DNA of 64,000 nucleotides. Source: Candidatus Iainarchaeum sp. Its GTDB lineage: Archaea; Iainarchaeota; Iainarchaeia; Iainarchaeales; UBA10191. The stretch spans positions 15,698 through 79,697 of the forward strand of contig JAUSFL010000023.1 of NCBI GenBank assembly GCA_030649735.1, in the 5' to 3' direction. The notes beneath the pieces were generated by a model that saw only the letters and a program-made list of their open reading frames with translations, was not told where the DNA came from and did not search any database. The stretch's first letter is position 1; the number at the start of each line of letters is the position of its first letter. Below, one piece after another: positions 1 through 64,000 of this stretch. The position numbers and the translations under genes are program-made.

Positions 1-1163
1 TTGTTTTGTCGCATGCGCATTTGGACCATATTGGCTTTGTTCCTGCTTTAATCAAGCATGGCTTTAAGGGAAAAATTTACTGCACTAAGCCGACAAGGGA
101 TTTGATGCACGTTTTATTGGCTGACGCTTTTGCTATTTCCAAAGAGCGCGGCCAAGAGCTTTATTCAGCGAAAGACATTGAGAAGACAATGCGGCTTGTT
201 GAGGTTGTCCCTTTTGAAAAATCAGTGAAAATTTCAAGGAATTTTTCCTTCAAGCTTTTTTCTTCTGGCCATATTATTGGCTCTGCAATGATTTTGATGA
301 ATTGCGCTGGCAAGCATTTGCTTTACACTGGGGATTTTAACACTCGGGAATCAAATCTTTTGGAAGGCTGTAAGATTCCTAAGGAGAAAGTTGATTTTTT
401 AATTATGGAAGCGACTTATGGCTCCAAGAAAGACATGCTGCCTTCATTGAAGTCTGTGAGCAAGGAATTTGCTGACGCTGTGAACGGGACTTTTCTTTTG
501 GGCGGCAAGGTTTTAGTGCCTGTTTTTGCTGTTGGAAGAGGGCAGGAGTTGATGTTTGTTTTGGAGAATTACATTCGCTCTGGTTATCTTCCTTGCGACA
601 CTGTTGTTTTTGTTGATGGAATGATTAATTCTGTGAACAAGATTTGCAGGCATAATGTCGTTTTTTTGAGGCCTGAAATTCCTGCAAGGATTTTGAATTC
701 TGATGATGATCCTTTCAAGAGCCCTTTTTTCAAGATTCCGGAATCTAAAAGCAAGTCTGAAGTTTACGCTGCGGAGAACGCGGTTATTTTGGCCACTAGT
801 GGAATGCTTACTGGCGGGCCTTCTGTTTCATACTTCAAAAGGCTTGCGAGGAACGAGCGCAATTTGATTGCTTTGGTTGGCTTTCAAGGAAAGGACAGTT
901 TGGGCAGGGAATTATTGAATGGGGCCAAAGAAGTCAAAATAAAGGAAAGCAGGGTTCCTGTCAAGGCAATGGTTAGAAAATTCGGCTTTTCAGGCCATGC
1001 GGATTTTTTGGGGCTGTTTGAGTTTGTCCGAAAGATTGCGCCTTCAAAGATTTTCATTGTTCACGGCGAGCATTCAAAGCAGTTGGAGTTTGTTGCCGTG
1101 GTTAAGAATAAATTGAAGAAAGAGGCTATTGTTCCAAAGGCTTTGGAAGTGTTTGACTTATGA
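1..1163 (+). CDS. beta-CASP / metallo-beta-lactamase family ribonuclease (aCPSF/RNase J-like), C-terminal part; 5' end lies outside the window
   Basis: Reading frame is open to the window edge. An HxHxDH metallo-beta-lactamase motif (HAHLDHIG) sits at the start. About 380 aa of beta-CASP-like sequence follow, ending with an FSGHAD-type motif. Confidence 0.6.
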   Translation, partial: VLSHAHLDHIGFVPALIKHGFKGKIYCTKPTRDLMHVLLADAFAISKERGQELYSAKDIEKTMRLVEVVPFEKSVKISRNFSFKLFSSGHIIGSAMILMNCAGKHLLYTGDFNTRESNLLEGCKIPKEKVDFLIMEATYGSKKDMLPSLKSVSKEFADAVNGTFLLGGKVLVPVFAVGRGQELMFVLENYIRSGYLPCDTVVFVDGMINSVNKICRHNVVFLRPEIPARILNSDDDPFKSPFFKIPESKSKSEVYAAENAVILATSGMLTGGPSVSYFKRLARNERNLIALVGFQGKDSLGRELLNGAKEVKIKESRVPVKAMVRKFGFSGHADFLGLFEFVRKIAPSKIFIVHGEHSKQLEFVAVVKNKLKKEAIVPKALEVFDL

Positions 1164-1570
1164 GTGAGAAGAAAGCCCAGGTTGCCGCGGAGTACCTTAT
1201 AATAAGCGGTTTTTTGCTGTTGGCAGTGATTGTTTTTTTCATTTACTCGATTTCAAGCTATAATGATTCTGTTTCTTTCACCAAGGCAAAGAATGTCGTT
1301 GATTCATTGTCTAATACTGCATCGCAGCTTTCCGGCCTTGGGAATGGCAGTTCTTTGGTTGTTGACTTGGAGTTTCCTGAAAACATCCAGTCTTTTCAGG
1401 TTTCTGGAAAGACATTCAGGCTTTTTTTGACTACTGGCTCAGGAACGCAAGAGTATTATGCGGAGTCAAGGCTTGACTTGAATTCTGCTGTTCTTCCATT
1501 GACTTCTGGATTTCATTCAATCAAGGTTTCGCGCTTGAACAACAAGGTTGACTTTGTAGAGGTAAAATGA
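1160..1570 (+). CDS. class III signal peptide (archaeal type IV pilin-like) protein; minor pilin or pseudopilin candidate
   Basis: N-terminus is MSEKKAQVAAEYLIISGFLLLAVIVFF: a basic stretch, an AQxxAAEY Flp/archaeal prepilin-like motif, then a TM helix. Start overlaps the upstream stop (ATGA). Confidence 0.55.
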   Translation: MSEKKAQVAAEYLIISGFLLLAVIVFFIYSISSYNDSVSFTKAKNVVDSLSNTASQLSGLGNGSSLVVDLEFPENIQSFQVSGKTFRLFLTTGSGTQEYYAESRLDLNSAVLPLTSGFHSIKVSRLNNKVDFVEVK

Positions 1571-1945
1571 ATGATTTCTGGCTTTAGGGCGCAGATTTCC
1601 ACAGAGGCTTTGTTCGCTGTTGTCATTATCTTGATCATTGGGCTTGTAATAAGCGTTTTTGCTTCTTTGAAAAGCTCTGAGTCTTCAGGCTTGTTCACTG
1701 CTTTTTCTGAAAAGGCGGAGTGCGAAAAGGTTTCTTCAATAATTTATTCCCTTTCCAATTCCAGCGCAAAGCCAAGCGTTGTTTTTGACTTGGACTTGAA
1801 TGCTTCGGTTCTGAACGGCTTTGTTTATGTCGGGGAGTATTATTGCGATTTTTTGGGTTCTGCTTCTGACGCGAATATTTCTTCAGGCACTTGGATTGCT
1901 TCAAAGAATTCTCAAGGGGTTGTTGTTTTTGCCAAAGTCGCTTGA
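1571..1945 (+). CDS. class III signal peptide (type IV pilin-like) protein
   Basis: N-terminus is MISGFRAQISTEALFAVVIILIIGLVI: the G-F-R-A-Q-x-S-x-E motif typical of prepilins, followed by a TM helix. Tightly packed after the previous gene. Confidence 0.55.
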   Translation: MISGFRAQISTEALFAVVIILIIGLVISVFASLKSSESSGLFTAFSEKAECEKVSSIIYSLSNSSAKPSVVFDLDLNASVLNGFVYVGEYYCDFLGSASDANISSGTWIASKNSQGVVVFAKVA

Positions 1946-2432
1946 CTCTAAAGGCCAGTCGATTTTTCTTGACCTGGCTTTTGGGGTTTTTTTGTTCTTG
2001 CTGTTGTTTGCCTTCATTTACTCGCAGTGGCAAACTAATATTTCTGTGGCAAGCCAGGAGTCTGATTTTGAAGAGCTTTCTTCAAGGGCCTTGATGTCTT
2101 GCGATTCTTTGGTTTCTTCGGCCGGAACTCCTGCAAACTGGTTCTTGCTTTCAAGCGCGGATGACATTAACACAATTGGAATCGCAAGGAAAAAGCGTTC
2201 TCTTGACGACAGGAAGCTCTCAAGGTTTTTGTCATTGGATTATAATGTTTCCCAGCAAAAGCTGAAGCTTTCCGGCTTTGACTTTTACTTTCACTTGTTC
2301 AATTCCAATGGAATCGATTTCAATTATGGCGTTTCTCCAGACTCAAACAAGGTTGTTGTTTCCTTGAGGAGAATTGTCGACTATCAAGGGGTGGAAAGCA
2401 TTGTCGATTGCTCAGTCTACAGGCAAGAATAG
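1920..2432 (+). CDS. pilin-like protein with class III signal peptide; start codon uncertain (TTG)
   Basis: The ORF-track frame 1821..2432 overlaps the previous gene by ~120 nt. In-frame TTG codons at 1920, 1923 and 1929 give LPKSLDSKGQSIFLDLAFGVFLFLLLFAFIY, i.e. a KGQS prepilin-like motif plus a TM helix. Confidence 0.4.
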   Translation: MLFLPKSLDSKGQSIFLDLAFGVFLFLLLFAFIYSQWQTNISVASQESDFEELSSRALMSCDSLVSSAGTPANWFLLSSADDINTIGIARKKRSLDDRKLSRFLSLDYNVSQQKLKLSGFDFYFHLFNSNGIDFNYGVSPDSNKVVVSLRRIVDYQGVESIVDCSVYRQE

Positions 2433-4812
2433 CCTGAAAGGGTTTGTTTTCAGCATTGACGCTGTTTTGGCCGTGATTCTAGTAAGCTCTGCAATTCTTG
2501 CAACGCAAACAAGCTTTTTCCAGTATTCCCATTCGTCAATCAATGTTCTTGCAAAGTCTGCTGATGACGTTTTTTCGACTTTGCAGGACACTGGGTTTTT
2601 GTTTCAGGAAACAGACAGGAATTCACTGGACAATGCCGCGCTTTCCTTTTACTTCAAGGCGAAGGGGCTTTTGCCTTCAAACTCTGGCCTTCAAGTCAGG
2701 CTTTCACAATATAATTTGAATAAGGAATCCTGCAGGCAATTCAAGGATTTTAACAACTGTTTTGCTTTGGCTGGAGAAGTCATTGTCGGTGATGCAATTG
2801 ACAGCAATGAAATTGCTTTTGGAAAGCGGTTGATTGTTAAAAAGCAAAGCCCCGGAGACTGCAATATTTCCGCGCAGTTTTCAGACTTGCCGCTAAATCA
2901 GTTTCCAAAAGAGTTTGGCAGTGCTTTTTTTGACACTGCTTTTTTTGCTTCTGGCGGCGATTTGAACATCGGAGTTGCCGCAAGCTATAACAGCCTTCCT
3001 TTAATGTCTGGAAGTTCAATACAGTGTGATGAGAACATTCATGTTGACTTGAATGCTTATTTTCCAACCACTGGAAGGCCTCCAATAAACATGATTTTTG
3101 GATCTGACAAGAGCTTGAGCATGGGGGAATGCACCATTGCCAAAGGAATTGTTTTGGACTCAAATAAAGGAACAACCTCTTCAACTTTCGTCAAAATTCA
3201 CGAGTTTTCTTTAAGCGACAATAATGCTTTTGATGTCTTGCTTGAATGGTCTGCCACTTGTTCTTCAAACTGTCCTGAAATGTACGTTGTCGCGCCTAAT
3301 GGCACTACAAAGTATGGCCTTGGTTTTCCTTCAACTACTGACTTGAATGTCAAAACTTGCAATTCTGGAGACTCTTTGAATTCCAAGGCTTATTATTTGG
3401 GCAAGTCCACTTTTGACTATTTGGCAGTTAACTCTAATGTCGGAAATTCTAAGTCCGGAACTTGGCAGGTTTGGGCAAGAAAGTCCGGAAGCGCGATTGA
3501 TTACAACTTGACTGTCAAAAGAATAAGGAATGATTATTTTTCCTCAAGCACTCTGACTGTTTTGCCTTGGAATAATCCAATTTCAAAGATTGAACTGGCC
3601 CAGGTTTTTATTGCAAGGTTTAATGAAAATGCTTTGTGGGATCCTGTTGCTGACGAGTATGCTTATGCTGAAATTGGCACTGACAAGAAAAGTGGCGGTA
3701 ATGGTTCTTCAATACAACCTAGCAGTGGCTTAAGGCCTATTGGAGACCAGGCCTTCAAAAGCCAGTTGAAGAATCTTTCCCCAGTAAGCGTTGATTCTTC
3801 GGCTTATGGGTTTGCAATGTCTGGCGACGACATGATGAATGATATTCTTGCAGACCAGCCGTCTGCCGAAGTCCGGGCAGAAATTATTTTTGGAGATGCA
3901 AATAGTTATGGAACTCCAAATGCGGTCGCTGCCGCGCAGGATGCAAAGGATAGGAACATTGTTGTTTTCACTGTTGGCTTTGGAAGAGACCATAATTTCA
4001 CTGACTTGAAAATGATTTCCGCAATTACTGGTGGGACTTTTTACAATGCTTCTGACGAGAATGCTTTGCTTTCAATTTTTGATACTATTGCGCAGAGGAT
4101 TTTTGCGCTTTCGGGCTACGCCTACGGAATTGGAATTCCTGACTTGAATATTACAATTCCAGTCCTTGCTGGCAGTGAAATTAACACTCCAGCAAGCAAT
4201 TTTCAGGGAACTTTTGAGCTTTCTTCAAGTTCTTTGCGATTTTTCATCACAGACATTAATATTTTGAGTCCTTGGTATGGATCTTATAATATTTCGTTCC
4301 CCTGCACAATGTCTTGCGCTTCGGAAAAAAAATACCTTCCGGAATTTGGAACAAATTACTCTTACACAGACACTAATGGAAATTATTACGCGAATAATTT
4401 TGACATAAACAAGTACATTGACGTTAATTTTTTGTATAGGGACTTAAGGCTTTCTTTTATGAATGCCGAATTGTTTGATATTAACCATTTGACTGTCACT
4501 GCACAGCTTTCTAATGTCGGCGACTTGAACACTTTAAGTTATCCTTCAGGAATGACTGACTTGAACTTTTCAGTAAATGGCTCTTTTGCCGGAACCAAGA
4601 CAATTCAAGGGCTTTGTGGGCATTTGAATCCTTTATGCGGCCTTTGGTTTGACTTAAACAGCGTGGAATTGTTTCGGGAGGGTGAAATTGAGGTTTCTAT
4701 TGACGCAAATAAGGCGCGTGATTGTCCTTTGGGGAATTCTGTAAAAATAATCTGCAATTCTCAATTAATCACCCAATTTTATGTTGTTGAGTTTGGAGTG
4801 TGGGAAAAATGA
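2374..4812 (+). CDS. large pilin-like protein with class III signal peptide and a vWA (von Willebrand factor A) domain; TadG-like pseudopilin / tip adhesin candidate
   Basis: N-terminus KGFVFSIDAVLAVILVSSAILA is prepilin-like. A MIDAS DxSxS motif (MIFGSDKSLSM) lies near nt 3115. The vWA C-terminal signature NIVVFTVGFG...ITGGTFYNASDENALLSIFDTIAQRI lies near nt 3960-4090. An alternative TTG start is at 2401. Confidence 0.6.
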   Translation: MSTIKGWKALSIAQSTGKNSLKGFVFSIDAVLAVILVSSAILATQTSFFQYSHSSINVLAKSADDVFSTLQDTGFLFQETDRNSLDNAALSFYFKAKGLLPSNSGLQVRLSQYNLNKESCRQFKDFNNCFALAGEVIVGDAIDSNEIAFGKRLIVKKQSPGDCNISAQFSDLPLNQFPKEFGSAFFDTAFFASGGDLNIGVAASYNSLPLMSGSSIQCDENIHVDLNAYFPTTGRPPINMIFGSDKSLSMGECTIAKGIVLDSNKGTTSSTFVKIHEFSLSDNNAFDVLLEWSATCSSNCPEMYVVAPNGTTKYGLGFPSTTDLNVKTCNSGDSLNSKAYYLGKSTFDYLAVNSNVGNSKSGTWQVWARKSGSAIDYNLTVKRIRNDYFSSSTLTVLPWNNPISKIELAQVFIARFNENALWDPVADEYAYAEIGTDKKSGGNGSSIQPSSGLRPIGDQAFKSQLKNLSPVSVDSSAYGFAMSGDDMMNDILADQPSAEVRAEIIFGDANSYGTPNAVAAAQDAKDRNIVVFTVGFGRDHNFTDLKMISAITGGTFYNASDENALLSIFDTIAQRIFALSGYAYGIGIPDLNITIPVLAGSEINTPASNFQGTFELSSSSLRFFITDINILSPWYGSYNISFPCTMSCASEKKYLPEFGTNYSYTDTNGNYYANNFDINKYIDVNFLYRDLRLSFMNAELFDINHLTVTAQLSNVGDLNTLSYPSGMTDLNFSVNGSFAGTKTIQGLCGHLNPLCGLWFDLNSVELFREGEIEVSIDANKARDCPLGNSVKIICNSQLITQFYVVEFGVWEK

Positions 4813-5765
4813 GCCTGCGAATTTCCCGGAAGGGAATTTTGTTCACTTTCATGTCCTTGCTTTTGATTCTTTCACTGCTTTCATTGGTTGATTCTTTGAA
4901 TTCGCAAAGGTCAAGCCTTAAGGCAAACGCGGCTTTAGTTTATTCCCTGAATTCCACTAGTTCTCGCTTTGACAACGTATATTCCGACTTTGTTTTTTTG
5001 GACAAGGACGCCAATGCAAGGCTTGTTGACCAAAGGAACCTGCCTTTTTCATACTCTATGGATTATAATTCTTTGAGCATTGTTCAAGAGCTTCCTTTGA
5101 GGATTAGTGTTTGGAACAATTACTTTGACCTTGTAAACGCTTATGTTATTTTTTTGAAGGACTCTAACACCGGGTTTTCAAGCGAATTTGCAGTTGATGC
5201 AAACACTGTGAAAAACGCGATTTGGGGCGGCAGCGTTCAAGACTTGAATTTCGTGCTTTTGCCCCAGTGCCTTTTTTATGACGTGAATTCTTCGCTTTAC
5301 TCGGCCGGGTTTTATTCAGCATCTTTTTCTGGCTGTTCTTTTGACTCTTCAAAAATCGGCAAGTATTCGGTAATTGTTTCCTTGAAAAGCCCTGCTGTTG
5401 AAGACTATAATTCAATAACTTACAATATTCCCGGCTTTTCAAATCCGGCAAATCCGGCTTTTGAATTCCTGCTTTTGGACAATAACTGCGCCAAATGCTC
5501 TCTTTCCCAGGCAAGCAAGAGCATTATTGGCTATTTTGACCCGACGCAAAGCGGCTGGATTACTGTAAAGTGCGTTGGGGCTTTGTGCCATTCCAAAGAC
5601 ATTAATATTTTCGTCAGTTCCGGCTTGCAGGCATTTCATTCTGGAGAGCGCGTGGACGTGAATTTCACTGTAAAATTCAAGAATTTCATTGATTCCTTTT
5701 ATTTCAAGGACTTTAATGCGTCAGTGACAAACAATGATTTTAACATTGTCTATTCGAATGCCTAA
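4809..5765 (+). CDS. pilin-like secreted/membrane protein (class III signal peptide-like N-terminus)
   Basis: MSLRISRKGILFTFMSLLLILSLLSLV: an RKG motif followed by a hydrophobic helix. ATGA overlap with the upstream gene. Seen only within the pilus locus. Confidence 0.45.
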   Translation: MSLRISRKGILFTFMSLLLILSLLSLVDSLNSQRSSLKANAALVYSLNSTSSRFDNVYSDFVFLDKDANARLVDQRNLPFSYSMDYNSLSIVQELPLRISVWNNYFDLVNAYVIFLKDSNTGFSSEFAVDANTVKNAIWGGSVQDLNFVLLPQCLFYDVNSSLYSAGFYSASFSGCSFDSSKIGKYSVIVSLKSPAVEDYNSITYNIPGFSNPANPAFEFLLLDNNCAKCSLSQASKSIIGYFDPTQSGWITVKCVGALCHSKDINIFVSSGLQAFHSGERVDVNFTVKFKNFIDSFYFKDFNASVTNNDFNIVYSNA

Positions 5766-5811
5766 CCGTCAGTAATTAAAAGCCAAAATGCATTATATTT
5801 AACGTGGTTTA

Positions 5812-7668
5812 ATGGGTTTTTTCCAAAGCATAATGGAGCTTTTTGGCCTGAGAAAGAAGAAAATTCTAGATTCTTCCAGCAAGGCTGCAATCCCTGTCCA
5901 GCCTGTCCCAAGGCTTGCTGAAAAAGCCCTGCCAAAAAATTCCTTGCTTGAGGAAAAGTTTGATTCGCCTTCTTCAAGTTCTTCAAGGAAAAAGTTCGCT
6001 TTCGGGAAAAACAAGCCTGTTTTGAAGCGGGCAAAGCAAAAGTCGGTTAATCCCTTGCAGTTTGAGGTAGAGCAGATTTTGACTGCCGCGCTTTCATTGA
6101 AAAAAAAGATTGAAGCCAGGAAAAGGAAAAAGCATTCTAAATCAAAGAAAAAAAAGCCAAAAAAGCTTTCAAAAAAGCAGCAAAGGCGGCTTTTAATCAA
6201 GGAATTGAAGGAAACTTTGACTCCATTGTCTCCCGAAGTGCTTAATAAAATGAAAAACAAGGTTTCCCGGGCAAATCCTTTGACTGCCGTTGAAATCCAG
6301 CGCTTGAGGTTTAATTTGAACAGCGGCCTTGCTGCCAAAAACCCCGAAGAGGCCGAAATCCGCACTGAAGAGCTTGACCGCATTAGAAAAACCCTTTTGG
6401 AAAAGCCCGCGGCAAGCATTACTGAAAAAGAATTGCGCACTGAAGAATTGGAAAGAATCCGCAAGTCTCTTGCAGAGCCTGGAGGAAATGGCCGCGACCG
6501 GCCTTTTCAATCAGCAGAAACACAGTCTCAAGCCTCGCAAAATAACTTTCAAGCCATTCCTAAATCTCAAAGTCTTCAACAGCAGGATTCAATGCCTTCT
6601 GTTCGGCAGCAGAATTCACAGCCGCAATTTTCCGGAATTCAAGGAACTGTTGTCCAAGTGCCTGAAGGCGCGAGCGTTTTCATAGGAAGCCAGCCGCCGC
6701 AAGTCCAGCAGGCTGTTCAGCAAAAAAAGTCTGAAGAGTCCCAATTAAGCATTGATGATGACATTTCAGCGACTGAAAGGCTGCTTAAGGCCTTGGAGCA
6801 GGATTATTTGAAGCGCAGGATTTCAGAGCAAGAGTACAGGCAAAGGGTTTTGGACCTGAACCAAAGATTGCGCGAATTGAAAATCAAGAAGAAAATTCAG
6901 GGAGAAAAGCCTGTTGAAATAAAGCTTCCTGATTCTGAAAAACCCCTGGAAGATCCGGAACAAAAAATTCCAGCGCCCGCGCCAGCCTCAAAGCCTTTAA
7001 GATCAAAATTTCAGTTTTCCAGGCCTTCAGTGCATTATGCTGTTCCGCAAGGCAATGATTCCTTGACTCCGGAAATGCAGAAGTTTTTGCAGGAACGGCT
7101 TGGCAAAAGCGATGACGCAAAGCTTTCAGAGCTTGAAGCGAACGTGCAAAAGCTAATGAAAAAATACAATCTTTCAGAATCAGAGGCAGAGGAAAAAATA
7201 GCGAAAATTGACAGCCCGAAGGTCTTGCAAAGCTTTGACAAGCTTGTTGACTTGATTGAGCTTGAGCAGCGCACCCAGAAATTAATGCAGGAGCAATTGC
7301 AGATTGCAAAAGACCGTTCTCCAAAGCAGGAGGAAAAGTCCGAGTTTGGAAGCGGGTTTGAGGCAGGGGTTCCAAAAAAGAAAATTGAAGAAGTGAAGGC
7401 AATTGTTGTTGAATTGCAAAAGCACCGCATTGTGACAGACTTTGACAAGCTTTTGGAGCTGGTTCAAAGTAAGGGAAAAGTGAGTGAAAGCGACGCATTT
7501 AAGGAATTGAAGATTTCCAAGGACAAATTAAAGGATTGCATTAATGTTTTGGAGCAGAACAATCTTGTGAGGGTTGAGTTTCCGCCGATTGGAACGTCAG
7601 TCATTTTTGACGTTAATTACATCCCTCCAGTGAAGCTATCCAAGCAGGAAAAGAATGAAAAAAAGTGA
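5812..7668 (+). CDS. Lys/Glu-rich coiled-coil, low-complexity protein of unknown function within the pilus locus
   Basis: Long K-rich tracts (KRKKHSKSKKKKPKKLSKKQQRR). An internal ~25-aa duplication (EIRTEELDRIRKTL / ELRTEELERIRKSL). A possible winged-helix-like C-terminal ~90 aa. Immediately upstream of the ATPase. Confidence 0.5.
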   Translation: MGFFQSIMELFGLRKKKILDSSSKAAIPVQPVPRLAEKALPKNSLLEEKFDSPSSSSSRKKFAFGKNKPVLKRAKQKSVNPLQFEVEQILTAALSLKKKIEARKRKKHSKSKKKKPKKLSKKQQRRLLIKELKETLTPLSPEVLNKMKNKVSRANPLTAVEIQRLRFNLNSGLAAKNPEEAEIRTEELDRIRKTLLEKPAASITEKELRTEELERIRKSLAEPGGNGRDRPFQSAETQSQASQNNFQAIPKSQSLQQQDSMPSVRQQNSQPQFSGIQGTVVQVPEGASVFIGSQPPQVQQAVQQKKSEESQLSIDDDISATERLLKALEQDYLKRRISEQEYRQRVLDLNQRLRELKIKKKIQGEKPVEIKLPDSEKPLEDPEQKIPAPAPASKPLRSKFQFSRPSVHYAVPQGNDSLTPEMQKFLQERLGKSDDAKLSELEANVQKLMKKYNLSESEAEEKIAKIDSPKVLQSFDKLVDLIELEQRTQKLMQEQLQIAKDRSPKQEEKSEFGSGFEAGVPKKKIEEVKAIVVELQKHRIVTDFDKLLELVQSKGKVSESDAFKELKISKDKLKDCINVLEQNNLVRVEFPPIGTSVIFDVNYIPPVKLSKQEKNEKK

Positions 7669-7675
7669 TTTGTGA

Positions 7676-9208
7676 ATGTCGGCAAAGATTTTGGAAAATT
7701 ATGACGTGAAGGCAGACAATGTCGCCGTTGAAGTGCAGGTTGTCGAGGCAGAGAACGAGTTTGTAAGGCAGTACTTGCTCAGCATTCCAGAATACGGCCT
7801 TGGGACAAAGGCGCTTTTGGAAAACTTGAAAGCGTCAATAATAACCGATGCGGGCATCAATGCGGAGAAAATGCTCAACCCAAAATTCATGAAAGAATTA
7901 AAGGACAGGTTTGCAGAAAAAGCCGGCAAATTATTGCAGAGGGAATTGCCTGACTCAAAGCCTGAAATAAGGAACACTTTGATTGGGCTTTTGATCCATG
8001 AAATGCTTGGCTTGGGAAAAATAGAGTTTTTGCTTGCTGACGGGAATTTGGAAGAAATTGTCATTAATTCTGCAGCAGAGCCAATTTGGGTTTATCACAA
8101 GAAGTTCGGCTGGCTGAAATCCAATGTTTTTGTCGAGCCAGAGGCTGAAATCCAGAATTTTGCAAACATCATTGCAAGAAGGGTTGGAAAGCAAATAACC
8201 ACTTTGAATCCATTGCTTGACGCGCACTTGATTACTGGAGACCGCGCAAACGCGACTTTATTCCCGATTTCCACGCGCGGAAACACAATCACAATAAGGC
8301 GCTTTAGGAGAGACCCTTGGACTGTTACAGACATTATTGACAACAAGACGGCGTCTGCGGAATTAATGTCTTTGGTGTGGCTTGCAATACAGTATGAAAT
8401 GAACATTTTGATTTCCGGCGGAACTGGCTCTGGAAAAACCTCAATGCTGAACGTATGCATGCCTTTCATTGAAGCAAACAATCGAATAATATCTATTGAG
8501 GACACCAGGGAAATCCAATTGCCCGAGTTTTTGCACTGGGTTCCTTTGACAACGCGCGAGCCGAATTCTGAAGGCAAGGGAGAAATCTCAATGCTTGACT
8601 TGCTTGTCAATAGCTTGAGAATGCGGCCTGACAGGATAATTGTCGGAGAAGTCAGGAGGCAAAGGGAAGCCGAAGTGATGTTTGAGGCAATGCACACAGG
8701 CCATTCAGTGTACACTACAGTGCACGCCAACACTGCCGATGAAACAATCCGCCGCTTGGTCAGCCCCCCAATAAGCATTCCGATAACAATGCTTGATTCA
8801 GTGCATTTGAACCTTGTAATGTTCAGGAACAGGCGCGTTGGCGCAAGAAGGGTTTTGCAGCTTGCCGAATACATCAGTGAAAAGCGCTCTGAAAATGAAG
8901 AGCGCGTGCGCGCGAACATTTTGTACCGCTGGAAGCCAGCCTCTGACGAAATTTCAAAGCATTCTGAAAGCATTCGATTTTATGATGAGCTTGCAATGCA
9001 CACTGGCTTCACGCCTGATGAAATGCAGGCTGACTTGAAGCAAAAGAAGGAAATCCTCGAATGGCTTGTGAAAAACAAGATTCGCGACATTTCAAGCGTT
9101 GGAAGAGTGATTGCCGAATATTATCTGGACACTTCAAGCATTACTTCGCTTGTTGAAAAAAACAAGGTTCCTTCATGGTTTGTTGAGAAGAGGGCGGTTG
9201 TAGAGTGA
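7676..9208 (+). CDS. type IV filament assembly ATPase, FlaI/TadA/VirB11 (GspE) family
   Basis: Walker A GGTGSGKTS, Asp/Walker B box RPDRIIVGEVR, His box HTGH. About 510 aa, matching archaeal secretion-superfamily ATPases. Confidence 0.9.
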   Translation: MSAKILENYDVKADNVAVEVQVVEAENEFVRQYLLSIPEYGLGTKALLENLKASIITDAGINAEKMLNPKFMKELKDRFAEKAGKLLQRELPDSKPEIRNTLIGLLIHEMLGLGKIEFLLADGNLEEIVINSAAEPIWVYHKKFGWLKSNVFVEPEAEIQNFANIIARRVGKQITTLNPLLDAHLITGDRANATLFPISTRGNTITIRRFRRDPWTVTDIIDNKTASAELMSLVWLAIQYEMNILISGGTGSGKTSMLNVCMPFIEANNRIISIEDTREIQLPEFLHWVPLTTREPNSEGKGEISMLDLLVNSLRMRPDRIIVGEVRRQREAEVMFEAMHTGHSVYTTVHANTADETIRRLVSPPISIPITMLDSVHLNLVMFRNRRVGARRVLQLAEYISEKRSENEERVRANILYRWKPASDEISKHSESIRFYDELAMHTGFTPDEMQADLKQKKEILEWLVKNKIRDISSVGRVIAEYYLDTSSITSLVEKNKVPSWFVEKRAVVE

Positions 9209-10113
9209 AAGCCAAGCCAAAGGCAAAAAAGAAGATTTCAATTCCTTTCGCGCCTTTTCCACTGCCTGTCTTGAAGAACATTGCGCAAAATTTTTTAGGA
9301 ATCGGGGAAATGATAGCGCATGCCTTTCCATACCTTGAGCTTCAGCTAAAGCAGGCTGAAATTGAATTGAAGAAGGAAGAGTACGGCGCGATAATGTTCT
9401 TGATGTTTGTTTTTTACTTTTTGCTTTTTGGGCTGCTTGTTTACTTTGTGGCATTAAGGCTTGCGCCAAAGCAGGCGTTGCCAATGGCTTTCACTATTGG
9501 CGGAGTTTTAGGGCTTTTGATTCTTGTTCAATTAAGCGCTTATCCAGCAATCCTTGTCAAAAAGAAAGTTCGCGACATTGAAAGGAACTTGGTTTTTGCC
9601 TTGCGCACAATGCTCATTGAAATAAAGTCCGGGGTTTCCTTGTTTGATACATTGAATGTCATTGCGCAAGGCGATTATGGGATTTTGAGCGATGAATTCA
9701 AGCAGGCAATTGATGAGATAGAGACTGGCACTGCGGAAGAGGACGCTTTGCAGAAGATTGCAATGCAAAATCCTTCATTGTTTTTCAGGAAGGCATTGTG
9801 GCAATTGGTTAATGGAATGAAGGCCGGCGCTGATGTCGCGACTGTAATGACAGAGCTTGTCAATTCAATTGGAAAAGAGCAGGTCATTGAAATAAACCGT
9901 TACGGCGGCTCGCTACGACTGCTTTCATTGATTTACATGATGATGGGGGTCATTATTCCTTCAATGGGCTTGACTTTGCTCATTGTGCTGTCTTCTTTTC
10001 CGCAAATCAAGATTGTGGATGAAATGTTTTGGGGACTGCTTGCATTGGTTGTTTTAATGCAGTTCATGTTTTTGGGGTTTATGAAAAGCAAGAGGCCGAA
10101 TCTTATCGGGTGA
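9205..10113 (+). CDS. TadB/FlaJ-like polytopic membrane platform protein (T2SS-F domain)
   Basis: T2SS-F-like segment LIEIKSGVSLFDTLNVIAQ...ALWQLVNGMKAGADVATVMTELVNSIGKEQ flanked by TM helices. ATGA-type overlap with the ATPase gene. Confidence 0.8.
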   Translation: MKAKPKAKKKISIPFAPFPLPVLKNIAQNFLGIGEMIAHAFPYLELQLKQAEIELKKEEYGAIMFLMFVFYFLLFGLLVYFVALRLAPKQALPMAFTIGGVLGLLILVQLSAYPAILVKKKVRDIERNLVFALRTMLIEIKSGVSLFDTLNVIAQGDYGILSDEFKQAIDEIETGTAEEDALQKIAMQNPSLFFRKALWQLVNGMKAGADVATVMTELVNSIGKEQVIEINRYGGSLRLLSLIYMMMGVIIPSMGLTLLIVLSSFPQIKIVDEMFWGLLALVVLMQFMFLGFMKSKRPNLIG

Positions 10114-10120
10114 ATAAAGA

Positions 10121-11104
10121 ATGGTTTACAGCAGGATTTCAGCGTTTATTCCTTCAGGCATCAGGGAAGCCTTTGCGAAAGAAATAGATTATTTAGGAAT
10201 TAATATCGAGTCCGGAAAGTTTGTCGGATTCATTTTTTCATTCGGGCTTGCCTTAAGCCTTGGCATTGCATTAAATCTTCAATTGTTTTACCAAATTCCT
10301 TTCCTGCTTTCATTCGCGCTTTTTGCGAGCCTTTTCATTGGCGGAATTTATGTCTGGCTTAGCATTACTGCGGAAAGCAAGGGAAAGTTTGTCGAAAAAA
10401 TCTTGCCCGATGCCTTGCAGTTGATTGCAAGCAACATTCGCTCTGGCTTGACGACTGAAAGGGCATTATTGGTTTCTGCAAGGCCTGAATTCGGGCCTTT
10501 GGAGGAAGAGTTGAGAAAAGCATCCAAGCGCATTCTTACAGGAACTCCAATACAGGAGGCATTGTCAGACATTCCAAAGCGCATTAATTCCAAGACTGTC
10601 GAGAAAACAATTTGGCTTGTGAATAAGGGAGTTTCTTCAGGCGGCCAGATTGCGGATGTCTTGACACAGCTTTCTGACGACTTGCGGGAGCAGAATTCAT
10701 TGCAGGATGAAATTCGCGCGAACATCAGCATTTATGTGATGCTCATTTTCTTTTCCGCAGCAATTGGGTCTCCAATAATGCTTGGAATTTCCTCTTTTAT
10801 AGTGCAGATTCTGCACAAGCAGATTTCAGGCATTCAGACTGTTGACACTTCAAGGATTTCTGCGCATTCCAAAAGCCCGTTTTCTGGAATTCCAAAATCA
10901 AGCATTGACCCTGACTTTGTGCTGGTTTTTGCAGAATTGTCCTTGCTTGTCACGACGATTTTTGCCTCAATGACAATGGGAATAATCAATACTGGCAATG
11001 AAAAGAACGGCTTGAAGTACTTTCCTGCCTTGCTGATTGTTTCTTTCGGGATTTTCCTGGCAATACGGTTTGTGCTTTTCACAATGTTCAAGGCAATGGT
11101 CTAG
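10121..11104 (+). CDS. TadC/FlaJ-like polytopic membrane platform protein (second T2SS-F domain protein)
   Basis: T2SS-F-like segment LQLIASNIRSGLTTERALLVSA...WLVNKGVSSGGQIADVLTQLSDDLREQ with multiple TM helices. Together with the previous gene it resembles a split FlaJ or a TadB+TadC pair. Confidence 0.8.
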   Translation: MVYSRISAFIPSGIREAFAKEIDYLGINIESGKFVGFIFSFGLALSLGIALNLQLFYQIPFLLSFALFASLFIGGIYVWLSITAESKGKFVEKILPDALQLIASNIRSGLTTERALLVSARPEFGPLEEELRKASKRILTGTPIQEALSDIPKRINSKTVEKTIWLVNKGVSSGGQIADVLTQLSDDLREQNSLQDEIRANISIYVMLIFFSAAIGSPIMLGISSFIVQILHKQISGIQTVDTSRISAHSKSPFSGIPKSSIDPDFVLVFAELSLLVTTIFASMTMGIINTGNEKNGLKYFPALLIVSFGIFLAIRFVLFTMFKAMV

Positions 11105-11199
11105 TTCTATCCAAGTTTGGATTTCAGAGTCAAAGTTTGCTTTGAGCCTTTCGGCTTTTAAAAAAAAGAAAAAAGAAAGGAAGAATTATTTCCTTTCAA
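11105..11199. terminator. convergent intergenic region with a short hairpin and long oligo-T/oligo-A tracts (candidate bidirectional archaeal terminator)
   Basis: AGCCtttcGGCT hairpin followed by TTTT and then an A-run on the plus strand. The minus strand reads CTTTTTTCTTTTTTTT directly after the pilin stop. Confidence 0.45.
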
Positions 11200-11613
11200 T
11201 TAAACAGTTCCTGCAACGCAAGTTGTTGATTCAGTGTGTGAAATTCCGTTGGCAGTGTATGAGATGCTCATTACATACGTTGACCCTGCCGCTATTGGAC
11301 TTGTGAAGACAGCGTTAGTGTCTGCGCTTCTTGATAAGCTAGTGCTTCCCATTAATCCCGCGCCTAAGTCTCCGCTTGCGTTAAGGTCGCTCATTGTGCC
11401 TGAAGAGCCGTTTTGGATTGCTAGGCTGATTCCTGTTGCTTGAATTGCGTAATCCTTCAACAGCAGTCTTCCGCCGAACTGCGTGCAGTTTGCTGGAGTG
11501 TTGAAAACACCGAAAGCGAACAAGGCTGCGACAACAATTACTATTACTACCAAGGCCCACCCGTAAGTCATGAGGTATTCCAAGGCTGATTGTCCCTTAC
11601 TGTTCAATTGCAT
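11200..11613 (-). CDS. Flp-like / archaeal type IV major pilin precursor (class III signal peptide)
   Basis: From the internal ATG at 11613: MQLNSKGQSALEYLMTYGWALVVIVIVVAALFA, a classic KGQ-SALEY prepilin motif plus TM helix. C-terminal half is Ser/Thr/Gly/Asn-rich. GGAGGA sits immediately upstream. The upstream part of the long ORF (to 11715) is treated as non-coding. Confidence 0.8.
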   Translation of the reverse strand: MQLNSKGQSALEYLMTYGWALVVIVIVVAALFAFGVFNTPANCTQFGGRLLLKDYAIQATGISLAIQNGSSGTMSDLNASGDLGAGLMGSTSLSRSADTNAVFTSPIAAGSTYVMSISYTANGISHTESTTCVAGTV

Positions 11614-11724
11614 TCCTCCTTTTAATTTTATGAATGTAATAGTTTCTATTATGCTTTGGCAGTATTTAAACCTAATGCTGGCTTTTGTTTTTCGGAAAAC
11701 TTTAAATTGTCGCATTGAGTCATT
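11614..11724. promoter_or_regulatory. divergent promoter region between the major pilin gene (-) and the first KaiC/FlaH-like gene (+)
   Basis: TATA-like TATTTAAA at 11663-11670 (~50 nt upstream of the pilin ATG) and CTTTAAAT at 11701-11708 (~20 nt upstream of the + gene ATG). Confidence 0.4.
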
Positions 11725-12477
11725 ATGTTTGTAATTATGGCTGCAGCTTCAAAAAAGCAGGAATTGGCCGGCGCCTCTTTAGATTCCGTAAAGCGAATTC
11801 AAACAGGAATTCAAGGCTTTGATGAATTGGTTGAGGGTGGAATTCCCGCAAACTCATTGGTTGTCTTGACTGGCTCTTGCGGCACTGGAAAAAGCACTTT
11901 TGCAATGAATTTTCTGGTGCAGGGCGCGTTGAATGGCGAGCCAGGATTGTACATTAGCCTGGAAGAGAATGTTGACGACAACATTCAAGAAATGACTTTG
12001 TTTGGCTGGCCAATCAAGAAATTGATTGAAGAAAAAAAGCTTGCCATAACACAGCCTGAACTGTATGATTTTGACAAGCTTGTAACCCACATTGAGGATT
12101 TTGTCTCAAAATTGAAGGCAAAGCGGATCGTAATTGACTCTTCCTCATTGATTGGCTTGTATTTTAAGGACGCTTTCAAGGTAAGAAAGGCAATGGTTGA
12201 CCTTGAGACAATGCTCAAGCGATTGAATTGCACTGCGATGGTGATTAATGAAGTCAAGGAAGGCGATGCCGGGCTTTCAACTTACGGCGTTGAAGAATTC
12301 ATTGCCGACGGCGTCATTGTATTGTACTGCCAGAAGAAGGAAAACCTGTACACTAGGGCAATAAACATCAGGAAAATGCGTTCCACAAACCATTCAATGA
12401 AAATCCACCCAATCCACATTAAAAGGCCCGGGGGCATTACGGTTTTTGCTTCTGAGGAAGTTTTCACTGAATTTTAG
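11725..12477 (+). CDS. FlaH/KaiC-like RecA-superfamily ATPase (single RecA domain)
   Basis: IQGFDELVEGGIPANSLVVLTGSCGTGKSTF (Walker A), ...GVEEFIADGVIVL..., ...IRKMRSTNHS... match the FlaH/KaiC/aRadC pattern. About 250 aa. Confidence 0.8.
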   Translation: MFVIMAAASKKQELAGASLDSVKRIQTGIQGFDELVEGGIPANSLVVLTGSCGTGKSTFAMNFLVQGALNGEPGLYISLEENVDDNIQEMTLFGWPIKKLIEEKKLAITQPELYDFDKLVTHIEDFVSKLKAKRIVIDSSSLIGLYFKDAFKVRKAMVDLETMLKRLNCTAMVINEVKEGDAGLSTYGVEEFIADGVIVLYCQKKENLYTRAINIRKMRSTNHSMKIHPIHIKRPGGITVFASEEVFTEF

Positions 12478-12523
12478 AATTGGTTTTTATACTTGTTTTT
12501 TTCTAAGTCTTAGTTGATAATGA

Positions 12524-13228
12524 ATGGTTACAATGGAATTTGAGAGGACAAAGTCCGGAATTCCCGGCTTTGATGAATTATTGTATGGGGGCATTCCGAA
12601 AGGAAACCTTGTAGTGCTTTCAGGAGACCCCGGCTCTGGAAAGACTGTTTTTTGCTTCATGTTTTTGTATGAGGGCGTTTTGCGCTTTGACGAGCCCGGA
12701 ATTTACGTCAGCCTGGAAGAAAGCGCTGACGATCTTTTGAGCAATTCATTGGAGTTTGGAATGGACCTGGCCCCGTTGATCAAGGCAAACAAGCTGAAAA
12801 TAATAACAATCGAGCTTTATGACTTTGACAAGCTGAAAAGCTCGATTGAGGATGCCGTGCAAAGCATTGGCGCAAAGCGCGTTGTCGTTGATCCAGGCGT
12901 TGTTTTCAGGCTTTTCTTTGAGAAAGAGCTTGACGCCAGAAAGCGCATTCTTTCGCTTGGAAAAATGCTCAAGCATTTGGGCTGCACCAGCGTCGTGACA
13001 AACGAGCTTTCGCTGGATGATAGCAAGAGCCTTTTTGGATTGGAAGAGTATGTTGCTGACGGCGTGGTTTTAATGTATCACACCAAGTCCCAAAATCGCT
13101 TCATTCGAAGCATTGCCGTAGTGAAAATGCGCGGCACAAAGATTTCGGAAAACCTGCATCCTTTGCAGATTGCAAAGAATGGATTGAAGGTTTTGTCAAC
13201 GCAGGAATTGTTTGAGGATGTTGAGTAA
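12524..13228 (+). CDS. FlaH/KaiC-like RecA-superfamily ATPase (second paralog)
   Basis: IPGFDELLYGGIPKGNLVVLSGDPGSGKTVF (Walker A), GLEEYVADGVVLMY, VVKMRGTKIS. About 234 aa. Confidence 0.8.
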   Translation: MVTMEFERTKSGIPGFDELLYGGIPKGNLVVLSGDPGSGKTVFCFMFLYEGVLRFDEPGIYVSLEESADDLLSNSLEFGMDLAPLIKANKLKIITIELYDFDKLKSSIEDAVQSIGAKRVVVDPGVVFRLFFEKELDARKRILSLGKMLKHLGCTSVVTNELSLDDSKSLFGLEEYVADGVVLMYHTKSQNRFIRSIAVVKMRGTKISENLHPLQIAKNGLKVLSTQELFEDVE

Positions 13229-13841
13229 GATGCCTTTAAAGCCTTCTGGTTTTTCTGATTTTGACTTTGAGCAATTGCTTAGCCCGAACCGCGCGATAAA
13301 CTCAAAGATTTCCTTGGCTTTGGATGGCATTCCCAATGATTTTGTGGTTTTGTTCATTGTTGACTTGAAGAATTATGCGGGAACTGTTGTTGAATTATTG
13401 CGTGTGCTTCAATTGGAAAATAATACTGGGGTTTACTTGACAATAAACAAGCCGGTTGAGGATTTAATCCGCACTTTCAAAGCCCAAAGGCTTGACACTG
13501 AAAAGATTTTTTTCATTGACGCAATAAGCGCTCTTTCTGAAAGGAAGACTTTGGAGTCCCAAAACATTATTTTGCTTGACAGTCCCACGGACTTGATTGA
13601 AATAAACAATATTGTTTCGAAAAAAATCGCGTTGGAAGAGAGCAAGTTTGTTGTTTTTGACTCATTGAGCACTTTGCTTTTGTACAATAAGCCAATGGCT
13701 GTTGAGAAATTCCTGCATGTTTTGGTCGGCAAAATGCGCGGCTCCAGGGTCAAGGGCTTTTTGATTACTGTAAAAAGCTCTGAGCATGCCGGATTGATTG
13801 AAACAATCAGCCAGTTTGTCGACAAGATTGTTGAAATTTAA
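13212..13841 (+). CDS. KaiC/FlaH-like paralog with a degenerate (lost) P-loop
   Basis: Same overall pattern (GFSDFDFEQLL...DGIPNDFVVLFIV..., VGKMRGSRV) but no GxxGxGK[ST] motif. Its start overlaps the preceding paralog. Confidence 0.55.
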   Translation: MRMLSKMPLKPSGFSDFDFEQLLSPNRAINSKISLALDGIPNDFVVLFIVDLKNYAGTVVELLRVLQLENNTGVYLTINKPVEDLIRTFKAQRLDTEKIFFIDAISALSERKTLESQNIILLDSPTDLIEINNIVSKKIALEESKFVVFDSLSTLLLYNKPMAVEKFLHVLVGKMRGSRVKGFLITVKSSEHAGLIETISQFVDKIVEI

Positions 13842-15196
13842 GGCTGGCTTTTCACTTCAATTTCCTGCCCCAGGATTTCTTTGGCTTTTTCCTGCAGTTT
13901 GATGATTTCTTCCCTTATTTTCATTTTTTGAGTTTCCTTGATTGTCTTTACTGCCGAAAGTTCGTTGGTTTTTTGGACGGCTTCCCTTTCAATGCTTTCT
14001 TCCCTTGCTTTAAGGCCGTTTATTTGCCTGAACAGCGTGCTTTTTTCCAATGCTTCGTGGACTTTGGGCAATTCCTTGTCTATTTCATTAAGCCGCCAGA
14101 AAAAAGTGCTGAAGAAATCGAAATTTTTCAATTCTTCAATTGCCTGGATTTTCCTGTTTTTTTCTTTCTCGTCCTTGAATGAGATTTTCCCTTTATTTAT
14201 CGCGTTTTCCATTTCTTGCAGGCATTGCTTTAGGATTTCTCCCTTTGGGTCCTGCCTTAATGCGTTAAAGCTGTCTTCCAAGTATGATGAAAGCATTCTT
14301 TCCTGCTCTTTTTCCAGAATCCATTCCTTGTTTGACGACAGGGTTTGCATTTTTCTCAGTTGCTTTTCCAAAGGCATAAGTAAATTTGCGGCTTTTTCCC
14401 GAAGGTCTTTTTTTTCGCCCAGCAGTTTTTCTTTTGATTTCTCGTTTTTTTCAAATTCCTGGAATGCTTCGCCATTTTTCAGCCCGTCCGCGTCTTTCAA
14501 AACCCCGCTTTTTTCAGCGTCAAGCTCCTGGATTTCTTTTTCCCTGTCCTTGATTTCATTCTCTTTTTCCGCAACTTGCCTTTCTTTTCCTCGAATGCCG
14601 CCAATTATTTCCAGGACTCTTTGCATTTGCGCTGTTTTGGAGCTTTTTGAAAGCTCGAATAATTCAATCAATTGCTTTTCCAATTCTTCAATTGTTTTTC
14701 CAAGCTCGTTCATTTCTTTTTTCGCCAAAAGCCCGGTGTACGCGATGTTTTTCCTGAAGGACATTATGTCTTGCTGGAATTCCCTCGCGGAATTTTGGCA
14801 GTACGCAAAGTTTTGCTCAAACGATTTTCTTTCAGGCGGCCTTGTTTTTTCCAGAAGAGTCTGCATTTTTCCTGAAAAGCTTTCCTTGCTTGACTGGACG
14901 ATTTTCCTGAAGTATTTGTTTTCGCCTTCCTGCTCAAAATCCAGGCCTTCAATGTTTTTTGTGCTGTCTTCAGCCGAGTGGATTGTTTCCTTTATTTTTG
15001 CGAATTTTGAAAGGCATTCCTTGCCGAATTCTTTCTTTTCCTGCTCGAAGATTTTTTCAACTTCGGCCTTTAGCTCTTCAACGCCAATGGCTCTCTTGCC
15101 TTCTGGCATTTGCTCTTTCTTTCCGAAAATCTTGTCCAAAAAACCCATAACGACTGGAATTATGGCTTGAAACTTCTTTAAAACCAATTCTTTCAA
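13838..15196 (-). CDS. Lys/Glu-rich coiled-coil protein, unknown function
   Basis: 452-aa ORF with long heptad-like K/E-rich segments. The antisense frame is low-complexity. Tail-to-tail with the degenerate KaiC-like gene. Confidence 0.6.
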   Translation of the reverse strand: MKELVLKKFQAIIPVVMGFLDKIFGKKEQMPEGKRAIGVEELKAEVEKIFEQEKKEFGKECLSKFAKIKETIHSAEDSTKNIEGLDFEQEGENKYFRKIVQSSKESFSGKMQTLLEKTRPPERKSFEQNFAYCQNSAREFQQDIMSFRKNIAYTGLLAKKEMNELGKTIEELEKQLIELFELSKSSKTAQMQRVLEIIGGIRGKERQVAEKENEIKDREKEIQELDAEKSGVLKDADGLKNGEAFQEFEKNEKSKEKLLGEKKDLREKAANLLMPLEKQLRKMQTLSSNKEWILEKEQERMLSSYLEDSFNALRQDPKGEILKQCLQEMENAINKGKISFKDEKEKNRKIQAIEELKNFDFFSTFFWRLNEIDKELPKVHEALEKSTLFRQINGLKAREESIEREAVQKTNELSAVKTIKETQKMKIREEIIKLQEKAKEILGQEIEVKSQP

Positions 15197-15207
15197 AACA
15201 TTGTATT

Positions 15208-16092
15208 ATGGCTCCAAGCGTTAGATTGTCACCTTCTGGAATTTCCGCATTCACGCAATGCCCGCGAAAATTCTATTTTCGCCATATTGAAAGGCTTCCT
15301 GAACCGGCGTCTGTCTTTCAGGTCCGCGGCAAAATAATCCACAAGGTTTTTGAGCTTTTTTTCCAGACAATTGACATTTCAAAAATCGACCAGAAAAAGC
15401 ACTGGCATGGCATTTGGGATGATTTTCGGGCAGTTTGCTTTGCATTGCTGGATGAGGAATGGTCAAAGATTGGAAAGCCTGGCGCGGGCTATGATGATAT
15501 TTTTGAAAGCGCCGAACAGAAAAAAGGGCTTTTTGAAGAAACGCGGGAGTTTTTGGATTTTTTTTCCGCAAAAATGGCCTATTCGTTCTATAATAAATTG
15601 CACGAGCTTGAAAAGGACGAGTGGTTTGACGCGAATTTGAAAAAGCACTTTTACCCTAAAGGCCGCGAGTTCAAAATAGAGCTTGTTGAAGAAAACATCA
15701 TTGGCTTCATTGACAAGACATTGAATCTTTATGGTGATGGGGTCGCGATTGTCGATTACAAGACTTCAAAATCTTCATTGCCGCATTTCATTTCAGAAGC
15801 CGACTTGAAGCAGTGCAAGGTTTATGCCTGGCTTTGGAACAAAAAATTCAATGAAATTCCCCGCTTTGTCTCGATTTTTTACGTGAGGGACGGCGAGAGC
15901 GTTTATTACCCGATTTCTGAAAAAGACCTTAAGGAAGTCGATGATTCTATTGAGGAAATTCGCTCTAAAGGCCGTGAGATTTCAAACTTTCGCAAAAAGC
16001 CTTCAAGGCTTTGCGAGTACTGCGCTTTTTTTCCAAAATGCTTTGAAAACAAGGAAGAGTTTGAAGCAGTTCTGCAAAAACTCAAAAATTGA
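15208..16092 (+). CDS. Cas4/RecB-family PD-(D/E)XK nuclease with a 4-Cys Fe-S cluster motif (stand-alone; no CRISPR nearby)
   Basis: N-terminal Cys (FTQCPRKFYF); D...IVDYKTSK (D/EYK catalytic motif); QCKVYAWL (QhxxY); C-terminal CEYCAFFPKC (CX2CX5C). Confidence 0.8.
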   Translation: MAPSVRLSPSGISAFTQCPRKFYFRHIERLPEPASVFQVRGKIIHKVFELFFQTIDISKIDQKKHWHGIWDDFRAVCFALLDEEWSKIGKPGAGYDDIFESAEQKKGLFEETREFLDFFSAKMAYSFYNKLHELEKDEWFDANLKKHFYPKGREFKIELVEENIIGFIDKTLNLYGDGVAIVDYKTSKSSLPHFISEADLKQCKVYAWLWNKKFNEIPRFVSIFYVRDGESVYYPISEKDLKEVDDSIEEIRSKGREISNFRKKPSRLCEYCAFFPKCFENKEEFEAVLQKLKN

Positions 16093-16197
16093 ATTGTTGA
16101 TTGCCTTAAACCAAAAACAACCTTTACGCTAATTGTCTTAAATGAGTTGGCTTTTTGACGTAATGTTTTTATTCTGCCTGTTTCATAAGGACTTTAG

Positions 16198-17595
16198 GTG
16201 AGTCTTTCTTTGTCCAATGGAACCAATGGAAACAGCCATAACAGCAACGGCAATAACGAACGCGTCCAAATCCCGCAATTAGATGCAAGAAAGCGCGTGC
16301 ACAATTTCAAGGAAGTAGAGCTTGGATTCTCTAAAGAGCAGGCATTAAAGGAAGCCTCGCGCTGCCTGCAATGCGCAGAGCCTTCCTGCATTCAAGGCTG
16401 TCCTGCAAAAATCCAAATCAGGGACTTCATCAAGGCATTGCTTGAAGGCAGCAATGGCGAAGCAATTGAAATCATTGAGCAATCCAATTATTTTCCTAAA
16501 ATCTGCGGCAGAATTTGCCAGCAAGAATTCCAATGCGAAGGAAATTGCATTCTTGCAAAATCAGGCAAGGCAATAAACATTGGCGGCCTGGAAAGATTTG
16601 TCGGAGACACTCATTCAACAAGCCTGAAGCCAATCAAGGCCAATGGCCAAAAAGTCGCGGTTGTCGGAAGCGGGCCTTCAGGCCTTACAGTCGCAATCCA
16701 ATTGAGCCAGCTCGGCTATGACACCACAGTTTTTGACTCAAGCAAGACAATTGGCGGAGTGATAAAGTATGGAGTGCCCGAATTCAGGCTTCCGAAAAAA
16801 ATCGTTGAAAGCGAATTGCGCAAAATAAAAAAGCTTGGAGTGAAATTTTCAAGAAAGCAGTTCATTGGCTCAGAACAGTCAGTCATTGACTTACTGCACG
16901 ATGGGTTTGACGCTGTCTTTGTCGGAACTGGAGTCGGAGAGGCAAAAATGCTTGAAATGCCAGGCAAGCAATTGACTGGAATAATTCCCGCAGTCAATTT
17001 TTTGATTGCAAAAAACTTGCATGAAAAAAACATGATTGAAAAAGGCGACAAGGTATTGGTAATTGGAGCAGGCTTTGTTGGAATGGACGCGGCAAGGACT
17101 GCAATGCGCTTAGGCGCAAAAGAAGTCACTGTTGCCGCGTTTGAAAGCCCGAAAAAAATGACTTTAGGAATCAAGGAAATCAAGGAAGCGCAGGATGAAG
17201 GAATTTCATTCAAGTACTTGCTTCGCGCTGAAGAATTCTTGGGCGAAGGAATCATTGAGGCAGTAAAGCTAAGAAAGCTCCGCGAGCTTGAAGACGGAAC
17301 AGTGATTGACACTGACGATTTCGAAACAATTAAATCAAGCAAAGTGCTCATAGCAATTGGCTTAAGGCCAAGCATTGACGACAAGGTAAAGCAGCCTTTA
17401 AGGACTGAAGGCGGTAAAATCAATGTTGACGAAAACAACATGACCTCAATTGAAGGGATTTTTGCGGCAGGCGACGCAGTCACTGGCCCAAAAACAGTAA
17501 TTGCCGCAATTGCAGCAGCAAAAAAAGCCGCTCTTTCAATGCACACTTTTTTGCAAAAGAAAGATTTGGAAAAAAAAGGTGGAAAAAATGCCTAA
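16198..17595 (+). CDS. GltD-family FAD/NAD(P)H-dependent oxidoreductase with N-terminal 4Fe-4S binding region (glutamate synthase small subunit / SudA-like)
   Basis: Cys cluster CLQCAEPSCIQGCP...CGRICQQEFQCEGNC; two Rossmann GxGxxG motifs (VAVVGSGPSG, VLVIGAGFVG); C-terminal AAGDAVTG. Confidence 0.75.
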   Translation: MSLSLSNGTNGNSHNSNGNNERVQIPQLDARKRVHNFKEVELGFSKEQALKEASRCLQCAEPSCIQGCPAKIQIRDFIKALLEGSNGEAIEIIEQSNYFPKICGRICQQEFQCEGNCILAKSGKAINIGGLERFVGDTHSTSLKPIKANGQKVAVVGSGPSGLTVAIQLSQLGYDTTVFDSSKTIGGVIKYGVPEFRLPKKIVESELRKIKKLGVKFSRKQFIGSEQSVIDLLHDGFDAVFVGTGVGEAKMLEMPGKQLTGIIPAVNFLIAKNLHEKNMIEKGDKVLVIGAGFVGMDAARTAMRLGAKEVTVAAFESPKKMTLGIKEIKEAQDEGISFKYLLRAEEFLGEGIIEAVKLRKLRELEDGTVIDTDDFETIKSSKVLIAIGLRPSIDDKVKQPLRTEGGKINVDENNMTSIEGIFAAGDAVTGPKTVIAAIAAAKKAALSMHTFLQKKDLEKKGGKNA

Positions 17596-18871
17596 GACTT
17601 CCGCACTTCAAGAATTTTACAAGAAAACATTGGATGAGCGTTTGCAAATCCTCAAGGAAACAACTGGGCTTTCAGACGAAGACCTTGCACAGCTCAAAAA
17701 GTATTCTGCGCTTGATTTCGAAACAGCAAATCGCATGATAGAAAATGTAATTGGAACTTTCGCGCTTCCTTTTGGCATTGCAACAAACTTCATAATCAAT
17801 GGCCGCGAGCTTTTGATTCCAATGGCAATTGAAGAGCCAAGCGTTATTGCCGCAGCCTCCAATGCCGCAAAGCTCTCGCGCTCTACCGGCGGCTTCAAAG
17901 CAAAAGCTTCAGATCCAATAATGATTGGTCAAATTCTCTTGGTCAATGCAAAAAACCCTGAAAAGGCAATCAAGGAATTAATGATCAACAAGCAAAAGCT
18001 CATTGAGTTTGCAAACTCTAAAGACCCAGTGCTTTGCAAAATCACTGGCGGAGCAAAAGACTTACAAGTCCGCAAACTGCACAAAATGCTAGTGGTTCAC
18101 TTGCTTGTGAATTGCGGCGACGCAATGGGAGCAAACGCAGTCAACACAATGCTTGAAGGAATTGCGCCAAAAATTGAGGAATTGACTGGCGCAATAGCGC
18201 GCGCTAAAATACTCTCCAACCTTGCAGTCCACAGGACAGTGCATGCAGAATGCATTTGGAGCAAAAAAGAGCTTGAAGAAAGCACCAAAGGGCAAGTGAA
18301 AGGAGAAGACGTTGTTGAAGCAATCCTTCAAATGTTTGACTTTGCAGAGCAAGACCCTTTCCGCGCAACAACTCACAATAAGGGAATAATGAACGGCATT
18401 GACGCAGTAGTCCTTGCAACTGGAAATGACTGGCGCGCAATAGAAGCCGGAGCGCATTCTTTCGCTTCTTTCGGAAAGCACCAATATTCTTCCCTTACAA
18501 AATACTCCAAAACAAAAGAAGGAGACTTGCAGGGAGAAATAAACATTCCAATGGCAGTAGGCCTTGTCGGCGGCGCAACAAAAACCCACCCGATCGCAAA
18601 AATTTCTTTGAAAATCCTTGACGTGCAAACAGCAAGCGAGCTTGCAGAAATCATTGCCTCTGTTGGCCTGGCGCAAAACTTTGCAGCAATCCGCGCCCTG
18701 GCAACCGAAGGAATACAGGCAGGCCACATGAAACTTCATGCAAAAAACGTTGCAGTAAACGCCGGGGCTTCCAAGGAAATGGTTGACAAGATTGCAGAGC
18801 AAATGATTGCTGAAAAAAGCGTTAACGCGCAGCGCGCGCAAGAATTGCTGAAACAATACCAAAACAAATAA
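17588..18871 (+). CDS. hmgA: 3-hydroxy-3-methylglutaryl-CoA reductase (class II-like)
   Basis: ENVIGTFALPFGIA and the rest of the conserved HMGR catalytic core. ATG at 17588 preceded by GGTGG. The upstream extension of the ORF-track frame is discounted. Confidence 0.85.
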   Translation: MPKTSALQEFYKKTLDERLQILKETTGLSDEDLAQLKKYSALDFETANRMIENVIGTFALPFGIATNFIINGRELLIPMAIEEPSVIAAASNAAKLSRSTGGFKAKASDPIMIGQILLVNAKNPEKAIKELMINKQKLIEFANSKDPVLCKITGGAKDLQVRKLHKMLVVHLLVNCGDAMGANAVNTMLEGIAPKIEELTGAIARAKILSNLAVHRTVHAECIWSKKELEESTKGQVKGEDVVEAILQMFDFAEQDPFRATTHNKGIMNGIDAVVLATGNDWRAIEAGAHSFASFGKHQYSSLTKYSKTKEGDLQGEINIPMAVGLVGGATKTHPIAKISLKILDVQTASELAEIIASVGLAQNFAAIRALATEGIQAGHMKLHAKNVAVNAGASKEMVDKIAEQMIAEKSVNAQRAQELLKQYQNK

Positions 18872-18912
18872 TAAGAATCTTTGAGTAAGTTTTAGGAAAA
18901 TTGGTGAAATAA

Positions 18913-19959
18913 TTGGAAAAAATAGGAATTGTCGGTTACGGAGCATACATTCCAAAATTCAGGATCAAGGCAGAAGCCATTGCTGAAGTTTGGGGCGAAA
19001 ACGCCGATAAAATCAAGGCAGGCCTTGGGCTTACGGAAAAGTCATTGCCTGCAAAAGACGAAGACACTACAACAATCAGCGTTCAAGCAGCACGCAATGC
19101 GCTGCTCCGTGCTGGAATTGTTGGAAAAAAAATTGGCGCATTATACATTGGCTCTGAATCACACCCTTACGCTGTAAAGCCGACTGCTGCAACAGTCGCT
19201 GACGCAATTCAGGCCGGCTTTGACACAATGGCTGCAGACACTGAATTTGCCTGCAAGGCTGGAAGCGCCGCAATTCAAATGGTTGCTGGCTTAGTAAAGA
19301 GTGAAATGATAGAGTATGGAATGGCAATTGGCTCTGACACTTCACAATCATCCCAAGGAAATGCATTGGAATATTCAGCAGCTTCTGGTGGCGCAGCATT
19401 TATTTTAGGCCGCGAAAAAAAAGAGATTATTGCAGAATTGGAAAAAACTCTTTCTTTCACTAGTGACACTCCGGACTTTTGGCGCAGAGGTTTGCAGGAA
19501 ACTCCAGAGCATGCTGGAAGATTTACTGGAGAACCTGCTTACATGAAGCATGTTTTGGGGGCAACTCAAATGATTCTTTCAGAAACAAACTCAAAGCCGT
19601 CAGACTTTGACTATGCAGTATTCCACATGCCTAATGGAAAGTTTCCATTACAGGCTGCAAAAAAGCTTGGATTTTCAACAGAGCAAGTAAAGCCTGGATT
19701 GGTTGTTTCAAAAATTGGCAATACTTATTCTGGCTCTTCGCTTTTAGGACTCTCTAGTGTTTTGGACATTGCAAAAGCAGGCCAGAAAATTCTTGTTACA
19801 AGTTATGGTTCTGGCTCTGGAAGCGATTCTTTCATTTTCAAGACAACAAAGCGTTTGGAAGAAGTGCAAGACAAGGCAAAAAAAACAGAAGATTACGTTG
19901 CCCGAAAAGAATATGTTGGATATTCAAAATACAGGCAGCACATGGCAATGGTAGTGTGA
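18913..19959 (+). CDS. archaeal HMG-CoA synthase
   Basis: MEKIGIVGYGAYIPKFRI... is the typical archaeal HMGCS N-terminus (condensing-enzyme fold). TTG start. Confidence 0.8.
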   Translation: MEKIGIVGYGAYIPKFRIKAEAIAEVWGENADKIKAGLGLTEKSLPAKDEDTTTISVQAARNALLRAGIVGKKIGALYIGSESHPYAVKPTAATVADAIQAGFDTMAADTEFACKAGSAAIQMVAGLVKSEMIEYGMAIGSDTSQSSQGNALEYSAASGGAAFILGREKKEIIAELEKTLSFTSDTPDFWRRGLQETPEHAGRFTGEPAYMKHVLGATQMILSETNSKPSDFDYAVFHMPNGKFPLQAAKKLGFSTEQVKPGLVVSKIGNTYSGSSLLGLSSVLDIAKAGQKILVTSYGSGSGSDSFIFKTTKRLEEVQDKAKKTEDYVARKEYVGYSKYRQHMAMVV

Positions 19960-20234
19960 AATTTATGGATAAGAAGAAAATTATTGTTTTTTTGGCTTTG
20001 ACAATTTTGATTCTTATACTCTTTGAAATTATATTTTCGGTTTCAAATTATAGCTTAGTTTCAGGATTTAGTTCACAAAGGGGTTTTCCATTTCCTTACT
20101 ACGCAGAATTACCTTGCTCTTCGAGGGAAGATTCCTTAATGTGCAGAGAATATGCATTTCTAGTTGTGGATATTGCAATTGCCGCGATTATTTCTGCTGG
20201 CGTGACTTTTTTAATTATGAGGCATTCTAAATGA
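19956..20234 (+). CDS. small membrane protein (1-2 TM), unknown; inserted between HMGCS and thiolase
   Basis: 92-aa ORF with a TM helix (IIVFLALTILILILFEIIF) and a second hydrophobic C-terminal segment. Overlaps neighbouring gene ends by 4 nt on each side. Confidence 0.45.
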   Translation: MKFMDKKKIIVFLALTILILILFEIIFSVSNYSLVSGFSSQRGFPFPYYAELPCSSREDSLMCREYAFLVVDIAIAAIISAGVTFLIMRHSK

Positions 20235-21382
20235 AAATTGGAGTCATTGGAACTGGTTTGACAAAGTTTGGCGAAATTTGGGACAAGTCGCTCCGTGACC
20301 TTTTGGCAGAAGCGCAGCTAAAGTCTTTGGAAGAGGCAGGAATTTCTCCAAAAGACATTGAAATGATTTTTACAGGCAACATGTGCGCTGGCGCTTTAAG
20401 CGGTCAATTGCACATTGGCGCAATGGCTGCAGAAAACCTGCGATTAAATGTTCCGTCAACTCGAGTTGAAGGCGCTTGCGCTTCTGGAGCATTGGCAATA
20501 AGGGCAGGAATTGCTGCAATCGAATCTGGAGCCGCAAAAATAGTTCAAGTGAATGGCGTTGAAAAAATGACTGATGTTTCAACAGAGCAAGTGACCACTG
20601 CCTTGATGGGCGCTGGAGACGAGGAAGTTGAAGGATTTCAAGGAGCGACTTTTCCTGCACTTTACGCTTTAATGGCGCGCGCTTACATGCAAGAGTTTGG
20701 CTTGACTCGCGAAGAGCTTGCTGCAGTTCCTGTGAAAAGCCACAAGCACGGTTCAATGAATCCAATAGCCCAGTACCAGAAAGAGCTTTCAATTGATGAC
20801 GTGATTAATGCCTCAATGGTTTCAGACCCGCTCACGCTAATGGATTGCTCCCCAATAACTGACGGTGCTTCTTCAATAATCCTTGCCACTGAAAGCATTG
20901 CAAAAAAATTGAACAATGATGCTGTCTGGGTTGTGGGAAGCGGACAGGCTTCTGACACTCTTGCTCTTTCAAACCGCGACTCGCTCAGCGAGATTAAGGC
21001 AACGCGTTTTGCTGCAGAGCATGCTTTCAAGCAGGCTGGAATTACTGCAAGGGATGTTCACTTGGCTGAAGTGCATGATTGCTTTTCAATTGCAGAGCTT
21101 TTGGCAATTGAAGGATTGGGATTGGCAAAGAAGGGAGAGGCTGGAAAGCACGCTGCAGCAGGCCATCATTACTTTGATTCTAAAATGCCAATCAACACTT
21201 GCGGCGGCTTAAAGTCTTGCGGCCATCCAATTGGAGCGACTGGAGTAAAGCAGGCTGTTGAAATAGTGCATCAATTGCAGAATCGCGCTGGAAAACGCCA
21301 AGTGAAAAAGGCAGAAGTTGGAGTTGCACAAAACGTTGGAGGCACAGGCGCTACTGTAGTAGTGAATGTGTTCAAAAGGTGA
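20231..21382 (+). CDS. acetoacetyl-CoA thiolase (archaeal thiolase-fold protein)
   Basis: MKIGVIGTGLTKFGE...EGACASGALAI... (active-site Cys region), C-terminal GHPIGATG. Archaeal ACAT pattern. Confidence 0.85.
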   Translation: MKIGVIGTGLTKFGEIWDKSLRDLLAEAQLKSLEEAGISPKDIEMIFTGNMCAGALSGQLHIGAMAAENLRLNVPSTRVEGACASGALAIRAGIAAIESGAAKIVQVNGVEKMTDVSTEQVTTALMGAGDEEVEGFQGATFPALYALMARAYMQEFGLTREELAAVPVKSHKHGSMNPIAQYQKELSIDDVINASMVSDPLTLMDCSPITDGASSIILATESIAKKLNNDAVWVVGSGQASDTLALSNRDSLSEIKATRFAAEHAFKQAGITARDVHLAEVHDCFSIAELLAIEGLGLAKKGEAGKHAAAGHHYFDSKMPINTCGGLKSCGHPIGATGVKQAVEIVHQLQNRAGKRQVKKAEVGVAQNVGGTGATVVVNVFKR

Positions 21383-21768
21383 AATTAATGCCATTATTCA
21401 AGAAAGCAAGATTGACAAGAGGCCGGCTCTTTGAAAAAGTTGGCGCTTTTTCACAGGCTGGGTCAAGGAATTTTGCAAAAGTTTACACTAAGCAATTGTC
21501 TGTAGCCACTGGCAGGCCTGCAATCGCAAAGTCTTTGGCAAATGAACAAGATAGGTTTTCTCCAGATTATGCCCAAATTTTAAGAAATTTGGGAAAAACT
21601 AGGATTCGTGGGACTAAAAGAGAAAAAGTTGTCCAAAGAAAAAAGATCGTGAGAGCAATTAGTAAAAAGACTGGTTCTCCTCCAAGGCATTTTGGCCTGG
21701 CGTTAAGGGAATCGAGAATAATTGCCGAAGTCCCGCATCCTACATCAGTCAAAAGGAGGGCTAAATAA
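21379..21768 (+). CDS. small highly basic protein, unknown; inserted between thiolase and the DUF35 scaffold
   Basis: 129 aa, Arg/Lys-rich. GTG/ATG start overlaps the thiolase stop and its stop overlaps the DUF35 start. No recognisable motif. Confidence 0.4.
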   Translation: MKLMPLFKKARLTRGRLFEKVGAFSQAGSRNFAKVYTKQLSVATGRPAIAKSLANEQDRFSPDYAQILRNLGKTRIRGTKREKVVQRKKIVRAISKKTGSPPRHFGLALRESRIIAEVPHPTSVKRRAK

Positions 21769-22166
21769 TGTTTCGAAGCACGCCAATAATTCGCTGGAGA
21801 AAATACCAAGAGCGCTATAATTTGATGGGCGCAAAGTGCGAGAAGTGCGGCAAACTACATTACCCGCAGCCTGCATTATGCACTTGCGGTTCTTCAAAAT
21901 TCATTGCGCACAAGTTCAAGGGAGAAGGCACTTTGCTTTCTTTCACTGACATTGGCTCTGGCCCAGAGGCCTATGCAGAGCATGCGCCTTACTGCCTTGG
22001 AATAATCCAATTGTCTGAAGGCCCTAAGATTACAAGCCAGCTTTCAGACTGCAAGTTGGAAGACTTGAAGATTGGAATGCAAATGATTGCGACTTTCAGG
22101 AAGTTTTACTCTTCCGGAGAAAAAGGCGCAATTTATTACGGAACAAAATTCACGCCGAAATGGTGA
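21768..22166 (+). CDS. DUF35-family OB-fold / zinc-ribbon protein (thiolase-HMGCS complex scaffold)
   Basis: Zinc ribbon CEKCGKLHYPQPALCTCG followed by an OB-fold-like C-terminus. Conserved adjacency with archaeal thiolase and HMGCS. Confidence 0.75.
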   Translation: MFRSTPIIRWRKYQERYNLMGAKCEKCGKLHYPQPALCTCGSSKFIAHKFKGEGTLLSFTDIGSGPEAYAEHAPYCLGIIQLSEGPKITSQLSDCKLEDLKIGMQMIATFRKFYSSGEKGAIYYGTKFTPKW

Positions 22167-22227
22167 TTTTTCGTTCATTGTCTTTCAAAAAATAGTTTTT
22201 AATCATTCATTGCAGTAATTGATTATT

Positions 22228-23226
22228 ATGAAACAAGTCAAGGCTTCAGCTCCGGGAAATCTGTTCTTTGCAGGAGAGCACGCAGTGGTTTACAATTATC
22301 CAGCAATTGTCACTTCCATTGGAAAGCGGACTTTTGTCACAGCTTCTTCAAGAGAAGATATTATAGTTGAAATTGAGAGTAGTGCTTTTGGAATTGCGAC
22401 AGCAAAAAACCGCAATGGCCAGTTGATTGAGCGCTCCATGGAAAAGAAAGAATTGAATTCTGTAATGGATTTGTGCGAGAAAGTAATTCAAGACTTCAAG
22501 ATTTCTGACGGCTTTTCCTTAAAGATTGAGTCCGAAATTCCAGTAGAGTCTGGAATGTCTTCAAGCACTGCTGTTTTGTGCGCTAGTTTTTGCGCAATCA
22601 CTGAATTGTTCGGTCAGCACGTAAAGCCTGAAAAGTATTTTGATTCTTTGTATCCTTTGCAGGTGAAAATTCACGGTGGAAAGGCTTCAGGCGCGGAAAT
22701 TTACTCTTCTTCAGTTGGTGGATTCAACAGGATTCAAAAAGTTGAAGAGAACGGAAAAGTCGTGCAGAAAGTAAAGTCTTTGGGAAAGCAAGAGTTTTCA
22801 GTGGTTATTGGGAACACTAAAGTGCGCGGCCCAACAGCACTTGTTGTTGGAGTTCATCACCCAAGTATAATTAAGAGATTTCCAGAATTAGTTCGGGATT
22901 CTTGGAAAAAAATTGAAAAAATCGTGAAGTCAATGCAGTCAGCAATAAAAAAAGGGGATGTGGTAAAAGTTGGAAAGTTAATGACTGCAAACCAGAAAGT
23001 TCTTTCCAAAATTATGCTTTCTCACCCAAAATTGGACGATTGCATTACTGAAGCCTTGAAGGCCGGTGCTTTAGGAGCAAAGCTTTCTGGCGGAGGCTGG
23101 GGCGGAGTAATGTTTGCCTTAGTGCGCAAGGAAGACGAGGATAAAGTTGCAAAGGCAATTGAAAGCACTGGAAGCGAGGCAATAATTACCGAAATTGGCG
23201 GAGAAGGAGTCAGAGTTGAGGAATAA
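22228..23226 (+). CDS. mvk: mevalonate kinase (GHMP kinase family)
   Basis: SAPGNLFFAGEHAVVY (motif 1) and PVESGMSSSTAV (GHMP ATP-binding motif). Confidence 0.8.
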   Translation: MKQVKASAPGNLFFAGEHAVVYNYPAIVTSIGKRTFVTASSREDIIVEIESSAFGIATAKNRNGQLIERSMEKKELNSVMDLCEKVIQDFKISDGFSLKIESEIPVESGMSSSTAVLCASFCAITELFGQHVKPEKYFDSLYPLQVKIHGGKASGAEIYSSSVGGFNRIQKVEENGKVVQKVKSLGKQEFSVVIGNTKVRGPTALVVGVHHPSIIKRFPELVRDSWKKIEKIVKSMQSAIKKGDVVKVGKLMTANQKVLSKIMLSHPKLDDCITEALKAGALGAKLSGGGWGGVMFALVRKEDEDKVAKAIESTGSEAIITEIGGEGVRVEE

Positions 23227-23235
23227 TTTGATATT

Positions 23236-23793
23236 ATGAAAAAGAAAATTATCGTTGGAATTACTGGCGCTTCTGGAATAGAATACGCTATCGAGTTCTT
23301 GAAGGGACTGAAAGAGCGCAAGGAAATAGAGACTCACTTGATAATTAGCGAGGCCGCAAAGAAAGTTCTCGAAATAGAGACCGAATTCAAAAGCAAGGAT
23401 CTGGAAAAGCTTGTTGACTTTGTTTACGACAACAAAAACATGGCTGCTTCAGTAAGTTCTTCGAGCTTTAAGATTGATTCAATGATTGTAATTCCAGCTT
23501 CTGTGAAAACCTGCTCTGCAATAGCGAATGCTTACACTGACGAATTGATTGTGCGCTGCGCTGATAACATGTTAAAGTTTAAGAAAAAATTAGTTGTTTG
23601 TATTAGAGAAACGCCATTAAGTTCCGCTTGCCTGAAAAATTTGCACGAGCTTTCACTGATGGGTGCAGTTGTGATGCCTTTAAGTCCTGGCTTTTATTTG
23701 AATCCAAAGTCTAAAAAAGACTTAATCTTTTTTATGATTGGTAAGTGCCTTGATTCTTTGGAAATTGACAATGACTTCAAAAGGTGGAAATAA
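23236..23793 (+). CDS. ubiX: UbiX-family flavin prenyltransferase (prenyl-FMN synthase)
   Basis: MKKKIIVGITGASGIEYAIEFLK... is the typical UbiX/Pad1 flavoprotein N-terminus. About 185 aa. Confidence 0.8.
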   Translation: MKKKIIVGITGASGIEYAIEFLKGLKERKEIETHLIISEAAKKVLEIETEFKSKDLEKLVDFVYDNKNMAASVSSSSFKIDSMIVIPASVKTCSAIANAYTDELIVRCADNMLKFKKKLVVCIRETPLSSACLKNLHELSLMGAVVMPLSPGFYLNPKSKKDLIFFMIGKCLDSLEIDNDFKRWK

Positions 23794-25097
23794 TGGGTTT
23801 TAGGGATTATTTGCAAAAGCTTGAAAAGTCTCACAAGTTGCAAAAAATTAGCGCGTCTGTTTCAAAGCATTTGGAAGCTTCAGGGATTCTAAAAGCCATT
23901 GAGCCTAAGGCAGTTCTTTTTGAAAAAATCAAAGAAAGCAATTTTAAAGTGGCTGGAAATGTTTTTCCGACAAAAGATTCAATAGCCGATTATGTGGGTT
24001 GCGAGACAAGTGAATTGATTTCAACAATCAATAAAGCAATCTCTAACATGAAAGCCCCTGAGGAAACAAAGAATGCAAAATGCCAGGAAGTCGTTGAAGA
24101 AATCGTTGACCTTGATAAATTGCCTATTTTATTCCATTGTGCGCATGATGGTGGAAATTACATAAGCTCTGGGATTGTTGTTTCAAAAGACAAAGAATTC
24201 GGGCAAAACCTTGACTTTCACAGGATGATGCAGATTGGAAAGAATAAGTTTTCAGTAAGGATTGTTAAAGAGCGAAATTTTGACACTTTCTTGAAGAAAA
24301 ACGGCGAAATGGACATTGCTGTTTGCATAGGAAACGGAGCAAATGTTCTGGTTGCTGCTGCAACTTCAATAGAAATTGGAAAAAACGAGCTTGGAATTGC
24401 AAATGCGCTAGAGCCTTTGACAGTCACTCGCGCTAAAACTTCGGACTTGCTTATCCCTTCAGACTGCGAGTTTGTGATTGAAGGAAGGATTGTGCTTGAA
24501 GAAAAGGCAAATGAAGGTCCGTTTGTTGACTTGACTGAAACTCTTGATGTTGTAAGGCAAGAGCCAGTTCTTACAGTAAAAAAAATAACCCACAGGAAAG
24601 ACGCAATCTGGCAGGCACTGCTTCCAGGTGCATTAGAGCACAAGGTTTTGATGGGAATGCCGCGCGAACCCACAATTTTCAAGAAAGTCAACGAGGCAGG
24701 AGTGAAATGCATTGATGTTAATGTAAATCCTGGAGGCTGCAGCTGGTTGCATGCTATTGTGAAGATCGACAAGCAAAATGAAGACGATGGAAAAAAGGCA
24801 ATTGACGCTGCATTTGAAGGCCATAAGAGCTGCAAGCATATTTTTATTGTCGACAAGGACATTGACATTTACAATCCATTGGATGTGGAGTGGGCAATGG
24901 CAACGCGCTTTCAGGCAGATGTGGACTTTAAAATGAAAGCCAGGGAAAAAGGCTCAAGCCTTGATCCAAGCGCTGATCCTGAAACCCACTTTACCACAAA
25001 ATGTGGTTTGGACTGCACTGCATCCTTGCAGGTCAAAGGAAAGAATTTTTCCAAAGAGCCTTTCCCGCAGGTTGACTTGAAAAAGTATTTGAAGTGA
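23784..25097 (+). CDS. UbiD-family decarboxylase; candidate anhydromevalonate-phosphate decarboxylase of the alternative archaeal MVA pathway
   Basis: About 437 aa with UbiD-like organisation, directly downstream of ubiX and upstream of the aconitase-X pair. Functional assignment rests on gene context. Confidence 0.65.
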   Translation: MEIMGFRDYLQKLEKSHKLQKISASVSKHLEASGILKAIEPKAVLFEKIKESNFKVAGNVFPTKDSIADYVGCETSELISTINKAISNMKAPEETKNAKCQEVVEEIVDLDKLPILFHCAHDGGNYISSGIVVSKDKEFGQNLDFHRMMQIGKNKFSVRIVKERNFDTFLKKNGEMDIAVCIGNGANVLVAAATSIEIGKNELGIANALEPLTVTRAKTSDLLIPSDCEFVIEGRIVLEEKANEGPFVDLTETLDVVRQEPVLTVKKITHRKDAIWQALLPGALEHKVLMGMPREPTIFKKVNEAGVKCIDVNVNPGGCSWLHAIVKIDKQNEDDGKKAIDAAFEGHKSCKHIFIVDKDIDIYNPLDVEWAMATRFQADVDFKMKAREKGSSLDPSADPETHFTTKCGLDCTASLQVKGKNFSKEPFPQVDLKKYLK

Positions 25098-25103
25098 TTT
25101 GAA

Positions 25104-26282
25104 ATGAAACTGACTGCTGACGAAAAGAAAATGCTTGCAGGCAAGCACGGGAATGCAGTAAAGAAGTCAATGGAAATTCTAGTGGCGCTTGGAGAGATTT
25201 TTGGAGCTAAAAGGCTGATTGATGTTGCAAGCGTTCAGGTTGCTGGAGTAAGCTATCATAATTTGGGCGATGCTGGATTGGAATTCTTGGAAGAGCTTGC
25301 AAAGGATGGCAAAGTCAAAGTATTGACTACTTTGAATCCTGCAGGAATGGACTTGGAAAACTGGAAGAACTTGGGAATTTCCCCAGAGTTTGCCGAAAAG
25401 CAAAAGAAAGTTATTGATGCCTTTGAAAAATTAGGCGTTGTAACAACTTGCACTTGCACTCCTTATTTTGTGGGAAACTTGCCGCGATTTGGAGAGCACA
25501 TTGCATGGAGCGAAAGCAGTGCTGTCGCATTTTCAAATTCTATTATTGGGGCGTTCACAAACAAGGAGGGTGGACCAAGTGCTTTGGCTGCTGCATTGAC
25601 TGGAAAAACTCCTGAATATGGTCTGCATTTGAAAGAAAACAGACAAGCTCAAGTCTTAGTAAATGTAAAAGCAAGGCTTGAAGGAACGCGGGATTTTGGG
25701 GCATTAGGTTATGCGATTGGAAAAAAGATTGGCACAAAAATTCCATTGATTAAAGGAATTAAGAAAGCAAGCATTGAAGAACTGAAAAATTTCAGCGCGA
25801 GCATTGCAACTTACGGCGGAACCGGGCTTTATCATATTGCGGGCATTACTCCTGCAAAAACACAAGCCCCTAAGGAAATAGTTTCAATAGGCGAATCAGA
25901 CATTGAAGCCGCAAAAACAGCATTAAATGACGCGGTTGAAGGTGAAATTGACCTTGTTGCAATAGGCTGCCCGCATTGCTCAATTAAAGAATTGCAAAAT
26001 ATTGCAAAGCTTTTGAAAGGGAAGAAAGTTAAAAAGGAAATTTGGATTTGCGTTGCAAGACCAGTGAAAAGCATTGCTGACAAAATGGGATATTCAAAAA
26101 CAATTGAAGAGTCAGGGGCAAAATTTGCATGCGACACTTGCATGGCAGTCGCTCCGTTGAAAGGCAGGTTTAAGGGGCTGGCTACAGACTCTGCCAAGGG
26201 CTGTTTTTATGGCAGGGGCAGCAATTCTTTCAAGACAAAATTTTGCACAATGGAAGAATGCATTCAAGAGGCGATTGAATGA
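25104..26282 (+). CDS. aconitase X catalytic subunit (AcnX large subunit); candidate phosphomevalonate dehydratase large subunit
   Basis: About 392 aa with an AcnX/DUF521-like Cys/Ser-rich pattern (CTCTPYF..., GCPHCS, CDTCM). Confidence 0.7.
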   Translation: MKLTADEKKMLAGKHGNAVKKSMEILVALGEIFGAKRLIDVASVQVAGVSYHNLGDAGLEFLEELAKDGKVKVLTTLNPAGMDLENWKNLGISPEFAEKQKKVIDAFEKLGVVTTCTCTPYFVGNLPRFGEHIAWSESSAVAFSNSIIGAFTNKEGGPSALAAALTGKTPEYGLHLKENRQAQVLVNVKARLEGTRDFGALGYAIGKKIGTKIPLIKGIKKASIEELKNFSASIATYGGTGLYHIAGITPAKTQAPKEIVSIGESDIEAAKTALNDAVEGEIDLVAIGCPHCSIKELQNIAKLLKGKKVKKEIWICVARPVKSIADKMGYSKTIEESGAKFACDTCMAVAPLKGRFKGLATDSAKGCFYGRGSNSFKTKFCTMEECIQEAIE

Positions 26283-26668
26283 ATCTTAAAGGAAGGAAAA
26301 TCTGCGCTGGAAAAGCCAAAGGCGAGGCAATTGTTTCAAATCAAGGAATTTCATTTTATGGCGGCGTAGACCCTAACACTGGAATTGTTGTTGAAAAAGG
26401 CCACGAGCTTGAAGGCAAAAGCATTGCAGGAAAAATTCTTGTTTTTCCGCAAGGAAAAGGCAGCACTGTAGGGAGCTACACAATGTACCGCCTGAAAAAG
26501 AATGGAAAAGCGCCTTTAGCAATTATAAACAAGGAATGCGAAACAATAGTTGCTGTTGGGGCAATAATTTCAGAAATTCCCTGCATTGACAAGATTGACA
26601 TTTCCCAAATAAAAACCGGCCAAAATTTAGCGGTTGATGCAGAGAACGGAATTGTGGAAGTGCAATAA
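26279..26668 (+). CDS. aconitase X swivel-domain subunit (AcnX small subunit); candidate phosphomevalonate dehydratase small subunit
   Basis: About 129 aa, GKAKGEAIV...GKILVFPQGKGSTVGSY pattern of the DUF126/AcnX swivel domain. Overlaps the large-subunit stop. Confidence 0.7.
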   Translation: MNLKGRKICAGKAKGEAIVSNQGISFYGGVDPNTGIVVEKGHELEGKSIAGKILVFPQGKGSTVGSYTMYRLKKNGKAPLAIINKECETIVAVGAIISEIPCIDKIDISQIKTGQNLAVDAENGIVEVQ

Positions 26669-27474
26669 TGCCTGTTCCATTGTATATTATGAAGGTTGGC
26701 GGTTCTGTTTGCACTAAAAAGGCAGAGAACAAATTTGAGGCAAATCGCGAATTAATAGCAAAAGTCGCTTCTGAAATAAAGCGCGCGCAAGCAAATAAAG
26801 AATTCCAATTAATTTTAGTCCATGGCGCAGGGCCCTTTGGGCACACTAATGTGAAAAATTACGGCATTAATGATGGAATAAAGACAGAACAGCATGTTGA
26901 AGGATTTATCAAAACTCACTTGGCAATGCAGGAATTAAATTCTGTGTTTTTGCAAGAGTTTGAAAACGCAGGCTTGAAGGCGATTGCAATTGACCCGACA
27001 GCTTGCATTGTTCAAAACAACAAGAAAATCTCAAAGTTTGAAACTTTACCTCTAGAACTTCTTTTGAAAATGAACTCTAAAATAATTTCCATAATGTACG
27101 GCGACATGGTTGTTGACTTGAAAATTGGCGGCAGTGTAGTGAGCGGCGATGCGATAATTTCTTACCTTGCACACCGATTGAAGGCAAGCAAGATTCTGCT
27201 TGGGACTGATGTTGCCGGAGTTTTTGAGGCAGACCCTAAAAAATTTCCCAACGCCAAACGAATTGAAATAATTGACAAGAAAAATTTCAATCAAATAATA
27301 AAAAACGTGACTGGATCTAATGCAATTGACGTTACGGGGGGAATGAAAGAGAAACTCTTGAAATTACGGCAGCAGCTTTCTGGCTGCAATGCACTGATTT
27401 TTGACATGCGCATTGCCGAAAACACTATCAAAGCGCTTGTCGGAAGCGTTGAAGGAACTAAAATTCTACTTTGA
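26668..27474 (+). CDS. ipk: isopentenyl phosphate kinase (amino-acid-kinase fold)
   Basis: IMKVGGSV...ILVHGAGPFGH motif characteristic of IPK. About 268 aa. Confidence 0.8.
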   Translation: MPVPLYIMKVGGSVCTKKAENKFEANRELIAKVASEIKRAQANKEFQLILVHGAGPFGHTNVKNYGINDGIKTEQHVEGFIKTHLAMQELNSVFLQEFENAGLKAIAIDPTACIVQNNKKISKFETLPLELLLKMNSKIISIMYGDMVVDLKIGGSVVSGDAIISYLAHRLKASKILLGTDVAGVFEADPKKFPNAKRIEIIDKKNFNQIIKNVTGSNAIDVTGGMKEKLLKLRQQLSGCNALIFDMRIAENTIKALVGSVEGTKILL

Positions 27475-28278
27475 TTTCTTGAATGCTTTTTCAATTTCGG
27501 CAATTAACTTAGTTATTGGCTGGGAATTCTCGAATATTTGGTCATAAATTTCTGAAAAATCCTTTAATCCTTTAATGCAAATCCAACAGCTTGAATGCAT
27601 ATTGGATGGAAGAGTAAATCCAAGCATTAATTCTTTTTCTGTTATTGCCATTGAATTAATGCTTCTTAAGGGGGCATATCTCAATTCCATGTTTTCTAAT
27701 TTGGAGAGTTTTTTCAGGTTTTCAAATGCTTGCTTGTCCTTTTTTTCTATTATTGTGGATTTTGTCAAATCCCCAGCAATCAAGTATTTGACAAAAATTT
27801 CGTTTTTTTCTATTTTAGCTATCAAAGCATCCAAATATTTGCCCATATCCGGTTCAAAATAACGTTCACTCTCAAAAATAAGCCCCGGAGTTTTCGAGCT
27901 AAGCTTTATGTTTTTTGCTTTGCTTATAATTTTACAAAGATGATTCCAACTTTCCTTTCGATTAAAGAATATTTTTGCATTGACCCAGTCTTTGCATTCT
28001 TTTCCTGACTCGTAATTTTCTAAAACTCTTCTAGTAAAGGCATTTATTTCTTTGAGCCAAATTGGGTTTAAACTATATTCTCTTTCCTTTTTTGTGATTA
28101 TGCCGTCATCCAAAAGCACAGTTAAACACTTGTGAATGGCTTGATATGACAGATTTCTTCCAAGATTCCTTTGAACTTTATGGTAAACTTCTTTTGCATT
28201 CAAAGGCCATTCTTCAGAAAGAACCGCAATTATGTTTTTACTAACTGATTCTTTTTGCATCAAGAAACTTAAAACCAT
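27466..28278 (-). CDS. winged-helix transcriptional regulator candidate, divergent from idi and tail-to-tail with ipk
   Basis: N-terminal wHTH-like region (NAKEVYHKVQRNLGRNLSYQAIHKCLTVLLDDGIITKKEREYSLNP) plus a ~180-aa C-terminal domain of unknown function. Confidence 0.5.
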   Translation of the reverse strand: MVLSFLMQKESVSKNIIAVLSEEWPLNAKEVYHKVQRNLGRNLSYQAIHKCLTVLLDDGIITKKEREYSLNPIWLKEINAFTRRVLENYESGKECKDWVNAKIFFNRKESWNHLCKIISKAKNIKLSSKTPGLIFESERYFEPDMGKYLDALIAKIEKNEIFVKYLIAGDLTKSTIIEKKDKQAFENLKKLSKLENMELRYAPLRSINSMAITEKELMLGFTLPSNMHSSCWICIKGLKDFSEIYDQIFENSQPITKLIAEIEKAFKKSK

Positions 28279-28359
28279 AAAATACTCAAGGGTAATAAGC
28301 TTAAAATTAGAGAACTCTGATTTAAATACTATAAATTTAGTGGAATATTCAAATTAGGG

Positions 28360-28456
28360 TTAAAATGCCTTTAAACTAATTAACCTTTAAAACCTCTAAA
28401 AAGGTTTTAAAGTTTCAAAAACAAGCCAAATTTTTGAAACCTTTAAAAACTCCTTT
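28360..28456. promoter_or_regulatory. intergenic region with repeated CCTTTAAA(A)C elements including a 10-bp inverted repeat
   Basis: Inverted repeat CTTTAAAACC (28385-28394) / GGTTTTAAAG (28403-28412) with an 8-nt spacer. Further copies at 28368-28376 and 28440-28450. Candidate operator and/or TATA elements of the divergent promoters. Confidence 0.5.
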
Positions 28457-28471
28457 TTGGATAGTTTTATC

Positions 28472-29527
28472 ATGGCTTTAAAAAAGAAGGAAATCCAGAC
28501 TGTTTCTCGAAAGAGAGAGCACATTGACATTTCGTTAAAGCATGACGTGCAGTTCAAGAAAAAGACCACTGGCTTTGAGGATGTAGAGCTGGAGTACTTG
28601 GCTTTGCCTGAATTGGATTTTAAGGAAATTGACACTTCAACAAAGTTTTTGGGCTTTAATTTTTCATTCCCACTGTTTGCCAGTTCTATCACTGGCGGCC
28701 ATGCTGATGTTAAGAAAATCAACGAGGAAATAGCAAAGGCCTGCAGCAATGCAGGAATTGGAATGGCTTTGGGAAGCATTCGAGCAATGCTAGAGGACAA
28801 GAAAGTTGCAGATTCTTACAAAGTCCGAAAGTTTTTGCCTAAAGGATTCTTGGCGGGAAATTTAGGAGTTTCCCAATTGAAGGATTATTCTGCACAGCAG
28901 ATTGGAAAAGCGCTTGATGAATTGCAGGCTGACGCGTTGTTCATTCATTTGAACGCTGCCCAAGAGGCATTGCAAAAGGATGGAACTCCAAACTTCAAGA
29001 ACTGCATCAAGCAATTATATGATTTTTGCGAGGCTTTTGAAAAGCCGGTTATTTTGAAGGAAGTGGGTAATGGAATTTCCGGAACCACTGCCGAAATGCT
29101 AAAGGACGTTGAGTTTGAGGCTTTGGATGTTGCGGGCGCTGGCGGGACTTCCTGGACTGCAATTGATTCTTTAAGGGGCAATAAGGAAATTGCGGAAACT
29201 TTTTGGGATTTTGGAACCCCGACTGCAGTGAGCTTGATTCAGGCAAGAATGGTTTTTGATTCCACTCCAATAATCGCTTCTGGAGGAATCCGCTCCGGGC
29301 TTGACGTTGCAAAAGCAATCACTTTAGGCGCTGACTTGGCTGGAACTGCAATGCCTGTACTGCATGCGCAGCACAAGGGTGGAGTGAAGGGAATTGAAGA
29401 ATTGTTCTCAAAAATGCAGAAAGAATTCAGGATTGGAATGTTTTTGACTGGCGCAAAAAAGCCCGAGGAATTAAAGGGCAGAAAGTATTACTTGTTTGGA
29501 AAAACCGCGGAATGGGTCGAGCAATAA
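28472..29527 (+). CDS. fni: type 2 isopentenyl-diphosphate isomerase (FMN-dependent IDI-2)
   Basis: TIM-barrel FMN-oxidoreductase pattern: SSITGGHA, ILKEVGNGIS, ASGGIRSGLDVAKAITLGADL. ATG at 28472. Confidence 0.8.
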   Translation: MALKKKEIQTVSRKREHIDISLKHDVQFKKKTTGFEDVELEYLALPELDFKEIDTSTKFLGFNFSFPLFASSITGGHADVKKINEEIAKACSNAGIGMALGSIRAMLEDKKVADSYKVRKFLPKGFLAGNLGVSQLKDYSAQQIGKALDELQADALFIHLNAAQEALQKDGTPNFKNCIKQLYDFCEAFEKPVILKEVGNGISGTTAEMLKDVEFEALDVAGAGGTSWTAIDSLRGNKEIAETFWDFGTPTAVSLIQARMVFDSTPIIASGGIRSGLDVAKAITLGADLAGTAMPVLHAQHKGGVKGIEELFSKMQKEFRIGMFLTGAKKPEELKGRKYYLFGKTAEWVEQ

Positions 29528-29992
29528 ATGCCTGCCAGAAAGCCGGCAAAGCCTGGAAGAAAAGAATTGATAAAGCAGATTAGAATGTTTGGCAGCGACG
29601 GCTACACTCCTGCTGGTTTAAGGGCTGAAAGCGCAAGTTTTAGGCAATCTGAGAGTCTTTTCAAGAGAACAGATTATCGCCCAGAGTATGCGGAGAATTC
29701 CAGAAGAGCTGCGATTGCCTCAAGGTTTGCTGCAATGCAAAAGTCAGGGGCTTTGGAACGAATTAAATTAAGGGCTGCTGCCGGAAGAAAAAGCAAGGCT
29801 TCAAGAAAAATGGTAGTTGCAAATATTAAAAGTTTGAGGAAGAAAAGTTATTCTCCGGAAGAATTAAGGGCTGCAAGCAGGCAGCTTAGCGCAAGAGGCC
29901 ATAAGGAACTGGCTTTGGCCACTCGTTTTTCAGCAATGGAAAAGTCCGGCTCTTTGAAGAGATTGAAAAAAAACTCTAAAGCAAGGCGCTAA
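29528..29992 (+). CDS. small basic protein with an internal repeat (RFAAMQKSGALERIKL / RFSAMEKSGSLKRLKK); unknown function
   Basis: Begins MPARKPAKPGRK. Shares the N-terminal motif and the R[FY]A[AS]M motif with two nearby ORFs. Confidence 0.5.
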   Translation: MPARKPAKPGRKELIKQIRMFGSDGYTPAGLRAESASFRQSESLFKRTDYRPEYAENSRRAAIASRFAAMQKSGALERIKLRAAAGRKSKASRKMVVANIKSLRKKSYSPEELRAASRQLSARGHKELALATRFSAMEKSGSLKRLKKNSKARR

Positions 29993-30098
29993 TTTCTTCA
30001 TTTTTCGCTTTTTTCCAAGGGCTTAAATACCAAAAGGCTTTTATTAACTGTAATCAGTAAATAATACAGTTTTGCGTGTTTTTCTAGAGTGATTTTTA

Positions 30099-30860
30099 AT
30101 GGCTGCTGAATCGATTGAATTGCTGGAGCAATTAGGGCTTACAGAATACGAGGCCAAGACTCTTTCCACATTGTTCAGGCTTAAGGAAACAGAGGCTCCG
30201 GAAATCAGCCGCTTGGCCCAGGTTCCAAAAACAAGGGTTTATGATGTATTGGAGCGCTTGACAAAGCGCGGCCTGGTGATTGAAATTTACGGCAGGCCGA
30301 AAAAATACCGCGTTATGGAGCCGGAAACTGTCTTTGAAGAATTGATTAATGGAAAAAAGGCGGAGATTAAAGGCCTTGAGGAAAAGGCAAGGATTGTCAA
30401 AAACTTGTTTGGCAATGTGAAGCTTTCTGAAGAAGAGTCCGGGGAAAAAGTCATGAAAGTCAAGGACAAGAATGACTTTTTGCGGATTCTCGCGCAAGAA
30501 ATTGATTCCGCAAAAAGCGAGGTTGTGGCTTTCTCAAAGCTTGACGAAAACCAGGCAATCTTGAAGGAAGCATTGCATAATGCCTTGGAAAGGAATGTTA
30601 ACGTGAAAATGCTTTCAAAAGTCCCAAAGTCTTTAAGCGCTGAGGCAAAGCTTTTTTCAAAGAATGGAATGTCCTTGAGAGACCATGATCATGGAATGAA
30701 CGCTTACATCATTGATGGAAAAAAAGTCATTTTGGCATTGAGCGATTTTTCAAAGGAAAAGCCAGAATACCATTTTACTATCTGGAACAACCACAAGCCA
30801 ATGGTCAACACAATCCAGAAATACTTTGACCACTGCTGGGCCCAAGGCAAAGATGTTTGA
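30099..30860 (+). CDS. TrmB-family transcriptional regulator
   Basis: N-terminal TrmB HTH (LGLTEYEAKTLSTLFRLKETEAPEISRLAQVPKTRVYDVLERLTKRGLV) plus a C-terminal effector domain. Confidence 0.75.
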   Translation: MAAESIELLEQLGLTEYEAKTLSTLFRLKETEAPEISRLAQVPKTRVYDVLERLTKRGLVIEIYGRPKKYRVMEPETVFEELINGKKAEIKGLEEKARIVKNLFGNVKLSEEESGEKVMKVKDKNDFLRILAQEIDSAKSEVVAFSKLDENQAILKEALHNALERNVNVKMLSKVPKSLSAEAKLFSKNGMSLRDHDHGMNAYIIDGKKVILALSDFSKEKPEYHFTIWNNHKPMVNTIQKYFDHCWAQGKDV

Positions 30861-31084
30861 AAATGCCCGCCAGAAAAACTCCTTTTTTGAAAAGAAAGAA
30901 CAACAAGCGCGTTGTTCTAAGGCATGCTGAATTCTTCCAAACAAGGCTGCGCGAGGACAACTTGTTTTTTGGAAAAATGGTTCTGGACGCGTCAAAGGCT
31001 GCAACGGGTAAAAAAAAGTCTTCTTTGCGCAGGATTGCGATTGCAAGGCGTTATGCCTCAATGCTGCAAGGGAAAAAGCAGTGA
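30857..31084 (+). CDS. small basic protein, paralogous to the N- and C-terminal motifs of 29528..29992
   Basis: MKMPARKTPFLKRK...IAIARRYASMLQGKK repeats the MPARK and RxA[AS]M motifs. Confidence 0.4.
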   Translation: MKMPARKTPFLKRKNNKRVVLRHAEFFQTRLREDNLFFGKMVLDASKAATGKKKSSLRRIAIARRYASMLQGKKQ

Positions 31085-31140
31085 TTAAGTCCGGCAAAGC
31101 CGCAATCTAATTTATTAATTCTCAAGCGCTATTTTTTTGC

Positions 31141-31842
31141 ATGCCTGCAAAAAAGCCAAGGCTTTCCAATACTAGGAATTTTTTGAAGAAAATGCCGCAG
31201 CTTGCATTTCGCGGAACAACGCTAGACCATATTCCTCAAGAAATACATTATGGAAAAAAGCGCGTTGAGGGAATTCCTCACTTTTTCATTACTACTGAAG
31301 ACTTGTTTCATGGAAAGACAAGAAACATTGTGCACAGGCTTTACTCCACTGTTGCAGAGTCAATGAACAGCGCGTTCCATTATTCTGGAGCGAAAATTGG
31401 GTTTGAAAACCATTCTTTGACTGTTTCAAAGCCGTCAAAAACTCCAGTCGTTCTTTTGGTAGTCAATCCAAGGAAAGGCAAGGGAGCTCATGTTGAAAGC
31501 TGGAATTTTCCTGAAGAAAGAAGGGCTTTTTCCACAACTAATATTGCCACTGTGAAAAAAGCTAAAGACAACAGAATCCTTAATGTTACTGAAATTCCGC
31601 AGTTTGGAAAGAACGCGAAAGTCTTGCCCATTGAAATTTCAGAAAAAGACTTTGCCGACGCGAATAAAGCTTGGGAAGCTTACAGGCAGAAAAACATTGA
31701 ATTGTTCAGCAAAGGCTATGCTGAAGGCCACAGTGCCATCAATTTTGCCTACAATTTTTTGATAAGGCGTGTGACGCAAAAGGCATTGCCTTTAATCAGG
31801 CAGAATGCAATGTTTGGGCGGGCAGTTAGGAAAAAGCCTTAA
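31141..31842 (+). CDS. hypothetical protein beginning MPAKKP (possible third member of the MPA[RK]K family)
   Basis: 233-aa ORF. Its N-terminus MPAKKPRLSNTRNFLKK resembles the other two. No other motif recognised. Confidence 0.45.
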   Translation: MPAKKPRLSNTRNFLKKMPQLAFRGTTLDHIPQEIHYGKKRVEGIPHFFITTEDLFHGKTRNIVHRLYSTVAESMNSAFHYSGAKIGFENHSLTVSKPSKTPVVLLVVNPRKGKGAHVESWNFPEERRAFSTTNIATVKKAKDNRILNVTEIPQFGKNAKVLPIEISEKDFADANKAWEAYRQKNIELFSKGYAEGHSAINFAYNFLIRRVTQKALPLIRQNAMFGRAVRKKP

Positions 31843-31887
31843 ATGCCTTTCACCTTTAATTTAATTGATTGAGTTTTAGTGGTAATT

Positions 31888-33597
31888 ATGGGATTTGAGG
31901 ATGTTGCTTACAGGTATGCCATAAAGAATGCCTTTTTGCATGCTGGAAAGGCAGACCTTGCGGCAGTTGTTGGAAAAGTCATTGCGTTAAAAAAAGACCT
32001 GGATTTTGTCTCTGCAATGCCGCGAATTAAGGAAATTGTCGCGCAAGTGAATGCAATGTCTTTTGAGCAAATCAAGGAAGAGTATGAAAAGTTTTCTGAA
32101 ACAGGCTACGAGCTAAAGCCAAAAGACAAGGAAGAAGGCCTTCCACCTTTAGACTGGGCAGAGAAAGGCGAGGAATTGGTTGCAAGAATTGCGCCAAACC
32201 CTTCAAGTGTAATGCACTTGGGGCATGCGAGGCAAGTTATTCCAAACTATTACTATGTTGAAAAATATGGCGGAAAATTCATTTTGCGTTTTGACGACAC
32301 TGACCCTAAAGTGAAAAGGCCAATGCCAATGCAAGAGGCAAAAAAATGCTATCTTGAAGATTTGGAATGGCTTGGAGTGAAGAAAATTTCAACAATATTC
32401 TTTGCATCAGATAGGATTGAAAGATATCACGAGATTATTGGAAAGCTTTTTGAAATGGGAAAAGCATATGTTTGTGACTGCGAGCCTGAAAAATGGCGTG
32501 AACTAACTAAAAACTCCAAGGCTTGTCCTTGCCGCGAGCTTTCAGTGGAAGACCAGATTGCAAAATGGAAGAAAATGCTTTCCCACGAGTTTAAGGAAGG
32601 CCAAGTTGTTGCAAGAGTTAAGACTGACTTGAATGACAAGGACCCGAGCATTAGGGACTGGTGGCTTGCAAAAATTGTTGACAATCCAGACCACCCAAAT
32701 CCCGTAACCAAGGGAGTTCATGTTTGGCCGTCTTATAATTTAGCTTCAGTGGTTGATGACCATGATTTTGGAGTCACTTTAATCATTCGCGGACAAGAGC
32801 ACGCGCAAAACGCAACAAAGCAAAAATGGGTTGCTGATTATTTTGGCTGGGTTTACCCGCACACTATCACGACTGGTAGAATAAGGCTTGAAGGCTCTTT
32901 AATGAGCAAGAGCAAAATCAAGGCGGCAATTGAAGCCGGAGAGCTTTCCGGAGTTGATGATCCAAGGGTTGGAACAATCCAGACTTTGCGCAGGCGTGGG
33001 ATTACTCCAGAGTCTTTGCAGAAAGTAATTTTGAATTTGGGAATTAATCCTAATGATTCAGTAATTAGTGTTGACGCTTTGTATGACGCGAATCGCAAAA
33101 TCATTGATCCAATTTCTGACAGAGTAAGCTTTGTTGAAGATCCAATTCAATTGGACGTGCAGTTTTCTCCAAGGTTTGAGGTTAAAGTTCCAATCCATCC
33201 TGACTTTCCAGAACGCGGGGAAAAAGTTTTTGCGCTTTCTGAAGGCAGCCAAATTTTCACTGTCTCTAAAAAAGAGCTTGAAAAGCTCAAGGTTGGAGAG
33301 ACTTTCCGCTTGAGGAATGCGTACAATGCAAAGCTTGTTGACTTGAAAGACAAGGTGGCTTTTGCGCATTTCACTGGCTTTGAAAAGATCAACAAGATAG
33401 TTCTTGTCTGGCTTTTGCCTGAAGAATTGGTTGATGCTGAAGTGACAATGGATGATGCTGAAAAAGTTGAAGGCGTTGCTGAATCTTTCATTCTGGAAAA
33501 GAAAGCCGGCGACCGCGTGCTTTTGGAAAAGTTTGGCTATTGCATTGTTGACGAATGCTCGAAAAAGCTTGTGAAGCTTTGGTATTCGCACAAATAG
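31888..33597 (+). CDS. gltX: glutamyl-tRNA synthetase (archaeal/eukaryal type)
   Basis: HIGH-class motif (SVMHLGHAR) and KMSKS-like motif (LMSKSK). About 570 aa. Confidence 0.85.
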   Translation: MGFEDVAYRYAIKNAFLHAGKADLAAVVGKVIALKKDLDFVSAMPRIKEIVAQVNAMSFEQIKEEYEKFSETGYELKPKDKEEGLPPLDWAEKGEELVARIAPNPSSVMHLGHARQVIPNYYYVEKYGGKFILRFDDTDPKVKRPMPMQEAKKCYLEDLEWLGVKKISTIFFASDRIERYHEIIGKLFEMGKAYVCDCEPEKWRELTKNSKACPCRELSVEDQIAKWKKMLSHEFKEGQVVARVKTDLNDKDPSIRDWWLAKIVDNPDHPNPVTKGVHVWPSYNLASVVDDHDFGVTLIIRGQEHAQNATKQKWVADYFGWVYPHTITTGRIRLEGSLMSKSKIKAAIEAGELSGVDDPRVGTIQTLRRRGITPESLQKVILNLGINPNDSVISVDALYDANRKIIDPISDRVSFVEDPIQLDVQFSPRFEVKVPIHPDFPERGEKVFALSEGSQIFTVSKKELEKLKVGETFRLRNAYNAKLVDLKDKVAFAHFTGFEKINKIVLVWLLPEELVDAEVTMDDAEKVEGVAESFILEKKAGDRVLLEKFGYCIVDECSKKLVKLWYSHK

Positions 33598-33734
33598 AGT
33601 TAGGCACTACATGTTTTGAACTCTTGAAAGGAAAACGCTTTCTTTTTTAAAGATTCCCTCGCAAGAGTATTGTATTAATTTAGTTTTAAGCCAATGAAAA
33701 AAGCCCTATTTGCGGCTTTAAGAGGTGATTTAAA

Positions 33735-34097
33735 ATGGCTAATTTTGGTTTTGAAGTCCCGAAAGAATTGCAGGAAAAGCAACTGCAGTTTTTGGAAAAA
33801 ATCCACAAGGGCGGGAAAATAAAAGTCGGAGTCAATGAAACAACCAAAATGGTTGAGCGCGGAACAGCAAAATTAGTCATTGTCGCAAAAGACGTTTCGC
33901 CTGCAGAATTGGTAATGCACTTGCCTTTAATCTGCAAGGAAAAGAACATTCCGTGCACTTTTGTCGACACTAAGAAAGAGCTTGGCGAAAGAGCAGGCAT
34001 TGGAGTGGGCACTTCAGCAATTGCTGTTGTTGACGAAGGCGAAGCAAAAAAAGACCTTGAAGACATTGTCAAGAAAGTCAAGGAATTGGCAAAGTAG
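33735..34097 (+). CDS. rpl7ae: ribosomal protein L7Ae
   Basis: KGGKIKVGVNETTKMVERGTAKLVIVAKDVSP...IPCTFVDTKKELGERAG matches L7Ae/L30e. Confidence 0.9.
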   Translation: MANFGFEVPKELQEKQLQFLEKIHKGGKIKVGVNETTKMVERGTAKLVIVAKDVSPAELVMHLPLICKEKNIPCTFVDTKKELGERAGIGVGTSAIAVVDEGEAKKDLEDIVKKVKELAK

Positions 34098-34101
34098 GTG
34101 A

Positions 34102-34317
34102 ATGTTTATGGCAGAGCAGGGAACTCCGGCAGAAATTGTTGAAATTGTAAAAAGAACTGGCGCTAATGGAGAAATCATCCAAGTCCTTTGCAGGATTCTT
34201 GAAGGCGAGGAAAAAGGCCGAATCAAAAGGCGAAACGTTAAGGGAAACTGCAAGGTCGGCGACGTTCTTATTTTGCTAAGCGCTGAAAGAGAAGCCAAGG
34301 AAATCAGGGCAAGGTAA
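34102..34317 (+). CDS. rps28e: ribosomal protein S28e
   Basis: AEIVEIVKRTGANGEIIQVLCRILEGEEKGRIKRRNVKG...GDVLIL is the S28e signature. Confidence 0.9.
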   Translation: MFMAEQGTPAEIVEIVKRTGANGEIIQVLCRILEGEEKGRIKRRNVKGNCKVGDVLILLSAEREAKEIRAR

Positions 34318-34331
34318 AAGGGTGTGCTTTA

Positions 34332-34541
34332 ATGAACTGTACTTTTTGCGGTAAAGAAATCCTTAAAGGGACTGGAAAAATTTTCGTGACCAAAGAAGGC
34401 AATGTCAGCTATTTTTGCGCCCAAAAGTGCGAAAAGAATTCCTTAAAGCTGGGAAGGAAAAAGGAAAAAGTCAAGTGGACTGCGGCCTACCAGAAGGAAA
34501 AGAAAGTAAGGCTTATTGCACTGCACAAGAAAGAAAAGTGA
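34332..34541 (+). CDS. rpl24e: ribosomal protein L24e
   Basis: CTFCGKEILKGTGKIFVTKEGNVSYFCAQKC zinc-binding L24e motif. Confidence 0.9.
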   Translation: MNCTFCGKEILKGTGKIFVTKEGNVSYFCAQKCEKNSLKLGRKKEKVKWTAAYQKEKKVRLIALHKKEK

Positions 34542-34549
34542 AATTCTGA

Positions 34550-35041
34550 ATGATTGAAAAAACTCTCGTGCTTTTGAAGCCTGATGCTGTCCAAAGAAGC
34601 CTTGCTGGGGAAATCATTTCACGGTTTGAGAGAGCCGGCTTGAAAATCATTGGAATGAAGCTGGTTCACATTGACAAGGAATTTGCAAGAAAGCATTACA
34701 CTGAAGATGTTGCGAAAAGGCGCGGCGAGCAAGTGAGGAACTGGCTTATAGAATATATTACTGAAGGCCCTGTTGTTGCATTGGTTTTGGAAGGCGTTGA
34801 CGCAATAGACCATGTGAGGAAATTGACTGGGGTTACAGAGCCTAAAAGCGCTGCTCCTGGAACAATCCGCGGAGATTACGCGCACATGAGCTATGGGCAT
34901 GCTGACGAAAAGAAAATTCCCATAAAAAATCTCGTTCATGCCTCGGGAAACAAGGAAGACGCTGAATTTGAAGTTCCATTATGGTTTTCTGAAAGCGAAT
35001 TGTTTGATTACAAGACAGTGCATCAGCACTTGACGCAATAA
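34550..35041 (+). CDS. ndk: nucleoside diphosphate kinase
   Basis: EKTLVLLKPDAVQR...NLVHASG (active-site His region). Classic L7Ae-S28e-L24e-ndk arrangement. Confidence 0.85.
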   Translation: MIEKTLVLLKPDAVQRSLAGEIISRFERAGLKIIGMKLVHIDKEFARKHYTEDVAKRRGEQVRNWLIEYITEGPVVALVLEGVDAIDHVRKLTGVTEPKSAAPGTIRGDYAHMSYGHADEKKIPIKNLVHASGNKEDAEFEVPLWFSESELFDYKTVHQHLTQ

Positions 35042-35062
35042 TTTTTCCCGCGTTTTCTAATT

Positions 35063-35515
35063 TTACTGTTTTTCCCAAGGGTAAACTATCCAAGCGCTGG
35101 TTTCTTCCATGAAGTAGTCTGGCTTGTGCATTGAGCCTGGCTTTTTGTGCAGTACTGCGGTCTTGATTGATTTTGGCTTTTGCCTTTTGAGGATTTTTTT
35201 TATCAATTCCAGGCTTTCTCCGGAGTCTGCGACTTCATCAATGACTAAAACCCTTTTTCCCGTGCAGAGTTTTTTTGGAATGTCCTGCTGGAAAACAAGT
35301 TCTGCCTTTTGGTGCTTTAAGTCCTTGTAGTGGATGCATTTTACAGCGTACAATTCCTTGTTGTCGAGCTCGTGGGAAATTATCAATGCGGGAAAAAGCC
35401 CTCCGCGAATCACTGCAACCAAAATTTGAGGCCTGAATTTTGAATTAATCACTTTCCAGGCCAATTGCCTTGAGAGCGAGTCAGTCGCTTTCCAGTTGTA
35501 AAATTGCTTTTCCAT
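35063..35515 (-). CDS. type I phosphoribosyltransferase (purine PRTase-like)
   Basis: PRPP-binding motif VLVIDEVADSGESL. About 150 aa. Confidence 0.7.
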   Translation of the reverse strand: MEKQFYNWKATDSLSRQLAWKVINSKFRPQILVAVIRGGLFPALIISHELDNKELYAVKCIHYKDLKHQKAELVFQQDIPKKLCTGKRVLVIDEVADSGESLELIKKILKRQKPKSIKTAVLHKKPGSMHKPDYFMEETSAWIVYPWEKQ

Positions 35516-35612
35516 AATTACTTAACTTTTCAGGCTTTTTAAATGATTTCCTTTAAGGCGCCTGGAAAAGGCATTGTTTTATTATGGGTTTTTCCCAAAT
35601 TCAATTTAACTT

Positions 35613-36134
35613 ATGACTATTGAAGAAAAACCAAGGCCCGCGGTTCCTGACTGCAAGAGAATTTCCTGGGATGAATACTTTATGGAAATTGCCCGTGCTT
35701 CTGCAAAGCGCGCTTCCTGCTTCAAAAAGCAGGCCGGCGCAGTGATTGTGAAAAACAAGCAGATTCTTTCAACTGGATTTAATGGCGCTCCGCGCGGAGT
35801 CAAGGACTGCTTTGAAAAAGGCGAGTGCATGCGCCAGAAGGACAATGTTCCTTCAGGAACCCGCTTGGAGTATTGCATGGCAACCCATGCAGAGCAGAAT
35901 GCAATTGTTCAGGCAGCGCGTTCTGGAGTTTCAATAGATAATTCAGCGCTTTACACTACTGTCCAGCCTTGCGTTTTGTGCGCAAAGGTAATCATTAATG
36001 CTGGAATTAAGGAAGTTGTTTTTGAAATTCCCCAAAAAGACTTCAACAAAAAGCAGCCATTGCCTGAGTCAGACTTGCTTGCCGCTTCTCTTTTGGAAGA
36101 GGCCGGCGTCAAGGTAAGGCAGTGGAAAAAGTAA
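35613..36134 (+). CDS. dCMP deaminase (cytidine/deoxycytidylate deaminase family)
   Basis: Zinc motifs HAEQNA and PCVLCAK (H-A-E ... P-C-x-x-C). Confidence 0.8.
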   Translation: MTIEEKPRPAVPDCKRISWDEYFMEIARASAKRASCFKKQAGAVIVKNKQILSTGFNGAPRGVKDCFEKGECMRQKDNVPSGTRLEYCMATHAEQNAIVQAARSGVSIDNSALYTTVQPCVLCAKVIINAGIKEVVFEIPQKDFNKKQPLPESDLLAASLLEEAGVKVRQWKK

Positions 36135-36148
36135 TCCTGGTTTTTTTT

Positions 36149-36673
36149 ATGCGTGAGCTAGAGCTTGAACGGACTTTTCTCGCAAAATTCCTGCCTGAAG
36201 GCCTTAAGGAATGCAAGCGCAAGGAAATAATTGACGTTTACATTCCAAGATCAAGGGAGCATCCTACTTTGAGGATTCGCAAGAATGGCGAAAGCTTTGA
36301 AATCACAAAGAAAGAGCCAGTGCAAGGCGATGATGCTTCAAAGCAATTGGAGCAGACAATTCATCTTTCCAAGGAAGAATTCGAGTCTCTTGCAAGGCTT
36401 GATGGAAAAAAAGTCGCAAAACTCAGGCATTATTACAAGTTTGGCGGAAAAACTTTTGAAATTGACGTTTTTTGCGGCGCGCTTGAAGGACTGGTTTTGG
36501 TTGACATTGAATTTGATGACGAGAATGAAAAAGACTCTTTTGAAATGCCTGAATTCTGCCTTGCTGACGTGACTTTGGAAAAGTTTGCCGCGGGCGGAAT
36601 GCTTTGCGGAAAATCATACAAGGACATAGAGCCAGCATTGAAAAAATACGATTATAAAAAATTGTTTTTGTGA
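36149..36673 (+). CDS. CYTH-domain protein (triphosphate tunnel metalloenzyme, CyaB/ThTPase-like)
   Basis: N-terminal ELERTFL (EIERKF-like CYTH signature). About 175 aa. ATG at 36149 is preferred over the GTG at 36122. Confidence 0.6.
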   Translation: MRELELERTFLAKFLPEGLKECKRKEIIDVYIPRSREHPTLRIRKNGESFEITKKEPVQGDDASKQLEQTIHLSKEEFESLARLDGKKVAKLRHYYKFGGKTFEIDVFCGALEGLVLVDIEFDDENEKDSFEMPEFCLADVTLEKFAAGGMLCGKSYKDIEPALKKYDYKKLFL

Positions 36674-37152
36674 TTTCGATGTATGAGCCGAAAAAAGAAT
36701 TCATGCTTGCTGCAATCGAGGCTGCTTTGGGGGCAAAAAATATTGGCGATTATGCGATTGGCGCAGCGGTTGTGAAAGATGGAACGATTATTGCAAAGGC
36801 GGGCACAAGCGTCAAGACTGACCAAAACCCTGTAAACCATGGAGAAATGGTCGCCATTCAAAAGGCGGCGAAATTTTTGGGAAACAGGGTTTTGGAAGGT
36901 TGCGTTCTGTACACTACTCACGAGCCTTGCCCAATGTGTGCTTCAGCCGCTGTTTGGGCCAGAATGGATGGGATTGTTTTTGGGGCAACAATGCAGGACA
37001 TGTTTGAGTTTGCTTCAAAAAACAGGGGCAAGGAATTCTCTTGGAGGACTATTTCAATTTCTGCAGGAAAAGTTTTGGAAAAAGGAAACCCAAAGCTTTT
37101 TTTAGTCAAGGAATTCATGCGCAAGGAATGTGTTGAATTGTTCCATTGCTAG
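36670..37152 (+). CDS. CDA-fold nucleoside/nucleotide deaminase (TadA/guanine-cytosine deaminase-like)
   Basis: HGEMVAI and HEPCPMCASA zinc-binding motifs. Confidence 0.75.
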   Translation: MISMYEPKKEFMLAAIEAALGAKNIGDYAIGAAVVKDGTIIAKAGTSVKTDQNPVNHGEMVAIQKAAKFLGNRVLEGCVLYTTHEPCPMCASAAVWARMDGIVFGATMQDMFEFASKNRGKEFSWRTISISAGKVLEKGNPKLFLVKEFMRKECVELFHC

Positions 37153-37196
37153 ATTTTCCCGAGGTTTTATTAACAAAAAAAGCATGATTGTTCCTT

Positions 37197-38012
37197 ATGG
37201 GCCAGAAAGTTGTTGCAGTTATTGCAGCGCATAATGAGGAAGTTTCAATTCAGGACACTTTGGAAATCCTTAATTCTTTCAGGCAAAAAAGGCTGCTTGA
37301 TGAAATTGTGGTTGTGAATGACGGCAGCACTGATAGGACTGCTGAGATTGCAAGGCGTTTTGGCGCTGTTGTTGCAAGCCATTCAAGAAACCAGGGAAAG
37401 CGGGCTTGCTTTATTACTGGCGCTTTCAAAGCAAGGGAGCTTGGCGCTTCCACAATGTTTATGCTTGATGCGGACATCATGGAATTCCCGGAACAAACTT
37501 TCAGGAAAATGGTTTCTTCAGTGACTAGTGAGGGAAAGCTGATGGCAATTGCGCAGCAGTTTGAGGAATCGCCCAGCCCTAAGGAAGTCCTTGACGGCGT
37601 TTCGCATTACAAAGTCAATAACTATCATTCTAATGCCCAAAGGGCTTTTAGCATTAGTGCATTGGAGCCATTGTTTAGGAACAACAAGAAGTGGGTTTCT
37701 TTGCTCACTTCAAAGGCTCATAAGTTCTTGACTCGTACTGAAAAGGCTGCTGGCAGCAAGTGGGGCCTTGAGTTTGCGTTGGACTATTTGATTCCCGCAG
37801 GAAAAGCTGTCTTTCTTCAGGAATTTCCTGTTTGCACTAGGCCTGCTTTCAGGAAGAATTCCAACCATGGAATGGTGCAAGAGCAGGGCAGGGGAATTGT
37901 GAAAATGAAAATGGCTGAAAGGAAGAATGCCGCGAAAAAGCTTTGGAGATTAAGGGCGAGAAAAAAATTTGCCAAAAGCCCAAGGCATGTTGTTTTGAAA
38001 AGGCCGCTTTAG
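37197..38012 (+). CDS. family 2 glycosyltransferase (GT-A fold) with a basic C-terminal tail
   Basis: VAVIAAHNEE...VVVNDGSTD...LDADI (DxD) pattern. Arg/Lys-rich C-terminal ~35 aa. Confidence 0.75.
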   Translation: MGQKVVAVIAAHNEEVSIQDTLEILNSFRQKRLLDEIVVVNDGSTDRTAEIARRFGAVVASHSRNQGKRACFITGAFKARELGASTMFMLDADIMEFPEQTFRKMVSSVTSEGKLMAIAQQFEESPSPKEVLDGVSHYKVNNYHSNAQRAFSISALEPLFRNNKKWVSLLTSKAHKFLTRTEKAAGSKWGLEFALDYLIPAGKAVFLQEFPVCTRPAFRKNSNHGMVQEQGRGIVKMKMAERKNAAKKLWRLRARKKFAKSPRHVVLKRPL

Positions 38013-39676
38013 ATTTTCAATTCCTTGTCTTGCTCGAAAGAAATGCCTTTCTTTAACGCGATTTCTGCCTTTTGCAGTTCTGTTCCAAGGTACATTGCGT
38101 GGCTTCCTTGCATGCTGATGTCGTTTGAGATTCTGGAGTACAGTTCTTTTGCAGTCTTTCCGCCCCACATTCTTAATGCCTGCGAGCTTTCAGGATGCAT
38201 TAAAGTGCATGAAATTTCTTCGCCTTTTAATTCCACGAGAAAGTTTCCTTTCGCATCTCTAAAGTCCTTGCGTGGTTTTCTGTAAAGCTTTAGGGCTGTT
38301 TCAACCTGCTGGTAGTAGTTGTTGTAGATTTGCGCGCTGCTTGAAATTATTATCAATAATCCGCAAGGCACTTTGATTGCTTCCGCAATTTCTTTCTGGA
38401 TTGCGGCCATTCCGTAGGCGTTTTCAGGCCAGCCTTGAACCATGTCATGGCTTCTGAAATAAACTGTTAAATTCAATTTTTCGTCCTGGACCATTGCCTG
38501 AATCATCACTAAGCAAGGAGAGCTCTTGTGCTTTCTTAAAAGCTCGTCTGCGGGATGCCATGTCACTGCAACAATCGCTTTTGAGTAAGGGTCGCGCTTT
38601 AAGGTTTCAATCATGTCTTTCACTTGATTTATTTCCGCTTTTTCCCCGTTGAATTTCACGTTTTCGAGAATGAATTCTCCCTTTCCGAACTCGAAGTTTT
38701 GGATTGCGTCATTTTCCAAAAGTTCTTTCAGTTCCTTGCTTGAAGGGCTGTAGTAAGCGCGGAGCTTGTTTCCGTAAGTGTATGCCTTTCCTGCTGGCAG
38801 TTCTGGCGAAAGAATTTCTGACTGGTATGCGCGGATTTTTTCAACAGTCAATGGAATCAGGAATGGATTCAATGACAAGTCCATGTTTTGCGCGTCTTCA
38901 ATAACGCACGCCATGTTGTTTATTTCCTTCACCCAGCGGTCAGTATTCGCGTTCATCAGGTTTTTTCTTCCGTAAGTGTAAATTGCGTGAATCATTTCCA
39001 GCCAGGTTTCAGGAATTGTTTTCCCCTGAACCAGTAAAGGCCCGCCTTCGAAAGGCAGGCTTTCACCCATTTCTTCAAACGCAAAAACCACTGGATTTTC
39101 CAAGAATACCTTTTTCTTTTCCAATGTTTTCAAAAGCTCATTTGCTCTTTCAATTTTTTCATCCAATGATGCATTGGGCATTTCAGAGTTCAAATCTATC
39201 AATTGCACGTTTTCCGAGACTTTTTGAATCATTCCTGTGGGGATGTTCTTGTCAAAGTAAACCGCGCTTTCAAATCCTGGAATTTTTCTTTCGCCAGTAA
39301 TTCCTTGCTTGAAAAACGCGCGGATTGCGTTAGCGCTTGTCACTTGCTGCAGGCCTTGGTTGTTTGGGGAAGCGCAGGCATACTCGTTGCCGAGCATTAT
39401 CATATAGCGTATTTGCGGGTTTGCAAGTAAATTCCTGACCATTCCCGCAAGCCCTGCTGGAGTGTAAAAGTTTGTCGCGATTGCAAGGTTTTCTTTGGAA
39501 AGCTTTGGCATTATTACATCACGCATTGTCCAGAGGAAAGTGACTGAGACTTGCGCGTCATTAAGTTCTGCGTCTTTTCCGACAGCGAACGAGACCCTGT
39601 CTTTCACAACCACTGGCCAGCCTTTGCCTCCAGTGCTGTCTTTCTGGTTTTTTATTTCATCAATCAATCCAGCCAT
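38009..39676 (-). CDS. thymidylate synthase (ThyA-fold) homolog with a ~220-aa N-terminal extension
   Basis: C-terminal half has SSPCLVMIQAMV (catalytic Cys region), LTVYFRSHDMVQGWPENAYGMAAIQ (RSxD...G.P.N) and SSAQIYNNY. N-terminal ~220 aa unrecognised. Confidence 0.6.
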   Translation of the reverse strand: MAGLIDEIKNQKDSTGGKGWPVVVKDRVSFAVGKDAELNDAQVSVTFLWTMRDVIMPKLSKENLAIATNFYTPAGLAGMVRNLLANPQIRYMIMLGNEYACASPNNQGLQQVTSANAIRAFFKQGITGERKIPGFESAVYFDKNIPTGMIQKVSENVQLIDLNSEMPNASLDEKIERANELLKTLEKKKVFLENPVVFAFEEMGESLPFEGGPLLVQGKTIPETWLEMIHAIYTYGRKNLMNANTDRWVKEINNMACVIEDAQNMDLSLNPFLIPLTVEKIRAYQSEILSPELPAGKAYTYGNKLRAYYSPSSKELKELLENDAIQNFEFGKGEFILENVKFNGEKAEINQVKDMIETLKRDPYSKAIVAVTWHPADELLRKHKSSPCLVMIQAMVQDEKLNLTVYFRSHDMVQGWPENAYGMAAIQKEIAEAIKVPCGLLIIISSSAQIYNNYYQQVETALKLYRKPRKDFRDAKGNFLVELKGEEISCTLMHPESSQALRMWGGKTAKELYSRISNDISMQGSHAMYLGTELQKAEIALKKGISFEQDKELKI

Positions 39677-39736
39677 TGCTATTCCCTTTTTTTTAAATAG
39701 TCTGCAAAATGATTAAAACCAGAACGTTGGTTTTGT

Positions 39737-40378
39737 TCAGTTTTTAAAAAGCAAGTCCAGCTCTTTTTGCACTTGAATCCAGACTTCTTCAATGCTTTTG
39801 CTTCCGTCAATGACTTTGATATTGTGGTCTGGAAGCAGTTTTGGAAGTTCCAAGTAATTCTGCCTTGCCTTTTCCAAAAAGCCTGTTTTTTCAAACTTTT
39901 CATTCTTGAAATTTCCCGTAATTTTTTTCCTTTCATTGTCTATTGCAGAGCGCTGCATTGCAAGTTCTGCAGGGCAGTCAATTAACAGCACTAAATCCGG
40001 CTTTTGCACTTTTGCATGAAGCTTGATGATTTTTTGCAAGTCATTGCCTTGGGCTTTTTGGTAAGCGAAAGTAGAGTACATGAACCTGTCGCAAAGCACT
40101 ATTGTTCCCTGCTTCAAGTTTGGCAAAATCAGATTCTGCAAGTGGTCTTGCCTGTCCTTTAAATAAAGCTCGAGGTATTTTTCTGCATTGGCTTCTGGCT
40201 CTGTGTCTTTGGATAGCAATTCTCTAATCATTGTCCCATATTTCCTGTATGTAGGCTCGCGCGTCAAGAGAATGTAATTCTTTTTTGATTTTTTGAAAAT
40301 GTAATTTGCTGCCTTCAAGAACTGCGTGCTTTTTCCGCACCCGTCAATGCCTTCCCAAATTATGAATTTTCCTTGCAT
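39737..40378 (-). CDS. tmk: thymidylate kinase
   Basis: IIWEGIDGCGKSTQ P-loop and LTREPT motif. Confidence 0.85.
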   Translation of the reverse strand: MQGKFIIWEGIDGCGKSTQFLKAANYIFKKSKKNYILLTREPTYRKYGTMIRELLSKDTEPEANAEKYLELYLKDRQDHLQNLILPNLKQGTIVLCDRFMYSTFAYQKAQGNDLQKIIKLHAKVQKPDLVLLIDCPAELAMQRSAIDNERKKITGNFKNEKFEKTGFLEKARQNYLELPKLLPDHNIKVIDGSKSIEEVWIQVQKELDLLFKN

Positions 40379-40473
40379 TTCAGATTGAATGAATTTACTG
40401 TTTTAAAAGCCTTTAGTGACATTACTTGTTTTACAAAGATGAATTCAAGCAAAATTTCAGAAAGTGTTTTTTT

Positions 40474-42228
40474 ATGCCTACCATCAGGAAGCCAATCATC
40501 ACAGTCCTTGGGCATGTTGACCATGGAAAGACCTCTTTTTTGGACGCCATTCGCGGAACCACTGTTGTTGAGAAGGAAGCCGGCAGGATTACGCAGCACA
40601 TTGGCGCTACTGAAGTCCCAATAGAAGCAGTTACAAAGATTGCCGGCCCGCTTCTTGAAAAATACAAGTTTAATTTGACAATTCCCGGGCTTTTGTTCAT
40701 TGACACTCCGGGCCATGAGGCTTTTTCAAACTTGCGCAGGAGAGGCGGAAGCATTGCGGACTTGGCTGTTTTGGTCATTGACATAATGCAGGCCTGCCAG
40801 CCCCAGACTTCTGAAAGCATTGAAATCTTGAAGGCTTTCAAGGTTCCTTTTGTGATTGTTGCAAACAAGGTTGACTTGATTCAAGGCTGGGAAAAGCATC
40901 CTGGAATGAGCTTTACTGAAAGCATCAAGCTTCAGGAAGACTATGTTCAAACTGATTTGGATGAGAAAATTTACTGTCTGGTTGGGGAAATGTTCCACAA
41001 GGGCTTTGTGTGCGAGCGCTTTGACAGGATTTCTGATTTTACAAAGCAGGTTGCGATAATTCCTTTAAGCGCGAAAGACGCTGAAGGATTGCCTGAAGTT
41101 TTGCTTTTTCTTGCTGGCTTGAGCCAAAAGTTTTTGGAAAGCCAGTTGAGGATTGAAGTTTCAGGCCAGGGAAAGGGAACAGTGCTTGAAGTGAAGGAAG
41201 AGAAAGGGTTGGGAAAAACAATTGATGTCATTTTGTATGATGGCTCTTTGAAAGTCGGCGATGAGATTATTGTCGGCGCAGTTAATGGGTTTGTGAAAAC
41301 CAAGATTCGCGCCTTGCTCCAGCCAAAGCCCTTGGATGAAATTCGCTCTCCAGAGCAAAAGTTTGATTCAGTCAGGGAAGTAAGCGCTGCAGTTGGAATA
41401 AAGATTGCAGCCCCGAATTTGGAAGGCGTTCTTGCAGGCAGTCCTTTGATTGTTTACCAAAAGCCAGAGGATGAAGAGGAAGTGCTCAAGGAAGTTGTTG
41501 GATTGAACATTGAGTCAGAGGCTTTGGGGCCTGTTGTGAGGACTGATGCATTGGGCAGTTTGGAGGCCTTGACAATGCTTTTGGACAAGGCCGGAATCAA
41601 GCCGCGCTTTGCGTCAGTTGGCGAGGTTTCAAGAAGGGACATTATTGAGGCTGTCGGCGTTGCCAAAGAAGACAAGTTCAAGGGAGTTGTTTTTGCATTC
41701 AACACAAAATTGAATGACGGCGCTGTTGAAGAATTGAAAAAAAATCCAGTGAAAGTTTTTTCAGCAAATGTCATTTACAGGCTCATTGAAGATTATGAAA
41801 AGTGGGTTAGTGATGAAAACGCGGCAGAGAAAAAGTCTGTTTTGGAAAAAATCGTGTTTCCTGCAAGAATCATTGTGGTCCGAAATTGCATTTTTCGCAA
41901 CGCAAATCCCGCGATTGTTGGAGTGAAGGTTTTGGGCGGCAAATTAAGGCCTGGCGCCAAATTGTTCAATGGCGAGAAATTGCTTGGCGAAGTCATTGCA
42001 ATACAGGACAAGGGAAGCAATTTGCAGGAATTAAAGCAAGGCCAAGAGGCCGCGATTTCCATAACTGACGCGGTTTGCGGCCGCAATCTTTTCGAAGAGG
42101 ACGAGCTTTTGACAGTGCTTTCAGTCAATGATTATGCGGAAATTTTGAAAATAAAGGACGCCTTTACGCAGGCTGAATTGGACTTGGCTGAAGAAATCAG
42201 GAACAAGTTAAGGAAGCAAAGCAAGTAG
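40474..42228 (+). CDS. infB: translation initiation factor aIF5B (IF2 homolog)
   Basis: PIITVLGHVDHGKTSFLDAIRGT GTPase G1, DTPGHEAF G3, NKVD G4. About 585 aa from the ATG at 40474. Confidence 0.9.
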   Translation: MPTIRKPIITVLGHVDHGKTSFLDAIRGTTVVEKEAGRITQHIGATEVPIEAVTKIAGPLLEKYKFNLTIPGLLFIDTPGHEAFSNLRRRGGSIADLAVLVIDIMQACQPQTSESIEILKAFKVPFVIVANKVDLIQGWEKHPGMSFTESIKLQEDYVQTDLDEKIYCLVGEMFHKGFVCERFDRISDFTKQVAIIPLSAKDAEGLPEVLLFLAGLSQKFLESQLRIEVSGQGKGTVLEVKEEKGLGKTIDVILYDGSLKVGDEIIVGAVNGFVKTKIRALLQPKPLDEIRSPEQKFDSVREVSAAVGIKIAAPNLEGVLAGSPLIVYQKPEDEEEVLKEVVGLNIESEALGPVVRTDALGSLEALTMLLDKAGIKPRFASVGEVSRRDIIEAVGVAKEDKFKGVVFAFNTKLNDGAVEELKKNPVKVFSANVIYRLIEDYEKWVSDENAAEKKSVLEKIVFPARIIVVRNCIFRNANPAIVGVKVLGGKLRPGAKLFNGEKLLGEVIAIQDKGSNLQELKQGQEAAISITDAVCGRNLFEEDELLTVLSVNDYAEILKIKDAFTQAELDLAEEIRNKLRKQSK

Positions 42229-42240
42229 TTTTTCCGCACA

Positions 42241-42250
42241 TTTTTTAAAT
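42241..42250 (+). promoter_or_regulatory. TATA-like element upstream of the ilvBN leader ORF (leaderless start predicted)
   Basis: TTTTTTAAAT lies ~25 nt upstream of the ATG at 42273. No SD sequence in between. Confidence 0.35.
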
Positions 42251-42272
42251 TCCTCGCAAGTTATTTATTGTC

Positions 42273-42350
42273 ATGTTTAGTGCAATGCCATCAAAAGTTC
42301 TGCTGCCAGTCGCTGTTTTGGTAGTCTTGGTTGTTGCACTGGTTGCTTAA
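42273..42350 (+). CDS. candidate Val/Leu-rich leader peptide ORF upstream of ilvBN (25 codons)
   Basis: MFSAMPSKVLLPVAVLVVLVVALVA: 9 Val and 5 Leu among the last 17 codons. Sits in the 208-nt gap before ilvB. Confidence 0.3.
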   Translation: MFSAMPSKVLLPVAVLVVLVVALVA

Positions 42351-42436
42351 GCATTCCTGAAAAAAATCGAATTCTGGGAGTGCGGGATTAAAAAGTTCAG
42401 AAGTCTTTAGAAAAAAAGGAAAGAAAGTGGAAAAAA

Positions 42437-44140
42437 ATGAATGGTGCTGAGGCAGTGTTGAAGGCATTGCAGGAAGAGAAAGTCAGGCATTCTTTCGGGG
42501 TTACTGGCGGTTCTGTAATTCCATTGTTTGACGAGTACTTCAAGGACAATCATGAAATCAGGCACATTCCAGTAAGGCATGAGCAGGGCGCTGCGCACGC
42601 GGCTGACGGCTATGCAAGGGCTTCTGGAAAGCCAGGAGTTTGCATTGCGACTTCAGGCCCTGGAGCAACTAATTTGGTCACTGGAATAATGACTGCTTTC
42701 ATGGATTCTAGTCCAATGGTTGCTTTGGGCGGGCAGGTTGCTACTTCGCTGATTGGGAATGACGCCTTTCAAGAGTCTGACATGATGGGAATAACTCTTC
42801 CAATAACAAAGCATAATTTTCAAATCCGCTCTCCGGAAAAAATCAATTCCACAATAAAGAACGCGTTCAAGATTGCGACCACTGGAAGGCCCGGGCCTGT
42901 TTACATTGACTTGCCTAAAGACACTTTAATGAAGGAAGTTTCTGCTGTGGAGAAAGTTCCATTGCATGGCTATAAGCCGAACTTGAAAGGCCATCCATTG
43001 CAGGTGAAAAAGGCTGCAGAGCTTTTGCTGAATGCCGAAAGGCCTGTCTTGCTTTTGGGCGGCGGAGTCATTCTTGCAAACGCCGCAAAGGAAGCTGCAG
43101 AATTGGCTTTGGAATTCAACATTCCAGTAATAACCACTTTAATGGGAAAGTCGGCATTTCCTGAAACAAATGCTCTCTCGCTTGGAATGCTTGGCATGCA
43201 TGGGAGAAAATGCGCGAATTACGCTATTTCCAATGCTGATGTGGTTTTGGCTGTCGGCTGCAGGTTTAATGACAGGATTACTGGAAAGCTTTCAACATTC
43301 TTGAAGGACGCAAAATTAATCCACATTGACGTTGATAATTCAGAGATTGGAAAAATCGTTCCTTCAGCAATTCCGATTGTTGGGGACGCAAAGCTTGTTT
43401 TGCAAGACTTGCTTTTGGCCGCAAAAAAGTTTTCTTTAGCGAAGAAAACAACTTGGTCTGAAAAATTAAAGGTTTTGGCGAAAGAATGCGACTGTGACTT
43501 GAATATTTCTTCAAATCCGGCAGACCCTAAAAGAGTGATTTTTGAAATTTCCAAAGTCCTCAAGGAAAATGACATTGTAACCACTGGGGTAGGCCAGCAT
43601 CAAATGTTTGCAGCGCACTTCCTAAAGCGCGATAGGCCAAGGACTTTCATTTCCAGCGGCGGCGCCGGAACAATGGGATTTGGATTTCCTGCCGCGATTG
43701 GCGCAAGGCTTGCAAGGCCGGATTCTGAAGTTTTCAACATTGATGGCGATGGAAGCTTTGGAATGAATGTCCAGGAGCTTGCAACCTGCAGGTTTGAAAA
43801 CATTAAGGTCATTCCGGTAATTTTCAATAATTCTTACTTAGGAATGGTCAGGCAGTGGCTTGAACTGTTTTATGAAAAGCGGTATTCCACTGTTGACTTG
43901 GGGCAAAGCACTGACTTTTCTAAAATTTCTGAAGGCTTTGGAGTGAAGGGATTGAGGGTTGAAAGGCCTTCAGAGCTTGCTGAAGCGTTCCAGGCCGCGT
44001 TGAAGAATGATGAAACAACTGTAATTGATGTTGCAATCGCGCCAGAAGCAAACATCACTCCAATGTTTTCTGCGGGCTCTTCAGTCTTTGAAATGTTCGG
44101 ACCTTGCATTACTGAAAATTATTTTAAGAGGGCATTGTAA
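42437..44140 (+). CDS. ilvB: acetolactate synthase large subunit (ThDP-dependent)
   Basis: ThDP-binding GDGSFGMN...NN motif. Three-domain ~567-aa ALS pattern (GVTGGSVIPLFD, FISSGGAGTMGFGFPAAIGA). Confidence 0.85.
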   Translation: MNGAEAVLKALQEEKVRHSFGVTGGSVIPLFDEYFKDNHEIRHIPVRHEQGAAHAADGYARASGKPGVCIATSGPGATNLVTGIMTAFMDSSPMVALGGQVATSLIGNDAFQESDMMGITLPITKHNFQIRSPEKINSTIKNAFKIATTGRPGPVYIDLPKDTLMKEVSAVEKVPLHGYKPNLKGHPLQVKKAAELLLNAERPVLLLGGGVILANAAKEAAELALEFNIPVITTLMGKSAFPETNALSLGMLGMHGRKCANYAISNADVVLAVGCRFNDRITGKLSTFLKDAKLIHIDVDNSEIGKIVPSAIPIVGDAKLVLQDLLLAAKKFSLAKKTTWSEKLKVLAKECDCDLNISSNPADPKRVIFEISKVLKENDIVTTGVGQHQMFAAHFLKRDRPRTFISSGGAGTMGFGFPAAIGARLARPDSEVFNIDGDGSFGMNVQELATCRFENIKVIPVIFNNSYLGMVRQWLELFYEKRYSTVDLGQSTDFSKISEGFGVKGLRVERPSELAEAFQAALKNDETTVIDVAIAPEANITPMFSAGSSVFEMFGPCITENYFKRAL

Positions 44141-44643
44141 TGAGTTTTGAGAAAAAATCCAATGGGTTGAGAAAGCACATTGTTGGAATGCTTGTGAATG
44201 ACGAGCCCGGGGTTTTGGCAAAGATTTCCGGAATGTTCACTCGCCGCGGCTTTAACATTGACACTATCATTGTCGGAAAGACAAACATTCCTGATGTTTC
44301 CCACATTGTAATAAGCCTTTTGGGGAATGACAGGACTATAGAGCAGTTGGACAAGCAATTGTACAAAATGATTGACATTGTAAAGCTTGCTGACTTTAGC
44401 GAGTCAAATGCAGTGGTTCGAGAGCATTGCCTCTTGAAGGTTTCTTCCACTGAAAAAAGCGTTGAGCACTTGAATAATGTATGCAAACTTTTCGAGGCCC
44501 GCGTGCTTCACGTGAACACTGAAAGCGTCATTGTGGAACTCGCAAGCTCTCCTTCAAAAATTGATTCATTGATTGAAACCCTTGCCCCTTTTGGAATCAA
44601 GGAATTAAGCAGGACCGGAGTCAACGCGCTGCAGAAAGACTGA
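44140..44643 (+). CDS. ilvN: acetolactate synthase small (regulatory) subunit
   Basis: ACT domain HIVGMLVNDEPGVLAKISGMFTRRGFNIDTI. ATGA overlap with ilvB. Confidence 0.85.
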   Translation: MSFEKKSNGLRKHIVGMLVNDEPGVLAKISGMFTRRGFNIDTIIVGKTNIPDVSHIVISLLGNDRTIEQLDKQLYKMIDIVKLADFSESNAVVREHCLLKVSSTEKSVEHLNNVCKLFEARVLHVNTESVIVELASSPSKIDSLIETLAPFGIKELSRTGVNALQKD

Positions 44644-44708
44644 CTTTTTTTTGGTTTTTGGTTTTAAAAACTGGCATATTTTAAATTCTTGGAATTCTTT
44701 ATTGTTTA

Positions 44709-45428
44709 ATGCCTCAAATCATCCGTCAAGGCGTTGCTGCCAAGTGGCGTTCTGAAAGACTGCAGCAAGCGCGGAAAAGCCTTCATGACAAATTAAGGGT
44801 TTTCAAAGGGGCCAGCGCGCATCAGAGGAGAATGTACGCTGACTTGAGGAAAACAATTGTTTTTGGAAAGAAATTCCTTTCAACTTTTCCTGAAATTGAA
44901 GTGCGCGGGAAGAAAAGGAAAAAATTTGCATTATTTCTTTCTAGGACTGATTGGGAGTCTCCGGTTTCAATTGCATTGAATGTCCAGGACGTGCCAAAGG
45001 GAAGCAACTTGCCTGGCGCTTGGCATCCCAGGCTAATGCAAAGCAAGCTTGCTGAAGCCGGCTTGGAATTTGACAAAAATAGTGTAATAATGACTCTTCA
45101 AGGAAGGCAATTAACTGAAAGAGAGCAGAAAGCCAAGCCATTGCTTGACTTGTTCAAAAACTGTTCTGGAAAATCTTGGGCTGACTTTCTTGTTGAAAGA
45201 GTTGAAGAGCACGCAAGGCAATTGGGCTTTAAGCAATGCAAAATCAGGGAGCCAAGCACGCTCGTATTTTACCAAACTCCAGTGGTTTCAAAGCCTGGCA
45301 GTTCCAGAAGGCCTGCAACTGATGGGGAAAAATTGAAAATCAGGCAGCAAATGCACAAGCTGTATGACGGCACTGCATTAAGCCACCATTACAGGAAAGA
45401 AGGAGAATTTTGGGTCAAGGATTTGTAA
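44709..45428 (+). CDS. hypothetical basic protein
   Basis: 239-aa ORF, Arg/Lys-rich, no recognised motif. Confidence 0.45.
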   Translation: MPQIIRQGVAAKWRSERLQQARKSLHDKLRVFKGASAHQRRMYADLRKTIVFGKKFLSTFPEIEVRGKKRKKFALFLSRTDWESPVSIALNVQDVPKGSNLPGAWHPRLMQSKLAEAGLEFDKNSVIMTLQGRQLTEREQKAKPLLDLFKNCSGKSWADFLVERVEEHARQLGFKQCKIREPSTLVFYQTPVVSKPGSSRRPATDGEKLKIRQQMHKLYDGTALSHHYRKEGEFWVKDL

Positions 45429-45532
45429 GTTTAAAAAGCAGGGGCTTTTTAAAGATTTTCCACCAATTTTACTGTATTAATTCCTAATTTTTTGGAATTT
45501 CTGCATTTTCGTCTGGGAAACTGGCGAGGGGG

Positions 45533-46033
45533 TTGTTTTCAATGCAGTTAATAATCAGCGATCCTAAAAACGCAAAGGCTTTTGCAAAAAAAATCGAGGA
45601 TTCAAAGCCTTTTATTGGAAAAAAAGTCGGTGACACTGTCCAGCTTTCAAGCGTTGGCTTGGAAGGCTATGAGGCAAAAATTACTGGCGGCAGTGACAAG
45701 ACTGGCACTCCAATGCGCTTTGACATTCCAGGCATTGGCAGAAAGAAAGTTTACATTACAACAGGCCCTGGATTTGTTCCTTTAAGGAAAGGCCAGAGGA
45801 GAAGGGTTTTCGTGCGCGGAAACGCTGTTGCTGAAGACATTCATCAATTGAACCTGAAAGTCACAAAATTCGGCTCAAAATCTTTGGAAGAGTATTTCCC
45901 AAAGGCTGAAAAGAAGGAAGAAGAGCAAAAATTGAGCGTTAAGGAAGAAATGGTAAAGAAGTCCTTGGATTCAGTCGACAAAGTGACTGCTGAAGAAGCG
46001 GCTGCAATGGTCAAGGAAATCAAAAAGCATTAA
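45533..46033 (+). CDS. rps6e: ribosomal protein S6e
   Basis: ITGGSDKTGTPMRFDIPGIGRKKVYITTGPGF...RKGQRRRVFVRGNAV matches S6e. Confidence 0.85.
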   Translation: MFSMQLIISDPKNAKAFAKKIEDSKPFIGKKVGDTVQLSSVGLEGYEAKITGGSDKTGTPMRFDIPGIGRKKVYITTGPGFVPLRKGQRRRVFVRGNAVAEDIHQLNLKVTKFGSKSLEEYFPKAEKKEEEQKLSVKEEMVKKSLDSVDKVTAEEAAAMVKEIKKH

Positions 46034-46049
46034 AGAGTGGTTTTGAATA

Positions 46050-47444
46050 GTGGCTGAAAAAAAAACTAAAGTTCCAAAAAAAGCAAAAGTTCCGGAAACT
46101 CCAATCGCGGAGATTTCTGAAGCTTCGGCTTTGGCTGAAAAGCCAGTCAAAACAAAATCTTCTGCAAAAAAAGCGAGGGAAAAAGAAATTCCCGCAATTG
46201 CTGAAGCAAAAAAACCTGAAAAAAAGCAGGAGAAAATTTTTGCAGGCGAGCCAGAGCCTTTGCAGGCGGCCTTGAACATTGGAATGGTAGGCCATGTAGA
46301 TCATGGAAAAACTTCTTTGACAAAAGCGTTGACTGGCCGCTGGACTGACACGCACAGTGAAGAGCTCAAGAGGGGAATTTCAATTCGCCTAGGCTATGCT
46401 GACGCGACTTTCAGGAAATGCCCGAACTGTAAGGGAAGCGAGGCATTCACTTCGCAAAAAACCTGCCCTTCCTGCGGCACAGCAGCAAAAGTCTTGCGGA
46501 AAATCAGCATTGTTGACGCTCCAGGCCATGAGACTTTAATGGCAACAATGCTTTCAGGCGCGGCTTTAATGCATGGCGCGATTTTGGTCATTGCTGCAAA
46601 CGAGCCTTGCCCTCAGCCTCGCACTGCAGAGCATTTGATGGCCTTGATGCTTTCAGGGATCGAGCACATTGTCGTTGCCCAAAACAAGGTTGACCTAGTG
46701 CCTAGGGAGCAGGCAATGCAAAATTATCAGGCAATAAAGAAATTCCTGCAAGAGAACGGATTTGAAAAAGCGCCGATAATCCCGACTGCAGCAAATATTG
46801 GGGCAAACATTGACTTGCTTATTGAGGCAATCCAGGAAGCAATTCCGACTCCAGAGTTTGACACTTCAAAGCCTGCAAAAATGTATGTTGCAAGGAGCTT
46901 TGACATCAACAAGCCTGGAATTATTCCAGAACAGCTTGTTGGCGGAGTTGTTGGGGGAAGCATTATTGAAGGCAAAATTAAAGTCGGTGATGAAATTGAA
47001 ATTTCTCCAGGCATTGAGGGAAAAAAAGTGCTGACCAAGGTTTCAAGCCTTAGCACTTCAAACAACAAGCTTCAAGAGGCAATGCCTGGCGGATTGATTG
47101 CAATCGGAACTTTGATTGATCCTTCAATTACTCGCAATGACCAATTGCGCGGCCAAGTTGTCGGAATGCCTGGAAAGCTTCCAGAGCCTGTTTCCCGCCT
47201 TAAGCTGGAATTGCATTTAATCAAAAGGCTGATAACGCAGGAATTGCAGGAAATTAAAATGAACGAGCCTGTTGTCTTGACTGTAGGCACAATGACCACT
47301 GTCGGAACAGTTGTTTCAAGCACTAAAGAGAGAATTGATGTTTTATTGAAAGCGAAAGTGATTGCGGAAAAAGGCCAAAAAATCGCAATCAGCAAGAAAG
47401 ATGCCGGAAGATGGAGGTTGGCTGCTTTTGGAATCTGCAATTAA
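46050..47444 (+). CDS. eif2g: translation initiation factor aIF2 gamma subunit, with a possible Lys/Ala-rich N-terminal extension
   Basis: NIGMVGHVDHGKTSL (G1), zinc ribbon CPNCKGSEAFTSQKTCPSCG, DAPGHE (G3), QNKVD (G4). About 75 aa precede the conserved core. An alternative in-frame TTG lies near 46258. Confidence 0.85.
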   Translation: MAEKKTKVPKKAKVPETPIAEISEASALAEKPVKTKSSAKKAREKEIPAIAEAKKPEKKQEKIFAGEPEPLQAALNIGMVGHVDHGKTSLTKALTGRWTDTHSEELKRGISIRLGYADATFRKCPNCKGSEAFTSQKTCPSCGTAAKVLRKISIVDAPGHETLMATMLSGAALMHGAILVIAANEPCPQPRTAEHLMALMLSGIEHIVVAQNKVDLVPREQAMQNYQAIKKFLQENGFEKAPIIPTAANIGANIDLLIEAIQEAIPTPEFDTSKPAKMYVARSFDINKPGIIPEQLVGGVVGGSIIEGKIKVGDEIEISPGIEGKKVLTKVSSLSTSNNKLQEAMPGGLIAIGTLIDPSITRNDQLRGQVVGMPGKLPEPVSRLKLELHLIKRLITQELQEIKMNEPVVLTVGTMTTVGTVVSSTKERIDVLLKAKVIAEKGQKIAISKKDAGRWRLAAFGICN

Positions 47445-47811
47445 AATCGCGTTTGACACCAACATGCTTTTGGGCATTGAGCAATTCAAGCTTCACTTGA
47501 AGGAAGAAATCGACAGGGTTTTGCCCAAGGCAGAATTGGCTGTCCCGGACCAGGTTATTGAAGAATTGGGAAAGCTCGCTTTCAAAAGCAAGGCATTGGA
47601 AAAGCAGGTTAAAATCGCGCTTGCGTTTTTGAAGGCTGAGAAAGTCAAAACATTGAAATGGCGTGAAATTAACGCCGACAAAGCCCTTTTAGGGCTTTCG
47701 AAGAATGGTTTTATAATAGCGACTAACGACAAGGAACTGAGGAAAAGCATAAAAAAGAATTCTGGCAAATGCTTAATACTCAGGAAAAAAAAGTACTTAA
47801 TTTTGGAATAA
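47401..47811 (+). CDS. PIN-domain protein (conserved neighbour of aIF2-gamma in archaea)
   Basis: IAFDTNMLL (PIN motif 1) ...ATND... About 137 aa from the ATG at 47401. Overlaps the eif2g 3' end. Confidence 0.6.
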   Translation: MPEDGGWLLLESAIKIAFDTNMLLGIEQFKLHLKEEIDRVLPKAELAVPDQVIEELGKLAFKSKALEKQVKIALAFLKAEKVKTLKWREINADKALLGLSKNGFIIATNDKELRKSIKKNSGKCLILRKKKYLILE

Positions 47812-47848
47812 TGGTTTTGAAAAATTTTGAAAAAAAGAGGTTGAAAGA

Positions 47849-48481
47849 ATGTATCAAGTATGCACTGTTCACGACACTGTCAGGGTTCCGCCAAACAAGT
47901 TTGCGGGAGAAATCAACAAGTCAATCTTAAAGATTGTTCAAGAGCAGTATGAAGGGCTCGTGGACGAGGATTTGGGCGTTGTTGTTTCAGTAGTTAGCGC
48001 TTCAAAAACCAGCGAGGGAAAAGTCGTTCCAGGGGACGGCGCGGCATATTATGATGCAGACCTCGAGCTTTTGATGTACAAGCCAATAGTGCAGGAAGTA
48101 GTTGAAGGAAGCATTTCTGAAGTGACTGAATTTGGGGCTTTCATAAAAACAGGGCCTTTGGAAGGCTTGATTCACGTTTCGCAAATAATGGATGATTACA
48201 TAAATCATGACGCAAAGCTTCCTGGCTTTGTCGGAAAAGAGTCCGGGAAAAAATTAACAAAGAACGAGAATGTGCTTGCAAGGATTGTGACTGTTTCATT
48301 GAGGGGAACTATTCCGGAATCAAAAATCGGCCTGACAATGAGGCAATTCGGGCTTGGAAAGGAAGACTGGCTTAAGGTTGACGAGAAAAAGAAGGAAAAG
48401 AAAGAGACAGACAAGGTAAAAAAGGAAGACAAGTTTGCCAAGTCAAAAGGCGGAGACCGCGAGCAAAGGCCCAAAAAATAA
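47849..48481 (+). CDS. rpoE: DNA-directed RNA polymerase subunit E-prime (Rpb7 homolog) with S1 domain
   Basis: Rpb7-like N-domain plus S1 domain (GSISEVTEFGAFIKTGPLEGLIHVSQI). Lys-rich C-terminus. Confidence 0.8.
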   Translation: MYQVCTVHDTVRVPPNKFAGEINKSILKIVQEQYEGLVDEDLGVVVSVVSASKTSEGKVVPGDGAAYYDADLELLMYKPIVQEVVEGSISEVTEFGAFIKTGPLEGLIHVSQIMDDYINHDAKLPGFVGKESGKKLTKNENVLARIVTVSLRGTIPESKIGLTMRQFGLGKEDWLKVDEKKKEKKETDKVKKEDKFAKSKGGDREQRPKK

Positions 48482-48503
48482 TTTTTTAAGGAAGTGAAAG
48501 CAG

Positions 48504-48701
48504 ATGGTAATGCAGGGAAAGGCTTGCAGGAATTGCAGGAAAGTCATTGAGGAAGGCAGCAAGTGCCCCAATTGCAAGGGCGAAAGCTTCACCACTTTCT
48601 GGCGCGGCTTTGTCGTATTGCTAAAGCCAGAGCACAGTGAAATCGCAAAGAAAATGGCAATTGAACTGCCTGGAAAGTACGCTTTAAGGTTAAGCAGGTG
48701 A
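48504..48701 (+). CDS. spt4: transcription elongation factor Spt4 / RNAP subunit E-double-prime
   Basis: Zinc ribbon CRNCRKV...CPNC. About 65 aa. Confidence 0.8.
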   Translation: MVMQGKACRNCRKVIEEGSKCPNCKGESFTTFWRGFVVLLKPEHSEIAKKMAIELPGKYALRLSR

Positions 48702-48705
48702 TTTA

Positions 48706-49014
48706 GTGAAGGTAGAAATTGAAAAAAAAGTCAAGAATCCATTGTTGCACAGGACTGACATTAGCTTCAAGGTCGAGAATGCGGAAAAAACCCCGAACAG
48801 GAAAGACCTGCGTGAAAAGCTTGCCGCGCTTACGGCAGCAAAGCCAGAGCTTTTGATTCTGGGAAAAATCTCGCAAGATTACGGCTCAATGCAAATTTCA
48901 GGAAACGCAATGCTTTACGACAATGAGGAAAGCCTTGAAAAGATAGAGCTTTTGAAGTTCAAGAGGAAAAACTTTCCTGAAAAGTACGCTAAAAAAGAAG
49001 AGGAAAAAAAGTAA
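48706..49014 (+). CDS. rps24e: ribosomal protein S24e
   Basis: NPLLHRTDISFKVEN...TPNRKDLREKLAA pattern. GTG start. Confidence 0.8.
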   Translation: MKVEIEKKVKNPLLHRTDISFKVENAEKTPNRKDLREKLAALTAAKPELLILGKISQDYGSMQISGNAMLYDNEESLEKIELLKFKRKNFPEKYAKKEEEKK

Positions 49015-49027
49015 TTTGGTGAATTGA

Positions 49028-49345
49028 ATGATTGAAACCACGACAGATTTTGTTCCAGGAATGAAGATTGCAAGAATTCTTGGAGTAGTCCGCGGGAACA
49101 CGATAAGGTCAAGGGGTGTTGGCGGCCACTTTATTGCAGGCCTTCAAGGGGCTTTCGGCGGCGAAATAACGGCTTATGTTGTTGCCTTGAATGAGGCAAG
49201 GACTGAAGCATACAATAGAATGCTTGAAGATGCAGGCAAGCTTGGCGCCGATGCAGTAATTAACATTCGTTTTGTAACCAGTGAAGTAATGCCCGGGGCA
49301 GCGGAGCTTTTGGCTTATGGAACTGCGGTAAAACTAAGCAAGTAA
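49028..49345 (+). CDS. YbjQ/DUF74 (UPF0145) family protein
   Basis: ILGVVRGNTIRSRGVGGHFIAGLQGAFGGEI...AVINIRF is the typical YbjQ pattern. Confidence 0.7.
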   Translation: MIETTTDFVPGMKIARILGVVRGNTIRSRGVGGHFIAGLQGAFGGEITAYVVALNEARTEAYNRMLEDAGKLGADAVINIRFVTSEVMPGAAELLAYGTAVKLSK

Positions 49346-49362
49346 AAAGGTGAAAATGAATT

Positions 49363-49578
49363 ATGGTTGAAAAAAAGACTGACGCAAAGGCCGCGGCCAA
49401 AGGCCCTGTGAAAGGCAAGAAAAAAAAGCTCAAGAATGCATTGTACGAGATTAAGGGCGACAGTGTTTCGCGAAAAAACAAGTTCTGCCCGAAATGCGGC
49501 GCCGGAGTTTTCTTGGCAAACCACAAGGACAGGGTTTCTTGCGGAAAATGCGGCTATGCTGAATGGAAGCAAAAGTAA
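49363..49578 (+). CDS. rps27ae: ribosomal protein S27ae
   Basis: Zinc ribbon CPKCGAGVFLANHKDRVSCGKCG. Lys-rich N-terminus. Confidence 0.85.
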   Translation: MVEKKTDAKAAAKGPVKGKKKKLKNALYEIKGDSVSRKNKFCPKCGAGVFLANHKDRVSCGKCGYAEWKQK

Positions 49579-49614
49579 AAAGCCCGCGCTAGCAAAAGCC
49601 GTGCTTTCGCTTTT

Positions 49615-50253
49615 TTGCACAATGAGATTTTAAACATTTCAAGACCAAAAATCATTATGATATTCAATTTTTTGCTTGAGGCAGTCCTGCTTTTGGTTCC
49701 TTTGGTTTACTTCAAAAGGAATGGATTGAATGCTGTCAAAGAGCTTGGGTTGGAGGGAAAGAAAGCCTCAAGCGCTTGGAAATACTCTTTGATAATCCTT
49801 GGCGCAATGGCTTTGGTTTCTTTTGCGCTTGCGCTGGTTTTCAATTTTTTTGGCGCGAACGACATTTCCAAAGTCGCTGATGTTTTGCAGGCCGCAAAAT
49901 CAGCATCGCTGTTTTTCGTTTTCACAATCACCGTGGGCGTTGTTTTGGAGGAGTTTTTCTTCCGCGGCTTTTTGATAAAATTCATTGACAGGCAATTGTG
50001 GGGCGAAAAAAAATCGCAAAGCAGGCGCGCAAAAGCCAGGGGATTTTTGCAGGAGTATTCTGGAGTGATTCTTTCTTCGCTGTTTTTTGGAGTTTTGCAT
50101 TTTGGCTATGGGAGCGTTTCAGAAATAATTGGGGCAGTGAGCTTGGGGCTTGTTTTGGCCTTGTTTTTCAAGAAATACCAGAACCTTTACGCAAACACTT
50201 ACGCCCACTTGCTGTGGAATGCAATAGTCATTTTTGGGGCCGGAATCGCGTGA
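49615..50253 (+). CDS. CPBP-family (CAAX protease / Abi) intramembrane metalloprotease
   Basis: EEFFFRG (EExxxR), FGVLH (FxxxH) and HLLWN motifs in TM helices. An alternative ATG start lies at 49657. Confidence 0.7.
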   Translation: MHNEILNISRPKIIMIFNFLLEAVLLLVPLVYFKRNGLNAVKELGLEGKKASSAWKYSLIILGAMALVSFALALVFNFFGANDISKVADVLQAAKSASLFFVFTITVGVVLEEFFFRGFLIKFIDRQLWGEKKSQSRRAKARGFLQEYSGVILSSLFFGVLHFGYGSVSEIIGAVSLGLVLALFFKKYQNLYANTYAHLLWNAIVIFGAGIA

Positions 50254-50257
50254 TTTT

Positions 50258-51286
50258 ATGATTTGTTTGGCTTTGGAATGCACAGCGCACACTTTAGGGT
50301 TTGCAGTTGTTGAAAGAACTGCTGCCGGAGAGTGCAAGATTCTTTCCAATGAAAAAGACACTTTCAAGACTGAAAGCGGCGGAATGGTTCCGTTAGAGCT
50401 TCGCGCTCATCACGAGCGAGTTTGGGAAAGCGTTTTACAAAAGGCGCTTGAAAATTCAGGCAAAGCATGGGATGGCATTGACTTGATTGCGTTTTCTTCA
50501 GGGCCTGGCATGGCGCCCGCGTTGATTGCCGGCATGCAGGTTGCAAAAAAGCTTGCGTTGGAAAACAAGAAGCCATTGTTAGGAGTCAATCATTGCGTCG
50601 CGCACATTGAGATTGGAAAGGCATTGGCTGGAAGCAAAGACCCTGTTGTAGTTTACGCTTCCGGGGCCAACACTCAAATCATTGGCTTTGAAACAGGATA
50701 TTACAGGGTTTTTGGCGAAACTTTGGACATTGGAATCGGGAATCTTTTGGACTCTTTCGGGCGCTCTTTAGGATTGGGATTTCCGGCAGGCCCGGCGTTA
50801 GACAAGTGGTATTTTGAAGGCAGGCAATTCATTGAATTGCCTTACACTGTGAAGGGAATGGACTTGGTTTTTTCCGGCCTTGAAACTTTTGCCGAAAAAT
50901 ACTGGGAAAAGAATTCTTTCGGGAAGACTTTGGAAGAGCAAGGGCAGTTGAAAAAAGACCTTGCTTTTTCCTTGCTGCATAACGCGTTTGCTGAATTGAC
51001 TGAGGTTACAGAACGAGCTTTGGCGCATACTGAAAAAAGCGAGGTTTTGGTTGTTGGGGGAGTTGGGGCTTCGCGCGCTTTAAAGGAAATGCTTGAGAAA
51101 ATGTGCAAGGCGCGCGGCGCGCAATTGTTCATCACTCCGCTTTCAGTTGTCGTGGACAATGCCGCAATGATTGCGTGGCTTGCTCTTTTGGAGCAGAATG
51201 CCGGAAGAGCGCAAAAGCTTTCAGAAATTGACATTAACCCAAAATGGCGGACAGACCAGGCAGAGGCAATCTGGATTAAAAACTAA
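50258..51286 (+). CDS. kae1: Kae1 (tRNA N6-adenosine threonylcarbamoyltransferase, KEOPS subunit)
   Basis: MICLALECTAHTLGFAVV..., ...SSGPGMAPALIAG...GVNHCVAHIEIG metal-binding His pair. No Bud32 fusion or adjacent Bud32 gene. Confidence 0.85.
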   Translation: MICLALECTAHTLGFAVVERTAAGECKILSNEKDTFKTESGGMVPLELRAHHERVWESVLQKALENSGKAWDGIDLIAFSSGPGMAPALIAGMQVAKKLALENKKPLLGVNHCVAHIEIGKALAGSKDPVVVYASGANTQIIGFETGYYRVFGETLDIGIGNLLDSFGRSLGLGFPAGPALDKWYFEGRQFIELPYTVKGMDLVFSGLETFAEKYWEKNSFGKTLEEQGQLKKDLAFSLLHNAFAELTEVTERALAHTEKSEVLVVGGVGASRALKEMLEKMCKARGAQLFITPLSVVVDNAAMIAWLALLEQNAGRAQKLSEIDINPKWRTDQAEAIWIKN

Positions 51287-51303
51287 AAGCCCATTAATAA
51301 AAT

Positions 51304-51951
51304 ATGCAAGAACGCTTTTTTGATTTTTTGTTCTATTCAACAACGGTAATTTTTCTTGTAATCGCTTATCTTACGGGAAATTTTGCAATAATGCGGGGAA
51401 TTATTGCTTTTGAATCCCTTGCCCTTCTAATAAATATAGTGCTTTTCTATGCCGCTTCCCAACTCATTGTTTCAAAAAAGCATTCTGCAAAGCTAATACT
51501 TGCATTGTATGTTGCTTTCGTGGCTTTTTTTCCATTCGCTATTGGAAAATTAAATTCAGGCATTCTGACAATTTACTCTCTTTCATATTTTTATATTTCA
51601 ATATTTTCGCGCTTTTTTCTATTCTTTCACTTTGCAAAAGAAAAAGCAAAAATGGATGGGATTTTAGAGAATGACCAAAAGCAAATTTCAGCGGAGTTTT
51701 CAGAAAATGTGGGACATACAATTCAAAAGTTCTGTCTTTTTTTTGCATCTGGAATGATTTCCGGGCTCGTCATACTACCATTAGGCTTTGGATTAACTGC
51801 TGGCGGTTTATACACCCAGCTGACTATTGCTTTTACTGCCTTGATTTATTTTATAATAATTGCATTATTTTCGCTTTATTCATCCCTAAACTTGAAAATG
51901 CATCGAAATCTTTTAAGGCTTTTAACAAAACGCCACACAAAAAGAAAGTAA
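51304..51951 (+). CDS. polytopic membrane protein, unknown
   Basis: 215 aa with about 6 hydrophobic helices. No motif recognised. Confidence 0.5.
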   Translation: MQERFFDFLFYSTTVIFLVIAYLTGNFAIMRGIIAFESLALLINIVLFYAASQLIVSKKHSAKLILALYVAFVAFFPFAIGKLNSGILTIYSLSYFYISIFSRFFLFFHFAKEKAKMDGILENDQKQISAEFSENVGHTIQKFCLFFASGMISGLVILPLGFGLTAGGLYTQLTIAFTALIYFIIIALFSLYSSLNLKMHRNLLRLLTKRHTKRK

Positions 51952-52012
51952 ATAGATAAATGTCGCATGGTACTAATTCCAGAAAGGAAAAGAGACGGAG
52001 TTGGCCTAAAGT

Positions 52013-52732
52013 TTAGAATTTCAAAAGCATTGTTGCAATTGCAATTGCCACAAATCCCGCAAGGGTTGCCAAGAGTGCCGGAAAGTCCTTTTGCTGCTTG
52101 TGCGCTTCAGGCAATAGGTCGCTTGCGCCCAAGTAAAGGAACCATCCTGCAACGAATGCTATCAGGAAACCAAGCTGGCTTTCGTCAATTGGAAGCGCCA
52201 ATGCGGTTCCAGCGCCTGCAAACACTGCAATCGCCAATGCAATGAACCATTTCCAAAACTGGTTTTTCTTTCTCAAAAGCATTACTGTAACTGAATTGAC
52301 CCCGTCTGGAATGCTGTGCACTACGATTGCCAATGCAACGATTATTCCGACCTGGGGGCTTGTCTTGAATGAAAGAATTATGACTGCGCCATCCAAGAAC
52401 CTGTGCAATACAAGCCCAAGAATTGCCGAAGCGCTTGAAGGCTTTGCGTGCCTTTCAGAATCGCAGTGCTTTTCAGTGCACGGGTGGACCAGAATGAATC
52501 GTTCAAGCAAAAAATAGAGCAAGAATCCGAACGCGAGAAAAAAGCTTGTCAGGCGCGCTTCTGAAAGGCCGAATGCTTCAGGCAGCAAGTCAAAGAATGC
52601 AATTCCAATCAGCAGTCCAGAGCTTAATGCAACAAGCAATTTAAGGTTTTTCTCGAATTTTGTTGCAAGAAAGCCCCCGAAAAATGTTGCCGCGATTGCG
52701 GCAATCAAGAATGCAATTGCCTGAATGTCCAA
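52013..52732 (-). CDS. ZIP-family metal (zinc) transporter
   Basis: HRFLDG and HSIPDG ZIP signature motifs in TM helices. Central His/Cys-rich loop (HPCTEKHCDSERH). Confidence 0.8.
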   Translation of the reverse strand: MDIQAIAFLIAAIAATFFGGFLATKFEKNLKLLVALSSGLLIGIAFFDLLPEAFGLSEARLTSFFLAFGFLLYFLLERFILVHPCTEKHCDSERHAKPSSASAILGLVLHRFLDGAVIILSFKTSPQVGIIVALAIVVHSIPDGVNSVTVMLLRKKNQFWKWFIALAIAVFAGAGTALALPIDESQLGFLIAFVAGWFLYLGASDLLPEAHKQQKDFPALLATLAGFVAIAIATMLLKF

Positions 52733-52741
52733 AATACCACT

Positions 52742-53077
52742 TTATTTTTTTGCGACTGCTTTCAATACTTCTTGCTTCAGGCTTTTGCAGCTTTCCTGCA
52801 GTGCTGAAATGAAATTCCATTCAGTTGCTGTTGAGACAATTTTTTTCTTTGGCGCGATTATCCTGCAGTGGACTTCGTACTGCTTGCGCGCGCCTTTCTT
52901 GTTTTTTTGCCCGAATTCCTTGGCTTGAATTGTCATTTCGAATTCTGGAAGCACGTTGGAGATTTTTTCAAAATTTTCCTTTACCGTGCTTAATGCAGTC
53001 AGTTCGTCAATTTCATCCAATTCCGGAAAACCCAGCAGTTTTATGCCGTTTTCTTGAGAGAATTTTTTCAAAGCCAT
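52742..53077 (-). CDS. hypothetical protein with possible HPF/RaiA (ribosome hibernation factor)-like fold
   Basis: About 111 aa. Its hydrophobic/basic periodicity resembles the beta-alpha-beta-beta-beta-alpha fold of HPF. Similarity is weak and judged by eye only. Confidence 0.35.
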   Translation of the reverse strand: MALKKFSQENGIKLLGFPELDEIDELTALSTVKENFEKISNVLPEFEMTIQAKEFGQKNKKGARKQYEVHCRIIAPKKKIVSTATEWNFISALQESCKSLKQEVLKAVAKK

Positions 53078-53143
53078 CCTAAACCTACCTCTTGTTTCAT
53101 TTTCATTATAGAGTCTTAACGCAGAGAATTATTATAAATTGTG

Positions 53144-53413
53144 TTATTTTGCCTTGAACGCAAAATGAATGTATGCAAAGAGCACAATCAGCACTGCCAG
53201 GAAGAAATAGCTTAATGGCGCCGGAATGAAGTTTATTGCAGGGTCCACCCAAACGTAAATTCCTGCTGCTATCAGGAACACTATCAATATTTGGCTAAAG
53301 TACTTGAAGACCGCGCGCGGGTTTTTTATTTTCAGCGCTTTTTCAATTGCCTTGTTTCTTATGCGAAGGCCTATTTCCAGATTTTTTGCCCTGATTTTTT
53401 TCATGGCGCCCAT
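53144..53413 (-). CDS. small membrane protein (2 TM), unknown
   Basis: 89-aa ORF with two hydrophobic helices. Overlaps the downstream gene start by a few nt. Confidence 0.45.
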   Translation of the reverse strand: MGAMKKIRAKNLEIGLRIRNKAIEKALKIKNPRAVFKYFSQILIVFLIAAGIYVWVDPAINFIPAPLSYFFLAVLIVLFAYIHFAFKAK

Positions 53414-53417
53414 TAAT

Positions 53418-55601
53418 TCACCCGTTTAGCGTCCAGCCAGTGGCTGAATTGCAAGTGTAGCTTTCGACAATTTGCGCGTTTGCAGCAAGCACGCACGTTG
53501 GGGCAGTGCATGCGGTGCTTCCGCAGGAATAAATGCTTTTTGCAGAGCACAGTATTTTTGCCTTGTCCGGGCTGTTGTCTGCTGAAAGCGGATAATTGTT
53601 TGTGACCATGTTTCCCAAGTAGCAGCAGTCAGTGCCTTGGTAATTGTTTTTTATCTGGCTTGGATTGCATGCCTCGTTTAAAGTTATTTCCTGGCTGATT
53701 GGGATGCCAAGCATTAGTTTTAGCTGCATTTCTTGAGGGGCAAATTGTCCTGAATTGTCTGAGATAAGCAAAGTGTAGTTTCCTTCAATTACTGGGTCAA
53801 ATACCGCGATTCCTGTTTCGCTAGTAAAGAATGAACTGTAATAATCCGCGGGGTTTTTGAAAAGCACTGCGCTGATGTTTGGCAGCAGGTTTCCGTCAAA
53901 TGATTTTATGGTGATTGTTACTGTCGAGTTTCCAGTGGCCGAGCAGCTTGCGCTGTTGAAAAGGCAGTCGCATTTGTTTTTGAAGCTGCTGCCGTTGATT
54001 TTGGAGCAGGCCTCTTGCTTGCTTGTTTTTTTTGCGAAAGTGTAATAGCAGTCGTCAGGCTTGTCGAATGCACCAAGCTGGTAGACTGCGCCCACTGGAA
54101 GAGTTGCGCAGAGTGAATCGTTTGACCTTGCAGCCGCGACATTTCCAAAGCATTTTGGCTTGTTTGACGCAAAATAAAGGATGTCGCAGATTTTTTCGTC
54201 AGTTTTCAGGCCCGCAATTTCTGAAACGCAGCTGTCGTTTCCCGGACCGTATGTTTCAAGCTTTTCAGTGCTGTTTTTTGCCTCGAGCAGGATTTCACTG
54301 CAGTATTTTTCGTCAATTTGGGCTATTGCTGTTTGCGAATGGCAGTTTATTTTCTTTATCTTGTCATTAATGAACTTGCAGTAATCCGTGGTTTTTGTGT
54401 TTTTTGAAGCGTTCAGGATGCAGTCGTCCTTCAATTCTTGCGTGATTATTTTCGTGCACGTGTTTGCGTCATTGATGGCAGTGTCATTGTAGCACTTGTC
54501 TGAAAGGTTTTGGTCGCTTGAAATGCTGTCGCAGATTGAAGCCGTGGTTTTTATCACTGCAAGGTTGTAATAGCAGTTGTTTTTTTCAGCGGGCTGGCTT
54601 ATTTTTGGGCATTCGCTTTCATTTTCAAGCAAGTTTGCAATTTGGTTGATGCATGCGTCCCTTGGCTGCTGGCTTGAGATTGAATAGCAAAGGTCGGTGT
54701 TTTTTTCTTTCACCGCGAAAGAATTGAAGCATTCGTCTCTTTTCACGCTGCTGGCTATTTTGCCGCAGTTTTCGGAAGTTTCCTGCGCTAATGCGATTTC
54801 ATTGATGCAGTCGTTCTTTGACTGCGCGTTTTCTATCTGCTGGCAGCTGTCAATTTTTTTCAATGCCCTTGCGATTTGGTAGTGGCAGGAGTCTTTTTTT
54901 TCGCTGTTTGTTATTGAACGGCAGTATTCTTCGTTTTGGCTGCTTGATGCCGCGTTCAATATGCAGTCGTCTTTTTCTGCAGTGCCTTTCAGCACATTGC
55001 AGGTTTCGGGGCTTTTTGCCTGCTTGGTTGTTTCTGCAATGCAGCTTTGCCTTGCTGTTTCATTGGTTATTTCTTCGCAGGCCTGCAAATTTCCTGTCTG
55101 TTGCGCTACTATTGAAATGCAGTTTTCTTTAATGTCAATGCTTGAAACAAGCTTGCATGTTTCAATGTCTTTTGCCGCTGTTGCCGCCTGGTTTAGGCAA
55201 TTGTCCCTGTTTTCGGCATTTTCCATTTTCAGGCAGGCTTCCTTGCTTTGCGGGTTTGCAGTGAAAATGATGTTGCAGCTGTCTTTCACTGTTTGGGAGC
55301 TTATTTTGCCGCAATAGTTTTGGTCATTTTTTGCAGTTGCCAGTGCTTGAAAGCATGAGTCTTTTTTGCCTGCTGTTGCTATTTCACTGCAGCTTTCAAT
55401 TCCAGTGCTTGCAAGGCTTAAAAGGCAATTTTCCTTGGTTAGCTGTGCTGGGAGGGATTTGCATTCTAAAATCAGTTCTGCAGGCGTTTTTACGGGCGGT
55501 TTTTTCTTGGTGCATCCTGAAATCGCTATTCCGACAATTAGCAAGGCAAAAATTGCCAGCGTCAGCTTTTTGTTCAACTGCATTAGTTTATTACATTCCA
55601 T
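53418..55601 (-). CDS. secreted lipoprotein composed of ~14 tandem 26-aa two-cysteine repeats plus a C-terminal beta-sandwich-like and Cys-rich region
   Basis: Signal peptide with lipobox (LLIVGIAISGC). Regular C-x11-C-x13 periodicity, e.g. GKKDSCFQALATAKNDQNYC / TVKDSCNIIFTANPQSKEAC. C-terminal TVTITIKSFDGNL...GNYTLLISDN domain. Confidence 0.75.
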   Translation of the reverse strand: MECNKLMQLNKKLTLAIFALLIVGIAISGCTKKKPPVKTPAELILECKSLPAQLTKENCLLSLASTGIESCSEIATAGKKDSCFQALATAKNDQNYCGKISSQTVKDSCNIIFTANPQSKEACLKMENAENRDNCLNQAATAAKDIETCKLVSSIDIKENCISIVAQQTGNLQACEEITNETARQSCIAETTKQAKSPETCNVLKGTAEKDDCILNAASSSQNEEYCRSITNSEKKDSCHYQIARALKKIDSCQQIENAQSKNDCINEIALAQETSENCGKIASSVKRDECFNSFAVKEKNTDLCYSISSQQPRDACINQIANLLENESECPKISQPAEKNNCYYNLAVIKTTASICDSISSDQNLSDKCYNDTAINDANTCTKIITQELKDDCILNASKNTKTTDYCKFINDKIKKINCHSQTAIAQIDEKYCSEILLEAKNSTEKLETYGPGNDSCVSEIAGLKTDEKICDILYFASNKPKCFGNVAAARSNDSLCATLPVGAVYQLGAFDKPDDCYYTFAKKTSKQEACSKINGSSFKNKCDCLFNSASCSATGNSTVTITIKSFDGNLLPNISAVLFKNPADYYSSFFTSETGIAVFDPVIEGNYTLLISDNSGQFAPQEMQLKLMLGIPISQEITLNEACNPSQIKNNYQGTDCCYLGNMVTNNYPLSADNSPDKAKILCSAKSIYSCGSTACTAPTCVLAANAQIVESYTCNSATGWTLNG
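54250..55420 (-). repeat. in-frame tandem coding repeats of ~78 nt period (the 26-aa Cys-repeat array)
   Basis: Periodicity is visible at the protein level across residues ~60-450 of the lipoprotein. Several spurious antisense ORFs stack over it. Confidence 0.6.
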
Positions 55602-55717
55602 GCCTTTAAAAAATTTGCCTCAAAAAGCCGGCTTTGGTTAGGTTTTTACCTTACCAAAAAGAAAACAATATTTAAATAGCAAGAGAATATTGTTAGTTGT
55701 GTGGGGGTTTTTCTAAA

Positions 55718-58579
55718 ATGGACAGTAAAAAATTTATCATATTATTCGCTGCCTTGATTTTTTCAGCGGGCTTTGCCTTGGCTGTTGATTCAAACGGTTC
55801 CGATTCAAACTCAGACAAGCCTGTTGCTTGCATTTGCACAATGGAGTACGCGCCAGTGTGCGGTTCTGATGGGAAAACCTATTCTAACGGTTGTGTTGCA
55901 AAATGCGCCGGAATAATTGATTTTAAGCCAGGCGCCTGCAATGACTCAATTCCTGAAGTGATTTATCCTTCATTTGGGGTTGACTTCAAGCTTTTCCAAA
56001 CCCAAACTGCTGTTTTGGAGAATTATAAGATTGCCCTCGCAAAAATTCTTGTTCCTATAGAAGTGCAATGCGTTGATGGCGTTTGCCCAGAAATAGCTTC
56101 ACAAGTCCAAATTATTTTGGAAGTCAGCAAAAAGTCTGACAATGGCTATGTTTCTGAAAAGGCTTACTTGGGAGAATATTCAGAGGCCGGCCTTTTAGGA
56201 ATCAAAATCCAGTCACGCGGTATAAATTCAGTTTCGGGATATGCTGTCTTGACTGTTTTCAAGGAAAACATCATGCCAGAGCCAATCAAAGCAGCTCTTG
56301 GCGAAGAATTCAAGCTTTTGCAATTGCAGCAAGCCAACATCCAGGATAACGGAAGCACTGCGATGAAGCTTGTTCTGGAAAGAATTGACAACTTGCACAT
56401 TGTGTGCATTAAGGCGCCTTGCCCGAATTATTCTGCAGTAATGACTGCAAGCATTGCAAATGACGGAATGTATTCTTTCAAAGTCCTTAATGGCTCCAGC
56501 TATTTCCTTGGAAATTACGTTGTTAACTTTACTTCCACTGACGGGACTTCAGGAAAGTTTGTTGTAAAGAAAATTTCAGACACTAACACAACTCCAGCAG
56601 ACATTTATGTCAATGTTGATGAATACTTCAAGCTTGTCGAAAGCCAGACAGCAATCTTTAAGACTGGGGAATTTTCAGTGACTCTTGCAGGCGTTGAAAA
56701 TACTGCAACATGCAGTGCAATAGGCTGTCCGCCTTCACAGTCAGTAGTAAAGATAGGCATAAATTCACTTAATGGGCTGCTTGGAAGCTCTTTAGTTACT
56801 TTAAAACAAGGCGAGAGCGCTGAAAGAAATGGCTTTTCAATAACTGTCGTGGGAATTGATTTTTCGGGAAAGACCGCAAAGTTTGTGATTTCAAAAATCC
56901 AGGAAAACCCTGTAGAAAAGACAGTTTATTTGAATGAAAAATTCAAGCTTGCTGAGAAGGAAAGCGCCCGCGTGTTAAGCGGTAATCAAAGATGCCCTCA
57001 AGGCGCAACCTGCATTGCGAGCGCAATGCCGGCGCGCGAAATAATGAAAATTAAGCTCTTGTCAATTAGCCAGTACAAATGCGCTGAAACCAGCACTAGC
57101 GGAGTTTCAGTGAAATGCATTGGAAGCAAGCCTTTTGCAAGAGTTGTGCTAGGCTATGAAGATGGCAATATTGGAACGGCAACTGAAACAACAATTAGTG
57201 AAGGCGGAAGCATCTGGTTCAATGGATTTGAAGTGAACTTGCTTGATGTTTCATTGCAAGCCCCAAATTCTGGAGTTTTCATTGTAAGGCAGCCGAGCAT
57301 TCCTGAATACATTAAAGCAAGCTTGGATGAAAAGTTTGAATTGAATCTATTAAGTTCTGGAGCAAATACTGCATTGATTGCTGGAGAGGGAATTTTTGTA
57401 AAGCTTGAAGGCCTTTCAAACGAATGCGTTCAGGCGCGTGCTGATGCCGGCAACCCACGTTATGCAAAAGTTTCAGTGTGGAAAGAATCTGACAATGCAT
57501 CGCAAGGATTTGGAATCAATGTTGGCGAGTCATTGAGCATTTACGGCCTGAAATTAAGCCTTTTGGGGACTACTTGCGGAAGCGCAATTTTCATTGCGGC
57601 CAAGGATTCAAACCCTGAAGTCATTAACGTGCATGTCGGAGAGCCTTTCAAATTGCAGAAAGACAAGGCTGCAAGGGTTTTAGAGGCAAACTTGAGGATT
57701 GATGTATTGAATTTGATTAATGTCTGCGCAAGCTGCGCTTCAACTTCTGACTCAAATGCGGTTGCATCTTGCGTTGGCGGGCTTTGCTATTCAAGCGTGC
57801 AATTCAGCGTGAGCAATTATGCATTCGAGCAGTCAAAGATTGGAACTACAGTCAGCACTACAGTAATAAACAGCACTACGGTTTCAACAACCGAGTCAAA
57901 CAGCACTTCAAGTGCTAGTAGTAGTGGCGGCGGTTCAGGAAGCGCTTTTATTGAAATTCCTCCAATGCCTTGGAAGACTTTCACTCTTTCAGCCGGAGAA
58001 AGCACTGAAGTTGGAGACTTTGAAATCAGGGTTTTGAATGTTAGTTCTGAAAGCGCTGAGTTTGAAGTCTTGAAAAAATCCACCGGGCAGTCCTTCAATT
58101 ATGTAATTAAGGCTGGCTGGAACTTGTTTTCAGTCCCTGGGAAGATTGATTCCGGAAGCAATAATTGCGAGAGCGGCAATTTCAAGCTTTTCGAGTATGA
58201 TTCAGCAGCAAAGAAATTCAATAGTGTTTCAGAGCCTTCTCCAGGAAAGGCATACTGGCTTTTTAATTCTGGAAAGTCTTGCGAAGCAAAGGCGACAATC
58301 AGGGATGCCGTTGCATTAAGCGGCCTGCCTTCCTTGAATGCCGGCTGGAATTTTGTCGCAATAGTTCCTGAAATGCTCGGAAGCAAAATCAGCGGGCTTG
58401 GGAACTGCAAGTTCAAGAGTGCTTTCTCTTGGAATGCTTCTTCAAAAATCTGGCAGAATGCATTGAACAAGAAGTTGGCAAGTGAAGACTTAGGGAGCGC
58501 AATTGTTGTATTCTCTGAAGGCGCTTGCTCTTTGGCGGGCGCTGTGGAGACTCAGCCCCCAATGCCTCCGAGCCCTTGA
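55718..58579 (+). CDS. large secreted protein with an N-terminal Kazal-type domain and six ~105-aa internal repeats, a Ser/Thr-rich linker and a C-terminal domain
   Basis: Signal peptide MDSKKFIILFAALIFSAGFALA. Kazal motif CICTMEYAPVCGSDGKTYSNGCVAKCAG. Repeat units begin I..xxxxExFKL (DFKLFQTQ, EEFKLLQLQ, EYFKLVESQ, EKFKLAEKE, EKFELNLLS, EPFKLQKDK). Ends QPPMPPSP. Confidence 0.75.
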   Translation: MDSKKFIILFAALIFSAGFALAVDSNGSDSNSDKPVACICTMEYAPVCGSDGKTYSNGCVAKCAGIIDFKPGACNDSIPEVIYPSFGVDFKLFQTQTAVLENYKIALAKILVPIEVQCVDGVCPEIASQVQIILEVSKKSDNGYVSEKAYLGEYSEAGLLGIKIQSRGINSVSGYAVLTVFKENIMPEPIKAALGEEFKLLQLQQANIQDNGSTAMKLVLERIDNLHIVCIKAPCPNYSAVMTASIANDGMYSFKVLNGSSYFLGNYVVNFTSTDGTSGKFVVKKISDTNTTPADIYVNVDEYFKLVESQTAIFKTGEFSVTLAGVENTATCSAIGCPPSQSVVKIGINSLNGLLGSSLVTLKQGESAERNGFSITVVGIDFSGKTAKFVISKIQENPVEKTVYLNEKFKLAEKESARVLSGNQRCPQGATCIASAMPAREIMKIKLLSISQYKCAETSTSGVSVKCIGSKPFARVVLGYEDGNIGTATETTISEGGSIWFNGFEVNLLDVSLQAPNSGVFIVRQPSIPEYIKASLDEKFELNLLSSGANTALIAGEGIFVKLEGLSNECVQARADAGNPRYAKVSVWKESDNASQGFGINVGESLSIYGLKLSLLGTTCGSAIFIAAKDSNPEVINVHVGEPFKLQKDKAARVLEANLRIDVLNLINVCASCASTSDSNAVASCVGGLCYSSVQFSVSNYAFEQSKIGTTVSTTVINSTTVSTTESNSTSSASSSGGGSGSAFIEIPPMPWKTFTLSAGESTEVGDFEIRVLNVSSESAEFEVLKKSTGQSFNYVIKAGWNLFSVPGKIDSGSNNCESGNFKLFEYDSAAKKFNSVSEPSPGKAYWLFNSGKSCEAKATIRDAVALSGLPSLNAGWNFVAIVPEMLGSKISGLGNCKFKSAFSWNASSKIWQNALNKKLASEDLGSAIVVFSEGACSLAGAVETQPPMPPSP

Positions 58580-58635
58580 GTTTTGGGAAAAAAACCAGTA
58601 AAACAGCAACTATTAAAAATTTGGAGACTGTAATT

Positions 58636-58860
58636 ATGCAAGGAAGTCGTGAAATGAGAAAGTTTTTTGTTTTAGGAATTGTTTTGCTAGTGTTTTCTTT
58701 GCTGTTTTTGAGCGGCTGCGCTGAGCAAAAAATAGGGCCTGGCGTTGACAATAATTCAGCGAGCAATCCAGGCAATGCGACCGGCGCTGCTTCAAGCATT
58801 CCAATGCCTCCGGCAAACCCTGAAGAAGGCAATGCTGAAGTTCCAATACTGCCGATTTGA
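58636..58860 (+). CDS. small secreted lipoprotein, unknown
   Basis: MQGSREMRKFFVLGIVLLVFSLLFLSGC has an LSGC lipobox. GGAG lies 8 nt upstream of the ATG. Tail contains IPMPPANP, cf. the PMPP at the end of the Kazal protein. Confidence 0.5.
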   Translation: MQGSREMRKFFVLGIVLLVFSLLFLSGCAEQKIGPGVDNNSASNPGNATGAASSIPMPPANPEEGNAEVPILPI

Positions 58861-58874
58861 AAGCTGATTGAAAA

Positions 58875-59180
58875 ATGGGAATTGATTTTTTAAAGCCAAA
58901 TTTTGGGAAAAAAATTCTTTTTGTAATTTTTGCAGTTATTTCTTTTTTTATTTTAAGTGCGGCTAATCCAATAATTTTTCCTTGCCTTGCACGGCCGGTC
59001 ATTCCCAATCCACCGGCATTTTCTGAAAGCATTTGCGGGTTTCCTTTTAACATTGTTTTTGGAGCAAGCATTCAGTACACTCCAGTTTCAATGCTTTTGC
59101 TTGCAGTCTTTCTTTTGGTGATTCCTTACTTGCTTTCTTGCGGAGTTGTGGAGTTTTTTAGAAAAAGTTCAAAGAATTAG
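58875..59180 (+). CDS. small membrane protein (2-3 TM), unknown
   Basis: 101-aa hydrophobic ORF. Confidence 0.4.
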   Translation: MGIDFLKPNFGKKILFVIFAVISFFILSAANPIIFPCLARPVIPNPPAFSESICGFPFNIVFGASIQYTPVSMLLLAVFLLVIPYLLSCGVVEFFRKSSKN

Positions 59181-59204
59181 TTTTTTTTTTGAAGCTGTGA
59201 AGTT

Positions 59205-59720
59205 TTATTGCATTATTCCGCTTTCGTCGTCTATTTGCTTTGCGATTTTTTTCGTTTTTTCGAAGACTTTGTTCACATCGGCTTCTAGCTCTTCGATTGT
59301 TCGGAGTATTGAGTTGCTTCTTACTCCGTAAAGCCTTCCGCGCTTTACTACAAGGCCGCTTCTTTGGAGGTTGTTCAATTGGTTTATTACTGCTCCGCGG
59401 GAAATCCCCATTTTTTTGGCCAGTTCAGAGCTTGAGAGCATTCCATGCTGTCCTGGCTCTTTGATTGAATTGTGGGAAGTGTTGAATAATTCCTTGAACA
59501 CTTGGCTTGTTGTTTTTTCCTTTCCTAAAGGCTCTAAAAGCCCAAAGCTTTTGCACAAGTAGTCTAATTCTTCCTCTACTTTGTTTGAGAATGGCGGTTC
59601 AATGCTTTTCACTGACAGTTCGAAAGAATGGACCCTTCTTGTTGGCTTTGGGAATGGCTTTGTTGTTATAAGGAAAGAGTTTTCAGGGGCATTCAATAGC
59701 CGTCTGTTTGTCGGATGCAT
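59205..59720 (-). CDS. winged-helix transcriptional regulator candidate, divergent from grpE
   Basis: C-terminal HTH LSSSELAKKMGISRGAVINQLNNLQRSGLVVKRGRLYGV. N-terminal ~80 aa unrecognised. Confidence 0.55.
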   Translation of the reverse strand: MHPTNRRLLNAPENSFLITTKPFPKPTRRVHSFELSVKSIEPPFSNKVEEELDYLCKSFGLLEPLGKEKTTSQVFKELFNTSHNSIKEPGQHGMLSSSELAKKMGISRGAVINQLNNLQRSGLVVKRGRLYGVRSNSILRTIEELEADVNKVFEKTKKIAKQIDDESGIMQ

Positions 59721-59811
59721 GCAAATTAGGGGTTCAGAAAGCCTTAAAAAGTTAATTGTTTAAATTAAAGTAGTATAGTCTGTAAAATCTAGACACTTTG
59801 GAGTTTTTTTT

Positions 59812-60585
59812 GTGTTTGAGAAAAAAAAAGAGCAAGCAAAGAAAGAAGATCCTAAAGAAAGCCCAGAGCCTAAAAGAATAACAATTGAAGAAGCTGTTGA
59901 AGACAACAAGGCCTTAATTGAGACTTTGCAAAGGCTTCAGGCAGACTTTGAAAACTTCAAGAAACGCGAGGAAAAAAACCGCGAAGAGTTCTCAAAATTC
60001 TGCACTGCAAGCATTTTCTTTGACCTGCTGGAAATAATGGATTCTTTTGAAAGCGCAATGCAAAAATGCACTCCAGACCAAAACGAGGCGTTAGAGCCGT
60101 TGTATTACCACTTGAAAAAATTCCTTGAAAAAAACAACGTAACCCAGTTTTCGGCATTGAATGAAATGTTCAATCCAGAACTGCATGAAGTGCTGCTTAC
60201 AGGATACAATTCCTACAAGGACGAAAACATTGTCCTGGAGGAAATAAAGAAAGGGTATTTTGTTTTTGACAAGGTCTTAAGGCACGCGCAAGTGAAAATA
60301 AACCAAAGGCCAGTGAAAAAAATCGAGGAAATAAAAAAAGAGCTAAAGGACCAATTGAACAAGCTTTCAGGGACTGAAGCAAGCGCGAAAAAAGAAAGGG
60401 AAGAGCAAAAAGGCAAGGACGCTGTTGCAGACAAGCTGTTCTCCAAAGAAAGCGCTTCTCCGCAAAATGAAGCAAAAGAAAACCAGCAAGCCAAAGAAAG
60501 CAATTCTCAAAATTCAGGCAATAATACTTCTCAAAAGGAAAGCAATTTGAATCCAGAAAACGGGGGTTCTCAAAATGCAAAATAA
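59812..60585 (+). CDS. grpE: GrpE nucleotide exchange factor with a low-complexity K/E/S/N-rich C-terminal extension
   Basis: LQADFENFKKREEKNREE (GrpE DNxRKR region) plus a conserved C-terminal beta-domain (GYFVFDKVLRHAQVKI). Tail QQAKESNSQNSGNNTSQ. Confidence 0.85.
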   Translation: MFEKKKEQAKKEDPKESPEPKRITIEEAVEDNKALIETLQRLQADFENFKKREEKNREEFSKFCTASIFFDLLEIMDSFESAMQKCTPDQNEALEPLYYHLKKFLEKNNVTQFSALNEMFNPELHEVLLTGYNSYKDENIVLEEIKKGYFVFDKVLRHAQVKINQRPVKKIEEIKKELKDQLNKLSGTEASAKKEREEQKGKDAVADKLFSKESASPQNEAKENQQAKESNSQNSGNNTSQKESNLNPENGGSQNAK

Positions 60586-61510
60586 TTTTAATACTCTGCA
60601 CGATGCTAATTTTGATTTAATCAATCAAATACAAAAAATCAGGGTGAATGGGAATTTGCAGACAATGCGAAAGCAAATAGGCTCTGAAAACTTAAAATCT
60701 CTATTAATTGCTTTCTACCCCAAATATAATATTACTGAGATTCAGGAAATTATTGGAGTTCCTGACTCTACTGTTGAAAGATGGCTCAAACAATTAGGGG
60801 TTGAATTAACGCGAAATCATATAACTAACTTAGTAGTTCCAGCAAATTTTGAAAGTTCTGTAGTTTTAACTGAAAGAAGCAAATCAACAAAAATTTCTGC
60901 AATAACTATTGATGAAGGTTTGTCTTATTTAGTTGGATTCTGCATTGGGGATGGTTCTGTGCAAAAATTCTGTATCGAAGTGTTCAATAAGGACTCTGGG
61001 ATGAAAGAGCATCTGGCTCAAGTAATGAAAAGGTACGGAAAAGTAGGCGAAAGCATAAGGCAAAATGGTTTGTGGAAGTTGAGATTATCAAGTGTGAAAA
61101 TAGCTGATTTGATAAAAAGAAATAAATCTATCAGACAAGATACTATTGATTATATTCTAACAAATGACAAATTAGCACGCCAGTTCTTGGCTGGGCTTTG
61201 GGATGCTGAAGGGAGTGTTCTCAAGCAGGGAAAATATTTCCACATTTACTTATATAATTCGGATAAAAACCTAATAGACAATATTTCAGAGTTTTTGAAT
61301 TCGGTCGGAATTGAAAATTCAATTATTCCCATGAAAAAAAGAAATAAAGAATATAATCTAAACGGAAGAATAATTGTGCCAAGAAAAACAGTTTATCGTC
61401 TTGGAATCCCTAAAAAGCATTTTAAACAATGGGGTGAACTGATTGGCTTGCACTTAAAACACAGTAAAAAAGCAATTATGGTTAAAGAAATTTTGAAGGG
61501 GGATTGTTAA
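60575..61510 (+). CDS. free-standing double-motif LAGLIDADG homing endonuclease (mobile element) between grpE and dnaK
   Basis: Two LAGLIDADG motifs: LSYLVGFCIGDGSV and FLAGLWDAEGSV. N-terminal HTH-like segment (ITEIQEIIGVPDSTVERWLKQLGV). Overlaps the grpE end by 11 nt and abuts the dnaK ATG. Confidence 0.75.
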   Translation: MQNNFNTLHDANFDLINQIQKIRVNGNLQTMRKQIGSENLKSLLIAFYPKYNITEIQEIIGVPDSTVERWLKQLGVELTRNHITNLVVPANFESSVVLTERSKSTKISAITIDEGLSYLVGFCIGDGSVQKFCIEVFNKDSGMKEHLAQVMKRYGKVGESIRQNGLWKLRLSSVKIADLIKRNKSIRQDTIDYILTNDKLARQFLAGLWDAEGSVLKQGKYFHIYLYNSDKNLIDNISEFLNSVGIENSIIPMKKRNKEYNLNGRIIVPRKTVYRLGIPKKHFKQWGELIGLHLKHSKKAIMVKEILKGDC

Positions 61511-63403
61511 ATGAGTAAGATCATCGGCATCGACCTCGGGACTTCCAATTCTGCTGCTTCAGTTCTTGAAGCCGGAAAGCCGCGAATCATTCCCTCAGCC
61601 GAAGGAATGAGCCTTTATGGCAAGGCATTTCCAAGCGTTGTCGCTTTCACTAAAGACGGGCAAATGCTTGTCGGAGAGCCTGCAAAAAGGCAGGCAGTGT
61701 CAAACCCTTCAGGAACCTTCACTGCTTTCAAGAGAAAAATGGGAACTGACTTCAAATATTCCGTGAATGGAAAAGAATACAATCCCCAGCAATTAAGCGC
61801 TTTCCTTCTGCAAAAAATCAAGAAAGACGCCGAGGCTTTTTTTGGGGAAAAAGTGGAAAAGGCAGTAATCACTGTTCCCGCATACTTTGACGACAACCAA
61901 CGGCAGGCCACTAAAGACGCCGGCTTGATTGCCGGGCTTGAAGTCATTAGGATAATCAACGAGCCAACGGCAGCGGCCTTGGCTTATGGCCTTGACAAGC
62001 AGTCCAAAGAGCAAAAAATCATAGTGTTTGACCTTGGCGGTGGAACTTTAGACGTTACTGTAATGGAATTTGGCGGCGGAGTCTTTGAAGTGAAATCGAC
62101 TTCTGGAGACACTCAGTTGGGCGGAACAGACATGGATGCTTCGCTGACTGACTTTTTGGTTGCAGAATTCAAGAAAATCGAAGGCATTGACTTGAAGAAT
62201 GACAATGTTGCAATGCAGCGATTGAAGGAAGCCGCAGAGCGGGCAAAAATTGAATTGTCAACAACAGTCACCACAGAAATCAACTTGCCTTACTTGACTG
62301 CGAACGCTAGTGGCCCAAAGCATTTCACCCTATCATTGAACCGCGCAAAACTGGAAGAGATTGTAATGCCGTTGATCAAGCGCTGTGAAAAGCCTTTAAG
62401 GCAGGCATTGGCTGACGCAAAGCTTGAAGCCTCTGAAGTGGACCGCATTGTGCTTGTAGGAGGCCCTACAAGAATGCCTTCAGTGCAAAAATTCATTGAA
62501 ACCCAATTGGGAAAAATTCCTGAGCGCGGCGTAGATCCAATGGAAGCAGTCGCAATTGGAGCTGCAATTCAGGCTGGAGTTTTGGCCGGGGAAGTAAAGG
62601 ACATTTTGCTTTTGGACGTGACTCCATTAAGCCTTGGAGTTGAAACAATGGGCAGTGTTTTGACAAAGCTCATTGAAAGAAACACGACAATTCCAACGCG
62701 CAAGAGCCAGATTTTTTCAACTGCAGCCGATAACCAAACCGCGGTTGACATTCACGTTCTGCAGGGAGAAAGGCCAATGGCGCAGGACAATAAAACTCTC
62801 GGGCGGTTCCAGCTTGTCGGGCTGCCGCCAGCGCCAAGGGGCATTCCGCAAATTGAAGTCTCTTTCGACATTGACGCCAATGGAATAGTGCATGTTGCAG
62901 CAAAAGACCTTGGCACTGGAAAGACCCAAAGCATTAAAATCGTGGCTTCGCAAAAGCTTTCTGAAGATGAAATAAAAAGAATGCAAAAAGAGGCCGAAGA
63001 GCACGCCTCAGAAGACGAGAAAAGAAAGCAGGGCGCTGAAATAATAAATTCTGCAGACTCAATGGTTTACAGCACTGAAAGATTATTGAAAGACTTTGAG
63101 GGAAAAGTCTCGGCAGAAGAAATTGACGCCATTAAAAAGAAAATCGAGGAATTGAAGTTTTTGCTAAAGCCTGAAAAGAAAGATTCTGCAATAATCAAGT
63201 CAAAGTTTGAAGAGCTTCAGTCCTTGGTCCAGCAGGCCTCGACAGAGCTTTACCAAAAGGCCTCGCAAAATTCGCAGGATGCCGAGCAGCCCCAAGATTC
63301 TCAAGGCCAAGGCCAAGCGCAAGATTCTGGAAAAGGCTCAAGCTCCAGCCACGACAATGCAGTTGACGCAGACTTCAAGGTAGAAGACGACAAGAAAAAG
63401 TGA
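61511..63403 (+). CDS. dnaK: molecular chaperone DnaK (Hsp70)
   Basis: [16 protein letters not shown] (Hsp70 signature 1), [13 protein letters not shown], full ATPase and substrate-binding domains. 630 aa. Confidence 0.95.
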
Positions 63404-63453
63404 TTAGCTAGAATATAATTGAGAGTTCAATCAAAATGGAGGGGTGATTTTGA

Positions 63454-63882
63454 ATGGCTAAAGATTTTTATGAATTGCTTGGAGTTCCAAAAAATGCAAC
63501 AATAGGGCAAATTAAGCAAGTATACAGAAGGCTTGCGAAAAGATATCACCCCGACACTAGTAGAACCAGTGAAACTGCAGCAATTTTTAGAGAAATAAAC
63601 ACAGCGTATTCGGTACTTTTAGATCCTCAAAAACGTGCTGTCTACGACCGAAATTTGAATTTTTCGCAGGAACCGCCTCATAGGGCTAAAGAAAAGCCGA
63701 GAGATGTGGACGCAGTTGTTAGAGAAGGACTTAAAGTTGCTAGAGAAGTTTTGGAAAGAAAGAGGAGAGAGAAAGAAGCTACTAGCGCGCGCGATGAAGC
63801 ACTTATTAAAGAAGCGCTTAGGCTCGCGAAGGAACATTCAAGAAAAAAAAATTTAGGTGCTTATAAATTTAGGCCCAAATGA
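63454..63882 (+). CDS. J-domain-only protein (DnaJ-like co-chaperone fragment/paralog)
   Basis: DFYELLGVPKNAT...YRRLAKRYHPDT (HPD motif). No Gly/Phe or Cys-rich zinc-finger region. Basic C-terminus. Confidence 0.7.
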   Translation: MAKDFYELLGVPKNATIGQIKQVYRRLAKRYHPDTSRTSETAAIFREINTAYSVLLDPQKRAVYDRNLNFSQEPPHRAKEKPRDVDAVVREGLKVAREVLERKRREKEATSARDEALIKEALRLAKEHSRKKNLGAYKFRPK

Positions 63883-63923
63883 AATATTGCAGATTAAAAT
63901 AGGCAAAACTTGGAGATTGAAAA

Positions 63924-64000
63924 ATGCCAGCGCAAAAGAGAGACTATTATGAAATATTGGGGCTTCCAAAAAACTCTACTCCAGAGCAGATAAAGCAGGC
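63924..64000 (+). CDS. dnaJ: DnaJ (N-terminal J-domain start; 3' end outside window)
   Basis: MPAQKRDYYEILGLPKNSTPEQIKQA runs to the window edge. GGAG lies ~8 nt upstream. Confidence 0.6.
   Translation, partial: MPAQKRDYYEILGLPKNSTPEQIKQ

Follow-up and report, generated by a model that had tools for sequence, protein, structure and literature searches.

A complete archaeal mevalonate gene cluster led by an NfnB-like flavoprotein gene that is tied to class II HMG-CoA reductase

Here, we report a gene cluster of about 13 kb on the plus strand (positions 16198-29527) of a 64,000-nucleotide stretch of DNA from Candidatus Iainarchaeum sp., a small DPANN archaeon; the whole stretch is referred to as the window. 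Curated HMM assignments identify a complete gene set from acetyl-CoA to IPP and DMAPP, in the order NfnB/GltD-like flavoprotein, class II HMG-CoA reductase (HMGR), HMG-CoA synthase (HMGCS), thiolase, DUF35 protein, mevalonate kinase (MVK), UbiX, UbiD-family decarboxylase, AcnX large and small subunits, isopentenyl phosphate kinase (IPK) and type 2 IPP isomerase (IDI-2). The genes form a single, closely packed array for the whole archaeal mevalonate (MVA) pathway, and many neighbouring starts and stops overlap by 1-8 nt. The original prediction, made from the letters of the DNA and its open reading frames, had named these genes in the same positions and orientation, and the HMMs bear it out for each of them and for the pathway steps; the set it called near-complete is complete, and it had missed two small ORFs, described below.

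[quoted passage not shown] The ATG of the HMGR gene (17588..18871), as read from its start codon, overlaps the flavoprotein stop by 8 nt. Its product, suspected to be of class II, is confirmed as such by TIGR00532 (422 bits, cut-off 260) and by a match to the P. mevalonii enzyme (1qax) at about 421 bits in which the EEPS, NKG, GND and GHM(K)LHA catalytic motifs align; the class I model gives it just 56 bits. There follow an archaeal-type HMGCS (18913..19959; NF003274 517 bits, TIGR00748 482 bits) and an acetoacetyl-CoA thiolase, an archaeal thiolase-domain protein (20231..21382) that scores 516 bits against NF004720 (cut-off 420) and 484 bits against NF053570, under that model's cut-off of 600. 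The DUF35 OB-fold/zinc-ribbon protein (21768..22166; PF01796, OB_ChsH2_C, and PF12172, zf-ChsH2), in whose sequence a CxxC...CxC motif is present, is the scaffold for the thiolase/HMGCS complex. These three proteins would yield HMG-CoA, from which HMGR would form mevalonate for phosphorylation by MVK (22219..23226; TIGR00549 188 bits, cut-off 163), whose start lies at 22228 in the Logan gene call.

UbiX, a flavin prenyltransferase (23236..23793; NF004685 215 bits, cut-off 188), makes the prenylated FMN for the UbiD enzyme. The UbiD-family decarboxylase (23793..25097; 434 aa, MDO8647404.1; TIGR00148 364 bits) is 63-87% identical to its homologues among the best 120 matches, and those of them that are named are mostly from Micrarchaeota, Asgard and Bathyarchaeota. 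In the window, as in the related loci L006, L007 and L089, its gene is flanked by UbiX and AcnX, and a UbiD-family ORF adjoins AcnX in L082; from family membership, conservation and context we infer that the enzyme is the trans-anhydromevalonate-phosphate decarboxylase. The large AcnX subunit, that of phosphomevalonate dehydratase (25104..26282; MDO8647405.1; PF04412 522 bits), matches the T. kodakarensis enzyme (7cnr_A) with 384 bits, and the three cluster-ligand cysteines of TCTPY, GCPH and DTC are aligned with the sites described for TkPMDh (PMC10040528). The small (swivel) subunit (26279..26668; PF01989 125 bits, NF003046 191 bits) has 7cnr_B as its top PDB match. IPK (26668..27474; NF040647 201 bits, cut-off 120) and IDI-2 (28472..29527; TIGR02151 373 bits, cut-off 281) complete the set; the IDI-2 ORF opens at 28457 and the Logan gene call supports the start at 28472. 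The two AcnX subunits would thus dehydrate the phosphorylated mevalonate to trans-anhydromevalonate phosphate, the UbiD-family enzyme with its prenyl-FMN would decarboxylate this to isopentenyl phosphate, and IPK and IDI-2 would then form IPP and DMAPP. No second GHMP kinase, phosphomevalonate kinase or diphosphomevalonate decarboxylase (DMD) was found in a search of the window, which together with the HMM and 7cnr matches upholds the alternative route that had been proposed. This route is already known, and the leading flavoprotein is the new part.

Full co-localisation had been expected to be unusual, and the whole set was indeed found at none of 80 class II HMGR loci surveyed in species-representative genomes, most of which had no other MVA gene within 10 kb. 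Among the loci surveyed, every one with the full set came from a relative in which the GltD-like gene is present as well.

The top PDB matches of the flavoprotein are the large subunits of P. furiosus NfnII and NfnI and T. maritima NfnB. In a neighbour-joining tree of 120 homologues, 48 sequences with a GxG(Y/F)VG signature formed one clade apart from 72 classical homologues. In P. furiosus NfnI-B numbering, Tyr323, Arg324, Arg325 and Arg333 are missing from all 48, in which the SGR(R/K)RP loop is also deleted, while all 72 classical sequences keep the first three residues and the loop, and 71 keep Arg333. The eight Cys and the Glu of two [4Fe-4S] sites and both GxGxxG motifs are invariant in the clade, and both [4Fe-4S] sites and FAD are predicted to be kept. 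The subfamily of NfnB homologues to which the window protein belongs is monophyletic and small, amounting to some five clusters at 50% identity among 1.84 billion representative proteins, and it is linked in genomes to class II HMGR. One classical NfnB homologue has an nfnA-like gene next to it. No nfnA was found near the subfamily genes: neither the window nor the HMGR-linked loci of the first collection contained an nfnA-like ORF, and none was among the ORFs scored around later metagenome loci. Ferredoxin:NADP+ oxidoreductase activity has been shown for NfnB alone, and stand-alone NfnB homologues that lack both nfnA and Arg333 are monofunctional ferredoxin:NADP+ oxidoreductases (PMC12221290).

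The linkage to HMGR was followed through 55 non-redundant loci, nine of which are non-informative as their contigs end too early. In all 46 informative loci a class II HMGR gene lies downstream on the same strand, directly adjacent in 39 and separated by one to three genes in the other seven. HMGR pairing was found at none of 29 other GltD-like loci, nor was a GltD-like gene found within 10 kb at any of the 80 other class II HMGR loci. The pair is kept where IDI-1 replaces IDI-2 (L089), where the lower pathway has a DMD-family decarboxylase (L090 and L094) and where unrelated genes split HMGR from HMGCS (L088). In six relatives a divergent NAD-kinase-family gene, scoring 64-69 bits and thus far under the NAD-kinase cut-offs (300 or more), stands between the two partners. 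This linkage lends strong comparative support to the earlier suggestion that the flavoprotein serves HMGR, although the mechanism can only be inferred; gene adjacency shows co-expression, not mechanism.

HMGR uses two pyridine nucleotides per mevalonate; as it carries no redox cofactor itself, coupling could take place only via free or channelled NAD(P)H. With moderate confidence we favour a joint reading in which a mevalonate cluster of known route is combined with an NfnA-free flavoprotein that would be a monofunctional ferredoxin:NAD(P)+ oxidoreductase regenerating the HMGR cofactor. The flavoprotein would act alone, without NfnA: its two [4Fe-4S] clusters would accept the electrons of reduced ferredoxin and hand them on via FAD to the pyridine nucleotide consumed by HMGR. 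Co-translation of the flavoprotein with HMGR may match cofactor supply to demand. Reduced ferredoxin could come, for example, from pyruvate:ferredoxin oxidoreductase (POR), which would also make acetyl-CoA. The window was found to contain no gene for ferredoxin, POR or any other evident electron donor; in L006 and L007, POR gamma and ferredoxin-type genes come after the cluster. If this reading holds, isoprenoid synthesis would serve a fermentative archaeon of reduced genome as a sink for ferredoxin electrons.

The cofactor is more likely to be NADH than NADPH, judging from residues in both partners. At the position aligned with P. mevalonii Asp146, which is the cofactor-specificity position described for class II HMGR (Asp154 of rpHMGR; PMC12292504), the window HMGR has Asp, as do NADH-preferring class II enzymes. 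Asp146 is almost universal among archaeal class II HMGRs and is therefore not discriminating for the cofactor. Four of the six members of the window subclade, the window protein included, have Glu in place of Arg325. The signals on the cofactor conflict: NADH is indicated by the HMGR Asp and by the loss of NADP(H)-contacting arginines from the flavoprotein, NADP(H) by the NAD-kinase-family neighbour that some relatives have.

The flavoprotein could instead be a general ferredoxin:NAD(P)+ oxidoreductase of the lineage, or another housekeeping redox enzyme, whose place beside HMGR is merely inherited. Free NAD(P)H suffices for HMGR and could be supplied by a housekeeping enzyme, small genomes hold few redox enzymes, and since only a few related DPANN lineages have the subfamily, some of the synteny could be due to common ancestry. 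Simple inheritance is nevertheless an unlikely explanation. The four flavoprotein subgroups share just 45-48% identity pairwise. Around the pair the cluster has been rearranged time and again (in where IDI lies and which type it is, in the type of lower pathway and by insertions between HMGR and HMGCS), yet the flavoprotein-HMGR order is intact at every informative locus, often with overlapping codons. Insertions between the pair also involve recurring genes, one of them from a pyridine-nucleotide family, that of NAD kinase.

Electrons might also run the opposite way, from NAD(P)H through the Fe-S clusters to another isoprenoid or lipid enzyme in need of reduced flavin or ferredoxin, as with GltD in glutamate synthase (GltS) and the equivalent domain in dihydropyrimidine dehydrogenase (DPD). 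Candidate acceptors would be the FMN of IDI-2, the prenyl-FMN system of UbiX/UbiD and the ferredoxin of geranylgeranyl reductase (GGR). IDI-2 is an FMN TIM-barrel enzyme that requires reduced FMN, FMN barrels are fed by GltD-type modules in GltS and DPD according to the PDB matches, and many relatives (L004-L007, L088 and numerous metagenome loci) have the IDI-2 gene immediately 5' of that for the flavoprotein. A GGR gene with its own ferredoxin gene is found 7-8 kb upstream in L004 and L088. The adjacency to IDI-2 is not conserved, however: in neither the window, where it occupies the far end of the cluster, nor L002 does IDI-2 precede the flavoprotein gene, and L091 and L094 have no IDI-2 beside that gene. 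In L089 the gene just upstream, but for a single 58-aa ORF between, encodes the flavin-free Nudix enzyme IDI-1. L090 and L094 keep the flavoprotein-HMGR pair with no UbiX, UbiD or AcnX in view. Spacers to HMGR, from an overlap of 8-14 nt up to 75 nt, are much shorter than those to IDI-2 (95-227 nt), and transfer from NAD(P)H to ferredoxin is thermodynamically uphill without bifurcation. We consider such reverse flow improbable.

A physical complex of flavoprotein and HMGR, which would make HMG-CoA reduction effectively ferredoxin-dependent with the nicotinamide cofactor retained or channelled between the active sites, might be read from the strict linkage, the stop/start overlaps in the window (8 nt) and L094 (14 nt), the zero spacing in L006 and the remodelled nucleotide pocket of every member, which has lost the SGRRRP loop and three arginines. 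It is doubtful, as other genes intervene in seven loci and no HMGR feature strictly co-varying with the partner was found: an ES-TKG insertion is absent from the paired L091 and present in four unpaired DPANN HMGRs, two of which (L008 and L010) have 10 kb of upstream sequence in full that is free of a GltD-like gene. To our knowledge, no HMGR complex of this kind is known. That the cluster is an assembly chimera, as the original prediction had itself raised, or a recently acquired foreign island and no native operon, could be suggested by its source in a MAG and by the rarity of complete MVA clustering in archaea but is very improbable, as an independent Logan contig is 100% identical over 8.8 kb (22159-30933), an ENA contig of a related species is collinear over 7710-21221 across the upstream junction, base composition is even with GC of 0.38-0.45 along the whole window, and several related MAGs and metagenome contigs show the same gene order.

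Some smaller features accompany the cluster. The two ORFs overlooked in the original prediction, for neither of which a family was found, are both implied by NCBI protein numbering to have been called by PGAP as well. One (19956..20234, plus strand) encodes 92 aa, predicted to form two membrane helices, with a loop that contains Cys; it shares 4 nt with the end of the HMGCS gene and 4 nt with the beginning of the thiolase gene. L006/L007 and L089 have ORFs of 84-85 aa, laid out alike, at the same position, and L002, the closest relative, lacks the ORF. The other (21379..21768, plus strand), between thiolase and DUF35, encodes a very basic protein of 129 aa (pI 11.9) and overlaps both flanking genes by 1-4 nt. 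On the minus strand, convergent with IPK and divergent from IDI-2, lies a lineage-specific gene for 270 aa (27466..28278) that had been labelled a divergent regulator. Its orientation is as stated; the label finds no family match behind it (best signal HTH_45, E=0.013) and draws on a winged-helix-like N-terminus of moderate confidence, with pLDDT of 71-83 only at residues 10-80 of the AF2 model, laid out helix-helix-helix-strand-strand. The top Foldseek matches were IclR, PerR, MarR and PadR regulators, none at E<=1e-3, and only four homologues were found among 5.8 billion proteins; a regulatory role is possible. The intergenic region between this gene and IDI-2 holds four copies (at most one mismatch) of AACCTTTAAAA within 67 bp (28382..28448), a candidate operator; window-wide the motif is at chance level (6 found, 6.05 expected), with four of the six inside this interval. 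Directly 3' of IDI-2, a 154-aa very basic ORF (29528..29992, plus strand; pI 11.5), for which no family was found, is a called gene in the Logan assembly.

A conserved, remodelled NfnB-like partner of HMG-CoA reductase (HMGR) is the new feature of the mevalonate cluster. [quoted passage not shown] Contig look-ups and a metagenome scan yielded 55 non-redundant loci of the same flavoprotein subfamily. In all 46 with a contig long enough, a class II HMGR gene lies downstream on the same strand, either directly adjacent (39/46) or separated by one to three genes (7/46); the other nine contigs end too early to show the downstream gene. The pairing is seen in all four subgroups of the subfamily. HMGR was found at none of 29 other GltD-like loci, and a GltD-like gene was found within 10 kb at none of 80 HMGR loci from other lineages. 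The speculation in the original prediction that a GltD-like protein supplies reductant to HMGR thereby gains comparative support from every informative locus; how it would do so we infer from sequence and context. The association was not found in a full-text search of a limited literature collection, and an earlier description is possible.

The top structural matches of the flavoprotein (5vj7, 5jca and 4ylf; 310-354 bits) are to large Nfn subunits, those of NfnII and NfnI from P. furiosus and NfnB from T. maritima. Among the cluster proteins, most of which exceed the equivalog, subfamily or Pfam cut-off of their best-fitting model, it is the exception in passing Pfam domain cut-offs only and remaining under all NCBIfam cut-offs. 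Its membership of the NfnB/GltD superfamily is evident from Fer4_20, two [4Fe-4S] sites, the FAD site and a second dinucleotide fold; the eight Cys and the Glu of the two [4Fe-4S] sites, GSGPSG (FAD) and GxGxVGxD of the second dinucleotide fold are invariant in the subfamily. An alignment of 120 homologues split cleanly into 72 classical sequences and 48 of the subfamily (residue numbers are those of P. furiosus NfnI-B). GxGN...YRRS...PAR and an SGR(R/K)RP loop mark the classical sequences, which keep Arg324 and Arg325 throughout and Arg333 in 71 of 72 cases, whereas the subfamily has GxG(Y/F)VG, replacements at Tyr323, Arg324, Arg325 and Arg333, and a deletion of the loop. In the window protein Arg324 is replaced by Phe, Arg325 by Glu and Arg333 by Gly, and the loop bearing Arg382 is deleted. 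All 48 sequences fall in one clade of a neighbour-joining tree and form four subgroups with 45-48% mutual identity. Among 1.84 billion representative proteins searched by profile, only about five 50%-identity clusters were of the subfamily type; below these the scores fall sharply, to classical types.

HMGR itself holds no redox cofactor and takes two hydrides from NAD(P)H for each mevalonate. The flavoprotein is most economically read as a ferredoxin:NAD(P)+ oxidoreductase of the stand-alone kind: reduced ferredoxin would pass electrons to the flavoprotein, which would regenerate NAD(P)H for HMGR, and POR could supply both the acetyl-CoA and the reduced ferredoxin. Genes for POR gamma and ferredoxin-type subunits follow the cluster in two relatives (L006 and L007), and a classic ferredoxin motif was found in none of the window ORFs of at least 50 aa. 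NfnB homologues without Arg333 and without an upstream nfnA are monofunctional ferredoxin:NADP+ oxidoreductases (PMC12221290). The Cac_0764-type Fnor of that study, compared by its published description, resembles the flavoprotein in having Fer4_20 and Pyr_redox_2, both [4Fe-4S] sites and FAD, and in the absence of both an adjacent nfnA and Arg333. The subfamily differs from it in being archaeal (DPANN), in always having HMGR downstream, and in also lacking Tyr323, Arg324, Arg325 and the whole SGRRRP loop, which makes NADPH binding as in the Cac_0764 type doubtful. Unlike that type, the window flavoprotein is not visibly short at its N-terminus, which aligns from NfnI-B residue 7 and has a further 20 residues.

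The cofactor may be NADH, as the loss of the NADP(H)-contacting arginines in the subfamily would suggest; the Glu that replaces Arg325 in the window protein, and in four of its six-member subclade overall, was counted on the same side. So was an Asp in the window HMGR aligned with P. mevalonii Asp146, an Asp at the cofactor position being a mark of NADH-preferring class II HMGR (PMC12292504). This residue was rejected as a discriminator, as Asp occurs in most of 89 aligned class II HMGRs and its near universality in archaeal class II HMGRs makes it uninformative between groups. For NADP(H) speaks the NAD-kinase-family neighbour present in some relatives. Recurrent intervening genes at seven loci belong to a divergent NAD-kinase family and to the LeuA/CimA/homocitrate-synthase family, and the former points to pyridine-nucleotide supply. 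An NAD-kinase-family gene lies between the flavoprotein gene and HMGR in L113, L131, L135, L140, L143 and L148, and a truncated gene of the acetyl-CoA-condensing isopropylmalate/citramalate/homocitrate-synthase (LeuA/CimA) family occupies the same gap in L095, L113, L126, L135 and L137; the gaps of L113 and L135 hold both. One Iainarchaeum locus lacks the flavoprotein and has, just upstream of HMGR, the gene of an NAD kinase closer to the canonical type.

A more intimate arrangement would be a ferredoxin-driven HMG-CoA reduction by two proteins, in which the remodelled flavoprotein is coupled physically as well as translationally to class II HMGR and the nicotinamide is retained or channelled, a system without described counterpart. 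We regard this as improbable, and a physical ferredoxin-dependent complex of HMGR and flavoprotein as unlikely. Translational coupling to an Fe-S flavoprotein gene sets the window HMGR apart from the Pseudomonas mevalonii type. No HMGR feature showed strict co-variation with the partner. When HMGRs were searched for a partner-linked signature, only two features stood out, an ES-TKG insertion relative to the P. mevalonii type and a change of one Arg to Lys. The former, common to some other DPANN HMGRs, was rejected as such a signature because it is present in four unpaired DPANN HMGRs and missing from a paired one (L091), and it therefore reflects phylogeny and not an interface. Two of the unpaired HMGRs with the insertion (L008 and L010) have a full 10 kb upstream from which a GltD-like gene is absent.

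Two further explanations are disfavoured by the way in which the surroundings of the pair have been rearranged. The flavoprotein could donate electrons to type 2 IPP isomerase (IDI-2), prenyl-FMN or a GGR ferredoxin, and the IDI-2 gene does lie upstream of the flavoprotein gene at many loci; in the window it lies at the far end of the cluster. The pairing persists, however, at loci without those partners: L089 has IDI-1 (Nudix, over curated cut-offs; 9191-9733) in place of IDI-2, and L090 and L094 combine the pair with a diphosphomevalonate-decarboxylase-family gene, AcnX and UbiD not being in view. The adjacency might otherwise be mere inherited synteny, but the surroundings are reshuffled and the pair is constant; in L088, for example, Zip transporter and NikR genes split HMGR from the HMG-CoA synthase (HMGCS) gene and not from the flavoprotein gene. 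This constancy amid rearrangement speaks for selection to co-express the flavoprotein with HMGR in particular, and against a role tied to IDI-2, prenyl-FMN or AcnX.

The large subunit NfnB/NfnL of Nfn, the electron-bifurcating NADH-dependent ferredoxin:NADP+ oxidoreductase, is the closest structural match and shares the cofactor-binding motifs, but a bifurcating function was ruled out because neither the window nor the related loci yielded an NfnA partner and because the flavoprotein lacks Arg333 as well as the arginines in contact with NADP(H). Those contacts are made by Arg325 and Arg382, and Arg333 is confined to true NfnB (PMC12221290). With the N-terminal part of a fused homologue as query, an NfnA/PyrK-like ORF was found neither in the window nor in the earlier-collected HMGR-linked loci, and nfnA was likewise not found among the scored ORFs around the later metagenome loci. 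The gene upstream of the window flavoprotein encodes a PD-(D/E)XK nuclease, and a classical homologue from Bathyarchaeia has an nfnA-like gene directly upstream. The glutamate synthase small subunit GltD was rejected, with TIGR01316, TIGR01317 and TIGR01318 all under cut-off, and no GltB-type gene was found among the window ORFs scanned or the called genes of related loci.

Should the flavoprotein link ferredoxin to HMGR, this would explain how a fermentative archaeon poor in redox enzymes pays for its isoprenoids, and would offer isoprenoid engineering in anaerobes a ferredoxin-to-NAD(P)H module together with a ready-made, ATP-saving 13-kb cassette. As an accessory gene the flavoprotein gene recurs with the mevalonate pathway; it was not found in the literature searched, and because the association is very clean it presents a well-defined target for biochemistry; the remodelled NfnB-like HMGR partner is worth biochemical testing.

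The genes of the cluster were called from an ORF listing and curated profile searches. Downstream of HMGR the + strand carries archaeal HMGCS (18913-19959), thiolase (20231-21382), a DUF35 OB-fold/zinc-ribbon protein (21768-22166), mevalonate kinase (MVK, 22219-23226), UbiX (23236-23793), a UbiD-family decarboxylase (23793-25097, starting with ATG at 23793 and not GTG), the large (25104-26282, 392 aa) and small (26279-26668, 129 aa) subunits of AcnX, isopentenyl phosphate kinase (IPK, 26668-27474) and, beyond a minus-strand ORF, IDI-2 (28472-29527). MVK and IPK score over equivalog cut-offs, UbiX over its model cut-off and the UbiD-family protein over its family cut-off; HMGCS, thiolase, DUF35 and both AcnX subunits were assigned in the curated profile searches. 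Every gene named in the original prediction is thus present and its list was correct as an observation, but it passed over two interleaved ORFs, one of 92 aa with two hydrophobic helices between HMGCS and thiolase (19956-20234) and one of 129 aa with pI 11.9 between thiolase and DUF35 (21379-21768). Both overlap their neighbours by 1-4 nt and both are called by PGAP, as the NCBI protein numbering implies.

The proposed route through AcnX and UbiD is supported by matches to 7cnr, by aligned cysteines and by MVK and IPK over their cut-offs, and the profile check suggested with it, when run, assigned the AcnX, UbiD, UbiX and IPK genes by curated models. The AcnX subunits are separate genes with a 4-nt overlap, a pair that corresponds to the two-subunit phosphomevalonate dehydratase of the archaeal route. 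The large subunit matches the Thermococcus kodakarensis enzyme (7cnr_A) with 384 bits, and the Cys of its TCTPY, GCPH and DTC motifs align with 7cnr_A; 7cnr_B is the top PDB match of the small subunit. Mutagenesis of the Aeropyrum enzyme identified three cysteines as ligands of its [4Fe-4S] cluster (PMC10040528), and these align as well. The UbiD-family protein is well supported by context as a putative trans-anhydromevalonate-phosphate decarboxylase, because homologues are common among archaea (63-87% identity in the best 120 matches, those named being mostly from Micrarchaeota, Asgard and Bathyarchaeota) and because its gene is flanked by UbiX and AcnX both here and in related loci; its nearest solved structure is, we presume, a furandicarboxylate decarboxylase. 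[quoted passage not shown]

The HMGR, described beforehand as class II-like, is unambiguously class II: it scores 422 bits against a cut-off of 260 with TIGR00532 and 56 against 442 with the class I model TIGR00533, matches 1qax, of the P. mevalonii type, with about 421 bits, and aligns with it in the catalytic motifs EEPS, HNKG, GNDWRA and GHMKLHA. The thiolase, HMGCS and DUF35 genes, the last with an OB fold and an intact zinc ribbon, are present together and adjacent as for the archaeal channelling complex of these proteins, from which the window differs in that the 92-aa membrane ORF splits HMGCS from thiolase and the 129-aa basic ORF splits thiolase from DUF35. The enzyme set is that of the archaeal trans-anhydromevalonate-phosphate route known from Aeropyrum pernix, Methanosarcina mazei and Thermococcus kodakarensis, comprising MVK, a two-subunit type IIb AcnX with three Cys ligands, UbiD and UbiX, IPK and IDI-2. 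The window departs from it in bringing all genes, the three upper-pathway ones included, into one co-oriented 13-kb array, in its class II HMGR, in the leading Fe-S flavoprotein and in the two interleaved small ORFs.

The pathway is thus a known one, already reported in Diapherotrites, as is class II HMGR in DPANN (PMC6107057; PMC11052028), and what is rare outside this lineage is its compact form. An HMGR profile scan of one genome per GTDB species gave 80 class II HMGR loci, spread over many archaeal phyla and Chloroflexota, most of them with no other mevalonate gene within 10 kb and none with more than five. HMGCS, thiolase and DUF35 lie beside HMGR in a minority, and one Bathyarchaeia locus combines MVK, UbiD, AcnX and IDI-2 with HMGR. 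None of the 80 carried the whole set, in keeping with the view that such co-localisation is unusual, and the complete array was found only in the window and in relatives with the flavoprotein gene (L006/L007 and L089). No sign of a chimeric assembly was found: window 22159-30933 is matched at 100% identity by a contig of an independent Logan assembly, a contig of a related organism is collinear with window 7710-21221 at 74-82% nucleotide identity, the GC content of the window is even, and the gene order of the cluster recurs in related MAGs. DPANN archaea are mostly regarded as host-dependent for lipids. Some members nonetheless carry, in compact form, a full pathway to IPP and DMAPP.

The ORF between HMGCS and thiolase recurs with 84-92 aa in distant relatives (L006 7241-7498, L007 about 4985-5248 and L089 13704-13958), and the closest relative, L002, does not have it. 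Two membrane helices, a loop with Cys and a basic C-terminus (..RK/..SK) characterise this ORF, which belongs to no family found and could anchor the thiolase/HMGCS complex at the membrane. Small and very basic ORFs (pI 9.6-11.9, 50-234 aa) occur between the mevalonate genes of many of these DPANN clusters, in the window at 21379-21768 and 29528-29992 and also in L004, L088, L090 and L091; most show no detectable relationship to one another, only L004_133 and L090_135 being homologous. The minus-strand ORF before IDI-2, of 270 aa, has four homologues in 5.8 billion proteins. Its earlier description as a divergent regulator stands as far as a winged-helix-like N-terminus, modelled by AF2 with moderate confidence, but the model as a whole is poor (pLDDT 49) and unreliable outside that part, and Foldseek gave no significant match; a role as regulator is plausible but weak. 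Relationship to TrmB was rejected, there being no similarity to the neighbouring TrmB gene. In the divergent region between this ORF and IDI-2, four AACCTTTAAAA-like repeats within 67 bp (28382-28448) form a candidate operator; elsewhere in the window, as upstream of the first gene, AACCTTTAAAA shows no overall enrichment.

Several related loci have features of their own. A DMD-family gene over its cut-off takes the AcnX/UbiD place in L090 (10410-12411), as does a Pfam MVD-like match in L094, which also has a Nudix gene of no finer class within the cluster (L094 12953-13483 and 17343 onwards for these two). L088 carries two tandem MVK-like kinases, and L089 (1-697) an 829-aa polyprenyl synthase gene with intein and LAGLIDADG domains (Hint and Intein_splicing, precomputed Pfam). 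For the rest, the window carries the usual archaeal housekeeping genes (aIF2-gamma, aIF5B, L7Ae, S6e, Kae1, GluRS, DnaK/GrpE), and tRNA and Rfam scans of the window gave no matches. A free-standing LAGLIDADG homing-endonuclease-like ORF of 311 aa (60575-61510) lies between grpE and dnaK, and a 555-aa protein (38009-39676, - strand) joins an MtrA-like N-terminal region to a thymidylate synthase domain and a C-terminal pterin-binding DUF4346. Large proteins include one of 812 aa with a VWA domain only (2374-4812), one of 960 aa with a Kazal inhibitor domain only (55697-58579) and a 727-aa ORF with no family match (53418-55601, - strand). Synteny with L002 identifies the genes at 7676-13841 as those of a T2SSE ATPase of secretion/pilus type and of two T2SSF membrane proteins, followed by three KaiC-like ATPase genes directly upstream of the cluster.

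Follow-up and report, generated by a model that had tools for sequence, protein, structure and literature searches.

ORFs A and B, two short reading frames on either side of a TrmB-family regulator gene, are real coding paralogs with a probability of roughly 0.85. Together they constitute a very narrow-lineage family of fast-evolving, very basic helical proteins, confined to roughly genus level within the Diapherotrites (DPANN) archaea. A neighbouring basic frame, ORF C, is a separate, older basic orphan, for which no relationship to A and B was shown. The DNA comes from a Candidatus Diapherotrites MAG. All coordinates refer to the window, the whole 64-kb (64,000-nucleotide) stretch of DNA that was analyzed, and all features described lie on its + strand.

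Organization of the locus

The sequence-only reading of this region had described three neighbouring, very basic ORFs that begin with MPA(R/K)K, and these were found at 29528-29992 (ORF A; 154 amino acids, starting with MPARKPAKPGRK), 30863-31084 (ORF B; 73 amino acids counted from MPARK), and 31141-31842 (ORF C; 233 amino acids, starting with MPAKKPRLSNTRNF). Their pI values were 11.5, 11.9, and 10.3, respectively, with net charges of +29 for ORF A, which contains neither Cys nor Trp, and +17 for ORF B. A TTG codon at 30857, upstream of ORF B, allows an alternative MKMPARK reading of its start. The two internal motif copies described for ORF A (IASRFAAMQKSGALERIKL and LATRFSAMEKSGSLKRLKK) and the copy at the end of ORF B (IAIARRYASMLQGKKQ) were likewise present. 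In a six-frame translation of the 64 kb, MPA[RK]K occurred three times, once at the start of each ORF, and R[FYW][AS][AS]M three times, always within ORF A or B. A check for further copies found neither pattern elsewhere in the window; all six occurrences of MPA[RK]K and R[FY][AS][AS]M were located at 29.5-31.2 kb. First-order Markov resampling of the window (200 trials) yielded chance means of 0.19 for MPA[RK]K and 0.33 for R[FYW][AS][AS]M, and never three occurrences. The start regions of ORFs A, B, and C had 14-15 of 17 nucleotides in common.

ORF A directly follows the gene for type-2 IPP isomerase (Idi2, 28472-29527; Pfam FMN_dh, E 7.9e-26; gene calls on the identical contig L006), the final enzyme gene of an archaeal mevalonate-pathway cluster. 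The TAA stop of Idi2 (29525-29527) abuts the ATG of ORF A (TAAATG), as it also does in the related metagenome contigs L001 and L007, while ORF B starts 2 nt past the stop of the TrmB gene (junction TGAAAATG). In view of these junctions, A with Idi2 and B with TrmB are probably each co-transcribed and translationally coupled with the upstream gene. Stop read-through to an Idi2-A fusion was considered and rejected: the two frames coincide only because the ATG comes directly after the stop, Idi2 is complete as it stands, and in relatives that lack A, Idi2 ends at the same position (L010). Glutamyl-tRNA synthetase (GluRS, 31888-33597; Pfam tRNA-synt_1c, E 4e-63) is the conserved downstream neighbour, and TrmB-GluRS synteny was observed in 17 metagenome loci.

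A and B had been said to flank a TrmB regulator, and the gene between them (30099-30860) encodes a 253-amino-acid TrmB HTH protein (Pfam PF01978, E 1.1e-19) that scored 70.5 bits against a gathering threshold of 25.6. This protein is short, of TrmBL2-like length, and highly conserved (dN/dS 0.05-0.08). Its matches to the NCBIfam models TrmBL1, TrmB, and TrmBL2 were all far below the cut-offs. The TrmBL2 equivalog model NF041141 aligned over positions 8-263 of 264 and yielded 49.6 bits, so far below its cut-off of 530 that the protein is not a TrmBL2 ortholog. The spacer between ORF A and the TrmB gene (29993-30098) contains a T-rich tract right after the stop of A and TATA-like boxes rich in A/T; it also holds, at 30047-30070, the perfect palindrome ACTGTA-N12-TACAGT. 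This palindrome, which is unique in the window (0 expected) and conserved in L001 and L007, is a candidate TrmB operator.

Unit architecture and paralogy

ORF A is an in-frame tandem of two units of ~70 amino acids, with unit 1 at 29528-29782 (residues 1-85) and unit 2 at 29783-29989 (residues 86-154). The internal repeat extends beyond the motif and covers the entire protein (half-versus-half BLASTP, E = 7e-10, 32% identity over 76 columns). Within it, the RFAAM core of the unit-1 motif (AAIASRFAAMQKSGALERIKL) is located at 29723-29737 and the RFSAM core of the unit-2 motif (LALATRFSAMEKSGSLKRLKK) at 29924-29938. ORF B is a single unit, whose motif (RYASM core, 31049-31063) is cut short (RRIAIARRYASMLQGKKQ*). 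The unit opens with Met-Pro and a Lys/Arg-rich tail, continues through a weakly constrained middle, and ends C-terminally in an amphipathic helix with the conserved sequence h-A-h-A-[STR]-R-[FY]-[AS]-[AS]-M-x-[KQ]-[SA]-G-x-h-[EK]-R-h-K (h = hydrophobic).

The direct match between A and B was weak (E 0.008 over 12 amino acids), and their likeness is visible in protein and absent at the DNA level. They are regarded as paralogs because an 85-amino-acid protein at the B slot of L007 matched both, with E values of 3e-9 for A unit 1, 2e-5 for A unit 2, and 9e-5 for B. A profile of the unit retrieved A, A', B, and B' and no others among 3,457 six-frame ORFs. Membership of the family was defined by a Met-Pro start with a basic N-terminus and by an h-A-h-A-x-R-[FY]-[AS]-[AS]-M helix near the C-terminus of a ~70-amino-acid unit. 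Both features were present in A (in two units), B, the database proteins P0002, P0006, and P0008, and the 85-amino-acid protein of L007; net charges in the family ranged from +16 to +29.

ORF C encodes a basic protein whose likeness to A and B is limited to its five-residue MPAKK N-terminus. BLASTP of A against C gave an E value of 0.17 over 27 amino acids, and the unit profile did not match C at E <= 10. P0004, a C ortholog (44% identity) that lies, as C does, between TrmB and GluRS but in a less closely related lineage, and C itself have only the N-terminal feature of the A/B family. A 26-nt in-frame resemblance between codons 14-22 of A (LIKQIRMFG) and codons 218-226 of C (LIRQNAMFG) was dismissed as being at chance level. 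The paralog family of the sequence-only reading thus stands for A and B, which the L007 protein bridges, and is not supported for C, of which only the first five residues are alike; 'local paralog expansion' was too strong a term for three units in two genes.

A 9-nt sequence, GGAAAAAGC, is directly repeated where ORF B ends (31071-31079) and where ORF C ends (31829-31837), and the two copies bound a 758-nt segment with ORF C that is missing in L005. In that contig, the B gene continues straight into the sequence that follows the right-hand copy (…GGAAAAAGCCTTAAATG…).

Relatives and predicted structure

Word-indexed searches returned one relative per query: P0002 for A (90% identity), P0004 for C (44%), and P0006 for B (64%). 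An exhaustive phmmer search with A of 1.84 billion representative proteins added only the one-unit homolog P0008; nothing related lay beyond two clusters. Two other phmmer matches, P0007 and P0009, were rejected as repeat-based or compositional. P0007, the only non-family match to A below E 1e-3 besides the weaker P0009, is a CpxP/Spy/ZraP-like helical repeat protein (Pfam Metal_resist, E 1e-8). It has in common with A unit 2 a helix-cap segment, L-R-x-x-G/S-x-[ST]-P-[EQ]-E-[IL]-R-A-A, but the match covers 35 residues only, five summed repeats inflate the score, and P0007 likewise matches 63 unrelated Pfam families; the resemblance is helical and compositional instead of homologous.

Searches of curated families (Pfam, NCBIfam, PHROGs, and PADLOC) with A, B, and C gave best E values of at least 7e-4, all far below the cut-offs. 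PDB sequence profiles gave no significant match, known archaeal chromatin and ribosomal proteins with solved structures showed neither sequence-profile nor fold similarity, and Rfam yielded no match. The claim that the ORFs have no characterized homologs was therefore borne out by Pfam, NCBIfam, PHROGs, PADLOC, PDB, and Rfam, all without significant match. GTDB representative genomes contained no match to the C alignment or to the motif pattern A[STR]RF[AS]AM[QE][KQ]. Viral contigs contained no relatives of A or C and therefore gave no sign of a viral origin, and six-frame tblastn identified no other frame or gene in the window from which A and B might originate. Small basic ORFs 3' of TrmB in distant lineages (L013, L014, L018, and L020) were unrelated to A, B, and C; those of L014 and L020 are alike (E 1.3e-4), the sole such pair among these lineages.

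Structure prediction, earlier proposed as a check, gave an all-helical AlphaFold model of A (pLDDT 84-92 in unit 2) for which a fold search matched no specific fold, and a low-confidence alpha/beta model of C (pLDDT 50), of insufficient quality for a fold search.

Conservation, selection, and turnover

The gene order Idi2-A-TrmB-B-GluRS is kept in three other metagenome contigs (L001, L005, and L007), and across the window and its relatives B starts 2-11 nt past the TrmB stop. The gene callers of NCBI and JGI each annotated the ORFs, independently. Between A and its counterpart in L001, 47 substitutions were found with the frame kept, corresponding to 27.5 differences over 102 synonymous sites, 19.5 over 360 non-synonymous sites, and a dN/dS of 0.17 for the gene. 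This ratio was 0.03 for residues 1-35 and 0.08 for residues 54-154, and it was ~0.2 at both ends of B. Conservation in related genomes and frame-specific signals were the points on which the sequence-only reading had staked the ORFs; they are kept in related contigs, and their substitutions are frame-specific.

Constraint is uneven along the genes. A hypervariable patch at residues 36-53 of ORF A (29633-29686) showed 22 differences in 54 nt relative to L001, against a divergence of ~6% elsewhere in the gene, and both this patch and the middle of B were saturated. Hypermutation, including by a diversity-generating retroelement, is unnecessary as a source of these patches, whose divergence is approximately neutral given a flanking dS of 0.25-0.6. 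A second copy of either patch was found neither in 29400-31900 nor elsewhere in the window (six-frame tblastn), and the substitutions were spread over more than one base type.

Comparison of A unit 2 with A' showed 59% identity and a dN of 0.37, as compared to 95-97% and 0.03 for the flanking proteins. The pace of evolution in the A/B family is about tenfold that of the neighbouring genes. Content also varies, by gain or loss of one unit and one gene; the A slot holds two units in the window but a single unit in L007. Genes of the family were found only in contigs with a TrmB of 95% identity or more, and they were absent from sister lineages with the same TrmB (L002, L009, and L010). Since these lineages keep TrmB without A and B, TrmB is independent of the family.

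Possible functions and alternative explanations

The likeliest function of A and B, at somewhat less than even odds, would be non-specific nucleic-acid binding. This suggestion derives from sequence composition and modelling, namely the net charges of +16 to +29, the lack of Cys and Trp, the all-helical prediction, and the probable co-transcription of B with a DNA-binding regulator. Lys/Arg surfaces and the N-terminal Pro-Ala-Lys/Arg tail would contact nucleic acid, while a helical hairpin or dimer would be held together by the conserved hydrophobic stripe (I/L, F/Y, M) that runs along the motif helix. Their role might then be an accessory one, as nucleoid-associated proteins or nucleic-acid chaperones, possibly beside the TrmBL2-like protein. 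In Thermococcales, proteins of the TrmBL2 type serve in chromatin and as global repressors (PMC3031468, PMC4877046), which counts in favour of binding. Against it count the absence of the family from sister lineages that keep the same TrmB, the fast evolution of A and B, unusual for a core chromatin component, the coupling of A to an isoprenoid enzyme gene without nucleic-acid function, and the histones already encoded in Diapherotrites (PMC6136690). High pI by itself is weak support.

Known systems provide partial parallels. Lysine-, alanine-, and proline-rich tails with PAKK/KPAA repeats of the minor-groove-binding type occur in linker histone H1, mycobacterial HupB, and AlgP. The N-termini PARKPAKPGRK, PAKKPR, and PARKTP may be compared to one or two such PAKK-type repeats; unlike in H1 and HupB tails, there are one or two tetrapeptides per N-terminus and no tandem array, and the remainder is unrelated to H1/HU folds. 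TrmBL2 is not known to have small basic partner proteins, and none came up in the literature search. Like TrmBL2 (TK0471; PMC3031468, PMC4877046), to which it aligns end to end, the flanked 253-amino-acid TrmB protein is strongly conserved and has housekeeping genes around it, although it scores far below the equivalog cut-off and is not an ortholog. Lineage-specific small basic nucleoid proteins of archaea (Cren7, Sul7d, MC1, and Sac10a-type) have been reviewed (PMC11894787). A and B resemble these in being small (7-17 kDa), of very high pI, restricted to one lineage, and encoded by single small genes, and electrostatic nucleic-acid binding is their presumed mode too. They have no sequence or fold similarity to these proteins, which are mostly beta-rich or winged-helix, abundant, and order- or phylum-wide, whereas A and B are all-helical, roughly genus-level, and fast-evolving.

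It is very improbable that the ORFs are non-genes, i.e., chance frames in purine-rich spacers with DNA repeats or regulatory elements as motifs. Short ORFs, A-rich composition, the lack of a database family, and the inconsistent short basic ORFs in distant TrmB-GluRS spacers (L014 versus L018) fit such a reading. It is largely refuted by the per-site excess of synonymous over non-synonymous changes in A, the conservation of the ORFs in L001, L005, and L007, the likeness of the paralogs in protein and not in DNA, the lack of an Rfam match, and the independent annotations. A and B could also be young, locally born genes of marginal function that drift near-neutrally, are tolerated on their neighbours' transcripts, and may have been assembled from spacer sequence and duplicates of the gene C 5' end. 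This is unlikely, as purifying selection clearly acts on the motif and the N-terminal segments (dN/dS 0.03-0.2), the motif persists in paralogs that cannot be aligned outside it, the frame is intact in four independent contigs, and other frames of the window hold no source sequence. Yet several observations are consistent with such youth: the restriction to contigs with TrmB at least 95% identical, the lack of relatives beyond two clusters among 1.84 billion proteins and of any in GTDB genomes, the saturated segments of A and B, a ratio of ~0.8 between the dN of A unit 2 versus A' (0.37) and the flanking dS (0.40-0.55), the presence or absence of a whole unit between the window and L007, and the 17-nt start in common with the older gene C.

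Two other readings concern what the proteins would do. As dedicated partners or modulators of TrmB (e.g., a co-repressor, anti-repressor, or filament cap), A and B would dock an amphipathic helix on the TrmB dimer and have no nucleic-acid binding of their own. Both TrmB-adjacent slots hold a family member wherever flanks are visible in this clade (window, L001, L005, and L007), B follows TrmB by 2-11 nt, and B is conserved only at short N- and C-terminal peptides around a near-neutral middle, which is typical of short linear interaction motifs. The absence of A and B from sister lineages with the same conserved TrmB, and the transcriptional attachment of A to Idi2, with a T-rich tract and promoter-like region before TrmB, make such a partnership rather improbable. 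A role as lineage-specific RNA- or ribosome-associated proteins (an extra ribosomal protein or RNA chaperone) is suggested by size, extreme pI, and lack of Cys and Trp, reminiscent of small ribosomal proteins, and by the translation genes in the wider neighbourhood of the relatives (S2, GluRS, L7Ae, S28e, L24e, and IF-2). We consider it quite unlikely, given that neither PDB chains, archaeal ribosome structures included, nor Pfam and NCBIfam gave a match, and that neither the narrow distribution nor the fast turnover of units and genes fits structural ribosome components.

The paralog reading of A and B, as real genes under selection, can be extended to a new TrmB-associated nucleoid protein family that was born recently and grew in modules within one Diapherotrites genus, an extension that we regard as doubtful. 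A ~70-amino-acid helical unit would have originated at the locus itself, with the 5' end of the older gene C perhaps as its seed, been copied to both flanks of TrmB, and been duplicated or lost in-frame, with selection on two short peptides alone maintaining it.

Biological significance

A and B are an ordinary lineage-specific orphan family and, as such, a modest curiosity that holds no surprise; known from a handful of closely related metagenome contigs, they would be of limited importance unless an activity is demonstrated. In small DPANN genomes, a large share of the genes are uncharacterized orphans, and here one such set was shown to consist of real, selected genes with a defined unit, motif, and boundaries. 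Their fixed slots around a conserved TrmB-type regulator provide a testable hypothesis, that they are accessory nucleic-acid-binding or TrmB-associated proteins. The locus further records gene turnover at nucleotide resolution, namely a unit gained or lost in frame and the deletion of gene C between 9-nt repeats. If recent local birth were to prove true, A and B would offer a tractable natural case of how a new gene originates, and of how short motifs drive function, within a reduced DPANN genome.

Genes and genomic context of ORFs A, B, and C

Two small basic proteins, ORF A (154 aa; 29528-29992, + strand) and ORF B (73 aa; 30863-31084, +), are encoded on either side of a gene for a TrmB-family regulator (30099-30860, +; PF01978, E 1.1e-19). 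The type-2 IPP isomerase gene Idi2 (28472-29527, +) precedes A, while ORF C (233 aa; 31141-31842, +) and the glutamyl-tRNA synthetase gene GluRS (31888-33597, +) follow B. In the NCBI annotation of this Candidatus Diapherotrites MAG (DPANN), A, B, and C are hypothetical proteins (Q7R70_03270, 03280, and 03285). All sequences cited in the sequence-only reading, which had described the three as locally expanded paralogs, were found in the window. When all 64 kb were translated in six frames, MPA[RK]K and R[FYW][AS][AS]M each occurred three times, exclusively in the A, B, and C ORFs; Markov resampling of the window yielded means of 0.19 and 0.33, respectively, and never reached three. Rfam families gave no match in this region.

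Directly upstream of A lies a complete, archaeal-type mevalonate-pathway cluster (22228-29527, +), encoding a GHMP kinase (mevalonate kinase), a UbiX-like flavoprotein, a UbiD-like decarboxylase, large and small AcnX subunits of the phosphomevalonate dehydratase type, an AA_kinase (isopentenyl phosphate kinase), and Idi2. It is interrupted by a gene for a 270-aa winged-helix protein (27466-28278, -). Pfam assignments for this cluster were made on the identical contig L006.

Unit architecture of the A/B family

ORF A consists of two tandem units placed end to end (aa 1-85 versus aa 86-154, BLASTP E 7e-10). Direct similarity between A and B covered only 12 residues (E 0.008); the connection comes from a bridging sequence. 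In L007, a metagenome contig with the gene order of the window, the B slot encodes an 85-aa protein (B', C-terminal end SRKIAVARRFAAMQQAGFFERVKKRQQKQ) that matched A unit 1 (E 3e-9), A unit 2 (E 2e-5), and B (E 9e-5), which bore out the proposed paralogy of A and B. The A slot of L007 encodes a single-unit protein of 79 aa (A', P0008) with 59% identity to A unit 2. An alignment of eight units showed a Met-Pro start and basic tail, a variable middle, and a motif helix, h-A-h-A-[STR]-R-[FY]-[AS]-[AS]-M, with x-[KQ]-[SA]-G-x-h-[EK]-R-h-K as its usual continuation. A profile derived from the aligned units was run against 3,457 six-frame ORFs, taken from the window and 24 loci, and retrieved A/B family proteins only. 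All members were free of Cys and Trp, with pI values of 11.4-12.0 and net charges between +16 and +29.

Membership of C (pI 10.3, alpha/beta prediction of low confidence) in this family was not demonstrated: the unit profile did not match C, and its likeness to A and B was limited to MPAKK and 14-15 of the first 17 nucleotides. Comparison of C with its ortholog P0004 (44% identity) showed a near-invariant N-terminus, MPAKK..R.FLK.MPQLAFRGTTL, and a similarly conserved C-terminal YNFLIRR..QKALP block. An in-frame resemblance (77% over 26 nt) was also observed between A codons 14-22 (LIKQIRMFG; 29567-29592) and C codons 218-226 (LIRQNAMFG; 31792-31817); it was statistically non-significant (BLASTP E 0.3). 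Together with the MPA(R/K)K start, this likeness would fit a scenario in which the 5' part of A came from a C copy that had undergone internal deletion.

Distribution and turnover in related contigs

A TrmB-anchored scan of metagenome contigs yielded 17 loci, across which TrmB followed by GluRS was kept, with a few loci deviating or ending before GluRS could show. Upstream of TrmB, S2 and Memo or Idi2 were usually found. Across L008-L024, where TrmB mostly lies at about 3001-3760, S2-Memo (or Idi2)-TrmB-GluRS persisted as the gene order at TrmB identities of only 45-79%. Genes of the A/B type were limited to the contigs nearest the window, with TrmB proteins about 95% identical or more: Idi2-A-TrmB-B-C-GluRS in the window (= L006), the end of Idi2, A, and the spacer upstream of TrmB in L001, TrmB-B-GluRS in L005 (= L008), and Idi2-A'-TrmB-B'-GluRS in L007. 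Sister lineages carried TrmB-C-GluRS (L002, L003, L024), TrmB-GluRS with a 74-nt spacer (L009), or Idi2-TrmB-GluRS with an unrelated 184-aa basic ORF before GluRS (L010), all without A/B-type genes. Searches of 185,579 GTDB species-representative genomes and of IMG/VR uncovered no relatives. A set of 1.84 billion representative proteins contained only two 50%-identity clusters. Sensitivity across whole libraries is low for such short proteins, and the A query missed B.

The TrmB-GluRS spacer behaved as a variable slot: some loci had nothing there, others short basic ORFs, and others basic proteins (184-233 aa) unrelated to one another. A 47-aa ORF in L014 and a 64-aa ORF in L020 share RNL(I/L)..F.NRGRL (E 1.3e-4). 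Since L014 and L018 combine near-identical TrmB with differing slot ORFs, most such short ORFs may be spurious.

Changes in both units and genes were evident. Between the window and L007, the A genes show a length difference of exactly 216 nt, equal to 72 codons or one unit. A 758-nt segment, made up of gene C and the spacer upstream of it, is missing from L005, with breakpoints in a 9-nt direct repeat, GGAAAAAGC, whose copies lie at the ends of B (31071-31079) and C (31829-31837). As a consequence, B of L005 ends in ...GKKP*, with its last codon and stop taken from C (L005 880-900). Because the L002 lineage, although more distant, has C at this position, the absence of C from L005 represents a loss, which the sequence identifies, at nucleotide resolution, as a microhomology-mediated deletion.

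Coding status and rate of evolution

A and B are genes, and the possibility that these ORFs are non-coding is essentially excluded. Between A and its 90% identical L001 copy, 27.5 synonymous and 19.5 non-synonymous changes were counted (dN/dS 0.17; 0.03 for aa 1-35 and 0.08 for aa 54-154). For B versus L005, dN/dS was about 0.2 at each end and codons 11-45 were saturated. With flanking genes as neutral baseline (dS 0.25-0.6, dN 0.01-0.07), these values indicated that the variable segments drift at an approximately neutral rate and that constraint acts on the N-terminal tail and the motif helix. For A unit 2 versus A', dN was 0.37, compared with 0.03 for TrmB and Idi2, indicating roughly tenfold faster evolution of the A/B family than of its neighbors.

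Saturated patches with sharp borders were observed at 29633-29686 (A aa 36-53) and 30893-30997 (B aa 11-45). Relative to the closest relatives, both synonymous and non-synonymous sites were saturated in these patches (41-50% nucleotide differences), with adjoining codons 90-97% identical. Near-neutral drift is sufficient to explain both patches. They may also represent divergent alleles imported through recombination, a reading retained because pS was 0.65 for A unit 2 versus A' and 0.31-0.39 for flanking genes.

Expression context

The ATG of A abuts the Idi2 TAA in the window, L001, and L007. A lies in the Idi2 reading frame with this TAA alone between them; read-through would give an Idi2-A fusion, and nothing pointed to its occurrence. 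A T-rich tract 3' of A is followed by a spacer with TATA-like boxes; over the final 60 nt or so of this spacer, identity of the window to L001 is 100%. The spacer also contains a perfect palindrome, ACTGTA-N12-TACAGT (30047-30070), which lies roughly 30 nt ahead of the TrmB start and occurs nowhere else in the window; it is kept in L001 and L007, and no exact match was found in more distant TrmB loci. This palindrome is a candidate autoregulatory operator. The spacer that holds it is more conserved than neighboring coding DNA. The TrmB stop and B start are separated by 2 nt in the window and L005 and by 11 nt in L007, and C has an A/T-rich upstream spacer of its own. These junctions and spacers suggest two transcription units, Idi2-A and TrmB-B, in which A and B would be translationally coupled to the preceding genes.

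Structure and possible function

An AlphaFold2 model of A, based on a five-sequence alignment, was all-helical (mean pLDDT 68.7; 84-92 for unit 2). Foldseek comparison of this model with the PDB returned nothing at E ≤ 0.001. The unit profile gave no match to PDB sequences at E ≤ 10, which rules out sequence similarity, at a detectable level, to ribosomal or chromatin proteins of solved structure. Pfam, NCBIfam, PHROGs, and PADLOC searches yielded nothing significant for A, B, or C. The claimed lack of characterised homologs held across these searches and, like the original observation and the A/B paralogy, stands; the inclusion of C was not supported, so that the earlier interpretation was partly right.

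A and B represent a real family of small proteins that is under selection, helical, and extremely basic, and whose genes hold fixed positions on both sides of a conserved TrmB gene. Their charge, Pro-Ala-Lys/Arg N-terminal tail, and predicted co-transcription with a DNA-binding protein make non-specific nucleic-acid binding the favored, though tentative, reading of their function; packing within the molecule or in a dimer would then rely on the conserved I/L-F/Y-M stripe in the motif helix. PAKK-type tails are a feature of H1 and HupB, of which the A/B tail is reminiscent. In Thermococcales, TrmBL2 relatives serve as chromatin proteins (PMC3031468, PMC4877046). The TrmB protein of the window resembles TrmBL2 in length, yet is no equivalog.

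Besides non-specific nucleic-acid binding, A/B proteins could act as dedicated partners of TrmB, could be associated with RNA or ribosomes, or could be products of young genes of marginal function. Given the fast evolution and narrow distribution of the family and the sister lineages that manage without these genes, each of the three is a plausible alternative. As small basic proteins, A and B fall into a generally common class; theirs is an orphan family specific to its lineage, and the locus offers some tidy evidence of unit turnover and gene turnover.

Follow-up and report, generated by a model that had tools for sequence, protein, structure and literature searches.

A conserved Leu/Val leader ORF with a stop-adjacent hairpin precedes branched-chain amino acid operons in DPANN archaea and may act as a ribosome-read regulator

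Leader-peptide attenuation is a textbook bacterial mechanism, and archaeal amino acid operons are usually explained by protein regulators. The ilvBN operon of a Candidatus Iainarchaeum sp., the DNA of which comes from a Ca. Diapherotrites (Iainarchaeota) MAG, raises the question of whether an archaeal operon for branched-chain amino acid (BCAA) synthesis might also be controlled by a translated leader. In the window, i.e., the whole 64,000-nucleotide stretch of contig JAUSFL010000023.1 that was analyzed, 208 nt separate the stop codon of the upstream flanking gene, aIF5B (ending at 42228), from the ATG of ilvB (42437). An earlier note on this DNA had described a Val/Leu-rich ORF of 25 codons in this gap and had considered that it is an archaeal cis-regulatory peptide or that ilvBN is bacterial-derived. 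The features of the locus are the following:

42229 to 42233, forward strand: T5 run directly 3′ of the aIF5B stop codon, the likely terminator of the upstream gene
42241 to 42250, forward strand: TATA box of the putative leader promoter, TTTTTTAAAT, in leaderless geometry
42273 to 42350, forward strand: leader ORF of 25 codons plus TAA, MFSAMPSKVLLPVAVLVVLVVALVA, with homologous ORFs at 37 loci
42297 to 42347, forward strand: Val/Leu(/Ala) run of 17 codons (eight Val, five Leu, three Ala, and one Pro), the presumed sensing segment
42351 to 42383, forward strand: stop-adjacent hairpin, in which the 5′ arm GCATTCCT (42351-42358) pairs with the 3′ arm GGGAGTGC (42376-42383)
42384 to 42410, forward strand: post-hairpin block, GGGATTAAAAAG-TTCAGAAGTCTTTAG, conserved in L055, L001, L004, L006, L009, L010, and L100
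42425 to 42430, forward strand: weak SD-like AAGTGG, 6 nt 5′ of the ilvB ATG
42437 to 44140, forward strand: ilvB, acetolactate synthase large subunit (Pfam TPP_enzyme_N/M/C)
44140 to 44643, forward strand: ilvN, acetolactate synthase small (regulatory) subunit (Pfam ACT_AHAS_ss and ALS_ss_C), the start of which overlaps the ilvB stop
44645 to 44665, forward strand: operon terminator after ilvN, T8-GG-T5-GG-T4, without a hairpin

The ORF is present as described, its coordinates and translation being read directly from the sequence: it extends from the ATG at 42273 to the TAA at 42348-42350 and encodes 25 amino acids, and Val or Leu accounts for 13 of its final 17 codons. As a test set for chance occurrence, we took every ATG ORF with a length of 12-50 codons from both strands of the window, 441 in total. 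In the leader ORF, nine of the final 12 residues are Leu or Val. No other member of the set reaches nine, the runner-up having six; moreover, when the window was shuffled 100 times with its dinucleotides preserved, no ORF attained this value. The possibility that such ORFs are common by chance, which the earlier note had named as an outcome that would speak against its reading, is thus not borne out. No convincing leader-like ORF for other amino acids was found in the window or in the retrieved loci.

The same design is present at 37 distinct DPANN loci in the Iainarchaeota and the Woesearchaeota/Nanoarchaeia, so that the expectation of a conserved ORF upstream of ilvB orthologs also held, with equivalent ORFs before ilvB and leuA operons. 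We defined the family by an ATG ORF 18-41 codons in length in which L/V/I make up 8 or more of 10 residues near the C-terminus, by a hairpin starting 0-3 nt after the stop codon, and by a same-strand BCAA operon downstream; the window element has all of these properties. The recurring parts are a promoter in leaderless position or an SD, an ORF with a variable N-terminus and a C-terminal Leu/Val run, and a covarying hairpin. The ORF always shares the strand of the operon and precedes its first gene, which is leuA or ilvB, regardless of the neighbor on the upstream side, and the operons downstream are leuA-ilvBNCD or ilvBN(CD). A covariance model built without the window and without its nearest relative found the window element over 42318-42395 (48.4 bits, E = 3.9e-8); the next-best match in the window scored 14 bits, and the model detected no second copy there. 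A weak match of the covariance model in L059/L080 falls within the ilvB coding sequence and was discarded. The element is absent from several archaeal loci in which the operon start is in view (L018, L025, L049, and L051), our detector found it in none of the Thermoplasmata loci, and the retrieved bacterial loci had no such leader ORF. In Rfam, the leader region had no match even at E values up to 10, and eight related loci had none at E up to 1. Between the window and L055, identity is 85% in the hairpin and 70% in the run vs 50% at synonymous sites of ilvB, suggesting that the hairpin and the run are under purifying selection. The N-terminal segment, which had been likened to enterobacterial leader peptides, is the least conserved part among the relatives, and this likeness therefore carries no weight.

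The composition of the C-terminal tails is distinctive. Across the family, they consist of 52% Leu, 30% Val, 3% Ile, and 0.5% Phe; Leu and Val thus add up to 82%, and Ile, Phe, Met, and Ala are nearly absent. By comparison, hydrophobic 12-mers of real proteins from the same loci contain 21% Leu, 17% Ala, 17% Phe, 17% Ile, and 11% Val. The tails also vary with the operon type: V/(L+V) is 0.54 in loci with ilvB first vs 0.31 in those with leuA first (p = 0.0016, with kinship among the loci ignored). Val-only leaders (VAVVVVAVV and SVSVVVVVV) sit before ilvBNCD, and Leu-rich ones before leuA-ilvBNCD.

Several observations suggest that the leader ORF is translated. Its ATG is kept in every family locus, and T recurs at codon position 2 of the alignment with strict 3-nt periodicity, being at least 90% conserved at eight successive such sites. 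In the window, the TATA 8-mer lies 22-23 nt upstream of the leader ATG, and other leaderless-looking first genes of the window have the same TATA type and spacing. The TATA box is kept in L055 as ATTTTTAAA. Across the family, the leader ORFs have either a TATA ~21-26 nt upstream and no SD, as in at least 12 relatives, or a longer spacing together with an SD-like AGTGA; L065 and its close relatives L016/L068/L069 differ by a switch between leaderless-type and SD-type initiation. The proposal that the TATA spacing points to a leaderless transcript therefore holds, and, judging from the TATA spacing, the leader ORF likely starts at the transcript 5′ end.

The hairpin in the window begins at the first base after the leader stop codon, has the loop A7-TCGAATTCT, and has a predicted ΔG of −10 kcal/mol. 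At 33 of 36 loci, the hairpin begins 0-3 nt past the stop codon, and a stop-adjacent hairpin of −7 kcal/mol or lower was found for 86% of the leaders vs 16% of 354 ordinary gene stops. In 23 aligned sequences, changes on both sides were found for all eight hairpin pairs; 89% of the hairpin cells are paired vs 40-70% in slid controls, and none of 500 shuffles reached the covariation score of the hairpin. The arms have unrelated sequences between clades but the same position, and G-U pairs are seen on the + strand only. The loops are 13-19 nt long with conserved sequence, and a 24-nt block is identical in L055. In terms of energy, folding of the 191-nt leader was no better than that of shuffles (z = −0.17). 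With these data, the leader ORF, its family, the link of this family to BCAA operons, and the hairpin and its position are established.

How could such a leader act? A check for alternative terminator and antiterminator structures had been proposed in the earlier note; the leader-peptide reading as such gained support, but the classical pair of structures is absent. RNAalifold over the leaders returned one conserved helix only and no conserved long-range helix. The last leader codons (GCTAGGA) seem complementary to TCCTAGC in the 5′ arm of several loci, but over 23 sequences this candidate 1:2 helix was 46% paired, equal to shuffles; similarly, z-scores of ~0 vs shuffles were obtained for the energies of duplexes that the Leu/Val run could form with the 5′ or the 3′ arm of the hairpin. 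In the window, 42351-42436 contains no T-run longer than 3 and hence no intrinsic terminator of the stem and U-run type. T-runs of at least 4 near the hairpin are also absent in L055, L001, L026, and L072; 29 of 34 loci have such a run, located in the hairpin loop or no more than 30 nt past the hairpin, and in 20 of 34 relatives it follows the stem within 30 nt. The T-run array at the end of ilvN represents the ordinary terminator style of this genome, and none similar lies between the leader and ilvB. A scan for bacterial-type promoters and terminators was uninformative, its sole "terminator-like" match lying inside the leader ORF. Because there is neither an alternative antiterminator helix nor, in the window, a U-tract terminator, the element is not a classical attenuator of the trp/leu type.

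The leader and the operon may be co-transcribed in the window, where TATA-like words follow the hairpin. At four loci (L016, L065, L069, and L047), an SD-led start follows the hairpin at a distance of only 24-34 nt; this leaves no room for a second promoter, and co-transcription is therefore forced at these loci. The first operon gene has an SD (GGTG) in nearly all loci, and the relatives have a clear GGTG(A) where the window has AAGTGG. This includes L055, in which ilvB starts with TTG behind a GGTGA SD and, thus, needs a 5′ UTR.

The suggestion of an archaeal cis-regulatory peptide is therefore supported by conservation before DPANN BCAA operons, with a mechanism other than classical attenuation. 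Based on these sequence comparisons, we consider it probable that the leader ORF is a Leu/Val-sensing cis-regulator read by the ribosome, and we lean slightly toward a leader-peptide regulator by which expression is induced upon starvation. How the hairpin would do this can be sketched on the basis of archaeal termination. On the nascent transcript, FttA contacts single-stranded RNA that lies 20-36 nt behind the 3′ end, and it cuts at position −22 (PMC11616081); aCPSF1 acts together with U-tracts (PMC8716108). Termination by FttA/aCPSF1 requires ~36 nt of nascent RNA free of structure, and U-tracts assist it (PMC11616081, PMC8716108). The spacer after the leader stop codon is untranslated and so would be exposed to this route.

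In the working model, the leader peptide would serve the ilvBN operon as a sensor of how much charged Val- and Leu-tRNA is available. Transcription from the TATA box at 42241-42250 would begin at or beside the leader AUG, and a ribosome would load on the leaderless 5′ end and trail the RNA polymerase. When Val and Leu are plentiful, the ribosome would reach the UAA, and its footprint, extending ~12 nt past the A site, would hold the 5′ arm so that the hairpin could not fold behind the polymerase; the single-stranded RNA would be exposed, and transcription would terminate prematurely. When Val or Leu is scarce, the ribosome would dwell in the 17-codon run, at least 4 codons upstream, and the hairpin would fold. 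By our inference, it is the folded form of the hairpin that permits expression, hiding the nascent RNA from FttA/aCPSF1- and U-tract-dependent termination and, in most relatives, also hiding the U-tract in or just after the hairpin; the termination machinery would be shut out, so that the polymerase would reach ilvB, where a new ribosome would load at the SD once the polymerase gets there. For the direction of control, we draw only on the feedback logic of biosynthetic operons, and the role of FttA is likewise deduced. The step in which the folded hairpin shields against termination is tentative, and we put forward with still more reserve the complete scheme of an archaeal design of its own, i.e., a two-state, one-helix attenuator, present in at least two DPANN phyla and with a Val/Leu content tuned to the operon, in which the leader ribosome decides on the folding of a single hairpin.

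Parts of this scheme have counterparts in known systems. The enterobacterial leaders ivbL-ilvBN, ilvL-ilvGMEDA, leuL-leuABCD, and trpL share with the DPANN leader a short ORF before the operon, a run of codons for the end product, and a ribosome position that is read via adjacent RNA structure (PMC11857589 and established knowledge). However, they use 1:2/2:3/3:4 alternatives, whereas the DPANN leader has one hairpin abutting the stop codon and a run that extends to the last codon; moreover, it is archaeal, has leaderless initiation, lacks in the window a hairpin-plus-U terminator, and has no sequence or Rfam relation to them. In Corynebacterium glutamicum, the 5′ end of the ilvBNC mRNA lies one nucleotide from the start codon of IlvL (MTIIRLVVVTARRLP), the Val codons of which are needed for control by valine (PMC11857589). 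As is proposed for the window, a translated leader peptide is located 5′ of ilvB, but this bacterial attenuator comprises three hairpins (anti-antiterminator, antiterminator, and terminator) rather than one. Single-element designs comparable to that of the DPANN leader are found in pyrBI and tnaC, but neither has an amino acid codon run. In E. coli pyrBI, the leader ribosome itself blocks the terminator hairpin, and the signal is UTP-dependent pausing; in tnaC-tnaAB, the leader ribosome blocks a site for loading of the factor Rho beside the stop codon, and free Trp is sensed by the nascent peptide. In the DPANN leader, FttA would take the place of Rho by hypothesis only.

The most direct reading of the geometry, with a single hairpin 0-3 nt after the stop, is the opposite wiring, in which the hairpin (with the U-tract where present) is a bacterial-style terminator that is prevented only by a ribosome at the stop codon, giving read-through when Val- and Leu-tRNA are plentiful and shutoff in starvation. 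The coupled ribosome has this preventing role at the E. coli pyrBI attenuator. A GC-rich hairpin with U's behind it acts in bacteria as a terminator and not as a shield. Seven loci (L006, L009, L010, L012, L064, L065, and L068) have GC-rich stems followed by U4-U9 within 1-4 nt, and three of these (L064, L065, and L068), with U8-9 starting 3-4 nt after the stem, look like bacterial terminators; also, there is no alternative helix to invert the logic. However, such wiring would impose positive feedback on a biosynthetic operon, contrary to every characterized amino acid leader. Moreover, the clade of the window lacks any U-tract, yet its hairpin and leader are strongly conserved; the 13-19 nt loops of conserved sequence are unlike those of intrinsic terminators; and the real terminator of this genome is the bare T8/T5/T4 array. 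We therefore regard the opposite wiring as unlikely.

Alternatively, control could be translational, with a stalled ribosome causing the RNA to re-pair and open the ilvB RBS and transcription being unaffected, as in the erm leaders and the mycobacterial poly-Cys sORF. In the latter, a leaderless first sORF of cognate codons controls downstream genes on the same transcript via ribosome stalling, and the stalled ribosome blocks an RBS-sequestering duplex (bioRxiv 10.1101/834739). This precedent, the SD kept before the first gene, and the lack of a terminator-like U-tract in the window all fit this idea. However, no duplex of the mycobacterial Cys type was predicted in the DPANN leaders by RNAalifold or by footprint simulation of 28 loci: with a simulated ribosome on the run or on the stop, the predicted accessibility of the SD and start did not change consistently (means of 0.53, 0.57, and 0.54 over the 28 loci), a conserved long-range helix is lacking, and the run pairs with the arms no better than shuffles do. 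Translational control thus appears improbable.

A third possibility is that the leader unit is a short sensor transcript, the termination of which decides whether polymerases occlude a second promoter before the operon. TATA-like sequences follow the hairpin in the window (ATTAAAAAG) and in L009 (GGTTTTAAAAC), and Woesearchaeota-type loci have a TATA-like TTTATAAAAAAC 22-24 nt before the leuA ATG. In these loci, T4-T6 after the hairpin precede a BRE/TATA-like GGAGGAAAAATTTATAAAAAAC, and its spacing of 22-24 nt equals that of the leaderless leader promoter. In the window, TTTAGAAA lies 23 nt 5′ of the ilvB ATG and ATTAAAAA immediately follows the hairpin, and tandem promoters would give the expected sign of control from plain geometry. 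However, L016, L065, L069, and L047 have no space for a second promoter, a conserved SD lies between the putative TATA and the ATG, L055 has the TTG start, and TATA-like words are common in AT-rich spacers. Tandem promoters would therefore be a rather improbable explanation; if a second promoter were present after the hairpin, it could make read-through less important. The post-hairpin block at 42384-42410 may be such a TATA-like second promoter, a regulator site, or a 5′-UTR element. We also considered whether the motif AAGTC(N)TTAG is an operator common to several genes; the few further copies that the window contains are located in or near unrelated genes (e.g., that for a KaiC-like ATPase), so the window counts say nothing.

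The ORF could also be a separate gene that encodes a small hydrophobic membrane peptide, ends in a terminator hairpin of its own, and is merely syntenic with the BCAA operon. This would account for the separate promoter, the hydrophobic C-terminus, and the basic or polar N-termini (MKK.., MSK..), and a short transcript could end at the hairpin and T-runs. However, the tail with 82% Leu plus Val is unlike hydrophobic segments of real proteins of the same genomes, the hydrophobic stretch is often only 12-13 residues long, and the N-terminus is unconserved; the leader thus lacks the helix of ~18-20 mixed residues and the genome-like composition expected of a small single-pass membrane protein. 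In addition, the ORF always precedes the first gene of the BCAA operon despite changing gene order and neighbors, its Val share follows the operon type, and the stop-abutting hairpin is far commoner than at ordinary genes, making an independent gene very improbable. Finally, that the ORF is a chance product of an AT-rich spacer, for which its shortness and the nonsignificant local fold might speak, is already refuted by conservation and composition, i.e., by its uniqueness in the window, the hairpin covariation, the tail composition, the enrichment of stop-adjacent hairpins, and the match of the leave-out model.

In line with the view that leader-peptide attenuation is essentially undocumented in archaea, full-text literature searches found no archaeal case, no paper describing the Leu/Val leader with its hairpin, and no cis element reported to make the action of FttA depend on amino acid supply. 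If it functions as proposed, the conserved family would show that coupling of ribosome and RNA polymerase in archaea is tight enough to serve as a sensor. It would also offer a natural cis element for probing FttA/Spt5-dependent termination vs translation, an interplay that the authors of the FttA structure paper name as untested (PMC11616081).

DPANN archaea are uncultured and often deemed metabolically dependent; some of them keep genes for BCAA synthesis and appear to control these by the end product. With a length of only ~110 nt, the single-hairpin design could be transferred to model archaea and serve there as a genetic tool. As to the origin of ilvBN, the window's IlvB is 100% identical to a database entry named [quoted passage not shown] A recent bacterial origin, which the earlier note had entertained, is not supported: the 120 best IlvB homologs (55-73% identity) carry DPANN archaeal names wherever the source is named, and the retrieved bacterial relatives reach at most 49% identity.

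The 25-codon Val/Leu-rich leader ORF upstream of ilvB-ilvN probably belongs to a translated, Leu/Val-sensing cis-regulator, a reading that we draw from sequence features conserved among DPANN relatives. The ORF lies in the 208-nt gap between the aIF5B stop codon (42228) and the ilvB ATG (42437), which contains on the plus strand:

T5 run, read from the sequence: first element in the aIF5B-ilvB gap
42241-42250: TATA box TTTTTTAAAT, 22-23 nt before the leader ATG
42273 (ATG) to 42348-42350 (TAA): leader ORF MFSAMPSKVLLPVAVLVVLVVALVA, 25 codons
42351-42383: hairpin GCATTCCT...GGGAGTGC, beginning at the base after the leader TAA, -10 kcal/mol
Between hairpin and ilvB: A-rich spacer with a weak Shine-Dalgarno (SD)-like AAGTGG

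Based on domain annotation, ilvB and ilvN encode genuine acetolactate synthase subunits, and the leader-ilvB-ilvN operon is followed by a T8/T5/T4 terminator. ilvC, ilvD and leuA were not found in the annotated parts of the window, while relatives have leuA-ilvBNCD. Rather, ilvBN stand alone within a translation/transcription cluster (40426-48481; aIF5B, S6e, aIF2-gamma, PIN/Fcf1-like, RpoE), and the neighbors aIF5B, S6e, aIF2-gamma and RpoE are archaeal genes. Also in this region, a 239-aa ORF without a Pfam match (44709-45428) has a promoter, CATATTTTAAATTC, ~20 nt from its ATG that is nearly the same as the leader promoter CACATTTTTTAAATTCC. A 555-aa protein (38009-39676, minus strand) adjoining thymidylate kinase (39737-40378) is an unusual fusion of MtrA-like, thymidylate-synthase-like and pterin-binding DUF4346 domains, possibly a thymidylate synthase with a different folate or pterin.

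The leader ORF is not a product of chance, the objection that the earlier note had itself raised. It has nine Leu/Val among its last 12 residues, the runner-up among 441 window ATG ORFs of 12-50 codons has six, and 0/100 dinucleotide-preserving shuffles of the window gave such an ORF. Starting from IlvB relatives, we collected the surrounding loci in species-representative genomes and metagenomes and through exact-protein look-ups, so that all loci were reached through IlvB, and searched them for ORFs that start with ATG, span 12-50 codons and have, among their last 12 residues, a stretch of 10 containing at least eight L/V/I. Among 5222 short ORFs, 48 were flagged, of which ~40 represent one feature on the plus strand, in the 150-400-nt gap that precedes the first gene of a branched-chain amino acid operon. 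Removal of duplicates left 37 distinct loci with equivalent ORFs ahead of ilvB or leuA operons; the loci are mostly labeled Ca. Iainarchaeum, with a second group labeled Woesearchaeota or Nanoarchaeia (three of its loci, 'uncultured Methanosarcinales'), and Val-only leaders (MTRTTYHKTVAVVVVAVV, MKNTTYNVNSVSVVVVVV) occur in two further Woesearchaeota loci. Relatives' operons are leader-leuA-ilvB-ilvN-ilvC-ilvD or leader-ilvB-ilvN-ilvC-ilvD, and because the upstream neighbors vary between loci, the leader ORF travels with the operon. In four loci labeled Nanohalarchaeota (L019, L021, L023, L050), the leuB-ilvB gap lacks the Leu/Val ORF and has repeated short hairpins before ilvB (e.g., GTGTGCTTGAGCGAAGCGAAACACAC, CAACCTTTTACAAGGTTG), which is a different structured element in the same position.

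Several features point to translation. BRE/TATA elements are conserved upstream of every leader ORF. In a leaderless class, to which the window and L055, its nearest relative, belong, the TATA box ends 21-26 nt before the ATG and there is no SD; leaders with a spacing of 29-54 nt mostly have an SD-like (A)GTGA, 7-10 nt upstream of the ATG. Both types occur in a single close clade, in which L065 is leaderless and L016, L068 and L069 have 10 extra nt carrying an SD. The leaderless start predicted earlier for the window leader thus still appears sound (22-23 nt from TATA to ATG, no SD). In the leader alignment, eight consecutive codons have T at position 2 in at least 90% of sequences. The N-terminal half varies freely; conservation in the last 30 nt and in the hairpin exceeds that at synonymous sites in the neighboring gene (window versus L055: hairpin 85%, C-terminal Val/Leu codon run 70%, synonymous sites 50% identity). 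A 25-codon ATG ORF antisense to the leader (42277-42354, minus strand), with no sign of conservation seen, presumably just mirrors the periodic NTN codons. Composition favors a Leu/Val sensor over a membrane peptide. Across 36 leaders, the final 12 residues comprise 52% Leu, 30% Val, 6% Ala, 3% Ile and 0.5% Phe, compared with 21% Leu, 17% Ala, 17% Phe, 17% Ile and 11% Val in hydrophobic 12-mers of real proteins from the same loci. V/(L+V) is 0.54 with ilvB first versus 0.31 with leuA first (Mann-Whitney p 0.0016, kinship ignored; several of our statistics count related sequences as independent).

The hairpin starts 0-3 nt after the leader stop in 33/36 loci, and a hairpin of at most -7 kcal/mol lies beside the stop of 86% of leaders, compared with 16% for ordinary genes from the same DNA (354 stops; p ~1e-16). 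Among 23 Iainarchaeota-type sequences, all eight core pairs have both-side changes (e.g., GCACTCC/GGGAGTGC, GTGCCCTC/GAGGGCG, ATACCTCC/GGGGGTAT, ATGTCCTC/GGGGATAT), 89% of cells are paired versus 40-70% with the partner slid, and 0/500 shuffles reached the covariation score. G-U pairs occur on the plus strand only, which identifies the element as RNA structure rather than a DNA palindrome. The Woesearchaeota-type hairpin (TTGCCCTAATTCTT...) occupies the same place with unrelated sequence; it varies little and, therefore, adds no covariation evidence. With the window and L055 excluded from its construction, a covariance model matches 42318-42395 (48.4 bits, E = 3.9e-8; next in the 64 kb, 14 bits). 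No Rfam family matches the leader region or the related loci searched.

The alternative terminator/antiterminator structures envisaged in the earlier note did not emerge: RNAalifold of the whole leader gave one hairpin only and no second conserved helix. Pairing of the last leader codons with the 5' arm was tempting but failed; the Leu/Val run pairs with neither arm better than shuffles. Placing a simulated ribosome at either the run or the stop left predicted SD accessibility unchanged. The window lacks a U-tract between leader and ilvB; 29/34 relatives have a T-run of at least four, either in the loop immediately upstream of the 3' arm or at most 30 nt after the hairpin. With one helix and no U-tract, the window element therefore falls outside the class of classical trp/leu/ilv attenuators; it probably does the same job. 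Its nearest functional analogues are bacterial: enterobacterial ilv/leu leaders, the Corynebacterium glutamicum ilvBNC leader, whose start codon lies one nucleotide from the mRNA 5' end (PMC11857589), and mycobacterial poly-Cys sORFs, which are leaderless (bioRxiv 10.1101/834739). The full-text literature, incompletely covered, yielded no archaeal amino-acid leader-peptide regulator, which is absence of evidence only. A bacterial derivation of ilvBN by recent transfer of operon and attenuator, as the earlier note had considered, is not supported by these comparisons: the window IlvB is 100% identical to a recorded protein of a Candidatus Diapherotrites (Iainarchaeota, DPANN) MAG, the best 120 homologues (55-73% identity) have DPANN names wherever the source is named, and the bacterial relatives retrieved reach at most 49% and have no such leader ORF at their loci.

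Archaeal termination involves U-tracts and the factor FttA/aCPSF1 (PMC11616081, PMC8716108), which cooperate (PMC8716108); in the pre-termination complex structure, FttA holds single-stranded nascent RNA at -20 to -36, with cleavage at -22 (PMC11616081). Tentatively, and with less than even confidence, we favor a role in which the folded hairpin would shield the RNA from termination. Just behind the polymerase, the 33-nt hairpin would deny that RNA to FttA, and in most relatives would also enclose the U-tract, until the polymerase reaches the SD, 18-55 nt further. Once the stop codon occupies the A site, a ribosome would cover the next ~9-12 nt, the 5' arm, and, parked there, would keep the same RNA single-stranded; one held at the first Leu/Val codons would fall short of the arm, so that the long codon run would set the time of hairpin denial. 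Shielding would thus give the expected feedback, with starvation turning the operon on, and would explain why the window's clade kept the hairpin despite losing the U-tract. The organisms are uncultured, and all of this is deduced from sequence.

Among other explanations, a second promoter after the hairpin is plausible in Woesearchaeota-type loci, where TTTATAAAAAAC lies 22-24 nt before the ATG, and may also exist in the window; it is impossible in L016, L065, L069 and L047, with only 24-34 nt from hairpin to SD-led start. The opposite wiring, in which hairpin and U-run form a terminator blocked only by a terminating ribosome, is physically the simplest interpretation of L064, L065 and L068; it implies positive feedback, and we consider it improbable. 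Translational attenuation, for which no duplex is predicted, seems slightly less probable still, and an independent membrane peptide conflicts with the composition, length and linkage of the leader.

Downstream start codons were set by eye from SD and N-terminal conservation. In seven loci (L017, L022, L024, L052, L073, L076, L095), a full BRE/TATA-like GGAGGAAAAATTTATAAAAAAC lies at leaderless spacing, 22-24 nt before the leuA ATG, with a conserved AGGTGA SD in between; two expression modes of leuA seem possible. In Woesearchaeota-type loci (L017 2298-2363, L020 2343-2375, L024 2177-2209, L071 1668-1694), a second start codon overlapping that of leader termination (TTATGA or GTGTGA) opens a tiny Ile/Ala/Leu-rich ORF, MIAL(I/V)L..., through the 5' arm and loop, which could be a second sensing ORF via termination-reinitiation or a by-product of conserved stem sequence. 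A block TTCAGAAGTC(N)TTAG at window 42396-42410, 14-16 nt after the hairpin, is conserved in L001, L004, L006, L009, L010, L055 and L100 (AGATATC..TAG in L008, L012 and L053), at constant distance to the hairpin and variable distance to the gene start; no explanation tested accounts for it. L068 (~990-1190) carries an insertion of ~130 nt that separates attenuator and ilvB, and it has two copies of the SD/start region (GGTGGAGCCTATGCAGG..., followed by GGTGAAACTTATGCAGG...), of which the first runs into a stop.
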